A stretch of 63,975 bases of DNA, the filler included, from Candidatus Sysuiplasma jiujiangense (GTDB lineage: Archaea > Thermoplasmatota > Thermoplasmata > Sysuiplasmatales > Sysuiplasmataceae), in the NCBI GenBank assembly GCA_019721075.1. It is 6 parts of 6 records of this genome, joined end to end, with 100 filler letters (N's around TTAATTAATTAA, not from the genome) between each part and the next. Parts side by side here need not be neighbours in the genome. Positions count along the whole stretch, not along the records: positions 1 to 15,649 come from JAHEAD010000027.1; 5 more parts are not named here. One strand, given 5' to 3'. Under the pieces are notes generated by a model. The model was not told the DNA's origin, searched no databases, and worked only from the letters and a program-made list of their open reading frames with translations. This document shows, one piece after another, positions 1-63,975 of the stretch (positions are counted from its first letter, which is position 1; each line of letters starts with the position of its first letter). The translations under genes were made by a program, and so were the position numbers.

Positions 1-47
1 TTGATTACGGGCAGTTTCAGCGGTCCAGAAAAAAAGAATGGGTCGGG

Positions 48-386
48 GTGTCAGTATGCCCGTATTGCGGGGAAATGGACACATACAATTCGCCGAAACG
101 GACCACGAAAATGTGCAGCAAGCATAAGAAACCTTTTGATGTGTACCCTGGCGATGCAATTCACTGGCAGGAAATCACAGCGGAATGGGTTGAAGCTGAA
201 GCAGAGAGGATCAAAGCGGCAGAGACAGAGAAGCCTAAAGCTAAAAAAAGAATGCACCCCAACTCACTAAAAAATCTCGGGCTATCGCCGACCAGAATGG
301 AAAACTCCAAGGAAAGTGAAGGGACAGAAACCCGCATTTCAGCGACTGATAAGGAATTAAATGCAATAAATGAAAAAGGTGCGTAA
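48..386 (+). CDS. Hypothetical viral protein (N-terminal CPYC; basic RMHPNSLKNL motif)
   Basis: 112-aa ORF; HPNSLKNL-type motif is common in phage DNA-binding proteins. Confidence 0.5.
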   Translation: MSVCPYCGEMDTYNSPKRTTKMCSKHKKPFDVYPGDAIHWQEITAEWVEAEAERIKAAETEKPKAKKRMHPNSLKNLGLSPTRMENSKESEGTETRISATDKELNAINEKGA

Positions 387-641
387 TGGGGTATAATGAC
401 AAAAAGGTAAAAGATAACAAAATTGAACTTGAGATACACGACAGGATAAGCCTCAATCTGACAAAATTAAGGAAATCCTGAATTTCTTTATATACACATT
501 CAATTTATTTTTATTTATCGAACCGATTACAAACGATTTAAGGCACTTTAAATTTAGGTATGGTCTAATTACACTATGACTATACGCTAAGAATTGACAG
601 AACGGACAGAATGAAAAAATATAATGGGTTAAGACCAACCC

Positions 642-1289
642 TTAAGACGTGTTTTCATTCATGGCTTTCTTCTTTCCCAGAAACCATTTGTAATTATATT
701 TCATCAAAATACAGATATTAGAGTATGAAATGCCCTGTTTACGGTATTCATCTACTTGTTTCCAGTCTATTTCACGTTCGGGTTTGCCCAACCTTATGAT
801 CTTCTTTCCCGCATTTTTCCCATGCCGCACAATATGAAATCCCTGATGTTCGATTTCGGATTTGATCGCTTCAAGTGAATTTCTGGTCCTTGCGATCAGA
901 TCATCCCGGGAACGCTCATGACCCCAGGCAATGAAAGCAAGAAATATTTTTCTCATAGCAGGATCCGTCTGGTTAAGCATCTGCTCTTTTGGCGACACGG
1001 ATAAAACCATAACGCCGTATTTATTTTCAAGCATATTTATCAAGGCGAGAGTCTGGTAAAAATCCCTCGACAACCTTGAAGTTTCATAGACATACAGCTT
1101 TTCGGGGTGTTTTTCTTTGATATATTCCAGCATTTTTGTATATCCCTGGCGTTCCGAAATATCTGTTATGCCTGAGATCTGTTCGTCATAAAAGAATTTC
1201 AATTCGCGGCCTGCAAATTTTTCAAGAGCATATTCCTGATTTCGCACATCTTCACTCTTGTTGGAAATACGAATATAACCAATATCCAT
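642..1289 (-). CDS. Small serine recombinase (resolvase/invertase family) with C-terminal HTH
   Basis: MDIGYIRIS (catalytic Ser), FYDEQISG..RQG, VYETSRLSR motifs; start reassigned to ATG at 1289. Confidence 0.9.
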   Translation of the reverse strand: MDIGYIRISNKSEDVRNQEYALEKFAGRELKFFYDEQISGITDISERQGYTKMLEYIKEKHPEKLYVYETSRLSRDFYQTLALINMLENKYGVMVLSVSPKEQMLNQTDPAMRKIFLAFIAWGHERSRDDLIARTRNSLEAIKSEIEHQGFHIVRHGKNAGKKIIRLGKPEREIDWKQVDEYRKQGISYSNICILMKYNYKWFLGKKKAMNENTS

Positions 1290-1421
1290 CTTTATACTAA
1301 AAGATATAGTATTCAAGTCTATTAAATCCTGTGGTTTAAAATATGGTCGTTTTGTGGACATTAGAGGGGAGTCAAAACATTAATATACTTCTAATGTATC
1401 TATACTTTAGAGGTAAAAGAA

Positions 1422-1673
1422 ATGTACGCCTTTGAACTGGTAGTGAGAACGAAAAATGGAAGATATGAAGCAGGAGCAGCTAGTGAAATGCCCCTTAGAG
1501 AGGGATGGAAACAGGTTATAAGCTTTGGGAAATGGTACGGCATACAGACAAAGTACATACCCTATAATGATGCCTTGATGAGAGCTTATGAATATGCAAG
1601 GAGACACAACGAGGAAGCGGAACTTGCAGAAGAACAGCTAGCAGAAAAGAAATATAATGAGTCAGTGGAGTGA
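1422..1673 (+). CDS. Hypothetical viral protein
   Basis: 83-aa ORF with GAGGT SD; first of a three-gene run. Confidence 0.55.
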   Translation: MYAFELVVRTKNGRYEAGAASEMPLREGWKQVISFGKWYGIQTKYIPYNDALMRAYEYARRHNEEAELAEEQLAEKKYNESVE

Positions 1674-1677
1674 GGAA

Positions 1678-1905
1678 ATGAAATACAAAGACCTTAAGAA
1701 ATTCGATGGAAAAGAAGTTGAGCTGTACAGCGAGAAATCAGTTTTTGAAGATTATCCATACAGCGAAGGAACCTTCAAGGCCGGGAAAGAAACATCACAA
1801 ATATTTAAGCCCCTGTACACAGAACATGGAGCATCGGGGCATGAATATGCTGAATCGTACAACAACCGAGACATATTCAGAATAATCGTAAAAAGGATGG
1901 AATGA
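1678..1905 (+). CDS. Hypothetical viral protein
   Basis: ATG at 1678 after GGAG/GAGG SD, in frame with track ORF 1657..1905. Confidence 0.5.
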   Translation: MKYKDLKKFDGKEVELYSEKSVFEDYPYSEGTFKAGKETSQIFKPLYTEHGASGHEYAESYNNRDIFRIIVKRME

Positions 1906-1909
1906 GGAA

Positions 1910-2086
1910 ATGGAATCTACAATCCAACCCATCCAGGAAATCGCTCCTGGAATATTTCTTCATGTCTGTCTGAGGTGCGATTATAAATGGGACTCGCACA
2001 AGGAGAGACCTGAAGTCTGCCCTAAGTGCAAAAATAAATACTGGGATATTCCAAGAGGCGTTTTGAAAAAGGGGCCTCACAGATAA
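1910..2086 (+). CDS. Zinc-ribbon microprotein (58 aa, below the ORF track cutoff)
   Basis: Translated by hand: MESTIQ...CLRCDYKW...PEVCPKCKNKYWD; CxxC-x13-CxxC typical of archaeal virus zinc fingers. Confidence 0.7.
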   Translation: MESTIQPIQEIAPGIFLHVCLRCDYKWDSHKERPEVCPKCKNKYWDIPRGVLKKGPHR

Positions 2087-2087
2087 T

Positions 2088-4159
2088 TTAATCCTTGCGG
2101 GGTGCGGGGTTCTCGTTCATGACCCAAAAGAAGTCCAAACTAAGATGATTCTTAGTGCAGGGAACGATCTCAAGACTGGCACCTATTGCTCTTGATACCC
2201 TGATATATTTTTTGTATTCCACTTCCGTTAGATCGGTGAGGGCACTACGCATTTTAGATCCGAGTATCCTAATGGTGAAAATGCCATTTTCTTCCCATAT
2301 TTTTGTGAAATTTAAACTAAAATTCTCCCAGTCTCCCCATTCGGATATCGCCTTTAGAAAATTGCTAACCAAAGTCCTCCATACTAATTTGGCATTCTTC
2401 ACACTCTTCTATGTGATTATGCCTTTTCTTCGCTGAGTAAAAGACCAATCCACATCTTGTAACATAGTTCATTTTACTCAGTCCTCCGTGAATATTGCCT
2501 GATCTTTTTTACTATCTGAATCAAGAAGGGCTTTTCTCAATTCTTTCAGGATGATTTCCCATTTATGCCTCTGTGCAAGATGATCCTTGAGTTCATGCAG
2601 GGCATCAGAGTAATCCATTTCACTGTCTGCCTCGCCTGCAGTGAAATGGCAGATATCACATTCAACCTCCTTCCCCTCGTCTTCAAAGGCACTGTCTGAT
2701 ATGGTTCCGTAGTCCGTTGCATCGAGGTAATCAAAAAGCTTTACCTCGCTGTCAGATAGGGCTTCTTTAAGATACTGTATAATTTCCGTTTCCATAACTG
2801 CTGTTTTCATTTACTCAGTCCTCCTGTTCAATTTCGGTCTTGGCTCCGCAGTTGGGGCAGTAATTAAGATAAAGCAACAGGAACCAACCGCCAAGACTTG
2901 TAATCCTTAAAACTGGCCTGCCTATTTTTCCTGATGCATCATAAGGGTCTATTTTCATGATCGGGGCGATCATTGCGTTTCTGACCCAATCACAACAAGG
3001 CTCTATCGTTCCGTCTTTGAGGAGTTTCATTTCGGACTACCTCTTTGTTCTGATTCATTTTCCATGACCTTGAGCTTAATTACGGTCTCTGGCGTTCCGT
3101 CATCGTCATATTCTACTCCTTGGATAACCTGAATTATGGAACTATCAGGAAAAACCAAAATGTTATTTCCAGAAGCATCTACTCCATCTTTGCATTTGTC
3201 GAAGTGGGCATCCAACATCTTTTTAAGACGTATATACATCGCCCTGTCTTTCGTTACCTGCGCAAGACTGAATAATTTCAATGCGAAGGATGCGTCGCTT
3301 TCGCCTGGTTGCCTTCCAATTTCTTTTTCCTTGTTATCCATTTTATTCACTCACTCCTTGGGAGTTTTGCTGTCAGAAGATCGTAGAAATACAACACGTT
3401 GGAAGCTGCGATATTCTTGTGTCCCTGGCATACAACGACATGGACACCCGCGACATGGACATAATCAACCACTTTCAGATCGCACCCTGGCACTTCGCAT
3501 GACTGCCTGAGACCGGATAGTACCCTTATCCAGTTCCAGAACCTTCGTGTCATTTCATTACTTCCTTTGCTGGCAATACTTCAAGCAGGTGCTTCAGAAT
3601 ACTGTCATTTTCATGCTGGCGGGTCTGGCGTATTGAGTAGGGTTTGGTCATGCCAATCCCTCCGCAACTTCGCAGATCTCAGGGTGATTGGTCCTGATGT
3701 ACCATGTGAGGCGGTTATTTGCGATTAATTCGCCCGTCTTGCACAGGATGTAGGACTGCTGTTTTATGTCGTATTTGACAATGCCTTGCTGGCGTGCAAG
3801 TGCAACAATGAGCCTGGGTAAGCCGGAGCGTCTCATAGCTTCACCGGCTCCTTCGTTATTTCCCCGTGGATGCCTTCAAGCATAGTTTCCATGCGGTCAA
3901 GTCTCACTGCAATGATATCAAGTTCCTTCTGCATATTTTCGAGCCTCTTTTCAATAGAGAGAGGCTTAAAATTGCTCTCCCTTACTCTTTTATTATGGGC
4001 TTCAAGAGGGTTAAGATTTATTGGTTCAGGGTTGGAATCTCCTTTCAGCTCAGGAGCATGCTTTCGATCCAAAAGGCGATTTTCATGGAACAGATATCTG
4101 TGTCCATTAGACCACTCCGTGATAACATGATTGCCACAGATTGAGCAGTAAAGGGGCAT
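2088..4159 (-). other. Leftward run of small hypothetical viral genes (2088-2402, 2478-2810, 2815-3030, 3027-3350, 3347-3553, 3648-3836, 3833-~4159), several with CxxC zinc motifs
   Basis: Abutting or overlapping ORFs (ATGA overlaps); motifs CDIC..H..H, CPNCG, CEVPGC, CSICG. Confidence 0.65.
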
Positions 4160-4995
4160 TATTGGACACTTTTCCCGTCGTAGACACATATTGCAGGCTT
4201 GCCCTTGACCGGATGATACAGTTTCCATTTGCCATTAAGTTTAACGGGAATAAAGCCTCTTTTCCATAGATCTACTGCTGGCTGGAATGGGTATTTTCCA
4301 TCCTCATGATCTATGTATTTCCATTTTTTGACCTCTGGGAAAAGCGAGCCACAATAAGCCCCGACTGAAGCCCAGACTGAATCCCAGACTGAATCCCTGA
4401 CTGAAGCCCTGACTGAAGCCCAGACTGAATCCCTGACTGAAGCCCCGACTGAATCCCTGACTGAAGCCCCGACTGAAGCCCAGACTGAATCCCAGACTGA
4501 ATCCCTGACTGAAGCCCAGACTGAATCCCAGACTGAATCCCTGACTGAAGCCCCGACTGAAGCCCCGACTGAAGCCCAGACTGAATCCCCGATTGAATCC
4601 CTGACTGAAGCCCAAGCTTTCAGACTAGACACATCCTCATCGGTAACCTTGCTTTCAATAGTCGAAGGATCGACCGGATGCAGAGTTTCGTGGTACTTGA
4701 ACCCGAAAATTCCATCCTTTGCCTGATCGGGTATCTCTCTGATCACTTTGAGGCTGAAAAACCCTGATTTGTTGTGATCGTTGACAACGGGATCGCCCTC
4801 CACGATATACAGATTGCAATCCAGGGTTCCGGCGTATCCGAGTGCATCCAACGCCTTCTCCGAGGCATGCAGGACGTCAGACGTGCAGAGTTTTGGGTCA
4901 GCACATCTTTTTTTCCTGATGGTTTTGCCCACTGCATACTTGGTCTCCCCATGAAATGACATGCCGCTCCTTTTCGTGGTTTTGTAATATGTCAT
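4159..4995 (-). CDS. Viral protein with 21 SV[W/R/G][D/A] tetrapeptide repeats
   Basis: Likely start MTYYK at 4995; N-terminal YK...Y.VG...C...LHAS domain followed by a repeat tract of the kind seen in many phage proteins. Confidence 0.75.
   Translation of the reverse strand: MTYYKTTKRSGMSFHGETKYAVGKTIRKKRCADPKLCTSDVLHASEKALDALGYAGTLDCNLYIVEGDPVVNDHNKSGFFSLKVIREIPDQAKDGIFGFKYHETLHPVDPSTIESKVTDEDVSSLKAWASVRDSIGDSVWASVGASVGASVRDSVWDSVWASVRDSVWDSVWASVGASVRDSVGASVRDSVWASVRASVRDSVWDSVWASVGAYCGSLFPEVKKWKYIDHEDGKYPFQPAVDLWKRGFIPVKLNGKWKLYHPVKGKPAICVYDGKSVQ
4357..4614 (-). repeat. 12-bp coding tandem repeat TCAGTC[T/A/G]GGG[A/C]T, about 21.5 units
   Basis: Read directly on the + strand as GACTGAA(G/T)CCC(C/A/T) units. 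Confidence 0.97.
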
Positions 4996-4996
4996 T

Positions 4997-5341
4997 TCAG
5001 CGACCCACCTTGACAAATTTGTATGATCCTTTACCGCCATACTTGTACCCATGTGATTTAAGCATATCTGCACATGCTTTGTAATCGTCTCCCTGCAAAC
5101 CACCTTTAGGCATTAACAAATCTGAACCCTGTATTGTGAGGCCATAAAGTTTAGCGATCTCAGTCAATGGCAATACATTGTTTGTTTCAGCTTTTTTGCC
5201 CTGGTTTTCCTGATCCATGTAGTATTTGGGGCGGGCCATTAACTGCAAAGCAACGCCCCGGTAATCCTGTTCGATTCCAGAGTCGCTTATCTTGCTGGCA
5301 ATTCCTTTGAGGTATTCCAGATATTCGCTCTGCGATATCAT
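4997..5341 (-). CDS. Hypothetical viral protein, first gene of the leftward operon
   Basis: 114-aa ORF preceded by a strong GGAGGTGA SD on the minus strand. Confidence 0.7.
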   Translation of the reverse strand: MISQSEYLEYLKGIASKISDSGIEQDYRGVALQLMARPKYYMDQENQGKKAETNNVLPLTEIAKLYGLTIQGSDLLMPKGGLQGDDYKACADMLKSHGYKYGGKGSYKFVKVGR

Positions 5342-5473
5342 GGATTCACCTCCAATACGTAGGTTTGCGAGACCATAAGATAGTAAATGCTGGTCGAATA
5401 TAAAGTTTGTGTTTATTGCACAACTTGCACAGAAGATGCAAAAATATATATGCTTGTAACAGTTATGTTTTTA
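5342..5473. promoter_or_regulatory. Divergent promoter region of the virus
   Basis: AT-rich gap between oppositely oriented operons; TATA-like ATATAAAG and AATATATA; tandem TTGCACA repeats. Confidence 0.55.
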
Positions 5474-5695
5474 ATGACTAAGCGCCTCAATATTCCCATA
5501 GAGGATTCATTGTTTGAGCGCCTTGAGAGGCTTCCCGGTCCTATGACCGCGAAGGTGCGGGATGCTCTTGAGGAGTGGATCCCCGGTGAGGAAAAACGAC
5601 TTTTGGAAGAACTAAAAAAAGGACCGGCCATAAAGAATGAAAATAACAGGTCTCGCAAACCGTCAAGTGTCACTCAGTATGGGGGCCCTACATGA
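5474..5695 (+). CDS. Ribbon-helix-helix (CopG-like) regulator
   Basis: MTKRLNIPIEDSLFERLE...TAKVRDALEEW fits the RHH beta-alpha-alpha pattern. Confidence 0.75.
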   Translation: MTKRLNIPIEDSLFERLERLPGPMTAKVRDALEEWIPGEEKRLLEELKKGPAIKNENNRSRKPSSVTQYGGPT

Positions 5696-6297
5696 ATATC
5701 CCCGAGAGATATATAAAACCACAAGAAAAAGTTTTATATACCGCTAAAATAGAATTCGGAAAATCATGTAGTTTCCCGAACGACATTAGCCGAATGCCGT
5801 ATAACTGTTGTTATGTGGGGAACCCATATTTTAGCGGTTTTCCCAGCAAATACGATACCACCTGCGAATGTTGTACAGCACAGCATTTTGTCGCTCGAAA
5901 GAATACAAATCCGAATAATGTTCGATTTTTTATAAAATACGACAGTGAAAATAATTCGATTGCCACGGATAGAATGATTGAAAATTTCGCTGAAGTTGTC
6001 CGACCTGACCATGCTCGCATGGTCAGACATGGTCAGGTGCATGGTCGTTTTTCTTCCCCTCTCCCTAGTGAAAATGAAATTGACCATGTGACCATGCTCA
6101 TTTTGGATACATATATACATGAAGGTGAAATTTCTCTTTCTTCTAGTATACGTACACATGTGCATGGTCAGCATGGTCATGTCAATATATGGTCTATTAT
6201 AGCACTAAAAAGTGACCATGAGGGTGACCATGATCTGACCATGCCTGACCATGTTTTTCCGAAATTCGTAGAGGTGAACCAGAATGTTGCCCTATGA
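5692..6297 (+). CDS. Hypothetical Cys-rich protein; 3' half overlaps the repeat-rich origin candidate
   Basis: ATGA overlap with the RHH gene; the His-rich C-terminus largely reflects the GACCATG repeats. Confidence 0.4.
   Translation: MNIPERYIKPQEKVLYTAKIEFGKSCSFPNDISRMPYNCCYVGNPYFSGFPSKYDTTCECCTAQHFVARKNTNPNNVRFFIKYDSENNSIATDRMIENFAEVVRPDHARMVRHGQVHGRFSSPLPSENEIDHVTMLILDTYIHEGEISLSSSIRTHVHGQHGHVNIWSIIALKSDHEGDHDLTMPDHVFPKFVEVNQNVAL
6003..6253. repeat. Iteron-like array TGACCATG/CATGGTCA, putative replication origin
   Basis: TGACCATG at 6006, 6081, 6089, 6213, 6225, 6236, 6246; CATGGTCA at 6018, 6028, 6163, 6172; lies just upstream of the helicase gene. Confidence 0.75.
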
Positions 6298-8023
6298 ACA
6301 TATAGGATTTCATTTCAACTGCGAGGACAAGTATGGAATGAAAGGACTCTTCAGGGGTGTAGAGAGGATGGATAGGGAAACGGAGGAGAAACGGGTGGAA
6401 TGTGTACTGGTCGTTCCTTTCCTCGATCCGCTCTTCTATTTCCATGCAAAGGAAGAGGGCAAGGCGCCGCATATGGCCTTTGCTTTCAATGGCGAAAAAT
6501 TCAGGATTCCGGTTGGCAGGTTGCCTCTTATCCTCAAAGAAGCTGGGTACCCTCTTGCGCCAAGCCAGATTTCGGAGTTGACATCCAGTATGACTATGCA
6601 CATGGACGCACTGGCGAAGCTCAGCGATAACATGAGGACACAGATATGTGATTCTCATTCAATCAGGCGCGAAAGCCTTGAGGTTCCGACTCTGTACGAT
6701 TATCTGGGCTACGACGTCAATGGAAAGGTCAAGGTGATCAGGCATTCACAGACAGTACAATTCAAGGATGAGGGCCTGGAGATAAATGATAATGTCGATG
6801 AGGTCAGGAAGGCGCTTCTTGAACTGATAGAAGTCTCGTCAGACCCCAAATCGCTTCTCATTACACTCGCATATGCTGTTGTTGCGCCGCTCGCCGGTGC
6901 GATAAAGAAACGCGGGAAGTTCTTCCCCAATCTGGCCCTTGTCGGCTCTCCAGAAGCCGGAAAATCTTCACTGATAAATCTTTTCTGTGCAAGAGGATGG
7001 GGAACCGACGAAAACATACGGACATCCCAGGACTTCGTCACGCAGTTTGCATCCCTGAAGAACCTTGAAGGCAACGGCCTGCCACTGATAATCAATGACC
7101 TCAAGCAGGAGGCATTCGACAGGATGCGTGACCTGATACTTTCGAGTGTGGACGGCGTGAGAGGAGGTTCAAGAGGGACGCAAAAGCTCGAACTTGCGAG
7201 AATGGAAATATCCCGTTCGTTTGTCATAAGCACAAACTGGCTCCAGCTTGGAACTCAGGAGATCGCAGACCGTTTCATTACGCAGGAAGTCCACGGAAAG
7301 AGAGGCAATGAAGCAAGGTGGAACTATCTTGCTGACAGGTTGAAAGGAATAACCTACCATATTGCGTGCGACTTTTTCAGCGATGAGAGTCAGGAGGCGT
7401 TCGACGAGATCATGGAGTCATTCATGGGGTCAAGAGACGAAGTCAAGCGCAATATCATTTCACTTGGCATGAGTGCAGTGAAAATTTTCCTGTCTCCGTT
7501 ATATGAATTGCCTCATAGTGTCGTGGAACTTGAACTTGAAGAATACCGCCAGGAAGATTATTTTTCCATGCTCCTCAGCTGGGCTGAGATGGAATATGAC
7601 GCCATGGAGAAAAAGTACGGAAAATATGAGTCGAGCCCAGGCGAAAGAGGCGTGTTTGTTTACAGGGAGCAAAACTATGTCAAGAAAAGTTTCAAGGGAG
7701 ATGGAACGCCTGAATATGTCATATTCCCACTGGCATTTCAAAAATTCCTGAGGGATATGGGCCCTACGTTCCCCTTCAAGTCGCTGTCAGCCTTCTCAGA
7801 CCGTTATCCAGAAAGGGCAAAGGTAGATTCCCGCAAATACCGAAATGATTCCGGTACGAGGGACAGTTTCAGGGTGCTCATAATATCGGGCATAGACATT
7901 TCAGAGCCCGACGAACCGGAAAATGAACATGAATTTAGGGACATGCAGATAGAGATAGAAAAACTACTGGAACCGGCCAATGCAGATGAGGCAAAGAAAA
8001 ATATCGAGGCGATGTGGAAATGA
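6284..8023 (+). CDS. AAA+ ATPase, probable replicative helicase (DUF927/Cch-like)
   Basis: Walker A GSPEAGKS, Walker B LIINDL, sensor ISTN, arginine finger ADRF; GAGGTGA SD. Confidence 0.75.
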   Translation: MLPYEHIGFHFNCEDKYGMKGLFRGVERMDRETEEKRVECVLVVPFLDPLFYFHAKEEGKAPHMAFAFNGEKFRIPVGRLPLILKEAGYPLAPSQISELTSSMTMHMDALAKLSDNMRTQICDSHSIRRESLEVPTLYDYLGYDVNGKVKVIRHSQTVQFKDEGLEINDNVDEVRKALLELIEVSSDPKSLLITLAYAVVAPLAGAIKKRGKFFPNLALVGSPEAGKSSLINLFCARGWGTDENIRTSQDFVTQFASLKNLEGNGLPLIINDLKQEAFDRMRDLILSSVDGVRGGSRGTQKLELARMEISRSFVISTNWLQLGTQEIADRFITQEVHGKRGNEARWNYLADRLKGITYHIACDFFSDESQEAFDEIMESFMGSRDEVKRNIISLGMSAVKIFLSPLYELPHSVVELELEEYRQEDYFSMLLSWAEMEYDAMEKKYGKYESSPGERGVFVYREQNYVKKSFKGDGTPEYVIFPLAFQKFLRDMGPTFPFKSLSAFSDRYPERAKVDSRKYRNDSGTRDSFRVLIISGIDISEPDEPENEHEFRDMQIEIEKLLEPANADEAKKNIEAMWK

Positions 8024-8250
8024 AATTCACCGTAAATCTCAGTTCTGAAGTTTTTGAAATGCTGGAAGAAGACTACAGGCACATGGTTGACGACGGGAGA
8101 AAGAGATGTGATCATTTCATACCGATGTCCTTCGAGGAATTTGTTTCGAGGGTGATCGATGAAGAGTTCTTCCGGATTATCGACGCCAGGGAGGACGCGC
8201 GGTTGTTGATTGAACGCAAAGGAGACAAGCTGGAGGTTGATTTTGATTGA
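8014..8250 (+). CDS. Small acidic protein, possibly RHH-like
   Basis: MKFTVNLSSEVFEMLE...SFEEFVSRVI. Confidence 0.5.
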   Translation: MEMKFTVNLSSEVFEMLEEDYRHMVDDGRKRCDHFIPMSFEEFVSRVIDEEFFRIIDAREDARLLIERKGDKLEVDFD

Positions 8251-8747
8251 TATCTGAAGAAGAGCCTCAATACGAAAGTTGGGCTGAAAGACGTTTCGCG
8301 CCTTATGTCGAACAGATAGCGAAAGAAATGAAGCTTGATTTCGAATACCAGCACTCGGTAAAAGAGACATCCTATTCCACATGGGTAGAATGGTGTAATG
8401 ATGGCGAGGATGACAGCGAATACAACGATGATGACACGCCTCGCAAGTGGAGATTAGTAGATGGACGGTGGGAACATGGACGCTATATTCAATGTGAGGA
8501 ACCGCATACTTACGAGAAATACCGTCTGGATTTTGTGCTTAAGGGCAATGGTGTCAAGGTTGATTTGGAGGTTGACGGTAAGCGCTGGCACGACAATGAG
8601 AAGGATCGAATACGTGATCGTTACATGGAGAGCGCAGGATATCACATTATACGGGTGGCAGCAAAAGATGTCAATAAGGATCCTCTTTCATTGGCCATCA
8701 GGATCAAAAATGAGATTAGGATGCTTCGATGGGAGGCCGTCCAATGA
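8247..8747 (+). CDS. DUF559/Vsr-like PD-(D/E)XK endonuclease
   Basis: YRLDF...LEVDGKRWH...DRIRDRYMESAGYHIIRV. Confidence 0.85.
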   Translation: MISEEEPQYESWAERRFAPYVEQIAKEMKLDFEYQHSVKETSYSTWVEWCNDGEDDSEYNDDDTPRKWRLVDGRWEHGRYIQCEEPHTYEKYRLDFVLKGNGVKVDLEVDGKRWHDNEKDRIRDRYMESAGYHIIRVAAKDVNKDPLSLAIRIKNEIRMLRWEAVQ

Positions 8748-9232
8748 ACAACAGAATGCTCGACCTCTTTGCAGGCTCTAAATCCGTATCAAGAATATTC
8801 AAGGAAGCGGGATATGATGTAACATCTGTGGATATTCTGTGGGGTCAGGATGTAATGACATGGGAGCCAGACGGATACTATAATTTCGTATGGGCATCTC
8901 CACCCTGTGATACCTATACAGATGTACCATGGCACAATGTGCCGGTTGACCTTTCACTCTGGAAGAGAACCCTGGAAGTCATAGAGAAAATCAAACCGGA
9001 GTATTATGTCATTGAGAACGTAAGGGGAGCTCAGAGATACTGGGGCAAAGCTGTTAAACACGTTGGTTCAAGATATCTCTGGGGAGATTTTCCATTGTTT
9101 GACGTGAAAGACGGAAAAGACCTATACGGAAAATGGAGACTTCCGCCATCGCCTGATAGAAAGATGCTAAGGTCGATGATTCCGGAAAGGCTCACAAGGA
9201 GCCTTGTTAAAGCACTGGAGGCCGTCCAATGA
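8744..9232 (+). CDS. Short C5-cytosine DNA methyltransferase
   Basis: Motif I LDLFAG, motif IV SPPC, motif VI IENV; no obvious target-recognition domain. Confidence 0.8.
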   Translation: MNNRMLDLFAGSKSVSRIFKEAGYDVTSVDILWGQDVMTWEPDGYYNFVWASPPCDTYTDVPWHNVPVDLSLWKRTLEVIEKIKPEYYVIENVRGAQRYWGKAVKHVGSRYLWGDFPLFDVKDGKDLYGKWRLPPSPDRKMLRSMIPERLTRSLVKALEAVQ

Positions 9233-9401
9233 ACATAACCCTTCTCGAGCTCAGGCTATTCGTTGTATGCGATAGATGCGGAACCCTTGAAATCCTATCC
9301 ACAATCGAAGAAGACAGGGAACTTGCAGTCGAAATTAAGTGGAGCCACATGAAGAACTATCCAACCCACAGGGTAGAGGCAATCACGAGTGAGGTGGAAA
9401 T

Positions 9402-9863
9402 ATGACCCTCCCACGCATTAAACAGCAGACTCTTCATGGCGACTTCTCAGATGTTTATCACCATTCTCACGTTGACTCACGATACTGGTTAATCCCTCCT
9501 GAGATTTACGAGCCATTAGATCAAGAGTTTAAGTTCACATTCGACCCTTGTCCGTTTCCGTTTCAGAAGGACGGCATAGAAATTGATTGGGGAGATGTAA
9601 ACTGGGTAAATCCTCCTTTTAGAAAGAAGGATTCGATCAACGGGCATGGCCCAACGGCATTCGTTAGAAAGGCCATTGAAGAACAGAAAAAAGGCAAAAC
9701 CTCTGTAATGATAATGCCAGTTCAGTCTTATGTTAACATGTTATTGGAGGCAGGTGTGGAAATTCGCCCTGTTGGCCGTGTTAGATGGGTTGATGCCAAT
9801 ACAGGCAGGACCGACCCCTCACCTTCAACTAATGCCCTGTTCGTTCTACGAGGGAGGAAATAA
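9402..9863 (+). CDS. Phage-type N6-adenine DNA methyltransferase
   Basis: W.TP-like WLIPPEIY, FDPCP, and catalytic VNPPF motif. Confidence 0.85.
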   Translation: MTLPRIKQQTLHGDFSDVYHHSHVDSRYWLIPPEIYEPLDQEFKFTFDPCPFPFQKDGIEIDWGDVNWVNPPFRKKDSINGHGPTAFVRKAIEEQKKGKTSVMIMPVQSYVNMLLEAGVEIRPVGRVRWVDANTGRTDPSPSTNALFVLRGRK

Positions 9864-9864
9864 T

Positions 9865-10131
9865 ATGATCCCCCTCTTGGAACCCTGCCCCTGCCCATAC
9901 TGCAATAAGCCATACAAAAGCCCGAAAGCATGCGATGCACATAAAGGCAAATGCAACATGAAGCCTCCTGCTAAGGGCAGTACCGGAGTCCTTGAATTTG
10001 ATGTCTTAAGGGCATTGAGAATAAGACGGACAGAATTGCTGGAAGAACTCAATGCAATAGACAGGAGAATAAGCGAAGCACAGGAAAAAGCTCTGCAAAT
10101 GGCTAAAGAACTTATAGGAGGTATGAAATGA
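9865..10131 (+). CDS. Zinc-finger plus coiled-coil protein
   Basis: CPYCNKPYKSPKACDAH..C followed by a heptad-rich helix; GGAGG SD. Confidence 0.6.
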   Translation: MIPLLEPCPCPYCNKPYKSPKACDAHKGKCNMKPPAKGSTGVLEFDVLRALRIRRTELLEELNAIDRRISEAQEKALQMAKELIGGMK

Positions 10132-10431
10132 ACTTAACCGATGCTTACTATTTGAGGCATTACCCCGTAATTCATCATCAGGACGGATTCAAACTTGTCC
10201 GTGAAATTTCTATCACAGAATTTTCCGATCTCTGCTTAATGGCCTCAAAATTGGGTTATCATTACACTGGTGCGGGAATATTCCGGAGGATGAAATGATA
10301 GTAATCGATTTCCGATTAGACCATGAAGCCCCTAAAACCCATATCGAAGAATGGAAGCATAAGCACCATTACCGCTATAATATCGTTAAACGTGAACTCA
10401 TAAAAGAGGAAATCAAGGTAAGGGAGATGGT

Positions 10432-10908
10432 GTGGTGAAAGAACTGAAAAAGAAGCCTTTAACAGGCAAAGACAGGGAAAAATACATACACGGATTGAGG
10501 GAGAGCGAAGGAAGAGTTACATGGACGAATCATAAAGTCCGGTTCGGAGCGCAGGATATTCTAGGGTGCATCGACACAATATCGTATTCCCCGTTTGATA
10601 TCTATCTGGACCAGACTTCGACCGTGAATCACATGTCGCATAAGAGGGCGGAGATTGTAAGGATGCTCAAAGACGCACCGGAAACAATCAATGTCGTAGT
10701 GATGGTTCACGGTGTGGATGGGTACAGGCTTGGCAATGAGAAAGTCATAACCCGTTATGTCAGGGAGACATGGCTTGAAGATGGAAGTTGGGAACGTGAA
10801 CAGATATACCCGCCTGAATCGATCAGAAGCCCAGGAAGGCAATTGAAACCCAAAGAAGGTGTAATCACACCCAAAATGATAAAACCCACAAAACCCCGGA
10901 GGCGGTAG
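10432..10908 (+). CDS. Hypothetical protein, possible PD-(D/E)XK Holliday-junction resolvase-like
   Basis: QDILGCIDTI...LDQ pattern resembles the DLFG..D...Q viral resolvase-like proteins. Confidence 0.4.
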   Translation: MVKELKKKPLTGKDREKYIHGLRESEGRVTWTNHKVRFGAQDILGCIDTISYSPFDIYLDQTSTVNHMSHKRAEIVRMLKDAPETINVVVMVHGVDGYRLGNEKVITRYVRETWLEDGSWEREQIYPPESIRSPGRQLKPKEGVITPKMIKPTKPRRR

Positions 10909-11121
10909 ATGATTTTCAAATATCCTAAAATCCGCAGAAGAACCTACTGGCTTATAGCCCTGGGAATCCTGCTACTGAATATTGAAAATACACCCAGCAC
11001 TTTCTTTAACCCCATTCCATCATTCAGCGTCATGGGCTTCCTTGTGGATTTGCTCCTTGCGGAAATCGGCTATATCGGCCTGAAATTCCTGATTGTAAAT
11101 TTTACGGAGAGTGGGAAATGA
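10909..11121 (+). CDS. Small two-TM membrane protein
   Basis: 70 aa with two hydrophobic segments. Confidence 0.55.
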   Translation: MIFKYPKIRRRTYWLIALGILLLNIENTPSTFFNPIPSFSVMGFLVDLLLAEIGYIGLKFLIVNFTESGK

Positions 11122-11206
11122 TTCCAGAACCCCATAACCCCGTCTGGGTCACGTACAGAGGGCAGAAAGTATGCAGGATATGCTGGGTAGTGGAAAAGGA
11201 GGCGTC

Positions 11207-11530
11207 ATGATGGACGGCGAATTCATACGGGCATTCAACCGATCAGAATTGCGGAAAAAGGTTTACATCGCCTTGTACAATATGCATCCCGACAAATTCT
11301 ACCTGTCGGAGATAGCCCGCATGGTGTACTCAGATCCCGGCAACATCAGAGGAGTCCTTACGGGGCTGGAACCGGGATATTCGACAGAACTGTCGCTTGT
11401 TGGCCTTGGACTGGTGGAAATATTGCGGGTAAAGAATTCCGTATATTACCGCATCCACACGCAGCATAAGCCATTCTGCGATGAAGTCTATCATGTGCTT
11501 ACGTCAAAAAGGATAGTGGAGATCGCATGA
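11207..11530 (+). CDS. earA: EarA-family winged-helix transcriptional activator (archaellum regulator homologue), virus-encoded
   Basis: IRAFNRSELRKKVYIALYNMHP..YLSEIARMVYSDPGNIRGVL.G...Y..ELSLVGLGLVE matches the EarA family signature as I recall it; GGAGG SD before ATG 11207. Confidence 0.8.
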   Translation: MMDGEFIRAFNRSELRKKVYIALYNMHPDKFYLSEIARMVYSDPGNIRGVLTGLEPGYSTELSLVGLGLVEILRVKNSVYYRIHTQHKPFCDEVYHVLTSKRIVEIA

Positions 11531-11641
11531 CTTTTCTGTTCAGAATCCTCATGGTCTCCCTCGTCTTAGGGATTATCGTCTTTTATGTCCTGATGAGCCC
11601 GCACAATTCGGGGATGAAGGGGAACCATGAAGCATAAAATG

Positions 11642-11820
11642 AATGTATACATTCCAACGTATACACATTTACCCTTTAATGTATACATATATAGCTTTCA
11701 ATGTATACAAAAACCGTTCTAAATGTATACATAAAATCTTCTAATGTATACAAAATTATGTATACATAATTTTATCATTGTATACATTAACAAAATTTTT
11801 ATACTATTTATGTATACATT
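11642..11820 (+). promoter_or_regulatory. Phased palindrome array (consensus AATGTATACAT) plus TATA box upstream of the putative structural operon
   Basis: GTATAC cores at 11645, 11659, 11681, 11703, 11725, 11746, 11760, 11780, 11812; TTTTTATA at about 11796-11803, some 25 nt before ATG 11825. Confidence 0.8.
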
Positions 11821-11824
11821 GATA

Positions 11825-12181
11825 ATGGGAAGAGTTGAAACTCCCGACTGCCCTGTTTGTAAAAAGAAGGCAAAACGCTTTTACACAAGGCTCGGCAATG
11901 GGTTCAAACCCGTAGGGTTTTACTGTGAAGATTGCAATTCAATAGTTTTTGAACTCCCGGTATCGGACAATAAAATAACAGAGATAAGCATGAAAGTGGT
12001 TGATTTTCTCATGAAAAACGGATTCACTGACAAATTTAAAATGTACCCTATCAACGATATTAATTTGAAAATTCCCGGTTACACCATCAGAGAATGGAGA
12101 GCGGCCTTTAACCATATGATAAAGGTTTCAACCGTTGTACGTGTTGGTGAAGACACGTACCTGGGCGGAGGAAAATATTAA
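11825..12181 (+). CDS. Zinc-ribbon protein with possible C-terminal winged helix
   Basis: CPVC...GFYCEDC; start reassigned to ATG 11825 (probably leaderless). Confidence 0.7.
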   Translation: MGRVETPDCPVCKKKAKRFYTRLGNGFKPVGFYCEDCNSIVFELPVSDNKITEISMKVVDFLMKNGFTDKFKMYPINDINLKIPGYTIREWRAAFNHMIKVSTVVRVGEDTYLGGGKY

Positions 12182-12230
12182 AATGCCTTCACTCGCATAT
12201 AAGGCAATAATTAAATTGGAAGTGGCATAA

Positions 12231-12554
12231 ATGGAAACGAAACAGAAGTTTGAAAGGTTCATGTTTTTAATGGGCATATCATTAGTCCTTGAACTTGTGG
12301 GCATCTTTTTTGACTGGCTTTTATTCTCGCACGGTGTGGGATTGCCGATAGGAAATACAACGGTAATAAGCATAGCTCTCCCTTTTGAAGTGTCAGGGAT
12401 TGTATTGCTGGCTTATGCTATGTGGAATTATTCGCACAATGCAACATCTGTTATAATAGCTGTTTTTTCAATCGTGTTTATCTTGTTCCTTGAAACGGTT
12501 GAACCGTTTATCGGTCAGGGCATCATGGCCTCATTGTTTGGAGCCGTACTATGA
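12231..12554 (+). CDS. Small multi-TM membrane protein, candidate virion matrix protein
   Basis: 107 aa with three or more TM segments; ATGA overlap with the spike gene. Confidence 0.6.
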   Translation: METKQKFERFMFLMGISLVLELVGIFFDWLLFSHGVGLPIGNTTVISIALPFEVSGIVLLAYAMWNYSHNATSVIIAVFSIVFILFLETVEPFIGQGIMASLFGAVL

Positions 12555-15500
12555 AAAAACTATATGCAATATTTTTAACCATCTTAATGACCGTAACGAT
12601 ACTTGCAGGTGTTAATTTTTCCATAGGTACCACTTCAGCATCGGCACCACCCACACCGATCACGAATCAGGTTTTTTTAAATACTTCACTGGCAGGCTAT
12701 ACAAATGCGGGAACTACGAACTCGCCGAGTACAACTCTCACAGCAGTGGAGAATAGCACCGGCAATTCTTACTCCCTGAATTTCGGGATAGGGACTGCTG
12801 AAAGCGGGACATACAATTTCGGGAATATTTATTATTGGGCAGGTACAGGCGTAGCTGTAGCTATACAGGCTACTGCAGCAAGCGTCACAGATATAAGTTA
12901 TTCATCACCTGATTATACAGTAGATTGGTACTATGGTGGACAGACAATTAGTCTTACATTGACTATAGGTTCTTACAGTAATACACAATCATATAATGGT
13001 GGAAGTTCAGATTCAGGAACTATTACATCTACTAATCCGAAGCCATCTTATCCAGTTTACTATGACCAAGTTCACACATCATTTGCTACACCATCTCTTT
13101 CTACAGGACTTTACGCAGCTTCTCTTAAAGTAGTTGTTTCTACATCTGTACCAAGTGGTTATTCTGCAACATACCAAGGAGGTACTGCTATGACCGCACC
13201 TTCAAGTTCTTCACTTGCTTATTTAACATCTACATCAGCTTCGCAAGGAACAGAAAATTATTTTGTTGGATGGAATTATGGTGGCGTAAGCAGTTCCGTC
13301 TCATGGACAAATCCGACAGGAACTGTAGCAATAGATGCAGTAGCGGGAACAAATACATCCAGCACAACAAGTGGTTTTTATACCGGTTCCCTGCCAACAT
13401 CCTCAACATTATCGGCAGTGGGTGATCCCTCAAGCCCATCCTTTTCTGCACAACTATTTATTGAGAATACAGTTGAATCCGCGTCCACCACCATCAGCAA
13501 CACCACAGGCATAACCCAGACTATTACACAGACTAACAATGAATGGTCTAGTACGTTTGCAGCTTCTTTTACGCCTCCATCATCATGGGAAAATGGTAAT
13601 AGCTTAGATGGAAAAATATGGGATACGACCCTTTCCAGTTATACGGTTCAGCATGTCTTGAGTGCAGGCCAGCAGGCAAGCACCAAGCCTAACTATGATG
13701 TATTATACTACTCGGGAACGGATATTTCAGGCACGCAGAACTTTAATCCGCCAACTCTGTACAACTCATGGAGTGAAAGCCCTGGAACTACACAGAACAG
13801 CGCATTCTCACTGAGTTTTACCACAAACGAGCTCATAAACTATGTTCCCAACCCCATAACTGCAATATCAGCATCCTTTATATCCGGTGCAACTGCTGAC
13901 CTTAAGTTCACCACATCGGAAACCATTGCCAATGAAGGCGAATCCGTGGTTGTCCACTGGGGAGACGGAACGCAGAATACTTATTCCATGTTGCCGGGCC
14001 CTCAATCTGTAACCCATGCATATCCAACGTTGGGAAAATTCCCGATCACCATTGACCTGACTAACGTTCCCAGTCCTTCAAGTTTTGACAGCAATACAGT
14101 AACTGCTTATTCCGTCTCCACATCCACCACATATACTGTATCAGCATCCCCTTCATTTCATCCTCTTTACGGGCAATCGGTCAAGAAGGGCCAGAATATC
14201 TATTTCAACTGGACATCCTCAAACTGGCAGCCGTCCTCTGTCTCGCTGATTGCAAACGGCGTAGGTCAGCAGATATTTTCATCGTTTGCAGCATCAGGAT
14301 TGTCAGGATCAGCTTCATGGGTCAACCAGTTCAATTCTCCCTTATCGCTGATATGGTCGCTCACTGGCTCAGGCATAACGCAGTCATATACGGTGCAATA
14401 CTCAAGCAACTTAGTACCCTTTGTCAATTCCTCGTACGTGAATGTAGCCTATGCGACCAACACGACACATAGCTACCCCATCACCCTCACCGGAACACCC
14501 GCAGGAACAGGATACTACCAGCAACTTATCACCATAACGAATTATGCACAGTACGGCATCAACTCGCAGGGCAGTAATTTCCTCATATCCGCAAGCAACG
14601 GTTCAAATTATTACACGTGGATTCAATCCATAAACACGACAGCGATCACGTTCTGGAGTAAACTGCCCTATGGCGTTTCTTCCGTTCAATTGAATGTTTA
14701 TCCGGAATTTGAGAATCTGTTTAGTGCGACTGGGTATCTCAATGATGTGACGGGGCAAAATATATTTCCTCACTGGCAGTCATTTGCAGGATTATCGTCT
14801 CTTCCATCGGGATGGATACAGACTGGGGGAACCATAACATTCGGGGCAAACAATATCAGTTTTTCATCGTCTGATGCAAACGCATTCCTGACGAGCCCCT
14901 GGGCATCCGCAAATAACTTCGCTTACGGTTCCAAAGACTTGATTACAGGCACAGGAAATCCAGGAACTGGTTCTAACAATTTCCTATCTTGGATTTCCAC
15001 ATCTCAGACGACTTACGTAAACTTCTATGGTGTATTGTTGGATGCAAATGATTTCAATTTCTATTATTATCAGAATGCAACGGGTCCAACAGAATCGCCA
15101 TTAATTGGGCAAACAGGTTCATGGTATGATTCACTGATTGAATATTCTGGTAGCAGTGCATCGCTGATAGAAAATGGGCAAAATGTCATAACAGGGTTAC
15201 CAATATCAAACACTATACCGGATCAATATCCAGGATTTCTGGTAAATAATGGAACTCTATCCATTCAATATGCCTTTACAGCTCTTATTGGCACGTCTGG
15301 AATGCCCACCATTTCTTCAATCGGCACAGGAAACGTTTTTCAGGCGAATGCCACGACGACCTCAGCGTTCACGGGAACTTCTGCGGGCAACTATAATTCC
15401 ACATACGAAAACATGATCTACAATATACCCATAGCCCCGAATATAGATTATGTTTCGATACTGTATAACAGCACATGGACAGTTTCAAATATCTATCCTT

Positions 15501-15649
15501 CAACCTATCTGCCACTGATCAATAATTCTGATTTCGTGACACTCGAAGATGTTTTAGGATTTTCATCGGTGCAGATTGAACTTATAGAACCCAATCCCTT
15601 CATAGGGCAGTTAGAACCCGTATCACTGTCATTCAATCCTTCAGGCGTG
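12551..15649 (+). CDS. Giant secreted spike/adhesin (signal peptide, PKD-like, DUF2341-like and lectin-like regions), 3'-truncated by the contig end
   Basis: N-terminal signal peptide; S/T/N/Y-rich with many N-x-S/T sequons; WGDG..HAY PKD motif; YYQQLITI...YTWIQS...FWSK DUF2341-like motif. Confidence 0.8.
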
Positions 15650-15749
15650 NNNNNNNNNNNNNNNNNNNNNNNNNNNNNNNNNNNNNNNNNNNNTTAATTA
15701 ATTAANNNNNNNNNNNNNNNNNNNNNNNNNNNNNNNNNNNNNNNNNNNN
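15650..15749. other. Artificial contig spacer (also 29980-30079, 43490-43589, 53287-53386, 61046-61145)
   Basis: N-run, TTAATTAATTAA (stops in all six frames), N-run; identical each time. Confidence 0.99.
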
Positions 15750-15774
15750 ATACAGTCACACCGATTAAGAACAT

Positions 15775-16137
15775 GTGGCAATAACGGAGTCCGTTAAGGC
15801 ATCTCTCGTCAGCAGACTGAACGGTCTCGCATCGCAGCGTAAGAATGTGAGACGCATAGATATGAGGTTCAGGGGAAACAGCGCATATGTCGATGCATAT
15901 GTGATCGACACATGGTACCCCGAGGGGGCAACTGATGAACAGAAGGCGGCAATTGACGGCACACCCGTCCATCTCTGCAGGCTCGACCACATACGGGGCA
16001 ACCGGTGGCGCTTCGCCTTCTACAGAGCGAGCATCGACAGATATGAGCCTTCCATACTCCCCTCCGGCTCGTTCGAAGGAACGGCGGAGGAATGTTTCGA
16101 ATGTGCTGCCTCCGCCTATCTGCGGGACGTCTGGTAA
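15775..16137 (+). CDS. Hypothetical protein (DUF3024-like)
   Basis: RFRGN..YV...LCRL....W.FAFY.AS..RYE pattern. Confidence 0.55.
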   Translation: MAITESVKASLVSRLNGLASQRKNVRRIDMRFRGNSAYVDAYVIDTWYPEGATDEQKAAIDGTPVHLCRLDHIRGNRWRFAFYRASIDRYEPSILPSGSFEGTAEECFECAASAYLRDVW

Positions 16138-16740
16138 GACAGTGCTTCAAGGATTAACAAAATCATGTACTAGGAATCAACGGGAACTGATACCGATTTG
16201 TTTGGCATCTCAACAGTCTCTACTTTTGAGTTGCCGTATCCTCTGTGGCAAAGGAGGCTAGATGAACAAAAAAGAATCGCCAAATCATATATTCATGAGC
16301 TCAAGACTCTTCCTCTGGATTCATTAGCTGCGGAGGAGTCGGTTGATACCATGTGGTTACTGCTCAGAACAGGCAGACCCGTCAATGTGCTTATTGCCCT
16401 TAATGCGGATACAGCTGTGGCCAATGGAGGTGAATAGCTCGTGTCAGGAGATTGCGACTCCAGAACCATAGCCACTGTTACGGATCCGAATATTGAAATG
16501 GCCAAAAGAACAGAAAACAAGGAACGTGCATTTATCTGATGTTTCGCGCAGCTAAGAACGGATGAGAAGAAACTGACACGCCTGAACACCACTAGAGATG
16601 GTTTAAAGGCACTTTCGGCTTCTATCCCAATGCATGCCGCGCAGTGGCAGGGAACAGTCGGAGTTGATTAAGCTCTTGTCTATTACCTATCATGAAAATT
16701 CGTGAGGATGCCAATGGGTGGGCGGACACGTTTGCGTGTC

Positions 16741-17481
16741 TCACTTGGCTGAGTGCACGAGTTTTGCTATTTTTCCGACAACCCTTTGCGTGTCTTCGCC
16801 CCACCCCCACAGGTTTCTACCCATGGCAATTCCTGCGGCCCCCTCCTTCAATGCTTCCTCCACGTAGCGAACTGCATCCGAAGGATCGTCCATTTTTGGT
16901 CCACCAGCGATAATGACAGGTCTTGTTATTCTTGAGATTTGTTTGTTCATGCCTCTGTAGAAGAACGTCTTTATCACATCCGAACCGATTTCCTGACCCA
17001 AACGGATACAGTGAGAAATGATTTCAGGATCCTTCTTCTCTTCGTCCGGATAGATATGGCTTATCAACGGAATATCAAATCTCCTGCAATCTCCAATGAC
17101 CCTACCAAGTTCGCCAAGTCTTTCATGCTCATGCCTTCCGCCAAGATATAATTCATAGGAGACGGCAGCAGGATCATACGAAAGTGCTTCCTCAACACTC
17201 GACAGCATGACGAGGTTGTATGGGTCGTCTGAATATTTTGTTATTCCGTTCAACTTGAAAATTAACTCGAATTTATTCAAAAGGTTTTTACTGCAATCCT
17301 CAACGATCCCTCTGTTGAGTATCACTGCGTCGACTTGTCCGGCAGAGAACTTAAGAAGGTCCTCAATAGTGTTGTCGCCAAATACTTCACCGTATGGTAT
17401 GCCGTGGTCCATTGCCATGACCAGCAGTTTCCCTCGTCGCCCGAAGAGCCTTTTCATTCTGTGTTCCTTTCCGTAGGACAT
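16741..17481 (-). CDS. Class I aldolase, DhnA/LsrF family
   Basis: AMDHG, GSDVIKT (Schiff-base Lys), IAGGPK, GIAMGRN. Confidence 0.9.
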   Translation of the reverse strand: MSYGKEHRMKRLFGRRGKLLVMAMDHGIPYGEVFGDNTIEDLLKFSAGQVDAVILNRGIVEDCSKNLLNKFELIFKLNGITKYSDDPYNLVMLSSVEEALSYDPAAVSYELYLGGRHEHERLGELGRVIGDCRRFDIPLISHIYPDEEKKDPEIISHCIRLGQEIGSDVIKTFFYRGMNKQISRITRPVIIAGGPKMDDPSDAVRYVEEALKEGAAGIAMGRNLWGWGEDTQRVVGKIAKLVHSAK

Positions 17482-17669
17482 ATTCTCATGCCATGATTGT
17501 AAACACGATAAAAGGCTTGCCTGTCTGAAGCCGCTGAATCAGTATCGCTTTGCCAGTATGGCATTTCATTGAATCATCTATTTTCTTATAGCCAAGTATG
17601 GAGTATTAAATATTGCCATATAAACCTTTAAAATGGTTGATGCAATTCCCGTTGCCATCGGGGGACAAT

Positions 17670-19133
17670 ATGGCTGAAGAGAGATCACTTCAAAAGAACA
17701 AAGTTGGATTATGGGCGATGGCTTTCCTGACCGTGGCAGCGATTTATCCGATGGCCATGGCAGTATCGAACGCAGCCGCAGCAGTGACATTTGGCGGATT
17801 CGCCGCCCCTCTAATTCCGATTCTCGGTGCGCTGCTGATCCTGCTTGCAACAATACCTATCCTGGAATACAGCAGAATTGCTTCGTTTGCAGGCGGATAT
17901 TACGGCCTTGCTGAAATCGGGTTCGGAAAGGCTGTCGGAAAGTTTGTTGCCATGGAGAATCTGTTTTATTTCATTTCATTTGATGTTTTGACGTCCACAG
18001 CATTTGCATACGTCATCTACTCATCTCTGACATATGTAACCTCATACGTACTACCGGTCTCTCTGTTCATTTCCATTTCCATCATTTTCATGTTCGCGAT
18101 GTTCCTGGTGACAGTTCTTGATCTTTCCATCTCAGCGAAAGCGGTTATTTTTTCGGGCATTTTGCAGATCATTGTTCTGGTCATATATTCGCTCATTGTC
18201 ATCCTGAGGTCTCCGTACAACAGCCTCGAGGCTTTCAACCCATCGGTGGCTCCCGGTGGTCTGAGTGGACTTTTCCTTGGTGTTATACTCGCCGGTTTCC
18301 TGTTCTACACCGGCTATGGAGTACCGCTTTTCTTCGCAGAAGAAGGCAAAGCGCCTTTTAAGGATGTATGGAAGGCAATTGTTGTAGGTGTTATTATTCC
18401 GACAGTGGTTGGTGTTCTGGCAATATATTCCGAGGTCGTTGCTGTTGGCCTTTCACATGCCTCGAAGCTAAGCAGCGAACTGAGTCCGGGTCTTGCAGCT
18501 TATCTTCCCTATCTGGGCATACCAGCTGCCATATTTTTCATTCTGGTGGCATTGCTGGGACAAGGATTCGGCGGCTTTGTTCCGGGAATGACGACTGCCA
18601 GGCTCATCTATTCGATGGGGAGAGATAAGTTTTTCAAGTCAGACTGGATAACAAAGGTCTCCAGGAGGGGAATACCGGTAAATGCGGCCATTATCAACTT
18701 GATACTTGGCATAGTTGCCACTGCGCTTGATGAGGGGCTGATGATTCACTTTTACGGGCTAAGTCAGGGAGCATTCGATGCACTATTCCTTTCCGGGAGC
18801 ATGGCAGTCGCCTTCTGGTTTATACATCACATCATACCTGATATCAGCCTAGCCTTTTACCTGAGGAAAAAGGGCATCAAAATACTCAAATTGAGGAGTT
18901 TTATAACCTCCATACTTGCCCCTGCTGGGGCTGTAATCCTGTTTGTCTATTCGTTTTACGAGGGATATAGCTCCCTGACAGAACCGTACTTCGGCGGACT
19001 GTTGTTTGTACTTGTGTCGATGGTGGTGGTTGCTATCTACGTGGCGATCAAGCATGCGAGAAATACACTGGGCATGTCATATGTAGAAAGGACGATTTCA
19101 GAAGAGAAACTCAGGGCAGAATTCAAGGACTAG
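17670..19133 (+). CDS. APC-family amino acid/amine permease
   Basis: About 12 TM; AGGYY, FYTGYG...AEE.K.P.K motifs. Confidence 0.9.
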   Translation: MAEERSLQKNKVGLWAMAFLTVAAIYPMAMAVSNAAAAVTFGGFAAPLIPILGALLILLATIPILEYSRIASFAGGYYGLAEIGFGKAVGKFVAMENLFYFISFDVLTSTAFAYVIYSSLTYVTSYVLPVSLFISISIIFMFAMFLVTVLDLSISAKAVIFSGILQIIVLVIYSLIVILRSPYNSLEAFNPSVAPGGLSGLFLGVILAGFLFYTGYGVPLFFAEEGKAPFKDVWKAIVVGVIIPTVVGVLAIYSEVVAVGLSHASKLSSELSPGLAAYLPYLGIPAAIFFILVALLGQGFGGFVPGMTTARLIYSMGRDKFFKSDWITKVSRRGIPVNAAIINLILGIVATALDEGLMIHFYGLSQGAFDALFLSGSMAVAFWFIHHIIPDISLAFYLRKKGIKILKLRSFITSILAPAGAVILFVYSFYEGYSSLTEPYFGGLLFVLVSMVVVAIYVAIKHARNTLGMSYVERTISEEKLRAEFKD

Positions 19134-19188
19134 TCCTTGAATTTGATTTCCGTGATAGGATTCCCGGCGCCGCTATTCGGGGTATGCC

Positions 19189-20217
19189 ATGAAATACGCA
19201 AGATTTTACGGTATCGGCGATATCCGGATTGAAGAAGGCGCAGTTCTTGAGCCGGGAAACGGAGAAGCTATTCTGAAGGTCAGGGCAGTAGGCGTGTGCC
19301 CGACTGATGTAAAGGCCTACTATTCAGGTTCATCTTCAATCAGAGTCCCCATTGTCCTTGGGCATGAGGTTTCAGGCACCCTATTATCATCCAAAACAGA
19401 AAAACTGAATCCAGGACAGAAAGTTAACGTGGCCGCCGATTGCCCGTGTCTTGAGTGCAGCATCTGCAGGAGGGGGCTGGTGAACATGTGCCCCAATATG
19501 TTAAGCCTTGGTGTCAACGTGCCCGGTGGATATGCCGAGATGATGCGCATTCCATCCGAATTTATAGAAAGAGGGCTTGTTTACCCTTTAACTGGCAGCA
19601 CTGGTTTTGTTGAAGGTGCGTTAATTGAGCCCGTTGCTGTAAGTCTTCACTGCCTCAATCTTGCAGATTACGCCAGTATTGAAAATGCTGCAGTAATCGG
19701 TGATGGGCCCAATGCACTCATACATCTTCAGCTCCTGAAAAGAATCAAGCGTGTTAAAAACGTAACTGTTATCGGCCTTTCTGAAGAGCGTCTTAAATTT
19801 GCCACCCGGTTTGGCGCAGATCATGTAGTGAATATTTCGCAGGAGAAGAACTTTTATTCGGAAATGAAGGAAGAGCAGATTGATCTGGTGGATATCACGA
19901 TAGGAAATCCTGCAGCGGCGGCCGAATCAAGCCACCTTCTGGGCAAGGGAACCCAGATCCTGATTTTTGGCGGTTCAATGAACGATACTCAGATTCCTGT
20001 ATCGATGAATGGCGTCCACTACAAACAGCTGCGCGTGACAGGTTCAACAGGCACGGACCTGAAGAGTTACAGTAATGCCTTAGATTTGGTCAAATCCGGA
20101 AAAATTGACCTGATCCCTCTGGTCACCGCTCGCTTCAGGCTTGAAGATCTGGCATCAGCGCTTGAATACTCGAGAATCCTGAAAGGATTAAAGTGCGCCG
20201 TGGAATTTCCCAGCTGA
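19189..20217 (+). CDS. Zn-dependent MDR alcohol/polyol dehydrogenase
   Basis: GVCPTD, LGHE, CxxCxxC..C, GDGPNA. Confidence 0.92.
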   Translation: MKYARFYGIGDIRIEEGAVLEPGNGEAILKVRAVGVCPTDVKAYYSGSSSIRVPIVLGHEVSGTLLSSKTEKLNPGQKVNVAADCPCLECSICRRGLVNMCPNMLSLGVNVPGGYAEMMRIPSEFIERGLVYPLTGSTGFVEGALIEPVAVSLHCLNLADYASIENAAVIGDGPNALIHLQLLKRIKRVKNVTVIGLSEERLKFATRFGADHVVNISQEKNFYSEMKEEQIDLVDITIGNPAAAAESSHLLGKGTQILIFGGSMNDTQIPVSMNGVHYKQLRVTGSTGTDLKSYSNALDLVKSGKIDLIPLVTARFRLEDLASALEYSRILKGLKCAVEFPS

Positions 20218-20319
20218 TGATTGGACGAAATCTGGCATTACAGGCTGCGAACTGAGAACCAGGAAACGGGAGATCTTGAGATGCTTGAACGGCAGAGACA
20301 GGAAGCATAACTGGAAGAA

Positions 20320-21720
20320 ATGGAGATTTCGGTGATGTCAAAAGCGGGAAGATTGTTCGGCGGCATAGATGTTGGCTCCTCATCCATAAAGACGAGCGTC
20401 ATTGATGCCGGAACAGGTAAAATCGTAACTGCACGAAAGAGGCGTTACAGAGGCGACATGCTTGCCGGTAATTCAGTCCAAGTCAATGAAATTTACAGCG
20501 AATTTGTAAAGGAAATAGGCTCACTCTCGAATGAGGACGTTACTTCAATTGGCCTCTCCTGCATGGCACCGGTGCTCATACCGGTTGATTCAAATTTCGA
20601 ACCTCTGACTGCAATACCATATAACTCACTCCTTGGTTCGGAATTTTTCGGGAAGAACCTGAATTTTAACTTTAGAATGATTAATTTCAACAGTCCCAAC
20701 GTCCAGATGTTCCCGCAAAAAATACTCTGGCTCTGGAAGAACAACCCGGAAGTTCTGGAAGAGGCTTCGTACATTGTCGATCTCAATGCATATCTGCTGG
20801 GCAGGATGTGCGGGAACCAAGAAAGAACGCCTGTCCAGGATTATCCGACGGCGGTTGAATGGGGACTGGTTGACTCGAGGAAGAGAGACTGGTGGAAGCC
20901 CGTTGCAGAAAAACTGGGCATCAGAGCAAAGCTGCCAGAACTTGTTGAGCCTGAATTTGCAACCGACATAGGAGATACACGCCTCTGTATCGGCACCGTT
21001 GACACTCTAGTGTCATCCCTGGGAGCGATAGGCCTCGACAGTAGCCTGTTGTTCGTTTCCAACGGCTCAACTCTCTGCGCAGGCTTTGTTTCGAAGAAAC
21101 CTGTTATCACTGACAATCTATATTGTGATGCCTACTTTTCGGGAAGATACCTAATTGATGGCTGCAATTCGCAGTTTTCCACCGTTCTTGATTTTGCGGA
21201 GAGATTGTTCAAAACAAAGATAGACATCAACGATGTGGATGAAAAACCTACGGAAGTGACTTTCATGCCTTATCTGGCGGGAGAAAGATGTCCTCTTTTC
21301 AACACTTCACTGAGAGGCGGTTTCTACGGTTTTAACGCCGAAACATCGATGGACGATATTATAAAATCTGTTGTCCATTCACTTGCCTATCTAACCATCG
21401 ATATGCTGGAAGCGATAATAAAATTGTCCGGACGAAGGCGTGAAATTGTTGTCGGAGGCGGTGTGGGTGGGCGCACGATAGGGCCGATTGTAGCCACTGT
21501 CGCAGGCATGAATTACAATTTCCTTAATTATGATCCAGGCAGCGTCGGTGCAGCCCTGATTGCCATGAAATCATCCTCTGCAATTGCGTCATATCCGCTC
21601 AGAACCTTCAGGTACATTGGTGGTGAAACTGAAACATACACCCCGGACAGGTCGCTTAATGCACATGCTGCAGCTTATGAGCGCTTCACTAAACTCAGAA
21701 GGAAACTTGAAAATTTTTGA
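20320..21720 (+). CDS. FGGY-family carbohydrate kinase (xylulokinase-like)
   Basis: GIDVGSSSIK, PYLAGERCP, VGGG, GAALIA. Confidence 0.88.
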   Translation: MEISVMSKAGRLFGGIDVGSSSIKTSVIDAGTGKIVTARKRRYRGDMLAGNSVQVNEIYSEFVKEIGSLSNEDVTSIGLSCMAPVLIPVDSNFEPLTAIPYNSLLGSEFFGKNLNFNFRMINFNSPNVQMFPQKILWLWKNNPEVLEEASYIVDLNAYLLGRMCGNQERTPVQDYPTAVEWGLVDSRKRDWWKPVAEKLGIRAKLPELVEPEFATDIGDTRLCIGTVDTLVSSLGAIGLDSSLLFVSNGSTLCAGFVSKKPVITDNLYCDAYFSGRYLIDGCNSQFSTVLDFAERLFKTKIDINDVDEKPTEVTFMPYLAGERCPLFNTSLRGGFYGFNAETSMDDIIKSVVHSLAYLTIDMLEAIIKLSGRRREIVVGGGVGGRTIGPIVATVAGMNYNFLNYDPGSVGAALIAMKSSSAIASYPLRTFRYIGGETETYTPDRSLNAHAAAYERFTKLRRKLENF

Positions 21721-21764
21721 GAAACCACTTTCACGCTGCGGTTGGCATCTTTATTCAACAGTCG

Positions 21765-23270
21765 TCACTTACTGCCGAATACCTGATAGTACCATTTCTT
21801 CCTGACAGCACCGCTTACATCAAAGTAGACATGTTTGATGTTGGTGAATTCTTCAAGCGAATATGAAGACAGAGAGGCTCCATGCCCGCTGTGCTTGTAA
21901 CCTGCCCAAGGCATTTCTGAGGGGACAACAACATGCTCGTTTACCCAGACGGTTCCAAATCGAAGATCGCGAACGGCATGGAGAGCTTTATTCATGTCCG
22001 ATGTCCAGACAGATGCCCCGAGGCCGTAAATGACATCGTTGCATCGCCGTATTGCGTCATCGTAATCTGTGAATGATAAAATGGTGTATACTGGACCGAA
22101 TATCTCCTCTTTGACTATGCGGGATTCCTCATTTTCAGTTCTGATGACCGTCGGCGAAATGAAGAAGCCTCCTTCACAACCCTCTATTTTGGGTTCGAAG
22201 CCGCCATGTTTCAGAAGGCCCCCTTCCTCCATGCCCAACTTTATGTAATCTTCTACCCTTTTTCTGTGGGCTGAGGATATCAGCGGTCCCATGTCAGTAC
22301 CATGATCCAGCGGACTGCCTATCTTCACTTCCTTCAACTTTTCAATCAGCTTACTTTCAAATTTATCCACCATATCTTCATGGATGTAGTAACGGGTTGA
22401 ATTGGCACAATCCTGCCCGTTATTTACCAGACCTCCAACGACAGCCCCTTCGACTGCTGCAGGCAGTCTGGCATCCTTGAATACAACAAATGGAGCCTTA
22501 CCCCCCAGCTCGAGCGATATCTTCTTTAAAGAGCCATAACCGGAAAGTTTCCTTCCGACTTCCTCGCTTCCTGTGAATGCGATCATATCGACTTGAGAGC
22601 TCTTTGCCATTTCCTCCCCAATTTCAGGGCCAGGTCCTGTAATGATGTTCAGAACACCTTTTGGAATTCCAGCGATTTGTGCAAGTTTGCCGAATTCCAG
22701 TGTTGTCAGAGGCGTATAGCTTGCGGGCTTCAATACCACCGTATTGCCCATGAGCAGGGCGGGAACTGCCCTCCAGACTACCATCATCAGTGGATAATTC
22801 CATGGAGTTATGACACCAACAACTCCAATCGGTTCTCTTCTGATGGCGCTTGTTCCCTCATCCACATACTCACCCATCGCCTTTCCATCCATATTCCTCG
22901 CGGCTCCGGCAAGAAATCTGATATTGTCCACGAGGTATGGCAGATCATAATTTGACGACTGCTTGATGGATTTCCCAGTGTTGATCGTCTCTAATCTGGC
23001 CAGCCTATCACTGTCATGCTCTATTAAATCCGCGAGGCGCATCAGTATGGCAGACCTCTCAGAGACTGGAGATTTTCTCCATCCCCCATCATCAAACGCC
23101 CTCCTGGCTGCATCTATAGCGCTGTGGACATCTTCTTTAGAAGAATGTGGTATCATGGCAATATTCTCTCCAGTCGTAGGGTTAATCACATTGCTGTTTT
23201 TCCCGTTTGAGGCGGCGCGCCATTCTCCATCAATCAAATTTTTGCACTCTGCCAATAGTGAGCCTGTCAT
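21765..23270 (-). CDS. NAD-dependent aldehyde dehydrogenase (aminoaldehyde/betaine-aldehyde type)
   Basis: PWNYP, FTGS, LELGGK, GQDC, EEIFGP. Confidence 0.95.
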   Translation of the reverse strand: MTGSLLAECKNLIDGEWRAASNGKNSNVINPTTGENIAMIPHSSKEDVHSAIDAARRAFDDGGWRKSPVSERSAILMRLADLIEHDSDRLARLETINTGKSIKQSSNYDLPYLVDNIRFLAGAARNMDGKAMGEYVDEGTSAIRREPIGVVGVITPWNYPLMMVVWRAVPALLMGNTVVLKPASYTPLTTLEFGKLAQIAGIPKGVLNIITGPGPEIGEEMAKSSQVDMIAFTGSEEVGRKLSGYGSLKKISLELGGKAPFVVFKDARLPAAVEGAVVGGLVNNGQDCANSTRYYIHEDMVDKFESKLIEKLKEVKIGSPLDHGTDMGPLISSAHRKRVEDYIKLGMEEGGLLKHGGFEPKIEGCEGGFFISPTVIRTENEESRIVKEEIFGPVYTILSFTDYDDAIRRCNDVIYGLGASVWTSDMNKALHAVRDLRFGTVWVNEHVVVPSEMPWAGYKHSGHGASLSSYSLEEFTNIKHVYFDVSGAVRKKWYYQVFGSK

Positions 23271-23728
23271 CCTTGTCCCTCATCCAGTGTAATCATATTA
23301 AGTCATTCTTCATCTAAAATGTAATCTGTCTCTCATCTGCAGGTATTGGATAGTACAGGATTATGACGAGAAGCGCAGCTGACGAAAACTGTCTCTATCA
23401 ATTCAAGCATAGTTGGCATGGATGAACCGTATGCCTTTGAACCTAATTCGGGTACCAGGGCCAATGGTTTGCAGGCACACTCTTTTGGTCAGGAATACAG
23501 GAATCCAATGTATCGTTTTCAGATAAACAAATTGCACTAAAGGACAGCATGTGTTTACCACGCGTCTGGACTGTTTGTGAAACAGTAATGCACGACGATT
23601 GAGTTTTCTGCGAACAGGGAGAATGGAGGAAAGACTTGGAAATGACAAAATGGGAACCATCAACAGATCAGGGTCTATTCCATGGTTAAATCAAAGGGAA
23701 AAGATTTGATCTTTGCAGTTCTGGCGCA

Positions 23729-24391
23729 TTAAAATGTCGCAAAGTATGTCTTGAGTCCGTAGGCACCGGGTTGTATTGTACCCTGATTGTTCGGGAAGCC
23801 CCACCATTCAGAAGTCAACATCCAGTGTCCGCCGGAATACACATAATAAAGTTCGTACGGCATAATTGCGGTGAACAGCTGATCCTTGACCGGTGCGCTC
23901 TGATTCACTGTTCCGTTGGCCATGATGTACCAAAGCTTCGAGGTAACAGTGGCTGTTGAGCCCGTGACATTTACCCTCAGCGCTCCTACCCAGTAATACA
24001 CCACGGTATCAGTGAAGTATGTTGTCCATACCTGCCTTATTGCCGCAAGACCGGAATGTGTTCCGTTCAGGGCCGCATTGTAAGCATGGTCATATGTTGT
24101 GTTTTTGACATACCAGTAGAGTGTGGCGTTCGGGCTGTACTGTGCCATTGTCAGGTTCACGTTCTCCATTCCGATGGCGTTCCAGTGCTCGAAAGCAAGC
24201 GATGTTACAATTTCGGTTTCGACAGTGGCGTTGACGGGTGAGGTTACGGCTGTTGTCGTTGTTTTCTTGGTCAGATACAATCCCCAGCCCGCACCTGCAA
24301 TGATAGCTACCACGACAATTATTGCGGCTGCAAGTGCTGCTGAGATCTTTCCGCCAGTGCCTTTGGATGTTGTAGCTGCCATACCGTGCAT
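23729..24391 (-). CDS. Membrane-anchored secreted protein with NTF2/SnoaL-like domain
   Basis: N-terminal TM; HWNAIG...YSPNATL..G...G...I...W; sequon-rich. Confidence 0.6.
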   Translation of the reverse strand: MHGMAATTSKGTGGKISAALAAAIIVVVAIIAGAGWGLYLTKKTTTTAVTSPVNATVETEIVTSLAFEHWNAIGMENVNLTMAQYSPNATLYWYVKNTTYDHAYNAALNGTHSGLAAIRQVWTTYFTDTVVYYWVGALRVNVTGSTATVTSKLWYIMANGTVNQSAPVKDQLFTAIMPYELYYVYSGGHWMLTSEWWGFPNNQGTIQPGAYGLKTYFATF

Positions 24392-24458
24392 TTTCGTGTC
24401 ATGCTATAATTACATTGGCATTTCTGTGCTAAGACAGCGTCACTGTGCCTAGACTTCG

Positions 24459-26180
24459 TCAGCTCCTGCGGAGTTTCTTCATGATGCCCGAAATACCGGT
24501 TGTATTGATTATGCTTCCCGCCTCAAGCCAGCCGCGCCTTGCCATCGAAAGGGAATACTGCATGTTGGAAAGTGATGAGGTGTGATGCGAATCCGTGCTG
24601 GCTGCAAATTTGCAGCCGTACTTTGACGCTTCAATGATGAGTGCATCGTTCAGATCGAGTCTTTCAGGCGAGCCGTTGATTTCCAGATATACGCTGCACT
24701 CCTTCGCAGCGCTGAATACCCTGTCCTTGCTGAAGGCGATCTGTTCCCGCCGTCCTATTTCCCTCGCCGTCGGATGCCCGAAGACAGTGAGATGTTCGTT
24801 GGAGAAGGCGGTCAGTATCCTTTCTGTCATTTCCTTCTGCTCCATGTTGAATCTGGAGTGTATTGAACCAATGGCATAATCAAGCCTTGAAAGTATATCG
24901 CTTTCATAGTCAAGCCTTCCGTCAGGCAGTATGTCAACCTCGCTTCCGCACAGGACGCGGATGCGAAATTTACCCGATTCATTGAGTTTTTCAATTCTTC
25001 TTATCTGCGCATCCATCCTCTCGTCGGAGAGGCCGTTTGCGACTTTGACGCTACGTGAATGATCTGTTATGCCGATGTACTCATAACCCATTTTCTGGGC
25101 CGCGCCTGCCATTTCCTCCAGGGAACTGCTGCCATCGCTCCAGTCTGTGTGGCAGTGCAGATCGCCCCGGATATCCGACTGCCGGACGAGTTCTGGCAGA
25201 CGGTGCGACGCGGCTGCCTCTATCTCTCCCCTTGCCTCACGCAGTTCAGGAGGAATGAAGTCGAGACCAAGCGCGGCATAAACCTCCTCCTCAGTCCTTC
25301 CCGCCACCACAGAATCGCCGCTCCTGCTGAACAGCGCGTATTCATTGAGTTTGTAATTGCGTTCGATGGATATTGTCCTGAGTATTACATTGTGATCCTT
25401 TGAGCCGGTGAAATACAGCAGGGCAGCACCATAGCTGCTGTCGTCGACAACCCGCAGGTCCACCTGAATGCCGTTCTCCAGTGTAACGCTTGACTTTGTT
25501 TCACCGCTGGCCAGTACTGTTTTCACCTCCGGCAGGGAGATCAGCGCATCCATCACCCTCTGCGGCCTGTCAGATGATATTATAATATCCAGGTCTCCGA
25601 CTGTCTCTTTCCGCCTCCGGAGCGAGCCGGCGGCAGATATCCGTCCGGCAAACGGTTTCATTTGTTCGATCACCCTGACTGCGATTGCATCCGCTTCCGA
25701 AAGAAGGAAACGTCCGCTGCTCCCGCGGTAGAATGAAATGCTCTGCAGCAGCTTTTCCTCGGTCCGTTCCCCGAAACCCTTCAGAACCCTTACCCTGTGC
25801 TCTTCGCACGCCTTCTGGAGTTCATCAATGGATGTTATTTTCAGCTCCGCGAAGAGTCTCGCGACAGTCTTGGGACCGACATCCTGCAGTTTCAGCATTT
25901 CGAGCAGCCCGGAAGGTATCCCCTTCCGCAGATTCTCAAGATATTCCAGTTTCCCGTTTCTGACGAACTCCGTAATCTTTGCAGCTATAGCCTCGCCGAT
26001 ACCGCTCAAATCAGAAAGCCTGCCCTCGGAGATGTAGTCTGAAACAGGCTTCGGGAGCGCCTCCACGGTCCTTGCGGCCTTCCTGTACGCGAGCGGTCTG
26101 AATCTGTCAGTGCCCGTGATTTCAAGGATGTTGGCTATTTCGTTGAGCAGGTCGGCAACCGGTTCGTTGGCGGGATCCAT
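24459..26180 (-). CDS. polX: DNA polymerase X / PHP 3'-5' exonuclease
   Basis: AYRKAA, GSLRR.KETVGDLD, YFTGSKDHN; PHP motifs DLHCHTDWSDG and TDSH. Confidence 0.95.
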   Translation of the reverse strand: MDPANEPVADLLNEIANILEITGTDRFRPLAYRKAARTVEALPKPVSDYISEGRLSDLSGIGEAIAAKITEFVRNGKLEYLENLRKGIPSGLLEMLKLQDVGPKTVARLFAELKITSIDELQKACEEHRVRVLKGFGERTEEKLLQSISFYRGSSGRFLLSEADAIAVRVIEQMKPFAGRISAAGSLRRRKETVGDLDIIISSDRPQRVMDALISLPEVKTVLASGETKSSVTLENGIQVDLRVVDDSSYGAALLYFTGSKDHNVILRTISIERNYKLNEYALFSRSGDSVVAGRTEEEVYAALGLDFIPPELREARGEIEAAASHRLPELVRQSDIRGDLHCHTDWSDGSSSLEEMAGAAQKMGYEYIGITDHSRSVKVANGLSDERMDAQIRRIEKLNESGKFRIRVLCGSEVDILPDGRLDYESDILSRLDYAIGSIHSRFNMEQKEMTERILTAFSNEHLTVFGHPTAREIGRREQIAFSKDRVFSAAKECSVYLEINGSPERLDLNDALIIEASKYGCKFAASTDSHHTSSLSNMQYSLSMARRGWLEAGSIINTTGISGIMKKLRRS

Positions 26181-26236
26181 CAGAGTCGGTGTAGAGAAAA
26201 CAAAGAGATATACTAATTCCTGCTTATCCGTCCGGC

Positions 26237-26485
26237 ATGAAAAGCATTACCATAAAGTACTGCCAGCCTTGCGGTTTCATGCCGAAGGCACTGGACCTCG
26301 CGAAGGATGTGCTTCAGGCATACGGCATGGAGCAGAACAAGAAGCTTAGCGTAAACCTGCAGCCGGGTGACAAGGGCATATTCGATATACTGGTTGAGGA
26401 CAGGCTGATTTTTTCCAAGGAAAAGGCGGGCAGATATCCCGATCCGCGGGAGATAGTGGAAGAAATAAGGAAAGAACTGCACTGA
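26237..26485 (+). CDS. SelT/SelW/Rdx-family redox protein (Cys form)
   Basis: ITIKYCQPCGF...G.F.I.V...IFSK...GRYP. Confidence 0.88.
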   Translation: MKSITIKYCQPCGFMPKALDLAKDVLQAYGMEQNKKLSVNLQPGDKGIFDILVEDRLIFSKEKAGRYPDPREIVEEIRKELH

Positions 26486-26602
26486 GGATGGAAGACGCAT
26501 CCGGTTGACTGCAGGGAACGGCTGCCCGGGAAACGGATGCCTGCGCTTCCACGGCAGGCGAAAGCAATTATATGCGTTGCATGTGGCAAATAAAGTAGTC
26601 GG

Positions 26603-29392
26603 ATGGAAGCGCGGGAAGTGCCTGACAGCAGGGACGACGGTCGCATCATAGAGCAGCTGGACGAACGTCTGCGAAGAACGCTGGAAAGCAGGAATATCTA
26701 CAGACTGCACCCCGTGCAGAAGAACGTCTTCCTGCCCATCTACAATGGCGAGAATGTCCTTGTATGTGCTCCGACAGGCATAGGCAAGACTGAGGCGGCC
26801 ATCCTTCCGATACTCCAGCGTATGATTGAAAGGGGAAGGGTAAAGGGGATTTCGTGCATTTACATAACGCCGCTGAGGGCTCTCAACAGGGATATGCTTG
26901 TCAGGCTCAGGGAGCTTGCCTCAAGCGTCGGACTCACTGCGGCTGTCAGGCATGGAGATACCTCGCAGGGCGAAAGGAACAGGCAGTCAGCCAATCCTCC
27001 GGACATACTTATCACTACACCCGAAACCGTTCAGATACTGCTGACAGGCAGAAACCTCAGGAAGTCGCTCGAGACAGTGCGGTACGTGATTGTTGACGAA
27101 CTGCATGAACTGGTCAGCGGGGAAAGGGGTGCCCAGCTTTCAGTCGCTCTCGAGCGTCTGAACAATATAGCAGGAGAATTCCAGAGAATTGGACTTTCCG
27201 CGACAGTCGGATCACCCGACGAGGTCGCGCAGCTTCTTGCATTCCGGAGACAGGTGAGGATAGCAGACATACCTGTTGAAAAGGAAAGGGAAATCGAGGT
27301 CAGGTGTCCGCTGCCTGACAGCACCACGGCAGAGCTTTCGGCGAATCTACAGATCGACGAAGGCATGGCGTCGGCGATCCAGATGACGAAAAGTGTGATA
27401 GACTCAAACAGGAGCACACTGTTCTTCGTCAACACAAGGGATCTTGCGGAGGCTATTTCGTCGCGTTATCACATCTGGCTTCCGGATTTTCCGCTCGGTG
27501 TCCACCATGGTTCGCTATCCAAGGATCTCAGGATTGAGATGGAGGAGCAGTTCAAAGCCGGTGCGCTCAAATGCCTGGTCTGCACATCTTCGCTGGAACT
27601 CGGCATCGACATCGGAACAGCCGATTTCACTATACAGTTCAATTCCCCGAGGCAGGTGACTAGACTCCTGCAGCGGGTAGGAAGGGCCGGGCACCGTGCA
27701 TCGGCCGTAAGCATGGGATGCATCGTTGCATACGACGAGGACGAAATACTGGAAGGGGCCGTCATTTCCAGGAGGGCTCTTGCCGGGCAGCTCGAGGAAC
27801 AGAAAGTAAGGGAAAAACCGCTGACTGTTCTGTCAAACCAGATCATTGCAATGTCCTCAGAGGGAACCTACAACGAGGAGAGCATGCATTCGACGATAAG
27901 GAGGAGCTACCCTTTCAGGAATCTTTCATACAGCGAGTTCAGGGAGGTCTACGATTTCCTTGCTGAACACAGGCTCCTCAGACTGAAGGAGGGGCAGGTG
28001 CTCAGATCTGCCAGGGGACTGCACTATTTCTACGAAAATATATCCATGATAAGGGATGAGAAGACATACAACGTCAGGGACATCAGCACGAGGAAGGTAA
28101 TAGGCACGCTTGACGAGGGGTTCGTTGTCTCGTTCGCGGAACAGGGTTCTGTATTCATAACACATGGCCGGAGCTGGAGGGTGGTTGAACTCAGGGAGAC
28201 GGAACTGCTTGTCGAGCCGATATCGGTATCTGGCGCCCTTCCCTCGTGGATAGGAGAGGAGATACCAGTACCGTTCGAAGTTGCACAGGAAGTCGGTAAA
28301 CTCAGGGCCGAAATGGACTTTTCAGATTATCCTATCGATGAGGCTGCCGTAGAGAAGGTCCGCGGTTATCTTTCATCCGTCAAGGGATCGCAGCTTCTTG
28401 CAACAGACAGAAGGATCGTGATAGAGTTCAGCGGTTACACGAAGGCGGTCATAAATGCCTGCTTCGGAAGCAGGGTAAACGAAACGCTTGCAAGGATGGT
28501 TGCCGCCGTGATTTCCGCACGTTCGGGGGAAAGCGTAGGCATAGATCTTGATCCGTACAGGATTGTACTTGATTTGCCCAGAGGCGCAAAAAGGGAGTGG
28601 ATCGCGGAAGCGCTGCGGGCCGTTCCGCCGGAAGCATTATACTCATTCCTGAGGAAGGTTGTTTCAAACAGCTCATACGCCAAGTGGCAGTTCCTCTTTG
28701 TTGCAAAGAAATTCGGTGTCATAAGGAAGGATGCAGACTACAGGGAGATGAACATGTCAAAGCTTATGCAGTCCTTCGAAAGGACTCCGGTTATGGAGGA
28801 AACGCTCGAAAAGACAATATGGGAAACAATGGATGTCGGGCGTACGGAGGAGGTTCTCAGGATGATTGCTGGAGGGGAGATAGAGGTGGTCTGCGCACCA
28901 CTCTCTCCGATCGGAAAGAAGGGTATCGACACCACAAGGGAACTATACAAGCCGTCAAGGGCCGACAGGGGCATTCTGACGGCACTGAAGAAGAGGCTCC
29001 TTGAAGAGGAATTCACCATGCTCTGCCTCAACTGTGAGGCGAGGAGGAAAACGAAGGCGGGCAGAGAGGGAAAGCGCATAAAATGCTGGAAATGCGGAAG
29101 CCCGATGATTGCGGCACTGAGCGATTATGAACTCGAAAAAATACCGCGCAGGCTCAGAGCGCCCGGAAAGCTGACGGATGAGCAGATTCGTGACGTGAGG
29201 AAACTGAGGAAGAACGCAAACCTCGTCATGGAGTACGGCCAGAAGGCACTGATAGTACTCGCAGGACGCGGGATCGGGCCTGACAGCGCCGCCAGAATAC
29301 TTTCAAGAATGGCCTCGGAAGAAGAAGATCTCCTCAAAGACATTCTGGAGCAGGAGATACAGTTTGCACGCACCAAGCGCTTCTGGGACTGA
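26603..29392 (+). CDS. lhr: Lhr-family SF2 ATP-dependent helicase
   Basis: APTGIGKT, VDELHE, SAT, HHGSLS, QRVGRAGH; C-terminal zinc motif and TKRFWD end. Confidence 0.93.
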   Translation: MEAREVPDSRDDGRIIEQLDERLRRTLESRNIYRLHPVQKNVFLPIYNGENVLVCAPTGIGKTEAAILPILQRMIERGRVKGISCIYITPLRALNRDMLVRLRELASSVGLTAAVRHGDTSQGERNRQSANPPDILITTPETVQILLTGRNLRKSLETVRYVIVDELHELVSGERGAQLSVALERLNNIAGEFQRIGLSATVGSPDEVAQLLAFRRQVRIADIPVEKEREIEVRCPLPDSTTAELSANLQIDEGMASAIQMTKSVIDSNRSTLFFVNTRDLAEAISSRYHIWLPDFPLGVHHGSLSKDLRIEMEEQFKAGALKCLVCTSSLELGIDIGTADFTIQFNSPRQVTRLLQRVGRAGHRASAVSMGCIVAYDEDEILEGAVISRRALAGQLEEQKVREKPLTVLSNQIIAMSSEGTYNEESMHSTIRRSYPFRNLSYSEFREVYDFLAEHRLLRLKEGQVLRSARGLHYFYENISMIRDEKTYNVRDISTRKVIGTLDEGFVVSFAEQGSVFITHGRSWRVVELRETELLVEPISVSGALPSWIGEEIPVPFEVAQEVGKLRAEMDFSDYPIDEAAVEKVRGYLSSVKGSQLLATDRRIVIEFSGYTKAVINACFGSRVNETLARMVAAVISARSGESVGIDLDPYRIVLDLPRGAKREWIAEALRAVPPEALYSFLRKVVSNSSYAKWQFLFVAKKFGVIRKDADYREMNMSKLMQSFERTPVMEETLEKTIWETMDVGRTEEVLRMIAGGEIEVVCAPLSPIGKKGIDTTRELYKPSRADRGILTALKKRLLEEEFTMLCLNCEARRKTKAGREGKRIKCWKCGSPMIAALSDYELEKIPRRLRAPGKLTDEQIRDVRKLRKNANLVMEYGQKALIVLAGRGIGPDSAARILSRMASEEEDLLKDILEQEIQFARTKRFWD

Positions 29393-29517
29393 ACACCGAC
29401 CGGTTCATTGTGATTCCAATTCTCTCATATTCCGTCCCTAACTCTTCCTTCCGCCTGCTGCTTGCTTATCCTCCTGATTTCTGATATGAGAGCATGGAAA
29501 AGCGTTACAGGATTTGA

Positions 29518-29979
29518 TTATTTTTCATTTGTTACCATGACCCACATATTTTCAGGAATATTGACATTTATAGCATCTTTCGTTTCTGCAACGTGACCTG
29601 CATTGAGCTTGTAATGAACGGAAACGTAGAAATCAACGAGACCGAAACCTGTGTGGAATTTCCCATCGCCCCATCCTCCTTTTGCAAGTACAATTGCCCC
29701 TGCAGAATTTCCTATTATCACTCCCGAGAATTCAAGTAACCTGTACTGCAAAGCCCTCTGTTTTAACTCGCGATATAGGACCTCAGTGTCTCCACCCGGA
29801 AGATAAACGACGTCTACCTCAGAGAATTTTCGTTGGATATCATTTTCAGGATCGGTTTTGGCCAGGAACAATACCTCTTCGAAGCCGCAATGTGAAAAAT
29901 AGTCGCGGAGCACCCTAGAATATTCGGCTTCCTTCTCAAGCGAATCCGAAGTCCATGGTATAACCAGGATTTTCCCTGA
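29518..29979 (-). CDS. Peptidase S51 / class I glutamine amidotransferase-like, 5'-truncated
   Basis: YLPGGDT, GNSAGA, and the GLVDF...HY motif. Confidence 0.8.
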   Translation of the reverse strand, partial: SGKILVIPWTSDSLEKEAEYSRVLRDYFSHCGFEEVLFLAKTDPENDIQRKFSEVDVVYLPGGDTEVLYRELKQRALQYRLLEFSGVIIGNSAGAIVLAKGGWGDGKFHTGFGLVDFYVSVHYKLNAGHVAETKDAINVNIPENMWVMVTNEK

Positions 29980-30272
29980 NNNNNNNNNNNNNNNNNNNNN
30001 NNNNNNNNNNNNNNNNNNNNNNNTTAATTAATTAANNNNNNNNNNNNNNNNNNNNNNNNNNNNNNNNNNNNNNNNNNNNAGGCGGGAGGTTACAGAGCCG
30101 TGTGCTCAGTGCCCGCCTGTGATTCAGGAAATGAACACCACATCCAACGGAATAAGTGGGTAAGTTTCGTGGAACGGTATTATGGAAGAGAATAAGGGCA
30201 AGGATAAGTACAGACGCGAACTGAACTTCTGGCATGTTGTATTCCTTTCAACCGGTGGAATAGTTACAAATT

Positions 30273-30492
30273 TCATAGACAGATATTCCTGCCTGTAAAT
30301 TTATTTGGAAGCGAACGGAGACTATAGACTCCCGCCAGCCCCAGCAGCCTGATGTTCTGCACACCATTCATGTCGGCGTCGTCCGTGTGTCCACAGTGGA
30401 CGCACATGAACACCTTGCCGCCGCGGCTTCGCCTGTCCCACTTGCCGCAGAACCGGCAGAACTGCGATGTCTTCCAGGGAGACACACGTCTC
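30273..30492 (-). pseudogene. tnpB: TnpB (IS200/IS605/IS607) C-terminal remnant
   Basis: VSPWKTSQFCRFCG...FMCVHCGHTDDADMNGVQNI zinc-ribbon/RuvC-III signature; N-terminal part absent. Confidence 0.85.
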
Positions 30493-30512
30493 AGTTCAAT
30501 CATAAAAGCAGT

Positions 30513-30617
30513 GGATGGATCTGCTTTAAGATCGTGTTGCTTTGCTACAATGACGTCGTGCTGCCCACGGGAACGGTCTTCGGATGGATCTGCTTTAAGA
30601 TCGTGTTGCTTTGCTAC
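30513..30617. CRISPR. Minimal CRISPR-like array: two identical 36-bp repeats and one 33-bp spacer
   Basis: GGATGGATCTGCTTTAAGATCGTGTTGCTTTGCTAC at 30513-30548 and 30582-30617; internal GATCT/AGATC stem; no cas genes in the window. Confidence 0.6.
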
Positions 30618-30791
30618 CGTATAGTCAACAACATTCCATGCTTTCACCCTATTAATTGGATTTTGTACGGGGCTTTCTCACCCAGTTTTTATCTGACATT
30701 TAGTTCCGTTGCATATGGCACATTCGTATGTTTGCCACTGCCCGCAGCCCGGTTTACCTGTTCGTGCCCTCACAAAGGAGTTATTCGGGCG

Positions 30792-31337
30792 TTATTTTTT
30801 CACTCCGGATCTGATTATTGTCCCAGCGATAATCAGGCCGATTCCTGCAGCAATCGCCGCCAGTCCGATCATCTCATAATCAAGATTGAACTGTTCTTCC
30901 TTCTGCGCATTTATGAGGTAAAATGAAACATCAGTCGTGTTTTTGCCAAACATAGCCACATAGTACATTCCTGTCAGGTTGTTGTATATGTTTCCGGTCG
31001 AATTGAGGCTGAATGTCAAACCATCTTCAGTCAAATTATCGCTGTTTAGCGGCATAACACTTATCCACGAAGCCGTCGTGCGATTCAATTCTCCCAATGA
31101 TGCGGCCGGAATGAGATACGCCGACTGATTCAGTGATTTGTTGAAGAGCAGCATGAGCACGTCCTGTCTGGTAAGGGTAAGTGCATTGGAGAGGTATTCA
31201 TCCGGCCCCTTTAACGTCAAGCTGCCTGTAGATGTTGATGAAGAATCAATAAGCTGGGAGAGGGATGCAAAAACTATTATGCCGACTATGAAGAAGGCAA
31301 TTCCCGGAATTAACAGTATTTTTCTCATTGTTTTCAC
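30792..31337 (-). CDS. Hypothetical membrane protein (N- and C-terminal TM)
   Basis: 181 aa; two terminal hydrophobic helices with a sequon-rich loop. Confidence 0.7.
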   Translation of the reverse strand: MKTMRKILLIPGIAFFIVGIIVFASLSQLIDSSSTSTGSLTLKGPDEYLSNALTLTRQDVLMLLFNKSLNQSAYLIPAASLGELNRTTASWISVMPLNSDNLTEDGLTFSLNSTGNIYNNLTGMYYVAMFGKNTTDVSFYLINAQKEEQFNLDYEMIGLAAIAAGIGLIIAGTIIRSGVKK

Positions 31338-31529
31338 TTCTTCATTCTGAAGCGGAACCAGTCAGAGCAGAGCGGGATGCTTACATTCGGAAGAGAACGT
31401 CCTGTGTTTCTGATAACAAGCGCTTCTCGCATTTATTCTTATCGAGAATGATCACTATCGGGAAATGATTCCGTGCAGACAGTGTACATGATCTTCTGTA
31501 GATTCCCTGCCCCTGTATCTTGCCTGCAG

Positions 31530-31772
31530 TCACTCCATAGCCTCTACGTTCAAGTACTTTCTTCCGGTCTGCCATTCCTCGTCTATGTCCATGAGAATGG
31601 ACACTGCAAGACGGAGTAACGACCTGTCATTGGGAAGTGCTCCGATCTTGCGTGTCCTTCTCTTCAGCTCCAGGTTAATGCGTTCGAGCATGTTCGATGT
31701 GCGCAGCCTTCTCCACTGGCACTTCGGAAATGCAGAGTAGCTGTGAAGCGAGTCCCGAAAGCGGTCGAACAT
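31530..31772 (-). pseudogene. IS256-family transposase C-terminal fragment
   Basis: LRTSNMLERINLELKRRTRKIGALPN..SLLRL. Confidence 0.9.
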
Positions 31773-31789
31773 GTCAACGGCCCTTGTCT

Positions 31790-32585
31790 TTCCCTTCAGT
31801 TCGAGCAGCGTCCTGGCGTCGCTCAGCCTGGCAGGATCGTTGAGTGCGAGCTGTATGGCGTCGACAACATGTGGTCAAGGAGAGGATAAGGCAGTTCACA
31901 AGGATAGTAACGGGCGTGGAGATAATCGAGGAAACAGCGAACACAATAGTCATAAAGGATCTCACTGATCCGGCAGAACTTTCCCAGGAAAAAGGTGTCA
32001 GGAGACTCCATCTGATCGTTCCTTCGATGCATTCAGACGTCATGATTTCCCCGCAGAAAAAAGATCAGAGCCTCACGGAAGATGTCATAAACAGAGACTC
32101 TGACGCGGATAGAATATACTGGTTGATCATGAAAGAGCACAACGTTCTGGCAAAAAATTTCATGATGGCAGAAAAGCTGCAAATAAGCCCAGAAGAAAGC
32201 TCATCATATTTTCAGATGGTGCGGTATCTTGAGAGAATAGGAGATCACGCAGTACAGATAGCCAGATCGGTTATACTGCTCAAAGATTACAGCGTGCCGA
32301 AAGACATCATGGCGCACCTTAAGTCGGCACATGAACACGATCAGAATGATGGACGATGCTGTGGGCACATTCTTCAAAAGGGGTGTATCTGAAGCCAATC
32401 AGGTTATAGACCGGAGGGACAGCCTCAATAACTCGCTTGGAGTCATTTCCGCGGACATACGGAAGGTAAGGTCAGACGAGGCCGTACACCTTGCACTGAT
32501 TGAGGAATCAATCCGAAGGGTAGCATATTATGCCACGGATATTTCTGAGATTACGATCAATTACTGCATGCTTGCTGACCAGTGA
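31790..32585 (+). pseudogene. phoU: PhoU-family phosphate regulator, 5'-truncated and frameshifted
   Basis: GVEIIEET, D.DADRIYWL, LERIGDHA in ORF 31844..32392; continues in another frame (ESIRRVAYYATDISE) in 32331..32585. Confidence 0.8.
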
Positions 32586-32940
32586 ACTGAAAAGTACAGA
32601 TCCATGAGTGGTCTGTCCCGGGCTTCCGGTATCTTCCTTCAGAGGACTGTTCTACATACGATCACGATCGGCGCAACACGAAGTCGGCCGCTTGCCGGTC
32701 GCAACTCAGGAATATGCACAGTGCCTGAGCCTTTCACGCATTCAGTTTGCAGGCGGATGCTCAGAATGCAACGTACCTGCCTGACATGAGTACTCATGGG
32801 CGCTAGCAACCGAATGCTTTTCCGTTCTCTCTTTCCGGGCACCACACTGTTACTGTCCGGGAATCTGTCCTGGATGCTTCGCACTGGAAAGAGATTTGGC
32901 ACATTACCCGGTCTGCTTTCCGGTTTGTGCCATCGCGCGT

Positions 32941-34416
32941 TCAGTCGTTAATCTTGCTATTGGAGACGAGGTACCTGGATTCCCCAGAAATATCTTCGAG
33001 AACCTTCAGCTTCGGCTCAGGGAGTAATGCGAATGTCAGAACCAGACCAACAGCAGAGAAAAACGCGAGCAGAAGAAACAGACCGTTTTCTCCAAAGGCA
33101 GCCACTATCCCCAAATTCAGAAGAGTGCCGAGGAACGCGCCAGTTTTTCCACCCGCAGCCGCCATACCCGATCCCAGTCCCCTTGTCGACACAGGGAATA
33201 CCTCCGGTGGATAGACAAAGGTTGTGACATTGGGTCCGAATTCTATGAAGAAGTAGCTTATGCCGTATAACGCAAGGAACGGCACTATCTGGGCCACAGA
33301 TATCAGACCAGGAACAAAGGCAAGCAGGCCGAATGATACCGTCATTGCGGCGAATCCTATCATTTGTATCGGTTTCCTGCCGATGCGATCCAGTGTAAAT
33401 GTCGCGATCCAGTAACCCGGAAACGCAGCAACGCCGAATATCAGTGCTGAAAGTTCGGTCGTCATTATGAGGTGATGGATGCCGGTAACGCTGCTGGGGA
33501 CAAGGAAACCAAGCATGGAACTCGACATTATCGAATTCCCGTAGAGTGCCCAGTCCATCAGAAACCATGAGCCTGCGGTCCCTATGACCAGTGCCAGAAG
33601 CCTGAAATCAGTAAACAGATAATACCACTTTGTCTTCACTACAGGAACGTTGCTGTCCGATGCTGTACTCGCACTCACGCCGCCAATACCTGCGTAATTT
33701 TTCAGGTCCCTGGCAGCTTTCTGCGCATTTCCCTTTACCCCCACCGTATATTTTGGCGTCTCAGGCATCTTTCTCCTGTAGTAAATTACGGCAGCCGCCG
33801 GCACAGCGCCAAGGGCAAGAAGTACCTTCCACGCGATCGCAGGCGGCACACCTCCGAGAAGGAGACCGAGGGTAACAATCGGGCCCGCCAGCAGTCCCAG
33901 GCTCTGCATTGAAAAAACCATTCCGACGAGCATTCCACGTTTTTTGGTGTTGGAATATTCTGCCATGATGGTGGAACTCGTGGCATAATCCCCTCCTATG
34001 CCAATGCCCAGGAGGAATCTCCATGCTATCAGTATGGCTACACCGTTGACGGGAGTGAGAAAGGCGCTCCCGAGAGCGCCAAATACAAGCAGCACCAGTT
34101 CAAGGCCATAAACGGCCTTTCTTCCAAAACGGTCAAGAAGACGGCCGAATACGAGTGCACCAACAACAGCGGCTATTAGTGCCGTTGAAGCGATAAGCGA
34201 ACTCTGGGCCGTAGTCAGCTTTGCCCAGCCTGCCAGGGGCAGGAGACCGAGCACAACACCTATGATAAACAAATCATAAGCATCAGTGAAAAATCCCATT
34301 CCTGCAAGAAGCCATGTCTTCAGATGAAATCCTGAAGTTCGTGCCTGGTTAATCTTGTTGAGTATCTCGTCTCTATCTGCAATTTCATCATTTTTGACGC
34401 CTTTATTTTCGGTCAT
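32941..34416 (-). CDS. MFS phosphate:H+ symporter (Pho84/PHS-like)
   Basis: GMGFFTDAYDLF, GIGIGGDY, FGPNVTTF.YP.E.FP...RG. Confidence 0.88.
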   Translation of the reverse strand: MTENKGVKNDEIADRDEILNKINQARTSGFHLKTWLLAGMGFFTDAYDLFIIGVVLGLLPLAGWAKLTTAQSSLIASTALIAAVVGALVFGRLLDRFGRKAVYGLELVLLVFGALGSAFLTPVNGVAILIAWRFLLGIGIGGDYATSSTIMAEYSNTKKRGMLVGMVFSMQSLGLLAGPIVTLGLLLGGVPPAIAWKVLLALGAVPAAAVIYYRRKMPETPKYTVGVKGNAQKAARDLKNYAGIGGVSASTASDSNVPVVKTKWYYLFTDFRLLALVIGTAGSWFLMDWALYGNSIMSSSMLGFLVPSSVTGIHHLIMTTELSALIFGVAAFPGYWIATFTLDRIGRKPIQMIGFAAMTVSFGLLAFVPGLISVAQIVPFLALYGISYFFIEFGPNVTTFVYPPEVFPVSTRGLGSGMAAAGGKTGAFLGTLLNLGIVAAFGENGLFLLLAFFSAVGLVLTFALLPEPKLKVLEDISGESRYLVSNSKIND

Positions 34417-34898
34417 CGGTATTAAGACAGCACTGCCGTGTTATCTAAACATATTCAGCATAGACTCGTTAGGCTATGTGCTGCTATATGCTCTATATAG
34501 AGAGGAGCGAGGTGTGGACGACCGGGTCGCCGCCCATTGCTTTTTCTCTGTTGAAATTTCACGAGATCGGCGGTGAGCCTCCTCCCGTTTCTTGCTTGTG
34601 TGCACACATCAGTGTCAAATCTTCTTGATCCGTTTTCGAAAGTGTGAACGACGGGAAATCTGCAGTTCGTACAGATGCGGGGTGCGGTATTTGTCGATTT
34701 GTGATAGAATCTTTTCGTGCCAGCTTGCTGTTGCTTTGTCTGCATTATCAGTTTCTGCGTCGCAGTATTGAGCCGCCTCGCGTTCAATAAAGGCAGTGGC
34801 GCACTTTCATGCTAAGAGGCTTTTCTGCACGTTCTGCTGGCAACAGTAAATCTGGATAAATTCGACCACCATTGATTGACGCTTCTTGTCATGACATG

Positions 34899-35032
34899 AG
34901 GCCACAGCCCCCATCTCCATTACGTTGTTCAGGAACCGCTCAAGGAGGGAAGCCATTCCCTCCCTGTTCTGTTCCAGAAACCCAATCATTATATCCTTCA
35001 GTTCAGTTGTTTCCATGCCTTGTGTTTTCATG
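34899..35032 (-). pseudogene. IS256 transposase N-terminal stub
   Basis: MKTQG...LLERFLNNVMEM directly inside the TIR; a near-identical stub occurs at 58191. Confidence 0.75.
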
Positions 35033-35500
35033 TTTAACACTCCTAATGTTTTGCAGGAAGACACAGGGTCTAAAAGAATTTACAGAAAACGCTGTACACT
35101 ACCTCCGTGCATGGACTTTGAGTTCATTAACGAGAACATTTAAGAAGGTTTTTTTTATCGCGTTAAACCCTGACTCCCGCCTTTTTGCTCTTCCGGGCAC
35201 TAAAACATGGAGTTAAGAGTACCGAATGCGGTAACTGAGCGGACAGCATCGCCTACATTGCGTGACAGGCTTGTGTGGCACTTCAGTAAAGGGGCCAGGG
35301 AAAATGTGGCGCTGTAGTATCTCTCCAGGATTTTTGCTATTGAGCCTGATGACGCTTCCCTCTTTGCAATTGTATTGGAATGACATGCCGGGGAGCAGAT
35401 TCATGCAGTCCGCTTCACATTACATCGCAAACCGTTTGGCGATGGTGTAAAACCGCAAGCAGAACAGCATAGAACATCTACCCAATTCACGGGCATCCAA

Positions 35501-35727
35501 TCACTGTTTGAATGCATTCAAAGAAGGGGGACGGAGACGTTTCCATCAGGAAGGAATCCATTATCGCCGTGCGATGGCTCCTGTTGTTGTCTTTTTCAGT
35601 CATACTGATCCCACACTCCTGGAATGGTGTATTTCGAGATCGTCCTGCCAATTATGAAGAAAGATATAAATAAGGTGGTAGGCAATAAAAGTCTAATGCA
35701 GGAACGTAACAGGCTGAGGAAAATCGC
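35501..35727 (+). repeat. Dispersed ~227-bp repeat, copy 1 (copy 2 at 57591-57816)
   Basis: Clear alignment by eye; includes the perfect palindrome TTTGAATGCATTCAAA. Confidence 0.9.
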
Positions 35728-35847
35728 TCAGATGCCGCAGCATCCGACAAAAACCAAGCTATTTTAATAGACAAACCCTGTGAAGCATGCAGATTGCAAA
35801 ACCGGTAATCTAAATATATTTAAGATATTAATCATCTTATAAATTAA

Positions 35848-36459
35848 ATGGTGAGGAATAAAATGGGATGTCTCGAAGCAACCATCGAACTTGAGAGATC
35901 AGACTGTGTTGTCACAAATTTGATATCTTCAAAACTTTCCGGAGCAGAAGTAAGCAGGCTGTCAATCGGAAGGGAAGTAAGCCTCCACCGTGTGATATCA
36001 GAAAATGTACTGGACATAATAACACAGTTGAGACAGGTATCAGAAAGCGTGAGAAAAGTTGGCAGCGATGCCCTTTGGGTTGAAAGCAAAAGTTGTTCGG
36101 CCTGCAGGTTTCTTTCTGATAAAGGAATTCCTGTGGTTTCGAGTAAAACGGTGGATGAAAAGCACGTACAATACAGGGTGCTTTTGCAGTCAAAGAGATC
36201 AGTTCAGCACCTTCTGGAAATGATGGAGAAGGGTGGATTGAGGCCAAGGCTTGTCGAGGTCGTCAACAACGAGCTCTATGAGTTGACTGAAAGGGAGAAG
36301 GAGGTTTTGCTTTTTGCATTTAACCATGGCTATTTCGACAGCGAGAGGCAATCCAGTCTTACAGATCTGGCACAGAGTCTCAGGGTGTCTCCATCGAGTC
36401 TCTCCGATGTGATGAGAAGGGGATTGAAAAAGATCGTCGCAGAGTATTTAAAGAAATGA
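35848..36459 (+). CDS. HTH-10 (bacterio-opsin activator-like) transcriptional regulator
   Basis: LTEREKEVLLFAFNHGYFD..R..SLTDLA..L.VS.SSLS...RRG.KK. Confidence 0.9.
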   Translation: MVRNKMGCLEATIELERSDCVVTNLISSKLSGAEVSRLSIGREVSLHRVISENVLDIITQLRQVSESVRKVGSDALWVESKSCSACRFLSDKGIPVVSSKTVDEKHVQYRVLLQSKRSVQHLLEMMEKGGLRPRLVEVVNNELYELTEREKEVLLFAFNHGYFDSERQSSLTDLAQSLRVSPSSLSDVMRRGLKKIVAEYLKK

Positions 36460-36544
36460 AAGGCAAGTTATATTTTTACCTGGTATATTTTTTAATACCT
36501 GCTAAACAAATATTATTTATAATTCTCAAAGGCTTGTTATCGGC

Positions 36545-37201
36545 ATGGAATTGATTAAAGACAAGGAAAGAACGAAGCTCAAGGAAATTTTCGATAATGA
36601 GCTGGAAAAGAACGTACGGATTGTGCTGTTCACTTCTAAAGACAACTGCGAATATTGTGATGATACGGCGGAATTGCTGAATGAGATTTCTGAGATTTCA
36701 GGAGGCAGGATAACAGTCGAAACGCATGATATCGAAGCAGACAGGGCTGTTGCCAAAAAGTACAGAATTGACAAGGCACCTGCAATAATAATACCGTTTG
36801 GTGATGTAGATGGAATGCGTTACTTCGGCATACCCGGCGGTTACGAGTTTATGAGCCTAATTGAAGATATGGTGGATGTGTCGAGGGAGAGAACCTCACT
36901 TCCCGATGATATCAGGTCGGAAATAAAGAAAATAGATACTGATGTGCATATCCAGGTTTTTGTGACACCCACATGCCCATGGTGTCCAAAAGCTGTCAGA
37001 ACAGCGCATCAATTTGCAATGGAAAACAGCAAAATCACCTCTGATATGGTCGAATCCATGGAGTTTCCGGAACTCGCAGCCACATTTGAAGTAATGGCTG
37101 TCCCCAAGGTGGTAATCAATAACGGCACAACGTTCGAGGGCGCACTTCCTGAGCAAAATTTCCTCGACTACGTGAAGAGATCCATTTCGAATCAGGCGTA
37201 G
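36545..37201 (+). CDS. Protein disulfide oxidoreductase (two thioredoxin folds)
   Basis: CEYC and CPWC active sites; GIPGGYEF. Confidence 0.92.
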   Translation: MELIKDKERTKLKEIFDNELEKNVRIVLFTSKDNCEYCDDTAELLNEISEISGGRITVETHDIEADRAVAKKYRIDKAPAIIIPFGDVDGMRYFGIPGGYEFMSLIEDMVDVSRERTSLPDDIRSEIKKIDTDVHIQVFVTPTCPWCPKAVRTAHQFAMENSKITSDMVESMEFPELAATFEVMAVPKVVINNGTTFEGALPEQNFLDYVKRSISNQA

Positions 37202-37214
37202 TGTATTTGTCTGA

Positions 37215-38423
37215 TCAGATAAACCTTTTAAGTTCCGGTATCAGCTTATCAACATCCTCCTCTTCATTGAAGCAGTGAATCGACATTCTTATGCCGCCGA
37301 TACCCCCTGCGCCTCTGCACGAGAGGGCGAAGCCCCGTGTCGCGAGTTTGGCAACAATTTCGAAATGCTCTCGCCAGTTGTCTTTCAATCTGAACGTAAG
37401 AATCGAGGATCGCTCTGTTTTTTCGGAAGGAGATATAATTTTACCCCCAATGCCCTCTATTTTCTCTGAAGCGTATTCATACAGCTGATAAATTCTCTTC
37501 TCGACATTGTTTATATTCAGCTCGTTTAGCAATTGCAGCGAAACAGCATGAGCCGCAATTCCTGTATGATTCATCCAGCCGCCATATTCAAATCGCTTTG
37601 CTGTCCCAACCGCTTCACGCTCTTCAAATGGGTCATTTGACTCATCCGCGAAGTACGCCGGCCATCCTTTTTCCGGTTTCTTTGTGTTGTTCAGACTCGG
37701 ATACGGCACTGCAAGTCGGTCAAAATTCCTCTGATTTACAAAGAGGACAGCCGAGCCAAATGGCGAAAACATCCATTTCTGTCCACCTGCGGCAACAAAA
37801 TCAACATCATTTTTCCGAACATCGATGTTCCCTGCCCCCATCTGCTGAACGGCGTCAACGACAAGATAGCCTCCGGATTCATGGGTTATCTTTGCGATCT
37901 CCTTCAGATCTGCTCTGTATCCGTTCAGCCAGTTCACAGAGCTTATCAGGACAGCGCTCGTGTGCTCGTCTATCAGTCTGTCAAATCTTTCCGCTTCCAC
38001 CTTTCCGTCGCCGCATTGCGCAATTCTCTGCTCAACACCCCTCTTTTTCCATCTTGCTCCTTCGAAACCGGCAGTCGGGAACTCTATGCTGTCCGTCACT
38101 ATGTTTTCTCCCCTGGAAGGATTGATGCAGTTCATCGCGATCTGGAGACCCTGGGTTGTGCTGCTGCCTGCACACACGATTTCATCGGCATCGGCGTTAA
38201 GCAGTCTGGAAGCCTCTTTTCTCAGCTCGCCAGACTGTTGTTCCCAGAGCGCACTGACGTCGTTATCACTGAAATAATGAACGGAATCTGCCATCTCTTT
38301 CACTTTTTTCACTGCAGACGAGGGGGCCGGAGAAAATGAAGCCCAGTTGAAAAAAATCTTTTTGCCGAAAACTTCGAATTCCTCTCTTTTAAATCCGGAC
38401 ATGCCATGCCATAAGTTCAGCAT
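37215..38423 (-). CDS. Class V PLP aminotransferase / cysteine desulfurase-like
   Basis: VVDAVQ, GGQKWM..P.G, RFEYG, IRMSIH.FN. Confidence 0.9.
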   Translation of the reverse strand: MLNLWHGMSGFKREEFEVFGKKIFFNWASFSPAPSSAVKKVKEMADSVHYFSDNDVSALWEQQSGELRKEASRLLNADADEIVCAGSSTTQGLQIAMNCINPSRGENIVTDSIEFPTAGFEGARWKKRGVEQRIAQCGDGKVEAERFDRLIDEHTSAVLISSVNWLNGYRADLKEIAKITHESGGYLVVDAVQQMGAGNIDVRKNDVDFVAAGGQKWMFSPFGSAVLFVNQRNFDRLAVPYPSLNNTKKPEKGWPAYFADESNDPFEEREAVGTAKRFEYGGWMNHTGIAAHAVSLQLLNELNINNVEKRIYQLYEYASEKIEGIGGKIISPSEKTERSSILTFRLKDNWREHFEIVAKLATRGFALSCRGAGGIGGIRMSIHCFNEEEDVDKLIPELKRFI

Positions 38424-38450
38424 GTCTTTATCGTTTTCATATGCCGGCCT

Positions 38451-38954
38451 CTACCTTTGCCCTCTTTTTCTCACTATATTGAATATATCGGCAAGTGCGA
38501 GCACACAGAAAATAAGTCCGATGATCAGTGTTATGAAAAAGAATATCTCAATGTCGCTGAAAATCGAAGTCGTATTGATTGTGGATACAGAATTTATGAA
38601 GGCAATGAGCATGAGAAGGATGCCGTTCAGTATTGTGAACAGGAAGAGCCTGTTTACCTGTGCGAAAATCGGCTGTTTAAGGCTCTCACCTGAAAAATGC
38701 GGAAGCATTGTCACCATGATGGCATAAGCAGCCAGGCCCAGCCCTATTATGGTACTGTAGACTGTAAGAAGTTCCGGCGTGTTGAAAAATGCTCTGAAAT
38801 TTGACGAGGGGGAGTAAAGGCCAAACCTGCTGAGCCCCTTGTCCACCATAAGGAGCGTGAATATGAATGACACTATGAATGCGGTGCTCACCTTGTACAG
38901 GCTTTCAACTGTTCCTCTCATCCTGATTTGTGCCATGGGCTTAAGACAGAGCAT
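38451..38954 (-). CDS. Hypothetical four-TM membrane protein
   Basis: Hydrophobicity pattern. Confidence 0.6.
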   Translation of the reverse strand: MLCLKPMAQIRMRGTVESLYKVSTAFIVSFIFTLLMVDKGLSRFGLYSPSSNFRAFFNTPELLTVYSTIIGLGLAAYAIMVTMLPHFSGESLKQPIFAQVNRLFLFTILNGILLMLIAFINSVSTINTTSIFSDIEIFFFITLIIGLIFCVLALADIFNIVRKRGQR

Positions 38955-39169
38955 CTCGATCTAAATTAAGTCTTTACTGTCGAATTACCAATTTCAAATA
39001 ATCTTGATGTGCAGTATCAGCCTGTCCGTATCCCGAACGGGCAAGTTTAAAATATAGTCGATCAGCTATTATTCGCCAGAGTGGGTCGAACCTGTCAATA
39101 CCGGCATTAATCATCTCCACAACAATTTATATTATTGTTAAAATCGGTTACCCCGGCATATTTGTTCTT

Positions 39170-39739
39170 ATGCTTCTCGAAGGCATGCTTCTCCCTATAC
39201 CATCCGAAGTCGTTATGGCTTTCGGCGGATATATGGTTGTTACAGGAGCCCTTCAGGCCCAGCTCGGAATTCCAGCAGTCATACTGCTGCTTTTATCCGG
39301 AACAGTCGGAAACGTTACCGGTGCCTCAATTGCATATTATATAGGCAAACTGGGAGGGTTGAGGTTCATAGAGCGCTATGGCCGTTACCTTCTGATTGAT
39401 AATAAGTCTGTCATAAGGGCGCAGCGATTTTTCGATAAATATGGTTCTATGTCCGTGTTTGCGACAAGACTCCTTCCAATTTTCAGGACATTTATCTCTA
39501 TTCCTGCCGGCATAGCGCAGATGGACATCAAAACATTCCTTGTATACACTTCACTGGGAACTTTGAGCTGGAATTCAATTCTTATCTATCTCGGATTCAC
39601 GCTCGGAAGCAAATGGCAGCTTCTTCTGCCGTTTTTTGACTTTCTCACGTATGTTGTTGCGCTGGTAATAGTCGCATTTTTCATATGGTGGCTCTGCACA
39701 ACAATCAAAAGAAAACACGTGGCGGCTTCGGCAAAGTAG
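39170..39739 (+). CDS. dedA: DedA-family membrane protein (true start probably upstream)
   Basis: LPIPSEVVM..GG, RLLPIFRTFISIPAG. Confidence 0.92.
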   Translation: MLLEGMLLPIPSEVVMAFGGYMVVTGALQAQLGIPAVILLLLSGTVGNVTGASIAYYIGKLGGLRFIERYGRYLLIDNKSVIRAQRFFDKYGSMSVFATRLLPIFRTFISIPAGIAQMDIKTFLVYTSLGTLSWNSILIYLGFTLGSKWQLLLPFFDFLTYVVALVIVAFFIWWLCTTIKRKHVAASAK

Positions 39740-39749
39740 CCGGCTGTTT

Positions 39750-40508
39750 TTACAACAGTCCTTTTCCTCCGTCAACAAGCAGCGTCTGGCCGGTTATGAA
39801 CGATGCCTCGTCGGAAAGCAGAAATCTTACCGGACCGGCTATGTCTGTCGGTGTTCCCCATCTTCCCAGCGGTGTATCAATTTCTACCTCCTTCTTGAAA
39901 TCAGGGTCGCGCCACCCCGACATGTTCAGATCGGTCATAACGAAACCGGGTGCGACACAGTTGACTCTCACCTCCGGTGCAAGATCCAATGCCAAACTTT
40001 TTGTGAGATGGGATACAGCGGCCTTGCTTGCCTGATAGGCATAAGCACCCCTGTCCGGGACCAGACCCAGAATGGATGAAATATTGACCACGCAGCCTCT
40101 GTTTTTCTTTAGCTGCTGAAACAGGCTTTTGATCAGAAAAATACCGGCCCTGAGATTCGTGTTGATCACACTTTCCCATTCGTTGAAATTCATTTCAGTC
40201 AGTCCGCTACCCGAGTAAATGCCAGCATTGTTGACAATTCCATACAGCTTTCCTGTTCTATCTTCAACCATCCGTGCAAGTTGCAGTACGCCCTGTCTCT
40301 TTGAAAGGTCTGCTTTCAATAACCGCTCCTCCCTTTTCCCCCCTATCTCATGTAGAAGAGAAAGTGCCTCCTTTTCGTTTTTATTGTAGTGTACCAGAAC
40401 ATCTGCGCCTGCCTCAGTCAATGAAAGGGCAACTGCTCTGCCTATTCCTCTGCTCGCACCAGTTACGAGAATTACTTTCTTCCGTAAAGTGGTGGAATTT
40501 CCTGCCAT
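39750..40508 (-). CDS. SDR-family oxidoreductase (FabG-like)
   Basis: TGASRGIG, NNAG, YQASK, VRVNCVAPG, DGG. Confidence 0.93.
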   Translation of the reverse strand: MAGNSTTLRKKVILVTGASRGIGRAVALSLTEAGADVLVHYNKNEKEALSLLHEIGGKREERLLKADLSKRQGVLQLARMVEDRTGKLYGIVNNAGIYSGSGLTEMNFNEWESVINTNLRAGIFLIKSLFQQLKKNRGCVVNISSILGLVPDRGAYAYQASKAAVSHLTKSLALDLAPEVRVNCVAPGFVMTDLNMSGWRDPDFKKEVEIDTPLGRWGTPTDIAGPVRFLLSDEASFITGQTLLVDGGKGLL

Positions 40509-40551
40509 ACCAAATAAAGCACCTTCTATCATGAATTCACTCTCTGCGTGG

Positions 40552-41076
40552 TCAGGCGATCTTTTCAAGATTGCCCCTGTACCTCCTGCAGAATGTATTG
40601 TAATTTTCTTTGTACTTTGTCCAGACGTCTCTGTATTCCTGCGTAATCTTACCGATGACTCTGGCCGGAACACCCACTGCAACAGACTCATCGGGAATTT
40701 CGGATCTTGCCTTCACCACGCATCCTTCACCCACCGCTGCCCATTTGCCGACGAGTGCGAAATCAGAAACCACAGATCCCATGCCGAGTGTCGCCCAGTC
40801 TGAAACCCTTCCTGTGTGGACTATGGAAGCATGCCCAAGTGTCACATGCTCTCCAATATCCGTTTGTTCGCCGGGTCTTGCGTGAATCACGCAGTTGTCT
40901 TCTACAGCCGTATATGCTCCAACATTGATTTTCCCGTAGTCTCCTCTCAAAACAGCACCCGGACCCACCCACACGTTTTCCCCTATCGACACAGCTCCAA
41001 TGACTGTCGCGTTCTCGAATATGTATGCCGATTCGGCTATCTCTGGAATTCTTCCCTCAAACGAATATAAGGACAT
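40552..41076 (-). CDS. Gamma-carbonic anhydrase / PaaY-like hexapeptide-repeat protein
   Basis: VWVGPGAVLRGD, EDNCVIH, TLGH...H. Confidence 0.92.
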   Translation of the reverse strand: MSLYSFEGRIPEIAESAYIFENATVIGAVSIGENVWVGPGAVLRGDYGKINVGAYTAVEDNCVIHARPGEQTDIGEHVTLGHASIVHTGRVSDWATLGMGSVVSDFALVGKWAAVGEGCVVKARSEIPDESVAVGVPARVIGKITQEYRDVWTKYKENYNTFCRRYRGNLEKIA

Positions 41077-41630
41077 CGTATCTTCCATACAATTCATGGT
41101 GATTAATTTTTGTTTAGATGTAAAAATTGGCTCCGCACCGCTGTGAATCCGCGCAGTTGTCCGAATCTGCCGTTCATGTAGACGGGCGTACATCTGAGTG
41201 TTATAAGAAGGAATGACCGGAAAATCAGCGGGCAAGTACTTTTCCAGTTATTGTCTGAGACCTATGCAATCCGCAATAATTCCGGGTATCACTTGTCCTT
41301 GCTTGGCTCAAAAATTATCTCCATAGTCCCCTTCTTGACAACAACGCCGTCCTCAAAAGTGATTGTTTCTTTATCGCTCTTTACAATCCTTCCATGGTTT
41401 ACGCCACATTTGCTTGCGACACTGCTGTCCGGTTTCATGTTCTGCATTAGTGCGACCTCCTGATCTTCATCAAATTCCTTTTTCTTGGTTCAGTCTGTGA
41501 ACTCCGATCGGCTATAAGTGAATATTCTCCCTGATATTTTCCTTTTTGGAGTCGTGATGTTCCACCCTATGACCCTTTTTGAGAAAAACATTTATGATTC
41601 ATAATATGTGGGTGCGGAATGTAATTCAAC

Positions 41631-42026
41631 ATGCAATTCAAAATTCAGATAGCAGGGCAGCAGCTGAAGCTTGAAATATGGTCACTCTTCCTGGGATCTG
41701 TAGTTGCAAGCGTCCTGCTACTGTATGCCGGCAGCCCATTTTGGCTATTTTTTACAGGTTTCATCTTCGGTACAATGTCCAGGCGCGGAATTGCAGATCT
41801 GCTGATAAACGGTCTCGCTTCTTCGGCATCCTTGCTTCTTCTACTCCTTTTATTAGGCCAATCCGGTGTACCGGGCATTGAATCAATGCTGCTGTTTCTT
41901 TCACAAAGAAGCTCAAGTATGATTTTGAATATTATGTCGATCATTGTGTTTCTGTTCCTTGTTTCAGGGCTGGGTGCAGTCTCAGGCTCGCTATTGCTGA
42001 AATCCAGAATTTTCCACCCGGCGTAA
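41631..42026 (+). CDS. Hypothetical membrane protein
   Basis: 131 aa, about four TM. Confidence 0.55.
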   Translation: MQFKIQIAGQQLKLEIWSLFLGSVVASVLLLYAGSPFWLFFTGFIFGTMSRRGIADLLINGLASSASLLLLLLLLGQSGVPGIESMLLFLSQRSSSMILNIMSIIVFLFLVSGLGAVSGSLLLKSRIFHPA

Positions 42027-42105
42027 TTTCAGAAACCCCTAAAGTCGTGACCCTGAAATCGCCGTTTTGCTCAGAAAAATAGCGCCATCTTCTCCTTGCC
42101 GCTTC

Positions 42106-43338
42106 TCAATGATAATCAGTCAATCGGCCCGAAGAGATTTTTTTCTTTGAAAAGATGAACAACACGGATGAGATGAATCCGAAAAGCGAGACTATCACCC
42201 AAATTAATAACGGTGAATGTGCAAGTGATGTCAGCAGGAATGCTCCGAAAACTATATACAACGGTGAAGTAAATGCATTTACTGCACTGTATGCACCAAA
42301 ATATTCTCCCCTTCTGTTTGATGGCGCAATCTTTGAAATCAGCGTGCTTACCGCGGGACTGAATATGTTCTCTGCAATGGTGAGAATCGCAGTCGTGATG
42401 AGTATAAGATAGTAGACGCTGAACAGTCCAAACATTATGAACGATATCGCATAGATCAGCATCCCCGCAGCAAGCCTGTCAATATCGTGAAACCTGGCCA
42501 TAAGCCTGTTTACCGGCATCTGGAAAAGAACGACAACAACCCCGTTCAGTGAATACATCAATCCAATCTGGGCCACTGACAGATGGTAACTGCCCGAGAG
42601 AAACAGCGTCAGCGTGGTTCCCCACTGCCCAAGGCAAACGGAAGCAACTACGATTGTGCCAATAATCAGCATAAAGGAACGATCCGCGGAAGGAAAGGAT
42701 ATCACACCCCTGCCTGGCGTGATCCGGATGTCCGCTTCATTCCTCACGTCTGTCAATGATTCCCTAACCAAGGCGAGGTAGACCAATTCCTCAATCAGAT
42801 TGCCTGCGGTCGGAACCAAAAGCAAAAGGCTGTAACCAAGTGTCGACACGAATCCCCCCAGAGCAGGACCAAGTGCGAATCCAACGTTGGAAAAGAGACG
42901 CAGCAGGCTGAACGCTTTTATCCTTTCATTGGACTGCGTCAGATCGGAAAGGACTGAAGAATCAACAGTTCCCTGAAGCGTTCCTATGGGTGATGTGAAA
43001 ATAAAAGTAAGGTAGAGTATCCATAGCTGTATTCCTGTGAATATTTCGATGCTCATCAGCAGGAAGACTATGGCTGAGAGCATAGGCAGGACAGTGAAGA
43101 GAGGACGCCTTCCGATTCTGTCTGCAAGGGTACCTCCCATCATGCTGAAAGGAGCAGCAAAGAGGTAACCCGCGGCAACAACCAGTCCTATTATGAAATA
43201 GCTGCTGTGCCGTAATGTCAGAAAATAAATCGGGAGAAGTATGATTGTGGAGGAACGCCCGAGCGTCCTTATCATATCTGCAAAGCATACTGCGACTATC
43301 CTGTCGGAGTTTTTACTGAAGCCAAGGAAATTGTGCAT
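42106..43338 (-). CDS. MFS transporter
   Basis: GTLADRIGRR motif A; about 12 TM; NVGFALGPALGG. Confidence 0.92.
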   Translation of the reverse strand: MHNFLGFSKNSDRIVAVCFADMIRTLGRSSTIILLPIYFLTLRHSSYFIIGLVVAAGYLFAAPFSMMGGTLADRIGRRPLFTVLPMLSAIVFLLMSIEIFTGIQLWILYLTFIFTSPIGTLQGTVDSSVLSDLTQSNERIKAFSLLRLFSNVGFALGPALGGFVSTLGYSLLLLVPTAGNLIEELVYLALVRESLTDVRNEADIRITPGRGVISFPSADRSFMLIIGTIVVASVCLGQWGTTLTLFLSGSYHLSVAQIGLMYSLNGVVVVLFQMPVNRLMARFHDIDRLAAGMLIYAISFIMFGLFSVYYLILITTAILTIAENIFSPAVSTLISKIAPSNRRGEYFGAYSAVNAFTSPLYIVFGAFLLTSLAHSPLLIWVIVSLFGFISSVLFIFSKKKISSGRLTDYH

Positions 43339-43589
43339 GTTTTGCAGGAGTTCAGAAACGGTCGGCTAGATAAAGATGGTACACTCCTCTCAGTATCTCC
43401 GATCCTTTTTATGTTGCCGATAGGCATGTCTGACTGGATACTTTTGCAGGATACGAAGTAAACGCCATCCGCTTCGCATTTCAAACAACNNNNNNNNNNN
43501 NNNNNNNNNNNNNNNNNNNNNNNNNNNNNNNNNTTAATTAATTAANNNNNNNNNNNNNNNNNNNNNNNNNNNNNNNNNNNNNNNNNNNN

Positions 43590-43735
43590 CCATGTCTTGT
43601 CCTGTGCCGTTCAGCTTTCCTTGCGCCAGTAGGTGTCTTTACCCATTTCTTGACGCCAAGTTTAGCATTCCGGCTATCGATCTCCCTGTCATGTGCGGTT
43701 ACATTGCGCCTTTTCTTAGATATGCGCTTATTCAT
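43590..43735 (-). CDS. Highly basic small protein, 3'-truncated
   Basis: MNKRISKKRRNVTAHD...; start overlaps the upstream stop. Confidence 0.65.
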
Positions 43736-43829
43736 GTGATCTCTTCCTTTTACCCGTCACTTCCACACGAACAGGGACAAGAACGACCATCGTTCTGTCT
43801 CGTCTTTTCTTGCTGATTCGTTTGTTCAT
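43728..43829 (-). CDS. 33-aa basic microprotein (below the ORF track cutoff)
   Basis: MNKRISKKRRDRTMVVLVPVRVEVTGKRKRSHE; TGATG coupling to the upstream gene; GGAGG SD. Confidence 0.7.
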   Translation of the reverse strand: MNKRISKKRRDRTMVVLVPVRVEVTGKRKRSHE

Positions 43830-44056
43830 CACTTCCCTCCATTGTTCTTTATAAGTTTCTGCAGGCGTTTGCGTTTTGCTGGATGATGCCTGTTGAAAGT
43901 TTCCAGTGCGGCAAGCTTCCTGTTTGTTTCGCCTTTCCCGTATTTCCTGTCAGCTTTTCGTATAGCGGTCATCTGTTCCTTTTCAGGTTCAGAAAGATCG
44001 AAACCATACTTCGACAGCGATCCAGGATGCCTTATTGCTATCCTGCGTCTGCTCAT
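43829..44056 (-). CDS. Basic 75-aa protein, candidate virion DNA-binding protein
   Basis: K/R-rich; AIRHPGSLSKYG...KA..KYG....RKL.AL..FN. Confidence 0.7.
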   Translation of the reverse strand: MSRRRIAIRHPGSLSKYGFDLSEPEKEQMTAIRKADRKYGKGETNRKLAALETFNRHHPAKRKRLQKLIKNNGGK

Positions 44057-44298
44057 TTCTTCTCACCCGAAAGTCCTACCCACACCATGCCAATCCCTAT
44101 CAGGAATGTGAACACGTACACCAGCGTCATGAAAGTGTTGTATCTGGGCATCGAGGTGGTGAAATAGGATGCTATCCCATACACCCCTGATCCGATGTAT
44201 CCCTCGAAGCTGTATTGCAGCGTGCCGTTGATCCATTCGGCGATCACGTAGATCACCAGCAGGACTCCCAATACCAGGACTATGGGCCTCATATTCAC
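44053..44298 (-). CDS. Small two-TM protein, candidate virion/capsid protein
   Basis: 81 aa with a hydrophobic hairpin; ATGA overlaps on both sides. Confidence 0.7.
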   Translation of the reverse strand: MNMRPIVLVLGVLLVIYVIAEWINGTLQYSFEGYIGSGVYGIASYFTTSMPRYNTFMTLVYVFTFLIGIGMVWVGLSGEKK

Positions 44299-44642
44299 AG
44301 CAGGTGCGACAGTGCGTTACCGAGCCCTCCGAACAGGTTGCTGAAGAACGATCCGATGCCGTTTCCGATTGCGATGAACGGTGCTGCTATTGCTCCCGCT
44401 ATGGACTGTCCTATGCCGGCTAACCCTGCCTGCCCTGCCGGAGTGGTTATCGTGAAATATATGGATGCTCCGATCACAACAACCACAACCAGCACTGTGA
44501 ACAGGGCTATTGCCTTGAAGTCCAGCTCAATGGATGCGGTGTCCTCGCGAAGATGGGAAAGCCTGACTGCCCCGGAAATGAGGAGAAGGAAGAGCAGGCG
44601 TAGCTGGTGCGCCTTCCACCTCAACCTCTCCATTCCTGTCAT
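44295..44642 (-). CDS. Hydrophobic G/A-rich membrane protein, candidate processed virion protein
   Basis: AGGTGA SD before ATG 44642; leader ending LREDTA, then a TM and an amphipathic G-rich tail. Confidence 0.65.
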   Translation of the reverse strand: MTGMERLRWKAHQLRLLFLLLISGAVRLSHLREDTASIELDFKAIALFTVLVVVVVIGASIYFTITTPAGQAGLAGIGQSIAGAIAAPFIAIGNGIGSFFSNLFGGLGNALSHLL

Positions 44643-44646
44643 GATC

Positions 44647-45057
44647 TCACCTGACGTCTCTGCGCTTTGCATACGCAAGAGGAGCGACGAGCATCACAAG
44701 CCCGAACACGAATCCCAGAATCCAGACCACGAATGCAGACCCGCTTGTGGAAGTCGCGAGGTTCACGATCAGCTGGCCTTCAGGCAGGAATATCTCGACC
44801 ATGTACGCGCCTATGGCATATCCAAGAAGCATTATGCCTATTGTGTAGTCATATCTCCTTGCTCTGTCAAGTGCGGCATACAGGTATCCGGAAAATCCGC
44901 CGATGACAACTCCCATGACGATTCCGCCCCATCCCAGTGAAAACACTCCAGTCTCGCCCAGGAACCATGATATTGCCACGAATGCGGCAAAGATGATGAT
45001 TCCAATGATGATTCCGGGTATCTCCCTTTCAACATGCGATGATTTGTTGCTTGCCAT
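44647..45057 (-). CDS. Four-TM membrane protein, candidate virion matrix protein
   Basis: 136 aa with four TM; GGAGG SD. Confidence 0.7.
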   Translation of the reverse strand: MASNKSSHVEREIPGIIIGIIIFAAFVAISWFLGETGVFSLGWGGIVMGVVIGGFSGYLYAALDRARRYDYTIGIMLLGYAIGAYMVEIFLPEGQLIVNLATSTSGSAFVVWILGFVFGLVMLVAPLAYAKRRDVR

Positions 45058-45059
45058 TT

Positions 45060-45851
45060 TCAGCGCCTCCCTATTCTTGGCATGCCCATGAACACAAGCG
45101 CAACCACCAGAAGCATTGTAACTGCTGTTACATCAGTGAACACGTTAATGAGGTTGATCACAAAGGGTGCTCCGTATGTCTGGTAAAGCTGTACTGACAG
45201 GTGGTTCGTGGATGAAACGCCGGTGCTGTTCACATTTATCAGGATTGTTCCGCGGTCATTGAAGTTTGACGTTGCAAGCCCGAAGAGTGATATCGCAGTG
45301 GATTTGTTCAGCTGGTTTACGATGCTTGAATATACAGTCTGTGATCCAAAGAGGTTAACCCCTGTTACTCCCTTGTCGCTCATGGCGTGAAGTGAAGTGT
45401 CGTTGACCTGTGTGCCGAATTCCAGTGCGGCGTACTGCAAAGTAAAGGTATTTGTTTCAGCAACGCCGGTTGCGTTCTCAGTGGCAAGCTTCACGTTCAT
45501 GGTATTGAAGTAAAGCGAACTGTTAAGCAAACCCTGTACATTGTATAGGGGATTGCTCTGGAACACAACAATGTTGGTCGCATTGAACCCCGCCGGAAAA
45601 GCAATTGTTGCTGTGCTTCCGCTCAAAACTACCGTGCCCGCTTCCCACGTGGGGTTCTTGCCTGATGCGTTGAATCCCCACGCCTGTCCATAGTCACTGC
45701 TTATGCCAACGGACTTCACCAGGTTGTTTCCCGACCCGAAGTCCTGTATTGCATAAGCGGTGCCGACCCCGCCCAGTATAAACACAAGAACGGCTATACT
45801 GGCGAGGATCCTTTTCTGATACACGTTTTTTGCTATATTTATGTTTCTCAC
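45060..45851 (-). CDS. Secreted, C-terminally anchored glycoprotein-like virion protein
   Basis: Signal peptide, many N-x-S/T sequons, C-terminal TM followed by basic residues. Confidence 0.7.
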   Translation of the reverse strand: MRNINIAKNVYQKRILASIAVLVFILGGVGTAYAIQDFGSGNNLVKSVGISSDYGQAWGFNASGKNPTWEAGTVVLSGSTATIAFPAGFNATNIVVFQSNPLYNVQGLLNSSLYFNTMNVKLATENATGVAETNTFTLQYAALEFGTQVNDTSLHAMSDKGVTGVNLFGSQTVYSSIVNQLNKSTAISLFGLATSNFNDRGTILINVNSTGVSSTNHLSVQLYQTYGAPFVINLINVFTDVTAVTMLLVVALVFMGMPRIGRR

Positions 45852-46067
45852 CGAGGATCGCTTTTTCGCAATCCTTAAAAACTAATTACAACACAAGGGA
45901 AGTATTAAACTTTTCGGTATGACTAAAGAGATTAGGCGCCTTGAACTTCGTGCGCCTGCGTAAGAATACTCATGTAACGTAAATGAAAAAAAATCGGGCT
46001 TTCATGGGTAGTGAGCATTAAAGTATATTTACTCGTAGTATATGACTAAAGAAGAAGTGAAATACAA

Positions 46068-46889
46068 ATGGAAATTGAAAACATGAGGAAAGTGCCAATC
46101 TGGGATGAGATGCCAGGACAGCTGACAAGGATTCTGCGGTACAGGGAATCGAAGGAGATAATCTCGGCAGCCGATCCGCAGGAGCAGGGAAAATATCATA
46201 TGGAGTTTCCTTGGAGCCGGAGAGAACTCCAGATATTTCTCCAGGTGCATCTGTTCACGGGGTTGCGTGTGGCTGATGTGGTAAGGCTGATGAGGCATCC
46301 GGAACTCTATCAGGATGATGGCAGCCTACTGATGTCACGGTCAGTCCTTGGAGGTGGCAAGGAGAAAGTGAGAAGCAAGTCGTTCGTTTCATACACATCC
46401 GCTCTTGGCAGGGAGATCATTGAGAAGAGCGGTTTCTTCAGCATGAGGCCTCCAGCGCCTGACAACCATCTGTTTTTGCAGGTTCTGAGGAATATAATTG
46501 CAGAGGCGGCTAAGAACGCAGGTTTCGAGGTGCGTGAGTACAATGAGGAAGAAAAAAAGCCCAAGAAGGATCAGTACGGCATCCCGATTACTGGCAGTGA
46601 CGGAAAAATAGTTACAGTAAAGACATTCAGGACCGTACATACCACCGGCGTCAATAACCTGACATTCCGCAAGACATGGGATTCATGGCTCATAAACTCA
46701 TTCGGATCGAATCCCATGATGGTGATGATGATCGAGAAGAGCATGGGGCATGACATCAATACAGCCCTGAAGCATTACCTCACTTTCCAGTTTGACGAGG
46801 AGGACATGCAGGATATACGGAAGGCAACCGAGGGGTTTGGGCCAAAGAATTTTCGGATGCCTGAATACTTCACGCAAACTAAGGCCTAA
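46068..46889 (+). CDS. Tyrosine recombinase/integrase
   Basis: FTGLRVAD (R), K, LTFRKTW (xxxR with H replaced), MGH, KHY (catalytic Tyr). Confidence 0.85.
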   Translation: MEIENMRKVPIWDEMPGQLTRILRYRESKEIISAADPQEQGKYHMEFPWSRRELQIFLQVHLFTGLRVADVVRLMRHPELYQDDGSLLMSRSVLGGGKEKVRSKSFVSYTSALGREIIEKSGFFSMRPPAPDNHLFLQVLRNIIAEAAKNAGFEVREYNEEEKKPKKDQYGIPITGSDGKIVTVKTFRTVHTTGVNNLTFRKTWDSWLINSFGSNPMMVMMIEKSMGHDINTALKHYLTFQFDEEDMQDIRKATEGFGPKNFRMPEYFTQTKA

Positions 46890-46953
46890 TAATAGCCCCG
46901 CATATTTTCAATGCGGTTAAATCAATTATAAATGAGTGGTGAATAATTATAAA

Positions 46954-48426
46954 TCACATGAATATGCCGGATTCGTCGTTATCCTCTTCTTTTCGGCTCT
47001 TCGCTTCTGCCTTTCTCCCATCTTCCCTCCTATTCTGTATGAAGTCCGCCTCGAACATTTCACCCTTCTCCTCAAGGTAACGATCCTGGAATGCCAGTGT
47101 CATCTGTGATGCAGCTTCGATCACTTTGTCAGGCTCTTTCAGGTATGTGTTCATATTTGTAGCTTTTGATTCAACGAGAACCTGCTGAAAGGGATATTTT
47201 TCCCATTGAGCAGTAAGATCGGAAGCAATACCCCTGTTTATGATCTTCGTAAGTGGATCTTCAGGGACTATCCCCAGCTTGACGCTCTGGATGGCGTTCC
47301 TCTCTCCGCTGGTGACCACATATTCGGCAGTCGCATATCTTGTGTTTCCCCCTTCACGCTTGTCTATCCATATCTGCGGGTTAACGAAATTTGTCAGTGT
47401 CGACACGGGAAGCGGGTCGGGATTTGCCGATGAAAGAACATAACGGATCCTCATCTGCCTTGTCAGCTGAAATAACGACTGGAACAGAGTTATCTCTTTC
47501 GACATTGCGTACCTAAGCTTATCAAGCCCTATCTCTCCTGCGTAGAAAATGGCAAATATATCAGGAGTGTCATCATCTGCCTCTTCCTGATCCATGCTCC
47601 AGTCGTATTTCGTCCAGAGTATGGAAGACCCCTTCGGTTCATCGACGAACACCTGCCACGGATACGTATAGGAGAAAGAGGAATATATGCCAGGAAACAC
47701 CCCCTGCCTCTGAAATTTTGTATGTCCCTCAAAATTTGGAAGATAGGCACGTATCCTCGAAGCTTTGCGTCCGTATGTGGGGTTTGTATATCCACGATGC
47801 AGATAAGCGGTCTGCCGGATGGTATAGAGAACAAAGTTGGTTTTTCCTGCCCCTGTCTTCCCTGATACGAGGGGGGTGATCTGATCCCCGTCATGCATGT
47901 ACAGCAGCCTGACAAATTCGGGATTGGTGGTGTCGCACCTTGTGTTATCAGTTTCCGATGAGCTTGCCGCAAGGAATCCAAGGAGCCCGGAAGTCCTGTC
48001 GAAGTCCTCAAGCGTTTCGAGATACGCCCACCTGCGCCTGTCAGACCGGATGGCCTTTATTTCCTCATTGTACATGGAAATAAGAATCGGAGACCATCTT
48101 TTCTCTCCTTTCCAGTTTGTGTGATAATCCCAGAGTACCTTCTTTATCCTTCCCCTTTCTCCAAGGGGTATCGTTTCTATCGTGTAGCCATTGTGTGATT
48201 TCACTTCATCAAAATATTTCCACAGAAGTATCTCCTGCATCAGTTTTTCAAGCGCATCCCTGTTGGTGTGTGTATCAAGTGCCTCCAGGAAGTACCTGCC
48301 TCTGCGCGTCAGGTTGGCATATTCCAGATTTCCGGCGCCTTTTGCCAGTATCTGTTTTGTCTTTTTGGCAAGGATGGGAAGATCGATGCCCCCTGATGCG
48401 TTATTGTTCGTCCTGCGCTGTACCAT
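46954..48426 (-). CDS. P-loop ATPase, candidate genome packaging/extrusion NTPase
   Basis: Walker A SGKTGAGKT; QLTRQMR resembles the FtsK/HerA-like arginine region; follows the TM genes. Confidence 0.7.
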   Translation of the reverse strand: MVQRRTNNNASGGIDLPILAKKTKQILAKGAGNLEYANLTRRGRYFLEALDTHTNRDALEKLMQEILLWKYFDEVKSHNGYTIETIPLGERGRIKKVLWDYHTNWKGEKRWSPILISMYNEEIKAIRSDRRRWAYLETLEDFDRTSGLLGFLAASSSETDNTRCDTTNPEFVRLLYMHDGDQITPLVSGKTGAGKTNFVLYTIRQTAYLHRGYTNPTYGRKASRIRAYLPNFEGHTKFQRQGVFPGIYSSFSYTYPWQVFVDEPKGSSILWTKYDWSMDQEEADDDTPDIFAIFYAGEIGLDKLRYAMSKEITLFQSLFQLTRQMRIRYVLSSANPDPLPVSTLTNFVNPQIWIDKREGGNTRYATAEYVVTSGERNAIQSVKLGIVPEDPLTKIINRGIASDLTAQWEKYPFQQVLVESKATNMNTYLKEPDKVIEAASQMTLAFQDRYLEEKGEMFEADFIQNRREDGRKAEAKSRKEEDNDESGIFM

Positions 48427-49648
48427 CCAACCCCCCCTCGATCATTTTCTTGAGTTCTTCATCCATTACTTTGTTGACAACCTCCGATGCTTCCCGGACA
48501 TCAGGCGCTCTGGAAGCTGTTTCCTGCTCAATGTAGACCTCGTCAGGCTTCCTCCGCAGTTTTTCATACAGGAGAAGGTTCGCATCTGCCTCGGCTTTAA
48601 TGCGTTTCTCCATCAGGCCAATGTCATATTGCCTCTCTATCTCCACGGTCCTGGCATGGTTGATCATCTCAATGATTTTTTTCTCCTGCGCATTGACAGC
48701 TTTCCTTTCCCTCAGCCTTTCCAGATGATACTTTTCAACATCTTCAATTATCCCTCTCCATGCAGTCAGGAAACCCCTGTTTGTTTTGTTCATCTTTATC
48801 TTTATGATTCTCCTGCCGTAGCGTTCCTCTATTTCCCCGTTGTTCTCCCCTATCACGGCGATGGCAGCGTATATCTCCTTGATCTTCTCCTGCACGAATT
48901 TTATTTCTTCTTCATCGATGCCGTCCCTCTGTAGATACTTTCTTGTCCTTGCAAGAGCATCTTCAACCTCGTAGGGCATCCATGAAACGACCTCCCCCCA
49001 GACGTCAAGCTTTGCTACATCCAGATCTTCATACATGGCAGCGCCCCAGACCATGTTATAGTGGAATGATTTTATTTTCCACACTTCGGTGTGATTCGAG
49101 GACACTTCCTTGATGACGCCATAGGGAAGCAGGAATTCCTCTGATCCCTTGTCAAGAGTGAAAACATTGGTGACCGTTTCCTTTGCCTCTAATGTAACAA
49201 CTTCGGTTTTGCCGTTGTTATCCCTGATCGCCACGGGTATTTTTTCACCCTTGCGGACTTCCTGAATCAGTGGAAACTTTTCTGTCCTGAATATGAAATG
49301 ATAGAACACGATGAAGAACGTTACGAATATCCCGATGAATGTGATAAGGGAATATCCGAAGAACGGATTTTTTGACTCACCGTAGATAAGGATGCTCATG
49401 ATGGCCAGTGCTGCAAGAACATGGATGCCGTACGATTTCACATGCCTGCCTGATGCTGTTGTGTACCCTACGAGCGCCTTGGCTATACGGTACCTGAGCA
49501 GCCGTGAGGCGTATTTCTCTGAAAGAGGCATTTCAGGCCAGTGGAAAAGAGTCTGTTCTTTTTCGCCGTTCTTCGATTTTTTCTCACGTATCTGCACCTT
49601 GTACTCATTGAGTTCCTCTTCAGTGGGAAGCGTCCTCTCATTCCTCAT
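48401..49648 (-). CDS. Two-TM protein with C-terminal coiled coil
   Basis: Start at 49648 overlaps the upstream stop; two TM helices followed by charged heptads. Confidence 0.75.
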   Translation of the reverse strand: MRNERTLPTEEELNEYKVQIREKKSKNGEKEQTLFHWPEMPLSEKYASRLLRYRIAKALVGYTTASGRHVKSYGIHVLAALAIMSILIYGESKNPFFGYSLITFIGIFVTFFIVFYHFIFRTEKFPLIQEVRKGEKIPVAIRDNNGKTEVVTLEAKETVTNVFTLDKGSEEFLLPYGVIKEVSSNHTEVWKIKSFHYNMVWGAAMYEDLDVAKLDVWGEVVSWMPYEVEDALARTRKYLQRDGIDEEEIKFVQEKIKEIYAAIAVIGENNGEIEERYGRRIIKIKMNKTNRGFLTAWRGIIEDVEKYHLERLRERKAVNAQEKKIIEMINHARTVEIERQYDIGLMEKRIKAEADANLLLYEKLRRKPDEVYIEQETASRAPDVREASEVVNKVMDEELKKMIEGGLDGTAQDEQ

Positions 49649-50316
49649 TTTATATCCCTCCCCATTCCTCCAACCTGGTTCTTGCCCAGGTCTGGATGGG
49701 ATTTTCTCCATTCACGTGTGAACAACGCAACCTCGAAGGCAGCGAACACACCAACCGCAGCCGCAGGAATATAAGTCAATGCAGCAATGCTGTTCGTTAT
49801 CGACGGTCCCGATTGAACCTTCTTGACAAGATTTGACTCATAGTTCACGAATGTCACGGGCGTAACGACGTTGCCATAATATGTCATCACACGGGTATAG
49901 TTCAACCCTTCAGAGTGAATGGCTATAACAAATGACATGTTCGATGAGGTTGCTACGATGAAGTTCTGCGTCGTGATGTTTGAGAAAACTAAATCCTGGA
50001 ATATGTATGTGCCGTTTGTCGACAGCGTCAGGGTTGAATTTCCAGGAGACCTGGCAGTGATAATGAGGTAATTAGCTATCTCCCCTGATGGGTGCTGTGC
50101 CGTTAGATATCCTGCATACCCGTCAGTATAAGATGTGTTCACGAATATCTGGGCGTTCATCTCGTGGATGTCCACAGGTTGCGATCCCGTAATCATGGGC
50201 AGCACAGGAGGCACATAGGGCGACACGGCAGGGGGAGGGAGAACAGAAATGAACCCCACACATACGAAACCACCAATCACATAGGCTGCTATCAGTATTT
50301 TTACTGTTTTATTCAC
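49645..50316 (-). CDS. Membrane protein with N- and C-terminal TM and a glycosylated loop
   Basis: 223 aa; overlaps the spike stop codon. Confidence 0.75.
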   Translation of the reverse strand: MNKTVKILIAAYVIGGFVCVGFISVLPPPAVSPYVPPVLPMITGSQPVDIHEMNAQIFVNTSYTDGYAGYLTAQHPSGEIANYLIITARSPGNSTLTLSTNGTYIFQDLVFSNITTQNFIVATSSNMSFVIAIHSEGLNYTRVMTYYGNVVTPVTFVNYESNLVKKVQSGPSITNSIAALTYIPAAAVGVFAAFEVALFTREWRKSHPDLGKNQVGGMGRDIK

Positions 50317-53286
50317 TTTTCTTCACTTCCTTTCTTTTCAGTATGGTTCTGACGGAATCCAGCAGGTTTCCGTCCTTGTGGTTCTGCATCTTCTCCAGGA
50401 TGTTGCGGGCATCCAGAAGTGTCATTGCCCTGCTTCCAATCTTCACCGGTATTTTGTCTACAACACCGTCAGGAGACCGCATGAATGCATCCTGCTGTGC
50501 AGTGCTCAGGGATGCATATTTAGCTGCAAGATCATAGTTGCTCTGGAGATTTCCCTGTGTGAGTTCAGTCGCTGCTGAGGCAACGAGTGAGTTGTCCACA
50601 GCCTGGGCATCCGTCTTGTCCCTCTTGAGTTTCCTGTTGATGTACCTGATCAGGTATCTCAGTCCGAATGTGCCGATCACCAGGAAGAGCGTCACTATGA
50701 GTGTTACCAGCAGGTTTGAGGCTATGCTCTGCCCGAGCCCGACCCAGAATTGCTCGAATGATTGCAATGGAGACAACGTTTTGGGCTGGATATTCTCAGT
50801 CTGCGTTATTGCGGCATGCACGGGCGATCCGGACAGGTTGAATGATGATACCTCTGCATAAAATGTGTACTGTCCTGTTGGCATTCCGGCAACAGAGAAG
50901 TCTATTGCACCGGCAGAGTAATTTACGGGGGCGTAGGTGTGAATGACAGTGTTGCCCTGCAATACATAGAGAGTGGCGTATGGGAACGCCAGAGCGGTAT
51001 CGGTCAGGTTGAATCTTGTCTGATTGCCGTAGTATAGGTAGAGCGGCACTACGTACGACTGGTTGGTGTTCAGTGAGTTCGATATGCCGAATGCAAGCGA
51101 CATGCCGACGGATACCTTCTGCGGCGAATTGACTGTGAACTGTGATGATGATGCACCTGCATATTTTCCGTATATTACATCGATTTCAGCAGAGAATGAG
51201 CCTGATGATGTAGGCGTCACCGTGTATGTGACAGTGTTCCCCGAAACCGTAGAAGATGAGGTGAAAGACTGAGATGAACCAGTGGAATTCTTCAATACTA
51301 CGAGGATGGTTGAGTTCTTCAGCTTCGCTGAAGGGAAGGATGTGTAGTTGTTGTAGAAGACATTCCATGACAGCGTTTCGGCCTGATTCGTGAGTATCGT
51401 CGGCGTGGATGATGCCTGAACGATCCTGAGACCGTATGTTGTGTTCGCAACCGACTGTGTGTAATTGAGAAGCTGATTTATCTTGGCATCGAACTCAGTC
51501 AGATTCAGAAGAGCCTGCCCGTTGAGGTAGAACTGTTGGTTCGATTTTGAGATGTTAACGTAGAATGTATTCGTCACGTTGTCATGCATGTGAACCGTGT
51601 AATTTCCGGCAAGGAAATATCCTATCCAGTTCTGCCCGACAGAATCTGTGAAATTATAATGTTCAGATGATCCGGTGACATTCAGTGATACATATTCAGT
51701 GGCAAGAGGAGAGTTCTGTGGCAGCTGCTCGTCGTTCTCGATACCCATCCAGTATGACGGCGTGGTGATCGTTTCCGTCAGGGAAGTAAAGGAGGATTGC
51801 AATGTCACGTTTGTTTCAAGAAGGGTCTGATTCAGCAGATCCGCTATCCTTATTTCGTATGTCGATCCCTGATAGCCGGTGAATGTTGTTCCCAGTGTGT
51901 AGGGCTGGTCGTTTATGAACGATTCAACACGTGGATTTCCTGAGTTCGACAGCGTGCCGAGGTTCGAGCCAGAATAGGCATTGACTTCAACCTGAAGCTG
52001 ACCTATCGGGGCTTTAAGGTATATGAGCAATGGCTGGATTGTTTCATCCGTAGTGACTGAACCGGACTTGAACTCCTGCTGCCCTGAAGTTACCGAGTAA
52101 TAGGATGTTGTCCACTGGAAGGTTGTGCCATTGGCAACTATCGCCGAGTTGAAGAAAGATTCGTTGATGCCGTTATGAGCGAGATAAACGTAGTTCGCAG
52201 TGGAATTGAAGAAATCAAACTGCAATTCCGTAACATTGAGAGGTATGGATATTGCCCCTGACTCATTGGCAATAAGGTAATTCGGGACTGAGCCAACCTG
52301 ATCGCCCCATGGGTCAAGAACGCTGATACTGACCGTCGAACCGTAAGGAATCTGAACTAACTGAGATGCTGTTTTTATCGTTGTCGGCGATGACGATCCG
52401 AAGGGTGTCATCGTTATGACGTTGGTGAAATAGTCCACAGGGGCAGTTATGCCCGCTGGCATGATGTATTGTATATTCTGATAAGTGGAATGCCCGATCT
52501 CCGTTGATGGTTCTATTAATGTGACCTGCACGGAGCCGAATCCCTTCACATCTTCTATTGTGATGTAATGCGTTCCATTCTGTATGGGCAGATATGTTGA
52601 GGGATAGATGTTCGAAGGAATCCATGAGGTGTTATAAAGAACGGTTACATAGTTCGTTGATGGTGCAATGGGAATGTTATAGGTCTGGTAGTTGAACGTG
52701 CTGTTGTAGCTTCCCGTTGTCTGCCCCGTGAACGTACTCGATGTTGTGGCATTCGCCTGAAATACCGATCCTGTGCCGATGGTGAAGGTGGGCATTGGAG
52801 ATGGCGTAATAGGTCTGTTCAACGATACCGCTGTTCCATTTACGCTGACTCCGTTCCAGTATGTGACGTACGCAGAACCATAACCATCACCGATAAATCC
52901 CATGTAATTTCCGTCATGAGCAACTGTATAATACGATGTGGCATTCTGCCCATAGGCATTCTGTGAAGCATAAGACCAGTAGCCTATCACTGTGCCATTG
53001 GAATTGAAATGTATTATCCCTTCATACCATGTGCTTGCCGATGGATCAAAGGTGTTTAATGGAGGGCTTCCCCATGATGTCCATGAGGTTGTGGATGCAA
53101 ATTGGCTGTCTGGAGAGCCGCCTCTTGTATCAAATCGCAACATCTGTCCTGCCCCTGCTGAATTTGCATCAAAAAAGACGTCACCAAGCCCATTGCTCCA
53201 TACATAGAATGAAATGTTTGTATTCGTTCCGTAATCCAGCGTTGGCATGTAAATATAATAACCAGAAACAGAATAGGCATAAAATC
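50309..53286 (-). CDS. Giant spike/adhesin, C-terminal part (5'-truncated)
   Basis: Frame stays open to the contig end; beta-rich and sequon-rich; TM near the C-terminus with a ~105-aa cytoplasmic tail; ~100-aa block about 60% identical to 12551..15649. Confidence 0.85.
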
Positions 53287-53656
53287 NNNNNNNNNNNNNN
53301 NNNNNNNNNNNNNNNNNNNNNNNNNNNNNNTTAATTAATTAANNNNNNNNNNNNNNNNNNNNNNNNNNNNNNNNNNNNNNNNNNNNCCTCCGAATTGCCG
53401 ACAAGTTAGAACTTTCTTCAGGAATGATTGACAGATCGGAAGAATACTTTGGGAAAGGGAAACTGAAGATCTATGTTCTGTCAAAGGAATACGTCTTCCT
53501 TTTGAAATATGCATTTTCGTTATTTATAATGGAAGAACCGGGCGTCTTCCCTGTCCTTCCGTCCATGATTCACAAAATAAGGGAACCGATGACAGTGAAT
53601 GCGGCAAAGCCGAAAAGTGCAGGTGCGGCAAATTTCTTCGAAGTGCCACCGAATGC

Positions 53657-53899
53657 ATGATTTTTTGAAAGGATTTCATCAACTATTTTTATTTCTCTGA
53701 CCTTCCAGAAGGACTTATCATGTGTCAGAAAAGCGTCCGATCCAGCCGCCTTCACCGTGGCGAGAATTGCGCAGTCTCCTGAACCCAAACTCATGCGGTC
53801 ATAAACAGACAGGAAATTGATTGAAGTGCATAATTGCTGATGTGAAATTTCATTTCCCATGGGACAAAACGACGTGTAAGGCTTTCGATTATGTTTCAA
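53657..53899 (-). pseudogene. PIN/VapC toxin fragment
   Basis: LGSGDCAILAT....DAFLTHDKSF C-terminal PIN motif; no intact N-terminus. Confidence 0.6.
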
Positions 53900-54034
53900 T
53901 CAACTATCCTTGAAGCCGCTTCCTGACCAATCTGCAGGAACAATCTATTGCAAAGTCGGAGTGGATTCGTGCCTGGCTGTCCTGTTCCGGATTAGCCGTA
54001 CATTTCCAATGCCGTCCATCCGATTTTCCGCTTT

Positions 54035-55471
54035 TCAATTTTTGTAAAGCTCCTGTTCCACATCCTGAAGTCTCATCAAGACCACATCGTCGGAAGTCTC
54101 AGGCGGGATTCTCCTGAATCCTCCTCTGGAGAAAACCGCATATGTGTATTTGTTCCCGGGATACAGCTTTCTCAGCGTTTCTGATTTCCTCTTTAGATCT
54201 TCAACCACGCTCATCGTTACCGGACTGTTTGTCCACTTGCATTCTGCGAAAAGCAATTCCCTTCTTGTTTCGGAATACGCGACAATATCAATCTCTTCGA
54301 TGTCCCTCCCTTTCTTTCCACTCCCATTCCTGCCCCACCACCTGGAAACTGTGCCGAATGATCTGCCCAGTATTCCTTCCGCTATGAGTTCCTTCATTAA
54401 TTTCTCAAACTGCCCGCCTGCAAAGGAGGGGAAATCAGCCTTTATGCTGTGAAGTACCTCCTCGGTGCGAGAACTCTCAATTTCACTCCTGTGTGGCAAT
54501 ACGTACCGGAACCAGAATTTCAGATACTGGTCAGATATCCGGTATAACCTTCTCTTGAATTTTTCAGAAGCTCCGAACGGTTTTTCCGGAATGATGAGGC
54601 CCAAGGACATTAGCACATCCAGATATTTTGACACCATGCTCTTGTCCAGACCGGAATAGGCACATATCTCCCCCAATGAGTGATTCCCGCAGGAGATTGA
54701 TCTGAGAATCAGCATATAGTTCCTTGGCTCCCTGAATTCAGTCCGAAGGAGGAATTCTGCCTCCTCATAGAGGGAGGCACCCTTTGAAAGCATGTTCCTC
54801 GACACGTTTTTCCAGAATTCCAAATTCGAATCAAGTTTCAGGAGATATTCCGGTACCCCGCCGAACACGAAATATGTCCTGCACATATCTTCAAAACCGT
54901 AATTCACGAATTCGCGCAGGTGTCTGAACTTCAGGGGGCCCAGCTGCAACTGGCCTGTTCTTCTTCCGTAAAGAGGACTTCTGACGGATAGAACTTCATT
55001 CTCCATCATGCTGATTGAAGAGCCTGAAAGAACCAGCATTACGTTCATCTGTCCGAGCAGAGAGTCGTATATTTTCTGGAAAATCGATGGTATGGCCCTG
55101 TTGGCCTCAATGAGATACGGGAACTCATCTATGGCTATTATGATCTTAGATCTCTTTGCCCTCGCCTGAAATGAACTGCTTGAAACCAGAACGGAAAAGA
55201 AGGAGTGCCAGTCATCAAAGTTAGCCATAAGAATGCTGTCATCATCAAGAAACTTTGAGATGACCGCCTTGAAGCCCCTGATGTTTTCCCTGTCTCCCTC
55301 AGATGTTGCAAGAAAATATACTCCCCTGTCACCTACGAAATTGCTGATCAATTCGGTCTTTCCCACCCTTCTTCTTCCGTAGAGAACGAATAGCGATGAG
55401 CCACCCGCTGAGTAGACATCTTCCATGATTTTCATTTCCTCAACCCTGTTTACAAACTTGTGTTGAGACAT
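54035..55471 (-). CDS. Archaeal AAA+ ATPase with DUF234 and PD-(D/E)XK C-terminus
   Basis: FVNR..E, YGRRRVGKT, IDEFPY, SPLYGRRT, EIDIVA..ECKW. Confidence 0.93.
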   Translation of the reverse strand: MSQHKFVNRVEEMKIMEDVYSAGGSSLFVLYGRRRVGKTELISNFVGDRGVYFLATSEGDRENIRGFKAVISKFLDDDSILMANFDDWHSFFSVLVSSSSFQARAKRSKIIIAIDEFPYLIEANRAIPSIFQKIYDSLLGQMNVMLVLSGSSISMMENEVLSVRSPLYGRRTGQLQLGPLKFRHLREFVNYGFEDMCRTYFVFGGVPEYLLKLDSNLEFWKNVSRNMLSKGASLYEEAEFLLRTEFREPRNYMLILRSISCGNHSLGEICAYSGLDKSMVSKYLDVLMSLGLIIPEKPFGASEKFKRRLYRISDQYLKFWFRYVLPHRSEIESSRTEEVLHSIKADFPSFAGGQFEKLMKELIAEGILGRSFGTVSRWWGRNGSGKKGRDIEEIDIVAYSETRRELLFAECKWTNSPVTMSVVEDLKRKSETLRKLYPGNKYTYAVFSRGGFRRIPPETSDDVVLMRLQDVEQELYKN

Positions 55472-56179
55472 AAGTATTATACTTTACTCACAACTAATAT
55501 TTATGTGTATCCGGTATGAATTCACCGAATTCAATATCAGCGGAGCATCCCTTCAAAACTTCAATCAAATCCCGTCCCATCCAGCGGTCACTGATATTCC
55601 TCTGGCGATCAGGTCGAACAGCGCATTCTTGATTCTTCGCCAATCCACAAACGTATCCGTTGCCGCTCACTGGCTGGTGAGCCCGTTCATGGTGGCTATG
55701 AGGACGGTCGCGACGGATTCGACATCCAGCCAGCCCCGAACTCCCCGTTCGCAATTCCCTCTTTTATGACCGATACGGGAATTCCATGTATCCTGCTGTC
55801 CAGCGCGTAGAGGAGCCTGTCCGAATTTTCCAGCCTTTAAGATGCCGACACCCCGGGTGGCATAATGCAGGTGAAAAGCTCATTGCTTATGAATATGCCA
55901 ACTAGCCGGTTTTTTTCAGTCTGACAAAAAAAGAAATGGTGGGAATCCGAATGCACCCATGAACCCGCAGGCCACAGAACGCTGACCAGTCTTGCTGCGG
56001 TCTACCCTGAAGCGGAGTATGAGTATTGACCGTCAATAGATCATATGTCGGGGAAACGGAAAGATGACTGAATGCTGGCAGCCGTGAGGAATGGCACCAC
56101 ATGGGCAAGACTTCGAAACGTTTGTCAGGTAGCGAGAAAGGCAGACTTCCCAAGCTGAAGACCTTCAGGAGGGAAGAGT

Positions 56180-56440
56180 GTGACCGTTCTCTTTGACAGT
56201 TCAGTCTGGATTGAATACTGGAAGGGCGGCGGATATGCCGATGCGGCAGCCCAGTATATTGAAGGACATGAAAGAGCACTTCCGTCAACAATCAATGTGG
56301 CTGAGGTTCACTATTGGATAGCAGGAACATATGGTGAAGAAGAGGCAAATGAGAGAGTCGCTTCAATTGAGAGAAGATGCCATTTGCTTCCGGTGTCAAA
56401 GGAAATTGCGATTGACAAATCCCGACTTAAACAGAAATAG
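56180..56440 (+). pseudogene. vapC: VapC PIN toxin, C-terminally truncated
   Basis: VLFDSSVWIEY...STINVAEV; premature stop before the DSLI motif. Confidence 0.7.
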
Positions 56441-56444
56441 GATT

Positions 56445-57491
56445 TCAGCTTGCCTCATTCACTCTCTTCAGAACATTCAGTGCCCTGAGCGTGACCCATC
56501 TGCTGGGCTGCCCCTCTCTCTCGATCACAAGTGGTGTATGTACTGCTTTGGTCTTACCGTATTTTGCATATACGTCAGGATGGTTCCTGTCAATATTCCA
56601 TCTCCCATCCCTCCTCCTCTTGCCGGTAAGTATCTCAAGCGCGGGAAGAATACGTCTGTCGCCTGCATACCCGAAGCCAGTAACAATATCCAGACCCACC
56701 AGTATGTCATAGTAGTAGTGATTGGGGTAGTGAAACCTGAACCATGGCCCATATTTGCCCTTGCCTTCCCTGAAGAGATTCCGTTGCAGATAGAACTCCA
56801 CCCCCCTGGCAATAGAGTCCTTTACTGCCTGTGTTTTCATGCTTTCAGGGAGGGAGGCAAATGCCGCGAGCGCCTCCCATGAGTCGAGTGTGCCGCGACT
56901 GCTTTCATAGCAGTTCCATCCGCCATCCTGCTTCTGGTCCTCAAGAAGGCGTGCGTAGAGCTTCCTGACCCTCCAGTCATCAGCATAGCCGAACCTTGTG
57001 AGCATGCGAGCCATGTTGCCGACTATGCAGACCTCCTCGTTGAATATGTTGATAGGCATGCCTGTCTTCATCTTGTACCTGAACATGACGTCCGCAACCT
57101 TTCTGATGCCGGGATGTGATTTGGTCGCGCCCATTTCAGACAGGACGAGTGCAATCCAGTTGGTGGAGTGGAATTTGGGGTAGTAGGTGAAATTCATCCA
57201 TTCTTTCAGTGTTTCGTAAGTTGGTTCCCCAGGCTCGCTTTTCTCCCAGTAACCTCCGGGTTTCTGCTTCCTGAGCAGTTCGGCTGCCCATCCCCTCCTT
57301 GTGATCATTCTCTTTGCCCTGAGAACCTCCGAATCATTTTCGCCGTAATCCAGAAGATTGACAAGAGCCTGATATCTTATGGAGGGCTGTTTCTCCTCCA
57401 AAAGCCAGTTCATTACGCTATCTTCCTGTTCCTTCGACTCAAACATCTTCAATTGGTATTCAACTCCTTTTAAACAGGGGCAGACAAACAA
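56445..57491 (-). CDS. Prenyltransferase/squalene-cyclase-like (alpha/alpha barrel) protein
   Basis: QKPGGYW, QKQDGGWNC, FHYPNHYYYDIL, PSRWVTLRAL. Confidence 0.75.
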   Translation of the reverse strand: MFVCPCLKGVEYQLKMFESKEQEDSVMNWLLEEKQPSIRYQALVNLLDYGENDSEVLRAKRMITRRGWAAELLRKQKPGGYWEKSEPGEPTYETLKEWMNFTYYPKFHSTNWIALVLSEMGATKSHPGIRKVADVMFRYKMKTGMPINIFNEEVCIVGNMARMLTRFGYADDWRVRKLYARLLEDQKQDGGWNCYESSRGTLDSWEALAAFASLPESMKTQAVKDSIARGVEFYLQRNLFREGKGKYGPWFRFHYPNHYYYDILVGLDIVTGFGYAGDRRILPALEILTGKRRRDGRWNIDRNHPDVYAKYGKTKAVHTPLVIEREGQPSRWVTLRALNVLKRVNEAS

Positions 57492-57590
57492 AAAAATGCT
57501 GCTTATCCTCCCACGTCTTTAGAATAACATTCATTGCCTGCCAGAATATAATTTACTTTCCCTGCATATGCCAAATTCTCTCGTGTGCCG

Positions 57591-57816
57591 TCACTGTTTG
57601 AATGCATTCAAAGAAGGGGATGGAGACGTTTCCATCAGGAAGGCGTGTTTCATTGCCATGCGATGTCTTCTGTTGTTGCCTTTTTCAGGCATACTGATCT
57701 CACACCTCTTGAATGTCGTATTTCGCAATCGTCCTGCGGTTTATGAAGAAAGCTATATATGGGGTAGCAGGCAATAAAAGCATAATGCAGGAACGTAACA
57801 GGCTTAGGAAAATCGC
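57591..57816 (+). repeat. Dispersed repeat, copy 2
   Basis: Aligns with 35501-35727. Confidence 0.9.
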
Positions 57817-57979
57817 CGCATTCCTTGCGTTGACAGGTGCGGGCTTCTACGTTTCTCAGATTTTTAATAGCAGTCCTCTGGCTATAATCACTTCGGCATT
57901 TGGCAGCGCGTGTTTGATTGGATCATTTTTTCTGTTCCTCGAATCTGTGAAAGTCGGCAGGAGAAAGATCGGCGATTGA
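57785..57979 (+). CDS. Small two-TM protein
   Basis: MQERNRLRKIAAFLAL...; TATA-like TATATA about 28 nt upstream. Confidence 0.55.
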   Translation: MQERNRLRKIAAFLALTGAGFYVSQIFNSSPLAIITSAFGSACLIGSFFLFLESVKVGRRKIGD

Positions 57980-58109
57980 GCAGCGATTTGATCGGAACGT
58001 ATGCTCTTGACGCGATATGGTGTGCCTAAGATACGACATATTGGACTGAATTAGCTTCAGGTTAATGACAAAGTAATCCTCATTCCCCGCCAGACTCACA
58101 TAGGAAAGA

Positions 58110-58259
58110 GGTAGTGTACAGCGTTTTCTGTGAATTCTCTCAGACCGCGTGCCTTTGGTGCCTTCACTGCATGAGTTAGGAGACTTAAACATGAAAACAC
58201 AAGGCAACGACATGGGTGAATTGAAAGATATGATGCTGAATTTCCTGAGCAAGGCGTAA
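58110..58259 (+). mobile_element. IS256 left-end remnant
   Basis: TIR GGTAGTGTACAGCGTTTTCTGTGAATTC (27/28 identical to the reverse complement of 35076-35103) followed by an MKTQG stub. Confidence 0.8.
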
Positions 58260-58314
58260 ATTGTATGGTAAAAATGATAATATGCGGTATAAGATATACA
58301 ATAATTGCAATTGC

Positions 58315-58539
58315 ATGACAGAAAGCATAATTGTCAGGGTTGATAAACAGACAAAGGCCAAATTGAGGAAATACAAGATCAATATGAGCAAGTCGATCAG
58401 GGAGTTTCTGAAGTCGGAAATCGCAGCGAGAGAAGAGGAAGAACTGGCTTCGCTCCTTGAAAAATCAAGAAAGATACTCTCTAAAATGTCCGATGAAGAA
58501 ATTGTCATGGCAGTCAGGTCTGCGAGGTATGGAAGGTGA
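58315..58539 (+). CDS. vapB: VapB-type RHH antitoxin
   Basis: IIVRVDKQTKAKLRKYKINMS..IREFL; overlaps the toxin start. Confidence 0.75.
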   Translation: MTESIIVRVDKQTKAKLRKYKINMSKSIREFLKSEIAAREEEELASLLEKSRKILSKMSDEEIVMAVRSARYGR

Positions 58540-59008
58540 AGACTGTCGCGGATGCAAGCTCGCTGTTACTGATGATAAAACATCTCAATCCACTGGACTG
58601 GATCTCAATTGCAAAATAACTCATGGTCCTGGACCTTTCGGCATATGAAGCCAGCAACGCGTTGTGGAACGCGGTAAGGCTACGGAAAAACCTTGGCAGT
58701 AAGGAAGCAATCCTGATCACAAAATAATGTTTGTTTTCCTTTATCACTGTTCAACGGTACACCTGTAGGATTTGCACTATGAGACAATAATGGATATCAC
58801 GCTCGAAAATAGGCCGACCTATTATGATGCGTCCTATCTTTATGCGGCTGCTTCCATGAAATTGCCTCTCACTACAAAGAGCAGAAAGCTCAGAGAAGCA
58901 GGTCCCGAAGGGTCTGTTACCATCTCATGGAGTGAATTCCTGGAAAAGAGTGGATTCCGACTCCGAGGTGATTGCGAGAAGTCGTTCCAACATGATGACT
59001 ATACATGA
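58536..59008 (+). pseudogene. vapC: VapC PIN toxin pseudogene
   Basis: VADASS, YEASNALW, TYYDASYL motifs interrupted by in-frame stops. Confidence 0.75.
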
Positions 59009-59224
59009 CAGAGCTGTTACTGATAAGTGCGAATATTATGATATGGCACGCACACAGGAAAGCTGGTCTCATATGAATTTATAAGAAACCTTCTGATATT
59101 GCCATGCAATCACTGAATGGGGCGTCGACTGAATAATTTTATTTCTTTTCCCAATGGGAAGATCGAGCAATTTCTAGAAAAATCGCCACCGGGAACAGCG
59201 AGTCCGGCACGCAGCGCTCTGTCT

Positions 59225-59644
59225 TCAGCCATAGATTTGAATCAGTCCTTCAACTTCGTTCTTTGAAATTGGGTTCACGACATGCCACTTGTCGGCAAGT
59301 TTGCTGACTTCCGGGCTCTGAGGCACGCTGAAGCGAAGCATTTTCACCTTCTCAGGGACGGGTTTCAATTTGCCAGAAATGCTGGTCTTTCCCACCAGTG
59401 ATGAAAGAAAGCCGATTATATTCTGCTTCCTGGCTCGTTTTGCTATATCCACCGCGTCTGAATCCTTCACTTTCCCTGTTTTGATCAATGCAGCGGCGGC
59501 AGCTACTTTTCTTGGTTCACCGCTCTCAGAGGCCCATAGAACCAGTCCCTTGGGTGACATAAACGATCCATCTGTCGTCACTATCGGATTCTCATATAAC
59601 AATGGAGAGTCGTTAACGACAACCTCAAAGGCTTTTGTTTCCAC
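59225..59644 (-). CDS. Hypothetical protein
   Basis: 139-aa ORF; function not recognised. Confidence 0.45.
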   Translation of the reverse strand: METKAFEVVVNDSPLLYENPIVTTDGSFMSPKGLVLWASESGEPRKVAAAAALIKTGKVKDSDAVDIAKRARKQNIIGFLSSLVGKTSISGKLKPVPEKVKMLRFSVPQSPEVSKLADKWHVVNPISKNEVEGLIQIYG

Positions 59645-60218
59645 AGGTTTCCTGGAAAGAATATCGTCAGGTCCGACGAACGCTATCCCCAGCCTTGCAA
59701 ACGAACTCCTCGGACCCTAGAGTACGCCACTTTCGGAGTGCATCTTAAAGAACGGGCCGTCTGCAGGAATTCAACATCAAACCTTCCGCAATGCCGATAC
59801 CTGGAACTTAACGACTGTCGTACAGAGCAGCGGTCAGTCAGTAGAATATAGCAATTATCTATTTTCATCAGAAAATCTTTATGCTGCAATTCAACTTCAC
59901 GCGTGCGAATGTTCTCGGAATATCCGGATAATGATACAATAGGCAGGATACTCGATGATATACCTTTCAACGTCGAGAGAATCATGACACCATGGAGCAA
60001 AGTAATCAAAGTCAGATCGGACTAGAACAGAGAAAAGGTAAAAGAATTGATTCAAGAAATGGGCAAAGAAAGAATCGATCTAATAGTTGTTACCAATGGA
60101 CAGTGTACCATGTCTGCTGTAATTTCCTGATCCTGTACACTATTTGATGTAGCATTATATTTAACAATGTCGTATAAAATAATTTTTTATATTTTAATCC
60201 TATTTCGACTCGATTAAC

Positions 60219-60500
60219 ATGGACGTGATTATGTTAATTAAGGCCAAGAGATTGCCGACAAAGAAGGAATCTGAAGAAGCACAGAGGATTTCAGATGAGG
60301 CTGTAAGGAAAGGAGCAAAGATTGAGATTTACAGGACATACGGAACATATGACACAATAGCAATTGTCAAGGGCCAGGATGAAGGCGAAGAGACTTATCT
60401 TAGGTATCTTCACACTGTCAAGGAATGGGCAGACGTTCAAACACAAGTGGTCATCGATAGTGAACTCTACAGTAGAGTAAGCAAGGATTACATAAAATAA
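60219..60500 (+). CDS. GYD-domain protein
   Basis: IYRTYGTYDTIAIV motif; TATA upstream. Confidence 0.75.
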   Translation: MDVIMLIKAKRLPTKKESEEAQRISDEAVRKGAKIEIYRTYGTYDTIAIVKGQDEGEETYLRYLHTVKEWADVQTQVVIDSELYSRVSKDYIK

Positions 60501-60599
60501 GCTGATGCTCTCGCTGCGAGATAACAAAAAGTTAACTTCTTACAGTTACGGCGGTGACAACTGAGCATTTACTGTCCTATAATCGCCCTCAACGAGCGA

Positions 60600-61045
60600 T
60601 GACAGGACGGTGGATATGAAGCCCTGTTCCCTCTTACTGCATCTGCTATATACGGACATTATGCATTCGGGCGCACGTGTCCCGCTCCATGTCCTTCCTC
60701 TGCCGCTTACCTTTCGGCGGAATAAACCTTGCTGAATGCATTCTCTGCCAGGTTGTTGTGATATGGAACGCCTCTTTGTCTGAGGAATGTGAATAAAATG
60801 TCAAACCTCCTTCTCAGCTCGACAGCTATGTGTGCATCATCCCCGTCCGTCCATCCAACTGCAGGCAGGTCGGACAGTTACCTACCGGCGATTGTGAACG
60901 CCATTTTCCTTGTATGGTCCGATTTGTCCGTTGCATGTACGGCCGATGACGGTATGTGCCTTATGCCGCTGTCCAGCAGGAACTGCTGGAACACTGACGC
61001 ACTGTCTGGATGGTTGCTGTAGAACTGCGAACCCCTGTCTGTGTT
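60600..61045 (-). pseudogene. IS66-family transposase C-terminal remnant
   Basis: Minus-strand LFTFLRQRGVPYHNNLAENA then frameshifted RKVSG.GRTWSG...IMSV. Confidence 0.7.
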
Positions 61046-61428
61046 NNNNNNNNNNNNNNNNNNNNNNNNNNNNNNNNNNNNNNNNNNNNTTAATTAATTA
61101 ANNNNNNNNNNNNNNNNNNNNNNNNNNNNNNNNNNNNNNNNNNNNTCCGTCCATCCTAACAAGTTCATCTACAACATGCAGATATACAGGGGCTTCCTGA
61201 ATGACCTTTTCTCCGGGAAGTTTTACGAGAAATTTGAGGCCATCCAGAAGATAGAAGAGGGCCAGCAGCAGATACTCAAGAAGCACCAGGAGCTTTCGCT
61301 CGAGCAGACTCAGAGAACTGATGAATCCATATCCCAGGTCATAGAGATGGTCCAGAAGATGTCAGTCCAGTTCTATTCTTCACTGAACGACCTCAAGTCC
61401 GCTATAATCTCAAATTGGAGGCCCTAAA

Positions 61429-62346
61429 ATGAAATCCAGATTTCTCAGTTATGGTGCAGGGATGCAGACATTTGCTCTGCTTGTGATGGCAGAGCAGGGT
61501 GATATACAGATAGATGAGGTTGTCTTTGCCGATACTGGCGGGGAACATCCGGAAACGTATGCCCACATAGAGAAGGTTGCAAAGCCGATATGCGATAGAA
61601 TGGGAATACCATTCATAACAGTAAGGATGAGAAAAACAGTCACGGATATTACAACATTGCATGGTGATGCTCTCATAGATTACAAAAACATGTTGAAGCA
61701 AACCGAAGATCTATCCAGAAAAGACAAGGCAGCCATACGAGACCATGAGAATGAAAAGTATCATGTTCACCAGAAGGTTGTAACCAGTCTGAGAGATGAG
61801 ATAATCGCAAGGAGACGGTTGCCAAGCATAAACCCGCAGTCGAGGTGGTGCACCTCGGACAGCAAGTTGATACCGATTCATAGGGACTATATCCGAGAAG
61901 AACAGGTAAAAGGGAATTACATGAAGCCATGTGTTGCCGTCATCGGCCTTGGTTATGAGGAACTGACAAGAATGTATAAACCTCATCTTGCAGAATATAC
62001 CGTTGAATATCCGTTGATTGACAGAAAGATGACCCGAAAGGATTGCGTAAAATACGTCACCGATCATGGTTATGAAAGTCCACCTAAATCTGGATGCTAT
62101 TTCTGTCCGTTCCAATCCGAGAAGCAATGGGGAATCCTGTATAGAAATCATCCAGATCTCTACTGGGATGCTGTCAGTTTGGAAGAATCAGACCTGAACT
62201 TTCCGACATACAAATTGAATCCGAAAGGCGTATCACTTCGGAAACTTGCAGAGTATTTTTCGCTGACAATGCAGACAACGCTTGACGATACCCATGACGT
62301 GCATGATGAGATGGGTTGTGAACAGGCAGGATATTGCGGGGTGTGA
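61429..62346 (+). CDS. PAPS-reductase-like (PP-loop) protein, virus type
   Basis: LSYGAGMQT, VFADTGGEHPETY, RWCT..K, PPKSGCYFCP, C-terminal CxxxxxC. Confidence 0.85.
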   Translation: MKSRFLSYGAGMQTFALLVMAEQGDIQIDEVVFADTGGEHPETYAHIEKVAKPICDRMGIPFITVRMRKTVTDITTLHGDALIDYKNMLKQTEDLSRKDKAAIRDHENEKYHVHQKVVTSLRDEIIARRRLPSINPQSRWCTSDSKLIPIHRDYIREEQVKGNYMKPCVAVIGLGYEELTRMYKPHLAEYTVEYPLIDRKMTRKDCVKYVTDHGYESPPKSGCYFCPFQSEKQWGILYRNHPDLYWDAVSLEESDLNFPTYKLNPKGVSLRKLAEYFSLTMQTTLDDTHDVHDEMGCEQAGYCGV

Positions 62347-62384
62347 GATGACAACAGAAGAAAACCTGAAGGCAGTCTGCTACC

Positions 62385-62864
62385 ATGATTGTGTACTCAC
62401 TCACCCGCATTCTGGATCACATAAGTGTTCAAGATGTGGAAGGAGATTTTGAAATGAGCCTCCATAACGGCACATCTGCCGAAACGGAACGCAAGAGGAT
62501 GCTTGAGCATGAAGGTCATATAATCCTGAATCTCGGCCAGAACCAGTACGGAGACCTTGAAGACATCTGCCATGATATAATCATCGAGGTCAAGACATCG
62601 AAGCATTCAAGGCGTGATCTTTCCAAAAAGGAGAAGGAACAGATGACAAACCTCCTCATGCTGAGACCCTACCGAACGATCAGGTATGACATCCGGTTTT
62701 CAGGCAATGGTCATCACGGCCCAGTATGGCAGTGTGAACATCCAGATAGGGTGTTAAGCTCATTCAAGCTTAGCACAAATATCAACACCCATCCGTTTAA
62801 TGCTCCAGCGATTTCTAAATCAGTCGTGGATAAAAATAGGAAGGTGAAAAATGGAAAACAATAG
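62385..62864 (+). CDS. PD-(D/E)XK nuclease, Hjc-like
   Basis: G..AE.E...L..EG...GDL...IIEVKT. Confidence 0.6.
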   Translation: MIVYSLTRILDHISVQDVEGDFEMSLHNGTSAETERKRMLEHEGHIILNLGQNQYGDLEDICHDIIIEVKTSKHSRRDLSKKEKEQMTNLLMLRPYRTIRYDIRFSGNGHHGPVWQCEHPDRVLSSFKLSTNINTHPFNAPAISKSVVDKNRKVKNGKQ

Positions 62865-63597
62865 TAATTTGGAAAAATGGGTAAAAGACGGCTCTAACGT
62901 GATGATATACAACGCACCCCCTTCGGTGGTGGAAAGTATATCATTTGGTGAATCAGCAGGTATTATAGACTACTGCCAGAAAACCATGAACAAAGTCAAA
63001 GAGATCTACTGGAACGAAGAATACCTTGCAGCAAGAACAGACAAGGGAGAAATCATCAGGTTTCAGCCGGAACTCAATGCTGATATCGAGATGTTCTTCA
63101 CAAGAAAACAAAATTACAGAGACCATACAACTGGATATGTCGTATGGGACGGAGATTATGAACGGGCCAAGTTCACGAAGAAGTCACTATTAGAATGGCT
63201 TTCCCGCCACACAGAAGAATTGGATGAAGACGTCAGGAACGCAATAAGAGACATGAGGGTATCAGAGCGCCTTGACACGCAGAATATATCCCTCGGTGAT
63301 GTTGAGCGCACAACTGAGGAAGAAGAAACTAAAACGTCAATTCCAAAGCACTTTAATGCCAACATTATCATAGCTGAAAACTGGCATGCAGAGATGCATT
63401 TTAAGGCATTCGTGGCCAAGAATACCGATGATTATGGCCGTGTCCAGAAAGGTTACAACATAGTACTCGAATTGGAAAACGCACGCCAAATCAAGCGAGA
63501 TCTCATGCAGTTCGTCCTTGGAAAGATACCGGAATCAATACCGAAATATTATGGCAAATTGAAGGTCCTCAGCACGAATGGAGATGGAGAACTATAA
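62851..63597 (+). CDS. Hypothetical phage protein, possibly DUF2303/YfdQ-like
   Basis: FTKKSLLEWL...IPKHF pattern; GGTGA SD; weak resemblance only. Confidence 0.45.
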   Translation: MENNSNLEKWVKDGSNVMIYNAPPSVVESISFGESAGIIDYCQKTMNKVKEIYWNEEYLAARTDKGEIIRFQPELNADIEMFFTRKQNYRDHTTGYVVWDGDYERAKFTKKSLLEWLSRHTEELDEDVRNAIRDMRVSERLDTQNISLGDVERTTEEEETKTSIPKHFNANIIIAENWHAEMHFKAFVAKNTDDYGRVQKGYNIVLELENARQIKRDLMQFVLGKIPESIPKYYGKLKVLSTNGDGEL

Positions 63598-63658
63598 ATG
63601 GAATATATACTGAAAAAAAGAAGAATCCGGAAAAAAACAAAACCATGGAGGCCTTGAA

Positions 63659-63975
63659 ATGAACAAGCATGACTGGATCGATTACACAGTGGCCATTGCT
63701 GCCTTCCTTATGTTTGCCTATTATGATGTCATCATGTGGCAGGACACGATTTTCCCCTATAATATATTATTACAATGGAACAACTACCACCTATTCACGT
63801 TTGGATTTCTGGTTCCTTCTGTGCTTATACTCATGGGCATAGCTGCAAGATCTTACGTGATTCCACTCTATGCCTATACGCTTATCATGAATGGAGCTGG
63901 AGATCTGATGTATTACGTCATGCTTGGCCAGCCAGTATCTCTGTATATGGAATGGACAAACCAGGCCGCCTTGGT
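63659..63975 (+). CDS. Membrane protein, 3'-truncated
   Basis: MNKHDWIDYTVAIAAFLMFAYYD..., open to the window end; GGAGG SD. Confidence 0.6.
   Translation, partial: MNKHDWIDYTVAIAAFLMFAYYDVIMWQDTIFPYNILLQWNNYHLFTFGFLVPSVLILMGIAARSYVIPLYAYTLIMNGAGDLMYYVMLGQPVSLYMEWTNQAAL

Follow-up and report, generated by a model that had tools for sequence, protein, structure and literature searches.

A small mobile DNA element carries a relative of EarA, which is among the few activators of transcription that have been described for Euryarchaeota, and nine near-perfect palindromic boxes lie between the gene of this relative and the operon that follows. The protein and the array probably form a regulator-operator pair gating this downstream operon; within such a pairing, pure activation seems slightly less likely than net repression or a dual gate that depends on dose. 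The binding site of EarA is known merely as a core of 6-8 bp, and nine near-perfect palindromes beside a member of its family (PF07381) offer a ready substrate for defining how this family reads DNA, in a locus that also suits tests of how the position of a site relative to BRE and TATA decides between activation and repression in archaea. Modules made of a regulator and its operator are already familiar from mobile elements, and no long-standing question is opened here.

The element and its host

The window, i.e., the whole stretch of 63,975 bases that was analysed, consists of contigs joined end to end. The element corresponds to the whole of contig C20 (15,649 bp), one of 55 contigs of a host bin of 2.29 Mb that is 97% complete. 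The source archaeon is an acid-mine dweller. As to circularity, the contig is incomplete, with neither a closing contig nor a terminal overlap, and its start (3-386), considered as the missing end of the large protein described below, was rejected on comparison. Pieces of the element recur at 85% likeness or more in runs from three other studies of mine drainage or tailings (contigs of four runs). For the bins at 10963-12006, where the gene and the array lie, runs X4, X8, and X14 gave no cover, and none of the contigs bridged them; no RNA run was listed as containing the element, X14 being labelled RNA-Seq but probably DNA.

The element is an orphan. The whole contig gave merely short, weak DNA matches in 401 genomes of the class, and no related locus was retrieved from IMG/VR with the EarA-like protein, P0090 or the Rep-like protein as query, from JGI metagenomes in two scans (P0090, P0066) or from GTDB contigs in one scan (P0090). 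Similarly, the Rep-like and the large protein had no tblastn match in 50,697 phage and archaeal-virus records (INPHARED), and ESM Atlas gave leads of at most 0.90, nothing better. The two spacer-sized matches among the DNA matches of the contig lay outside repeat arrays. The original prediction spoke of a virus with a spike operon, two terms that are unproven given zero structural-gene matches in Pfam, PHROGs, and INPHARED; in particular, hallmark genes (capsid, spike, packaging) were absent from the Pfam and PHROGs results of the 27-34 ORFs scanned on this incomplete contig.

A member of the EarA family

The gene of the EarA relative (11207-11530, plus strand) encodes a winged-helix protein of 107 aa, and its start ATG overlaps the stop codon of the preceding ORF (ATGATG at 11207). 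A Pfam scan placed the product in PF07381 with 70.8 bits (E 8.8e-20, model positions 2-83 of 90) for a cut-off of 22 bits, and the membership was seen again in a six-frame search of the genome, which supports the EarA family assignment made from the sequence. The chosen start fits homologues beginning M-x-D-G-x-x-I-R, and a segment spanning HTH and wing (YLSEI-R-x-x-SDP-N-x-x-G-x-L-x-GL...SL-x-LGLVE) is common to 15 relatives. The family members in which HTH and wing are conserved include a Methanocaldococcus protein. The nearest relative is no closer than 46% identity; in the tree, the element protein falls inside a Thermoplasmata-type subclade (support 85/77), from which the branch with the Methanocaldococcus protein is set apart (support 92/89). 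None of the NCBIfam models matches the protein and, in a search of 5.8 billion clusters, it found itself alone, as did the zinc-ribbon protein of the downstream operon.

The AF2 model (pLDDT 89.2) has the element order H-H-H-H-E-E-H, and its closest PDB folds are wHTH regulators of the ArsR/SmtB/CzrA/MarR type (TM ~0.55-0.62), the nearest structures bearing titles that name repressors and the centromere-binding protein AspA of pNOB8 coming at rank 17. The model thus describes a single-domain, ArsR/SmtB-like winged helix. Proteins of the ArsR/SmtB type bind DNA as dimers, and the repressors among them use palindromic operators. These repressors are the best structural neighbours of the modelled protein, with the same order of helices and wing, but they share no significant sequence match with it (E 0.5), which makes this a likeness of fold and not of family; a sequence search of the PDB found no PF07381 family member. 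The homodimer prediction scored 0.00 in a run without controls.

Genes on both sides of the array

The EarA-like gene is the next to last of a run of packed ORFs, mostly overlapping or abutting (5387-11637, plus strand), which encodes a Rep-like P-loop protein, an endonuclease-like protein, and two DNA methyltransferase-like proteins, the genes of the latter lying 1.3-2.5 kb upstream of the EarA-like gene. Its immediate neighbours are a 30-aa ORF and a 36-aa ORF. This second ORF (11527-11637, plus strand), a putative gene of 36 codons with a hydrophobic product and without family match, is the last of the upstream operon, and its start overlaps the stop codon of the wHTH gene. The wHTH gene and the array are, as predicted, about 110 bp apart, and the interval holds this small ORF instead of being empty.

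Downstream of the array, the first gene (11825-12181, plus strand) encodes a 118-aa protein with an N-terminal CPxC...CxxC zinc ribbon, for which Pfam gave weak, sub-threshold Zn-ribbon matches and nothing stronger, and whose fold model was unusable (pLDDT 44.7). It is followed by the gene of a hydrophobic, membrane-like protein of 107 aa with no Pfam family over threshold (12231-12554, plus strand) and by that of a large protein rich in Ser/Thr, whose N-terminus has a hydrophobic, signal-like segment (12551-15649, plus strand), which counts at least 1033 aa and runs off the contig end. The large protein has no match in Pfam, PHROGs or INPHARED; over residues 913-1020, it shares 60% identity with a domain of another protein of the bin, which counts 979 aa and is encoded on contig C25. 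No arl genes were recognized in the downstream operon with Pfam.

The palindrome array and a putative promoter

The array (11643-11819; repeat families D6, D7, D14, D16, D20, and I15-I20) is made of nine palindromic boxes of consensus AATGTATACAT(a/t). Their GTATAC cores lie at 11645, 11659, 11681, 11703, 11725, 11746, 11760, 11780, and 11812 (span 11645-11817), with the claimed spacings of 14, 22, 22, 22, 21, 14, 20, and 32; also found as claimed were TACATA at 11684, 11728, and 11763 and TATGTA at 11757 and 11809. The 10-mer ATGTATACAT is perfect at 11643, 11679, 11723, 11758, and 11810; the copies at 11701, 11744, and 11778 differ from it by one base and that at 11657 by two. Nine of the 12 GTATAC copies of the window are in the array, as are eight of its nine copies of TGTATACA, within 175 bp directly 3' of the EarA-like gene; 0.45 copies of TGTATACA were expected in the window, and nine were reached in none of 100 shuffles. 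No other stretch of the contig is as AT-rich as the 187-bp gap at 11638-11824, which the array fills (GC 0.21 vs 0.437; 150-bp windows at 0.18-0.25). Since boxes 2 to 6 are spaced by 21-22 bp, proteins bound to them would share one face of the DNA.

Each box (ATGTA|TACAT) joins two copies of TACAT in inverted orientation, so that TACAT occurs on both strands; it forms the core of EarA boxes defined by experiment (PMC5512572, PMC10665913). Box 8 (ATTGTATACATT, 11777-11788) directly abuts, at the sequence level alone, a putative BRE (AACAAAA) followed by a TATA box (TTTTTATAC), both together at 11789-11804 on the plus strand, whereas box 9, a perfect ATGTATACAT at 11810-11819, lies between the putative TATA and the start codon, so that the array extends beyond the TATA and ends 6 nt before this codon. 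With the TATA at 11796-11804 about 25 nt before the ATG at 11825, the transcript would be leaderless or near-leaderless. The array had been described as running into this TATA, and eight of the nine boxes are indeed upstream of a plausible BRE/TATA. Box 8 thus appears to hold an activator position and box 9 a repressor position. The promoter region is very AT-rich and contains several TATA-like strings, which makes the promoter position a presumed one and counts against the pairing. A sigma-70 promoter scan is not applicable to archaea.

The putative BRE/TATA matches, without gaps, Thermoplasmatales-like promoters of the form AAAAAAATTTAAATAC. When the segment 11776-11830 was anchored at the ATG and compared without gaps to the own promoters of the earA-like genes of genus g34, it shared 38, 37, 35, 34, and 29 of 55 positions, whereas the 3,349 windows at ORF starts of the host bin averaged 16.3 and reached at most 27. 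When about 90 kb of loci of the Thermoplasmatales-like family f18 were searched by sliding, the g34 earA-like promoters made up four of the seven matches at 29 or more of 49, the top two included. A GTATATAC palindrome stands at the place of box 8 in three of the five g34 earA-like promoters, and GTATATGC in a fourth. However, these promoters were not singled out when 70 nt were compared with five g34 genomes by BLAST; the resemblance is hence diffuse, and a consensus common to promoters may explain part of it. Different palindromes take the place of box 8 from one f18 genus to another (GTCAGAC or GTATATAC), even though the recognition helices do not differ; this counts against the pairing, and any motif assigned to EarA-like proteins at this place is accordingly putative.

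A probable regulator-operator pair and its alternatives

In the proposed pairing, the 107-aa protein would be made from the next-to-last gene of the replication and DNA-modification operon, bind the nine palindromes as a dimer, like its ArsR/SmtB-like structural neighbours, and so gate transcription of the genes for the Zn-ribbon, membrane, and large secreted proteins. Box 8, at the BRE, is at the place where EarA is thought to aid TFB recruitment, whereas occupancy of box 9 should block the RNA polymerase. The PF07381 match, the fold, the array next to the gene, the EarA-box core, the likeness to g34 promoters, and the ACCTACAY sites of f18 loci (see below) all support the pairing. It is weakened by the occurrence of the palindrome elsewhere and by the lack of arrays at cellular homologues. 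Phased TGTATACA arrays are present on 19 IMG/VR contigs, none of which has an EarA-like ORF within about 5 kb of the array. Elsewhere in the host bin, TGTATACA is clustered at a single site, on contig C23, where three copies spaced by 11 bp precede a vapB (PF02697) and PIN pair by about 30-55 nt. Judging from these non-EarA contexts, the palindrome is not specific to EarA. As for the cellular homologues, clusters of at least four copies of a TACA- or GTATAC-type 8-mer within 300 bp were found at none of 37 loci. Clusters of unrelated 8-mers occur at four of these 37 loci.

Pure late-gene activation, a sub-case of the pairing, would have an early-made protein bind the boxes upstream of the BRE and recruit TFB/TBP, as EarA does at the arl promoter. 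The sole characterised members of the family activate from boxes immediately upstream of the BRE (PMC5512572, PMC10665913), box 8 touches the putative BRE here, and a gene at the end of the replication operon would provide an early-to-late cascade. This version nevertheless appears rather unlikely: it leaves a perfect palindrome between TATA and ATG, the core promoter resembles the AAAAAAATTTAAATAC form of the f18 promoters and is not obviously weak, the nine sites far exceed the one to four reported at EarA-dependent promoters, and the nearest structural neighbours are titled repressors in the PDB.

It is improbable that the array is instead a replication origin made of iterons, bound by the Rep-like protein or by the wHTH protein as an accessory, with only secondary effects on transcription. 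Iteron origins typically have repeats every 21-22 bp, and the array, phased in this way, includes the most AT-rich 150 bp of the contig; 19 unrelated viral contigs have phased TGTATACA arrays, and a strong fold is predicted for the array strand (z = -7.3), which is expected of any set of repeated palindromes. The directional repeats next to an initiator that characterize iteron origins are missing, the boxes being palindromic and 3.6 kb downstream of the Rep-like gene, and the array exactly fills a promoter-bearing gap and continues past the TATA. A better candidate origin is the cluster of 11 TGACCATG repeats (seven on the plus strand, four on the minus strand) within 248 bp directly upstream of the Rep-like gene (6006-6253), TGACCATG occurring 12 times in the window for 3.16 expected, a count reached in none of 100 shuffles. 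The change of sign of the GC skew near 12 kb was rejected as evidence of an origin because the Ser/Thr-rich gene that starts there may account for it.

Even less credit can be given to the array being bound by another protein, as a partition (centromere) site or as the operator of a VapB-type antitoxin, with the EarA-like gene there by coincidence. The vapB-PIN pair behind the other cluster of the bin and the presence of AspA among the fold neighbours both point that way. Against this, ParA/ParB-type families are absent from the 34 element ORFs scanned with Pfam (on an incomplete contig), a regulator gene lies immediately beside the array, and the box has the TACAT core known from EarA boxes. 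A plasmid partition system was rejected as a candidate, AspA being merely a fold neighbour. Finally, a role at the RNA level, with hairpins in transcripts reading through from the upstream operon and ending or stabilising its mRNA, is hardly credible: the array lies on the strand of that operon, no terminator-like site separates the stop at 11637 from the start at 11825, and the predicted RNA fold reaches -49.9 kcal/mol, but such a fold follows automatically from repeated palindromes, the best Rfam score (22 bits for a gathering score of 60) is nowhere near threshold, and an exactly conserved 10-bp palindrome with variable spacers is the signature of protein-binding sites.

Comparison with known regulators

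Taking the regulator-operator pairing as the preferred reading, its closest counterparts on mobile elements belong to other protein families. F55 of SSV1 and SvtR of SIRV1 are RHH regulators that bind repeated sites at archaeal-virus promoters. Orf4 of SNJ2 is described as an element-encoded wHTH regulator (PMC10123103), of a family different from PF07381. All three resemble the system proposed here as small element-encoded DNA-binding proteins with repeated or palindromic operators that act on structural, late or integration genes. The literature search found no report of a PF07381 member as a virus or plasmid regulator of this type.

EarA of Methanococcus maripaludis and Pyrococcus furiosus shares with the element protein its family, a similar size, and a single wHTH domain. 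The account of EarA in the original prediction was accurate: in M. maripaludis, the protein recognizes four TACATA boxes of 6 bp each that directly precede the BRE. The boxes published are TACATA and A(C/G)(C/G)TACA(T/C), beside the BRE, and one to four of them are reported at EarA-dependent promoters (PMC5512572, PMC10665913). Repeated short boxes with a TACA(T) core directly upstream of a BRE/TATA, putative in the element, are common to both systems, whereas the element has nine 10-bp palindromes, one of them downstream of the TATA, instead of one to four short boxes. EarA is chromosomal and targets arl genes; the element protein is encoded on a mobile element, with the Zn-ribbon, membrane, and secreted-protein operon as proposed target. 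According to a review, cellular earA is invariably next to a predicted methyltransferase gene (PMC10117864), whereas the element gene has none directly adjacent. On arl/che linkage and on an adjacent methyltransferase, the protein does not qualify as EarA proper (an orthologue of MMP1718), and it belongs to the Thermoplasmata-type subclade, away from the Methanocaldococcus branch.

The family and motility

There is no sign that the regulator of the element is linked to motility. A search with PF01917 gave no archaellin match in the 97%-complete host bin, and the idea that the element protein cross-regulates host archaella is thereby left unsupported. The supposed titration of a host EarA fares no better, since the only other PF07381 match of the bin is a 177-aa protein encoded just upstream of an ABC-transporter-like ORF. 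PF07381 is not motility-specific: in family f47, PF07381 members are present in 53 of 53 genomes with up to five matches each, and a Methanomethylovorans megaplasmid has a copy beside a YIP1 gene, with ABC-transporter genes further downstream. With a bin devoid of archaellin, a family of such breadth, and no EarA-like gene in any of nine other genomes of the same order, the notion of a co-opted motility regulator is not supported. Since the bin has no archaellum genes, the annotation "archaellum operon transcriptional activator" does not suit every PF07381 member.

The closest cellular relatives of the element protein are the EarA-like proteins of the Thermoplasmatales-like f18 (120-129 bits to the subclade profile), found in 17 of 43 sampled genomes, which have the same C-terminal helix and ..VEI tail. 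Their genes are single, chromosomal, located upstream of lonB, next to lonB and cgi121, and without array, unlike that of the element, and archaellins are present in five of five f18 genomes tested as opposed to none in the host bin. The promoter of the g34 gene itself nevertheless resembles the late promoter of the element, with a palindrome next to the BRE. It is possible, though doubtful, that the element, belonging to acidophilic Thermoplasmata, took up a cellular EarA-type regulator together with its self-regulated promoter architecture and multiplied the operator to nine, obtaining a switch from replication to surface or structural genes. In that case, no EarA-family circuit would have been known from a mobile element before, and the ATGTA|TACAT boxes would give the DNA code of the family, a dimer on two inverted TACAT half-sites, a code that could be transferred to the poorly defined EarA boxes at archaellum promoters. 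In f18, ACCTACAY precedes the earA-like gene at a conserved position in nine of 16 loci, and it lies within 160 nt upstream of arlB in three of five.

Element and gene content

The window consists of several contigs joined with N runs between them, and positions 1-15649 correspond to one entire contig, C20 (the element), of the 2.29-Mb, 55-contig, 97%-complete host bin, Candidatus Sysuiplasma jiujiangense. Its GC content is 0.437 versus about 0.48-0.52 in most larger contigs of the bin, and no terminal overlap of the contig was found. A serine recombinase is encoded on the minus strand (642-1361), and a tightly packed run of mostly overlapping or abutting ORFs occupies the plus strand at 5387-11637. 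This run encodes a 579-aa P-loop (Rep-like) protein with a weak primase/helicase PHROG match, a DUF559/endonuclease-like protein and two DNA-methyltransferase-like proteins. Its penultimate ORF is a plus-strand wHTH gene of the EarA family (11207-11530), directly followed on the same strand by a 36-codon hydrophobic ORF (11527-11637). After a 187-bp intergenic gap, between the ORF end at 11637 and the start at 11825, a second plus-strand set begins with the gene of a 118-aa Zn-ribbon protein (from 11825), followed by those of a 107-aa hydrophobic protein (from 12231) and of a Ser/Thr-rich protein of at least 1033 aa that continues past the contig end.

The element is certainly mobile-element-like: it encodes a recombinase, a Rep-like protein and methyltransferases, and its GC is low. 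The terms virus and spike of the original prediction are still labels, since nothing in the element was recognisable as a structural or packaging gene. It is absent from related genomes, and the mine-drainage and tailings metagenomes of several studies contain mosaic relatives. Residues 913-1020 of the large protein form a 108-aa domain shared, at 60% identity, with a 979-aa protein (50309-53248, minus strand) encoded on C25, an orphan contig of the same bin (window 43590-53286), which may be part of a related element. On C25, three further ORFs without family match follow the 979-aa ORF, and a weak integrase-like match lies nearby.

Within the element, about 30 tandem copies of a 12-nt unit (4308-4674) lie in a minus-strand ORF (4159-5103) with a weak DUF7666 match, where they would encode a 4-residue protein repeat. 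A 36-nt direct repeat (8732-8767 and 9217-9252, 81% identity) brackets a C5-methyltransferase-like ORF (8729-9232); contigs from two other runs connect 8731 or 8751 to 9217, showing that some variants lack this ORF. Read depth across 15139-15649 was very high in all DNA runs compared.

The EarA-family protein

The wHTH protein was rightly assigned to the EarA family, as it matches Pfam PF07381 'EarA-like' with 70.8 bits (E 8.8e-20, cut-off 22). HMMER over 1.84 billion representatives returned 64 matches, the best being of equal length and 38-46% identity; in some of the matched clusters, entries of Thermoplasmatales-type MAGs, Methanonatronarchaeum and Methanocaldococcus bear the name 'archaellum operon transcriptional activator EarA family protein'. 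Conservation across the matched homologues is strong in the HTH and wing. AF2 modelled the fold with confidence (pLDDT 89.2), and among solved structures it comes closest to winged-helix regulators of the ArsR/SmtB/CzrA/MarR type, with AspA, the centromere protein of pNOB8, at rank 17; a sequence search found no solved structure of any PF07381 member. A 79-row tree places the protein with metagenome proteins and those of a Thermoplasmatales-like family, f18 (support 85/77), and this subclade is separate (92/89) from the branch with the Methanocaldococcus protein.

The reading of a motility circuit co-opted by a virus is not supported and is an over-reach. No archaellin match was found in the 97%-complete host bin. 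The sole other PF07381 match of the bin is a 177-aa protein encoded just upstream of an ABC-transporter-like ORF. The element's EarA-like gene is absent from all nine other genomes of the same order and therefore came with the element. Full-length homologues occur in 17 of 43 sampled f18 genomes; at the three loci inspected, the gene precedes lonB and cgi121. Archaellins are present in all five f18 genomes tested. In f47, another family of the phylum, EarA-like genes were found in 53/53 sampled genomes (loci L058-L077), with up to five matches per genome. One copy resides on a Methanomethylovorans megaplasmid, with a YIP1 gene adjoining and ABC-transporter genes downstream. This spread, together with a host devoid of archaellin match, indicates that PF07381 is a general regulator family of which only the archaellum activators have been studied. 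Full-text literature searches found no report of an EarA-family member on a virus or plasmid. Several of the f47 matches carry in-frame TAA or TAG stops.

The palindrome array and its possible functions

The gap contains nine GTATAC-centred boxes (11643-11819), whose positions and spacings are exactly as originally predicted, as are the positions of TACATA and TATGTA. Eight of the nine window copies of TGTATACA fall inside 175 bp, for 0.45 expected. Five boxes match ATGTATACAT perfectly, three with one mismatch and one with two, and the array consensus is AATGTATACAT(a/t). A putative TATA box, TTTTTATAC (11796-11804), is preceded by AACAAAA as putative BRE and lies about 25 nt from the ATG at 11825. 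Boxes 1-8 are upstream of these elements, box 8 touching the putative BRE, and box 9, a perfect palindrome, lies between the putative TATA and the start codon.

The main rival reading is that of a replication origin, in agreement with the 22-bp phasing and with the AT content, the highest of the contig. However, the boxes are palindromic and the array is 3.6 kb away from the Rep-like gene, immediately upstream of which lies another cluster: eleven copies of TGACCATG (seven on the plus and four on the minus strand) within 248 bp (6006-6253), in the 3' third of ORF 5692-6297. With 12 TGACCATG in the window versus 3.16 expected, this cluster qualifies as a possible origin or Rep-binding site. An action of the array as RNA structure has in its favour a predicted fold of z = -7.3, but this value is trivially expected from repeated palindromes.

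The palindrome is not EarA-specific, as phased TGTATACA arrays also occur on 19 IMG/VR contigs that have no EarA-like ORF close by. The sole other TGTATACA cluster in the bin (contig C23, 3600-3650, locus L078) comprises three TGTATACA and one TGTATA at intervals of 11 bp. It precedes a vapB-type antitoxin gene (PF02697) by about 30-75 nt, a PIN-domain gene comes next, and this cluster could conceivably cross-talk with the array of the element.

Proposed pairing of the regulator with the array

Most likely, the element carries an EarA-family regulator and, as a gate for the next operon, an unusually rich putative palindromic operator. The protein would bind the array and gate transcription of the Zn-ribbon, hydrophobic and large-protein genes. 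In published accounts, Thermococcales EarA binds A(C/G)(C/G)TACA(T/C) boxes that precede the BRE by 9 nt (PMC5512572, PMC10665913); the element's box, ATGTA|TACAT, has the same TACAT core as inverted pairs. The Thermococcales-type box ACCTACAY precedes the earA-like gene in 9/16 f18 loci (L005-L012, L017), where its position, about 105 nt before the gene, is conserved; in 3/5 loci (L044-L046) it lies no more than 160 nt ahead of arlB. In all, 15 copies were counted in 73 kb versus 4.5 expected, in related genomes and for a motif tested after being noticed. Repeated GTCAGAC/GTCTGAC palindromes occur near these f18 promoters.

In the f18 genus g34, the earA-like promoters (L014, L015, L018-L020, about 50 nt before the ATG) strikingly resemble the element's late promoter, with GTATATAC or a near copy, then AAAAAAATTTAAATAC, then TTTATGT. 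Ungapped, ATG-anchored comparison of 11776-11830 gave 38, 37, 35, 34 and 29 identities of 55, against a mean of 16.3 and a maximum of 27 for 3,349 host-bin ORF-start windows. A sliding search across about 90 kb of f18 loci gave seven matches at >=29 of 49, four of them, including the top two, being these promoters; as counter-evidence, BLAST of 70 nt against five g34 genomes did not pick them out. The palindrome GTATATAC stands at the place of box 8 in three of five and GTATATGC in a fourth, and TTTATGT at the start of the box 9 place in four. Also as counter-evidence, other f18 genera have a different palindrome, GTCAGAC, at the box 8 place although their recognition helices are identical.

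Sign of regulation

Boxes 1-8 before the putative BRE/TATA, with box 8 against the BRE, reproduce the arrangement of EarA-type activation. In archaea, a protein bound between TATA and start usually blocks polymerase recruitment, as PMC5512572 states in general terms. The place of box 9, and a core promoter near the AAAAAAATTTAAATAC type that does not look weak, make us favour, by a small margin, repression or a dose-dependent dual gate.
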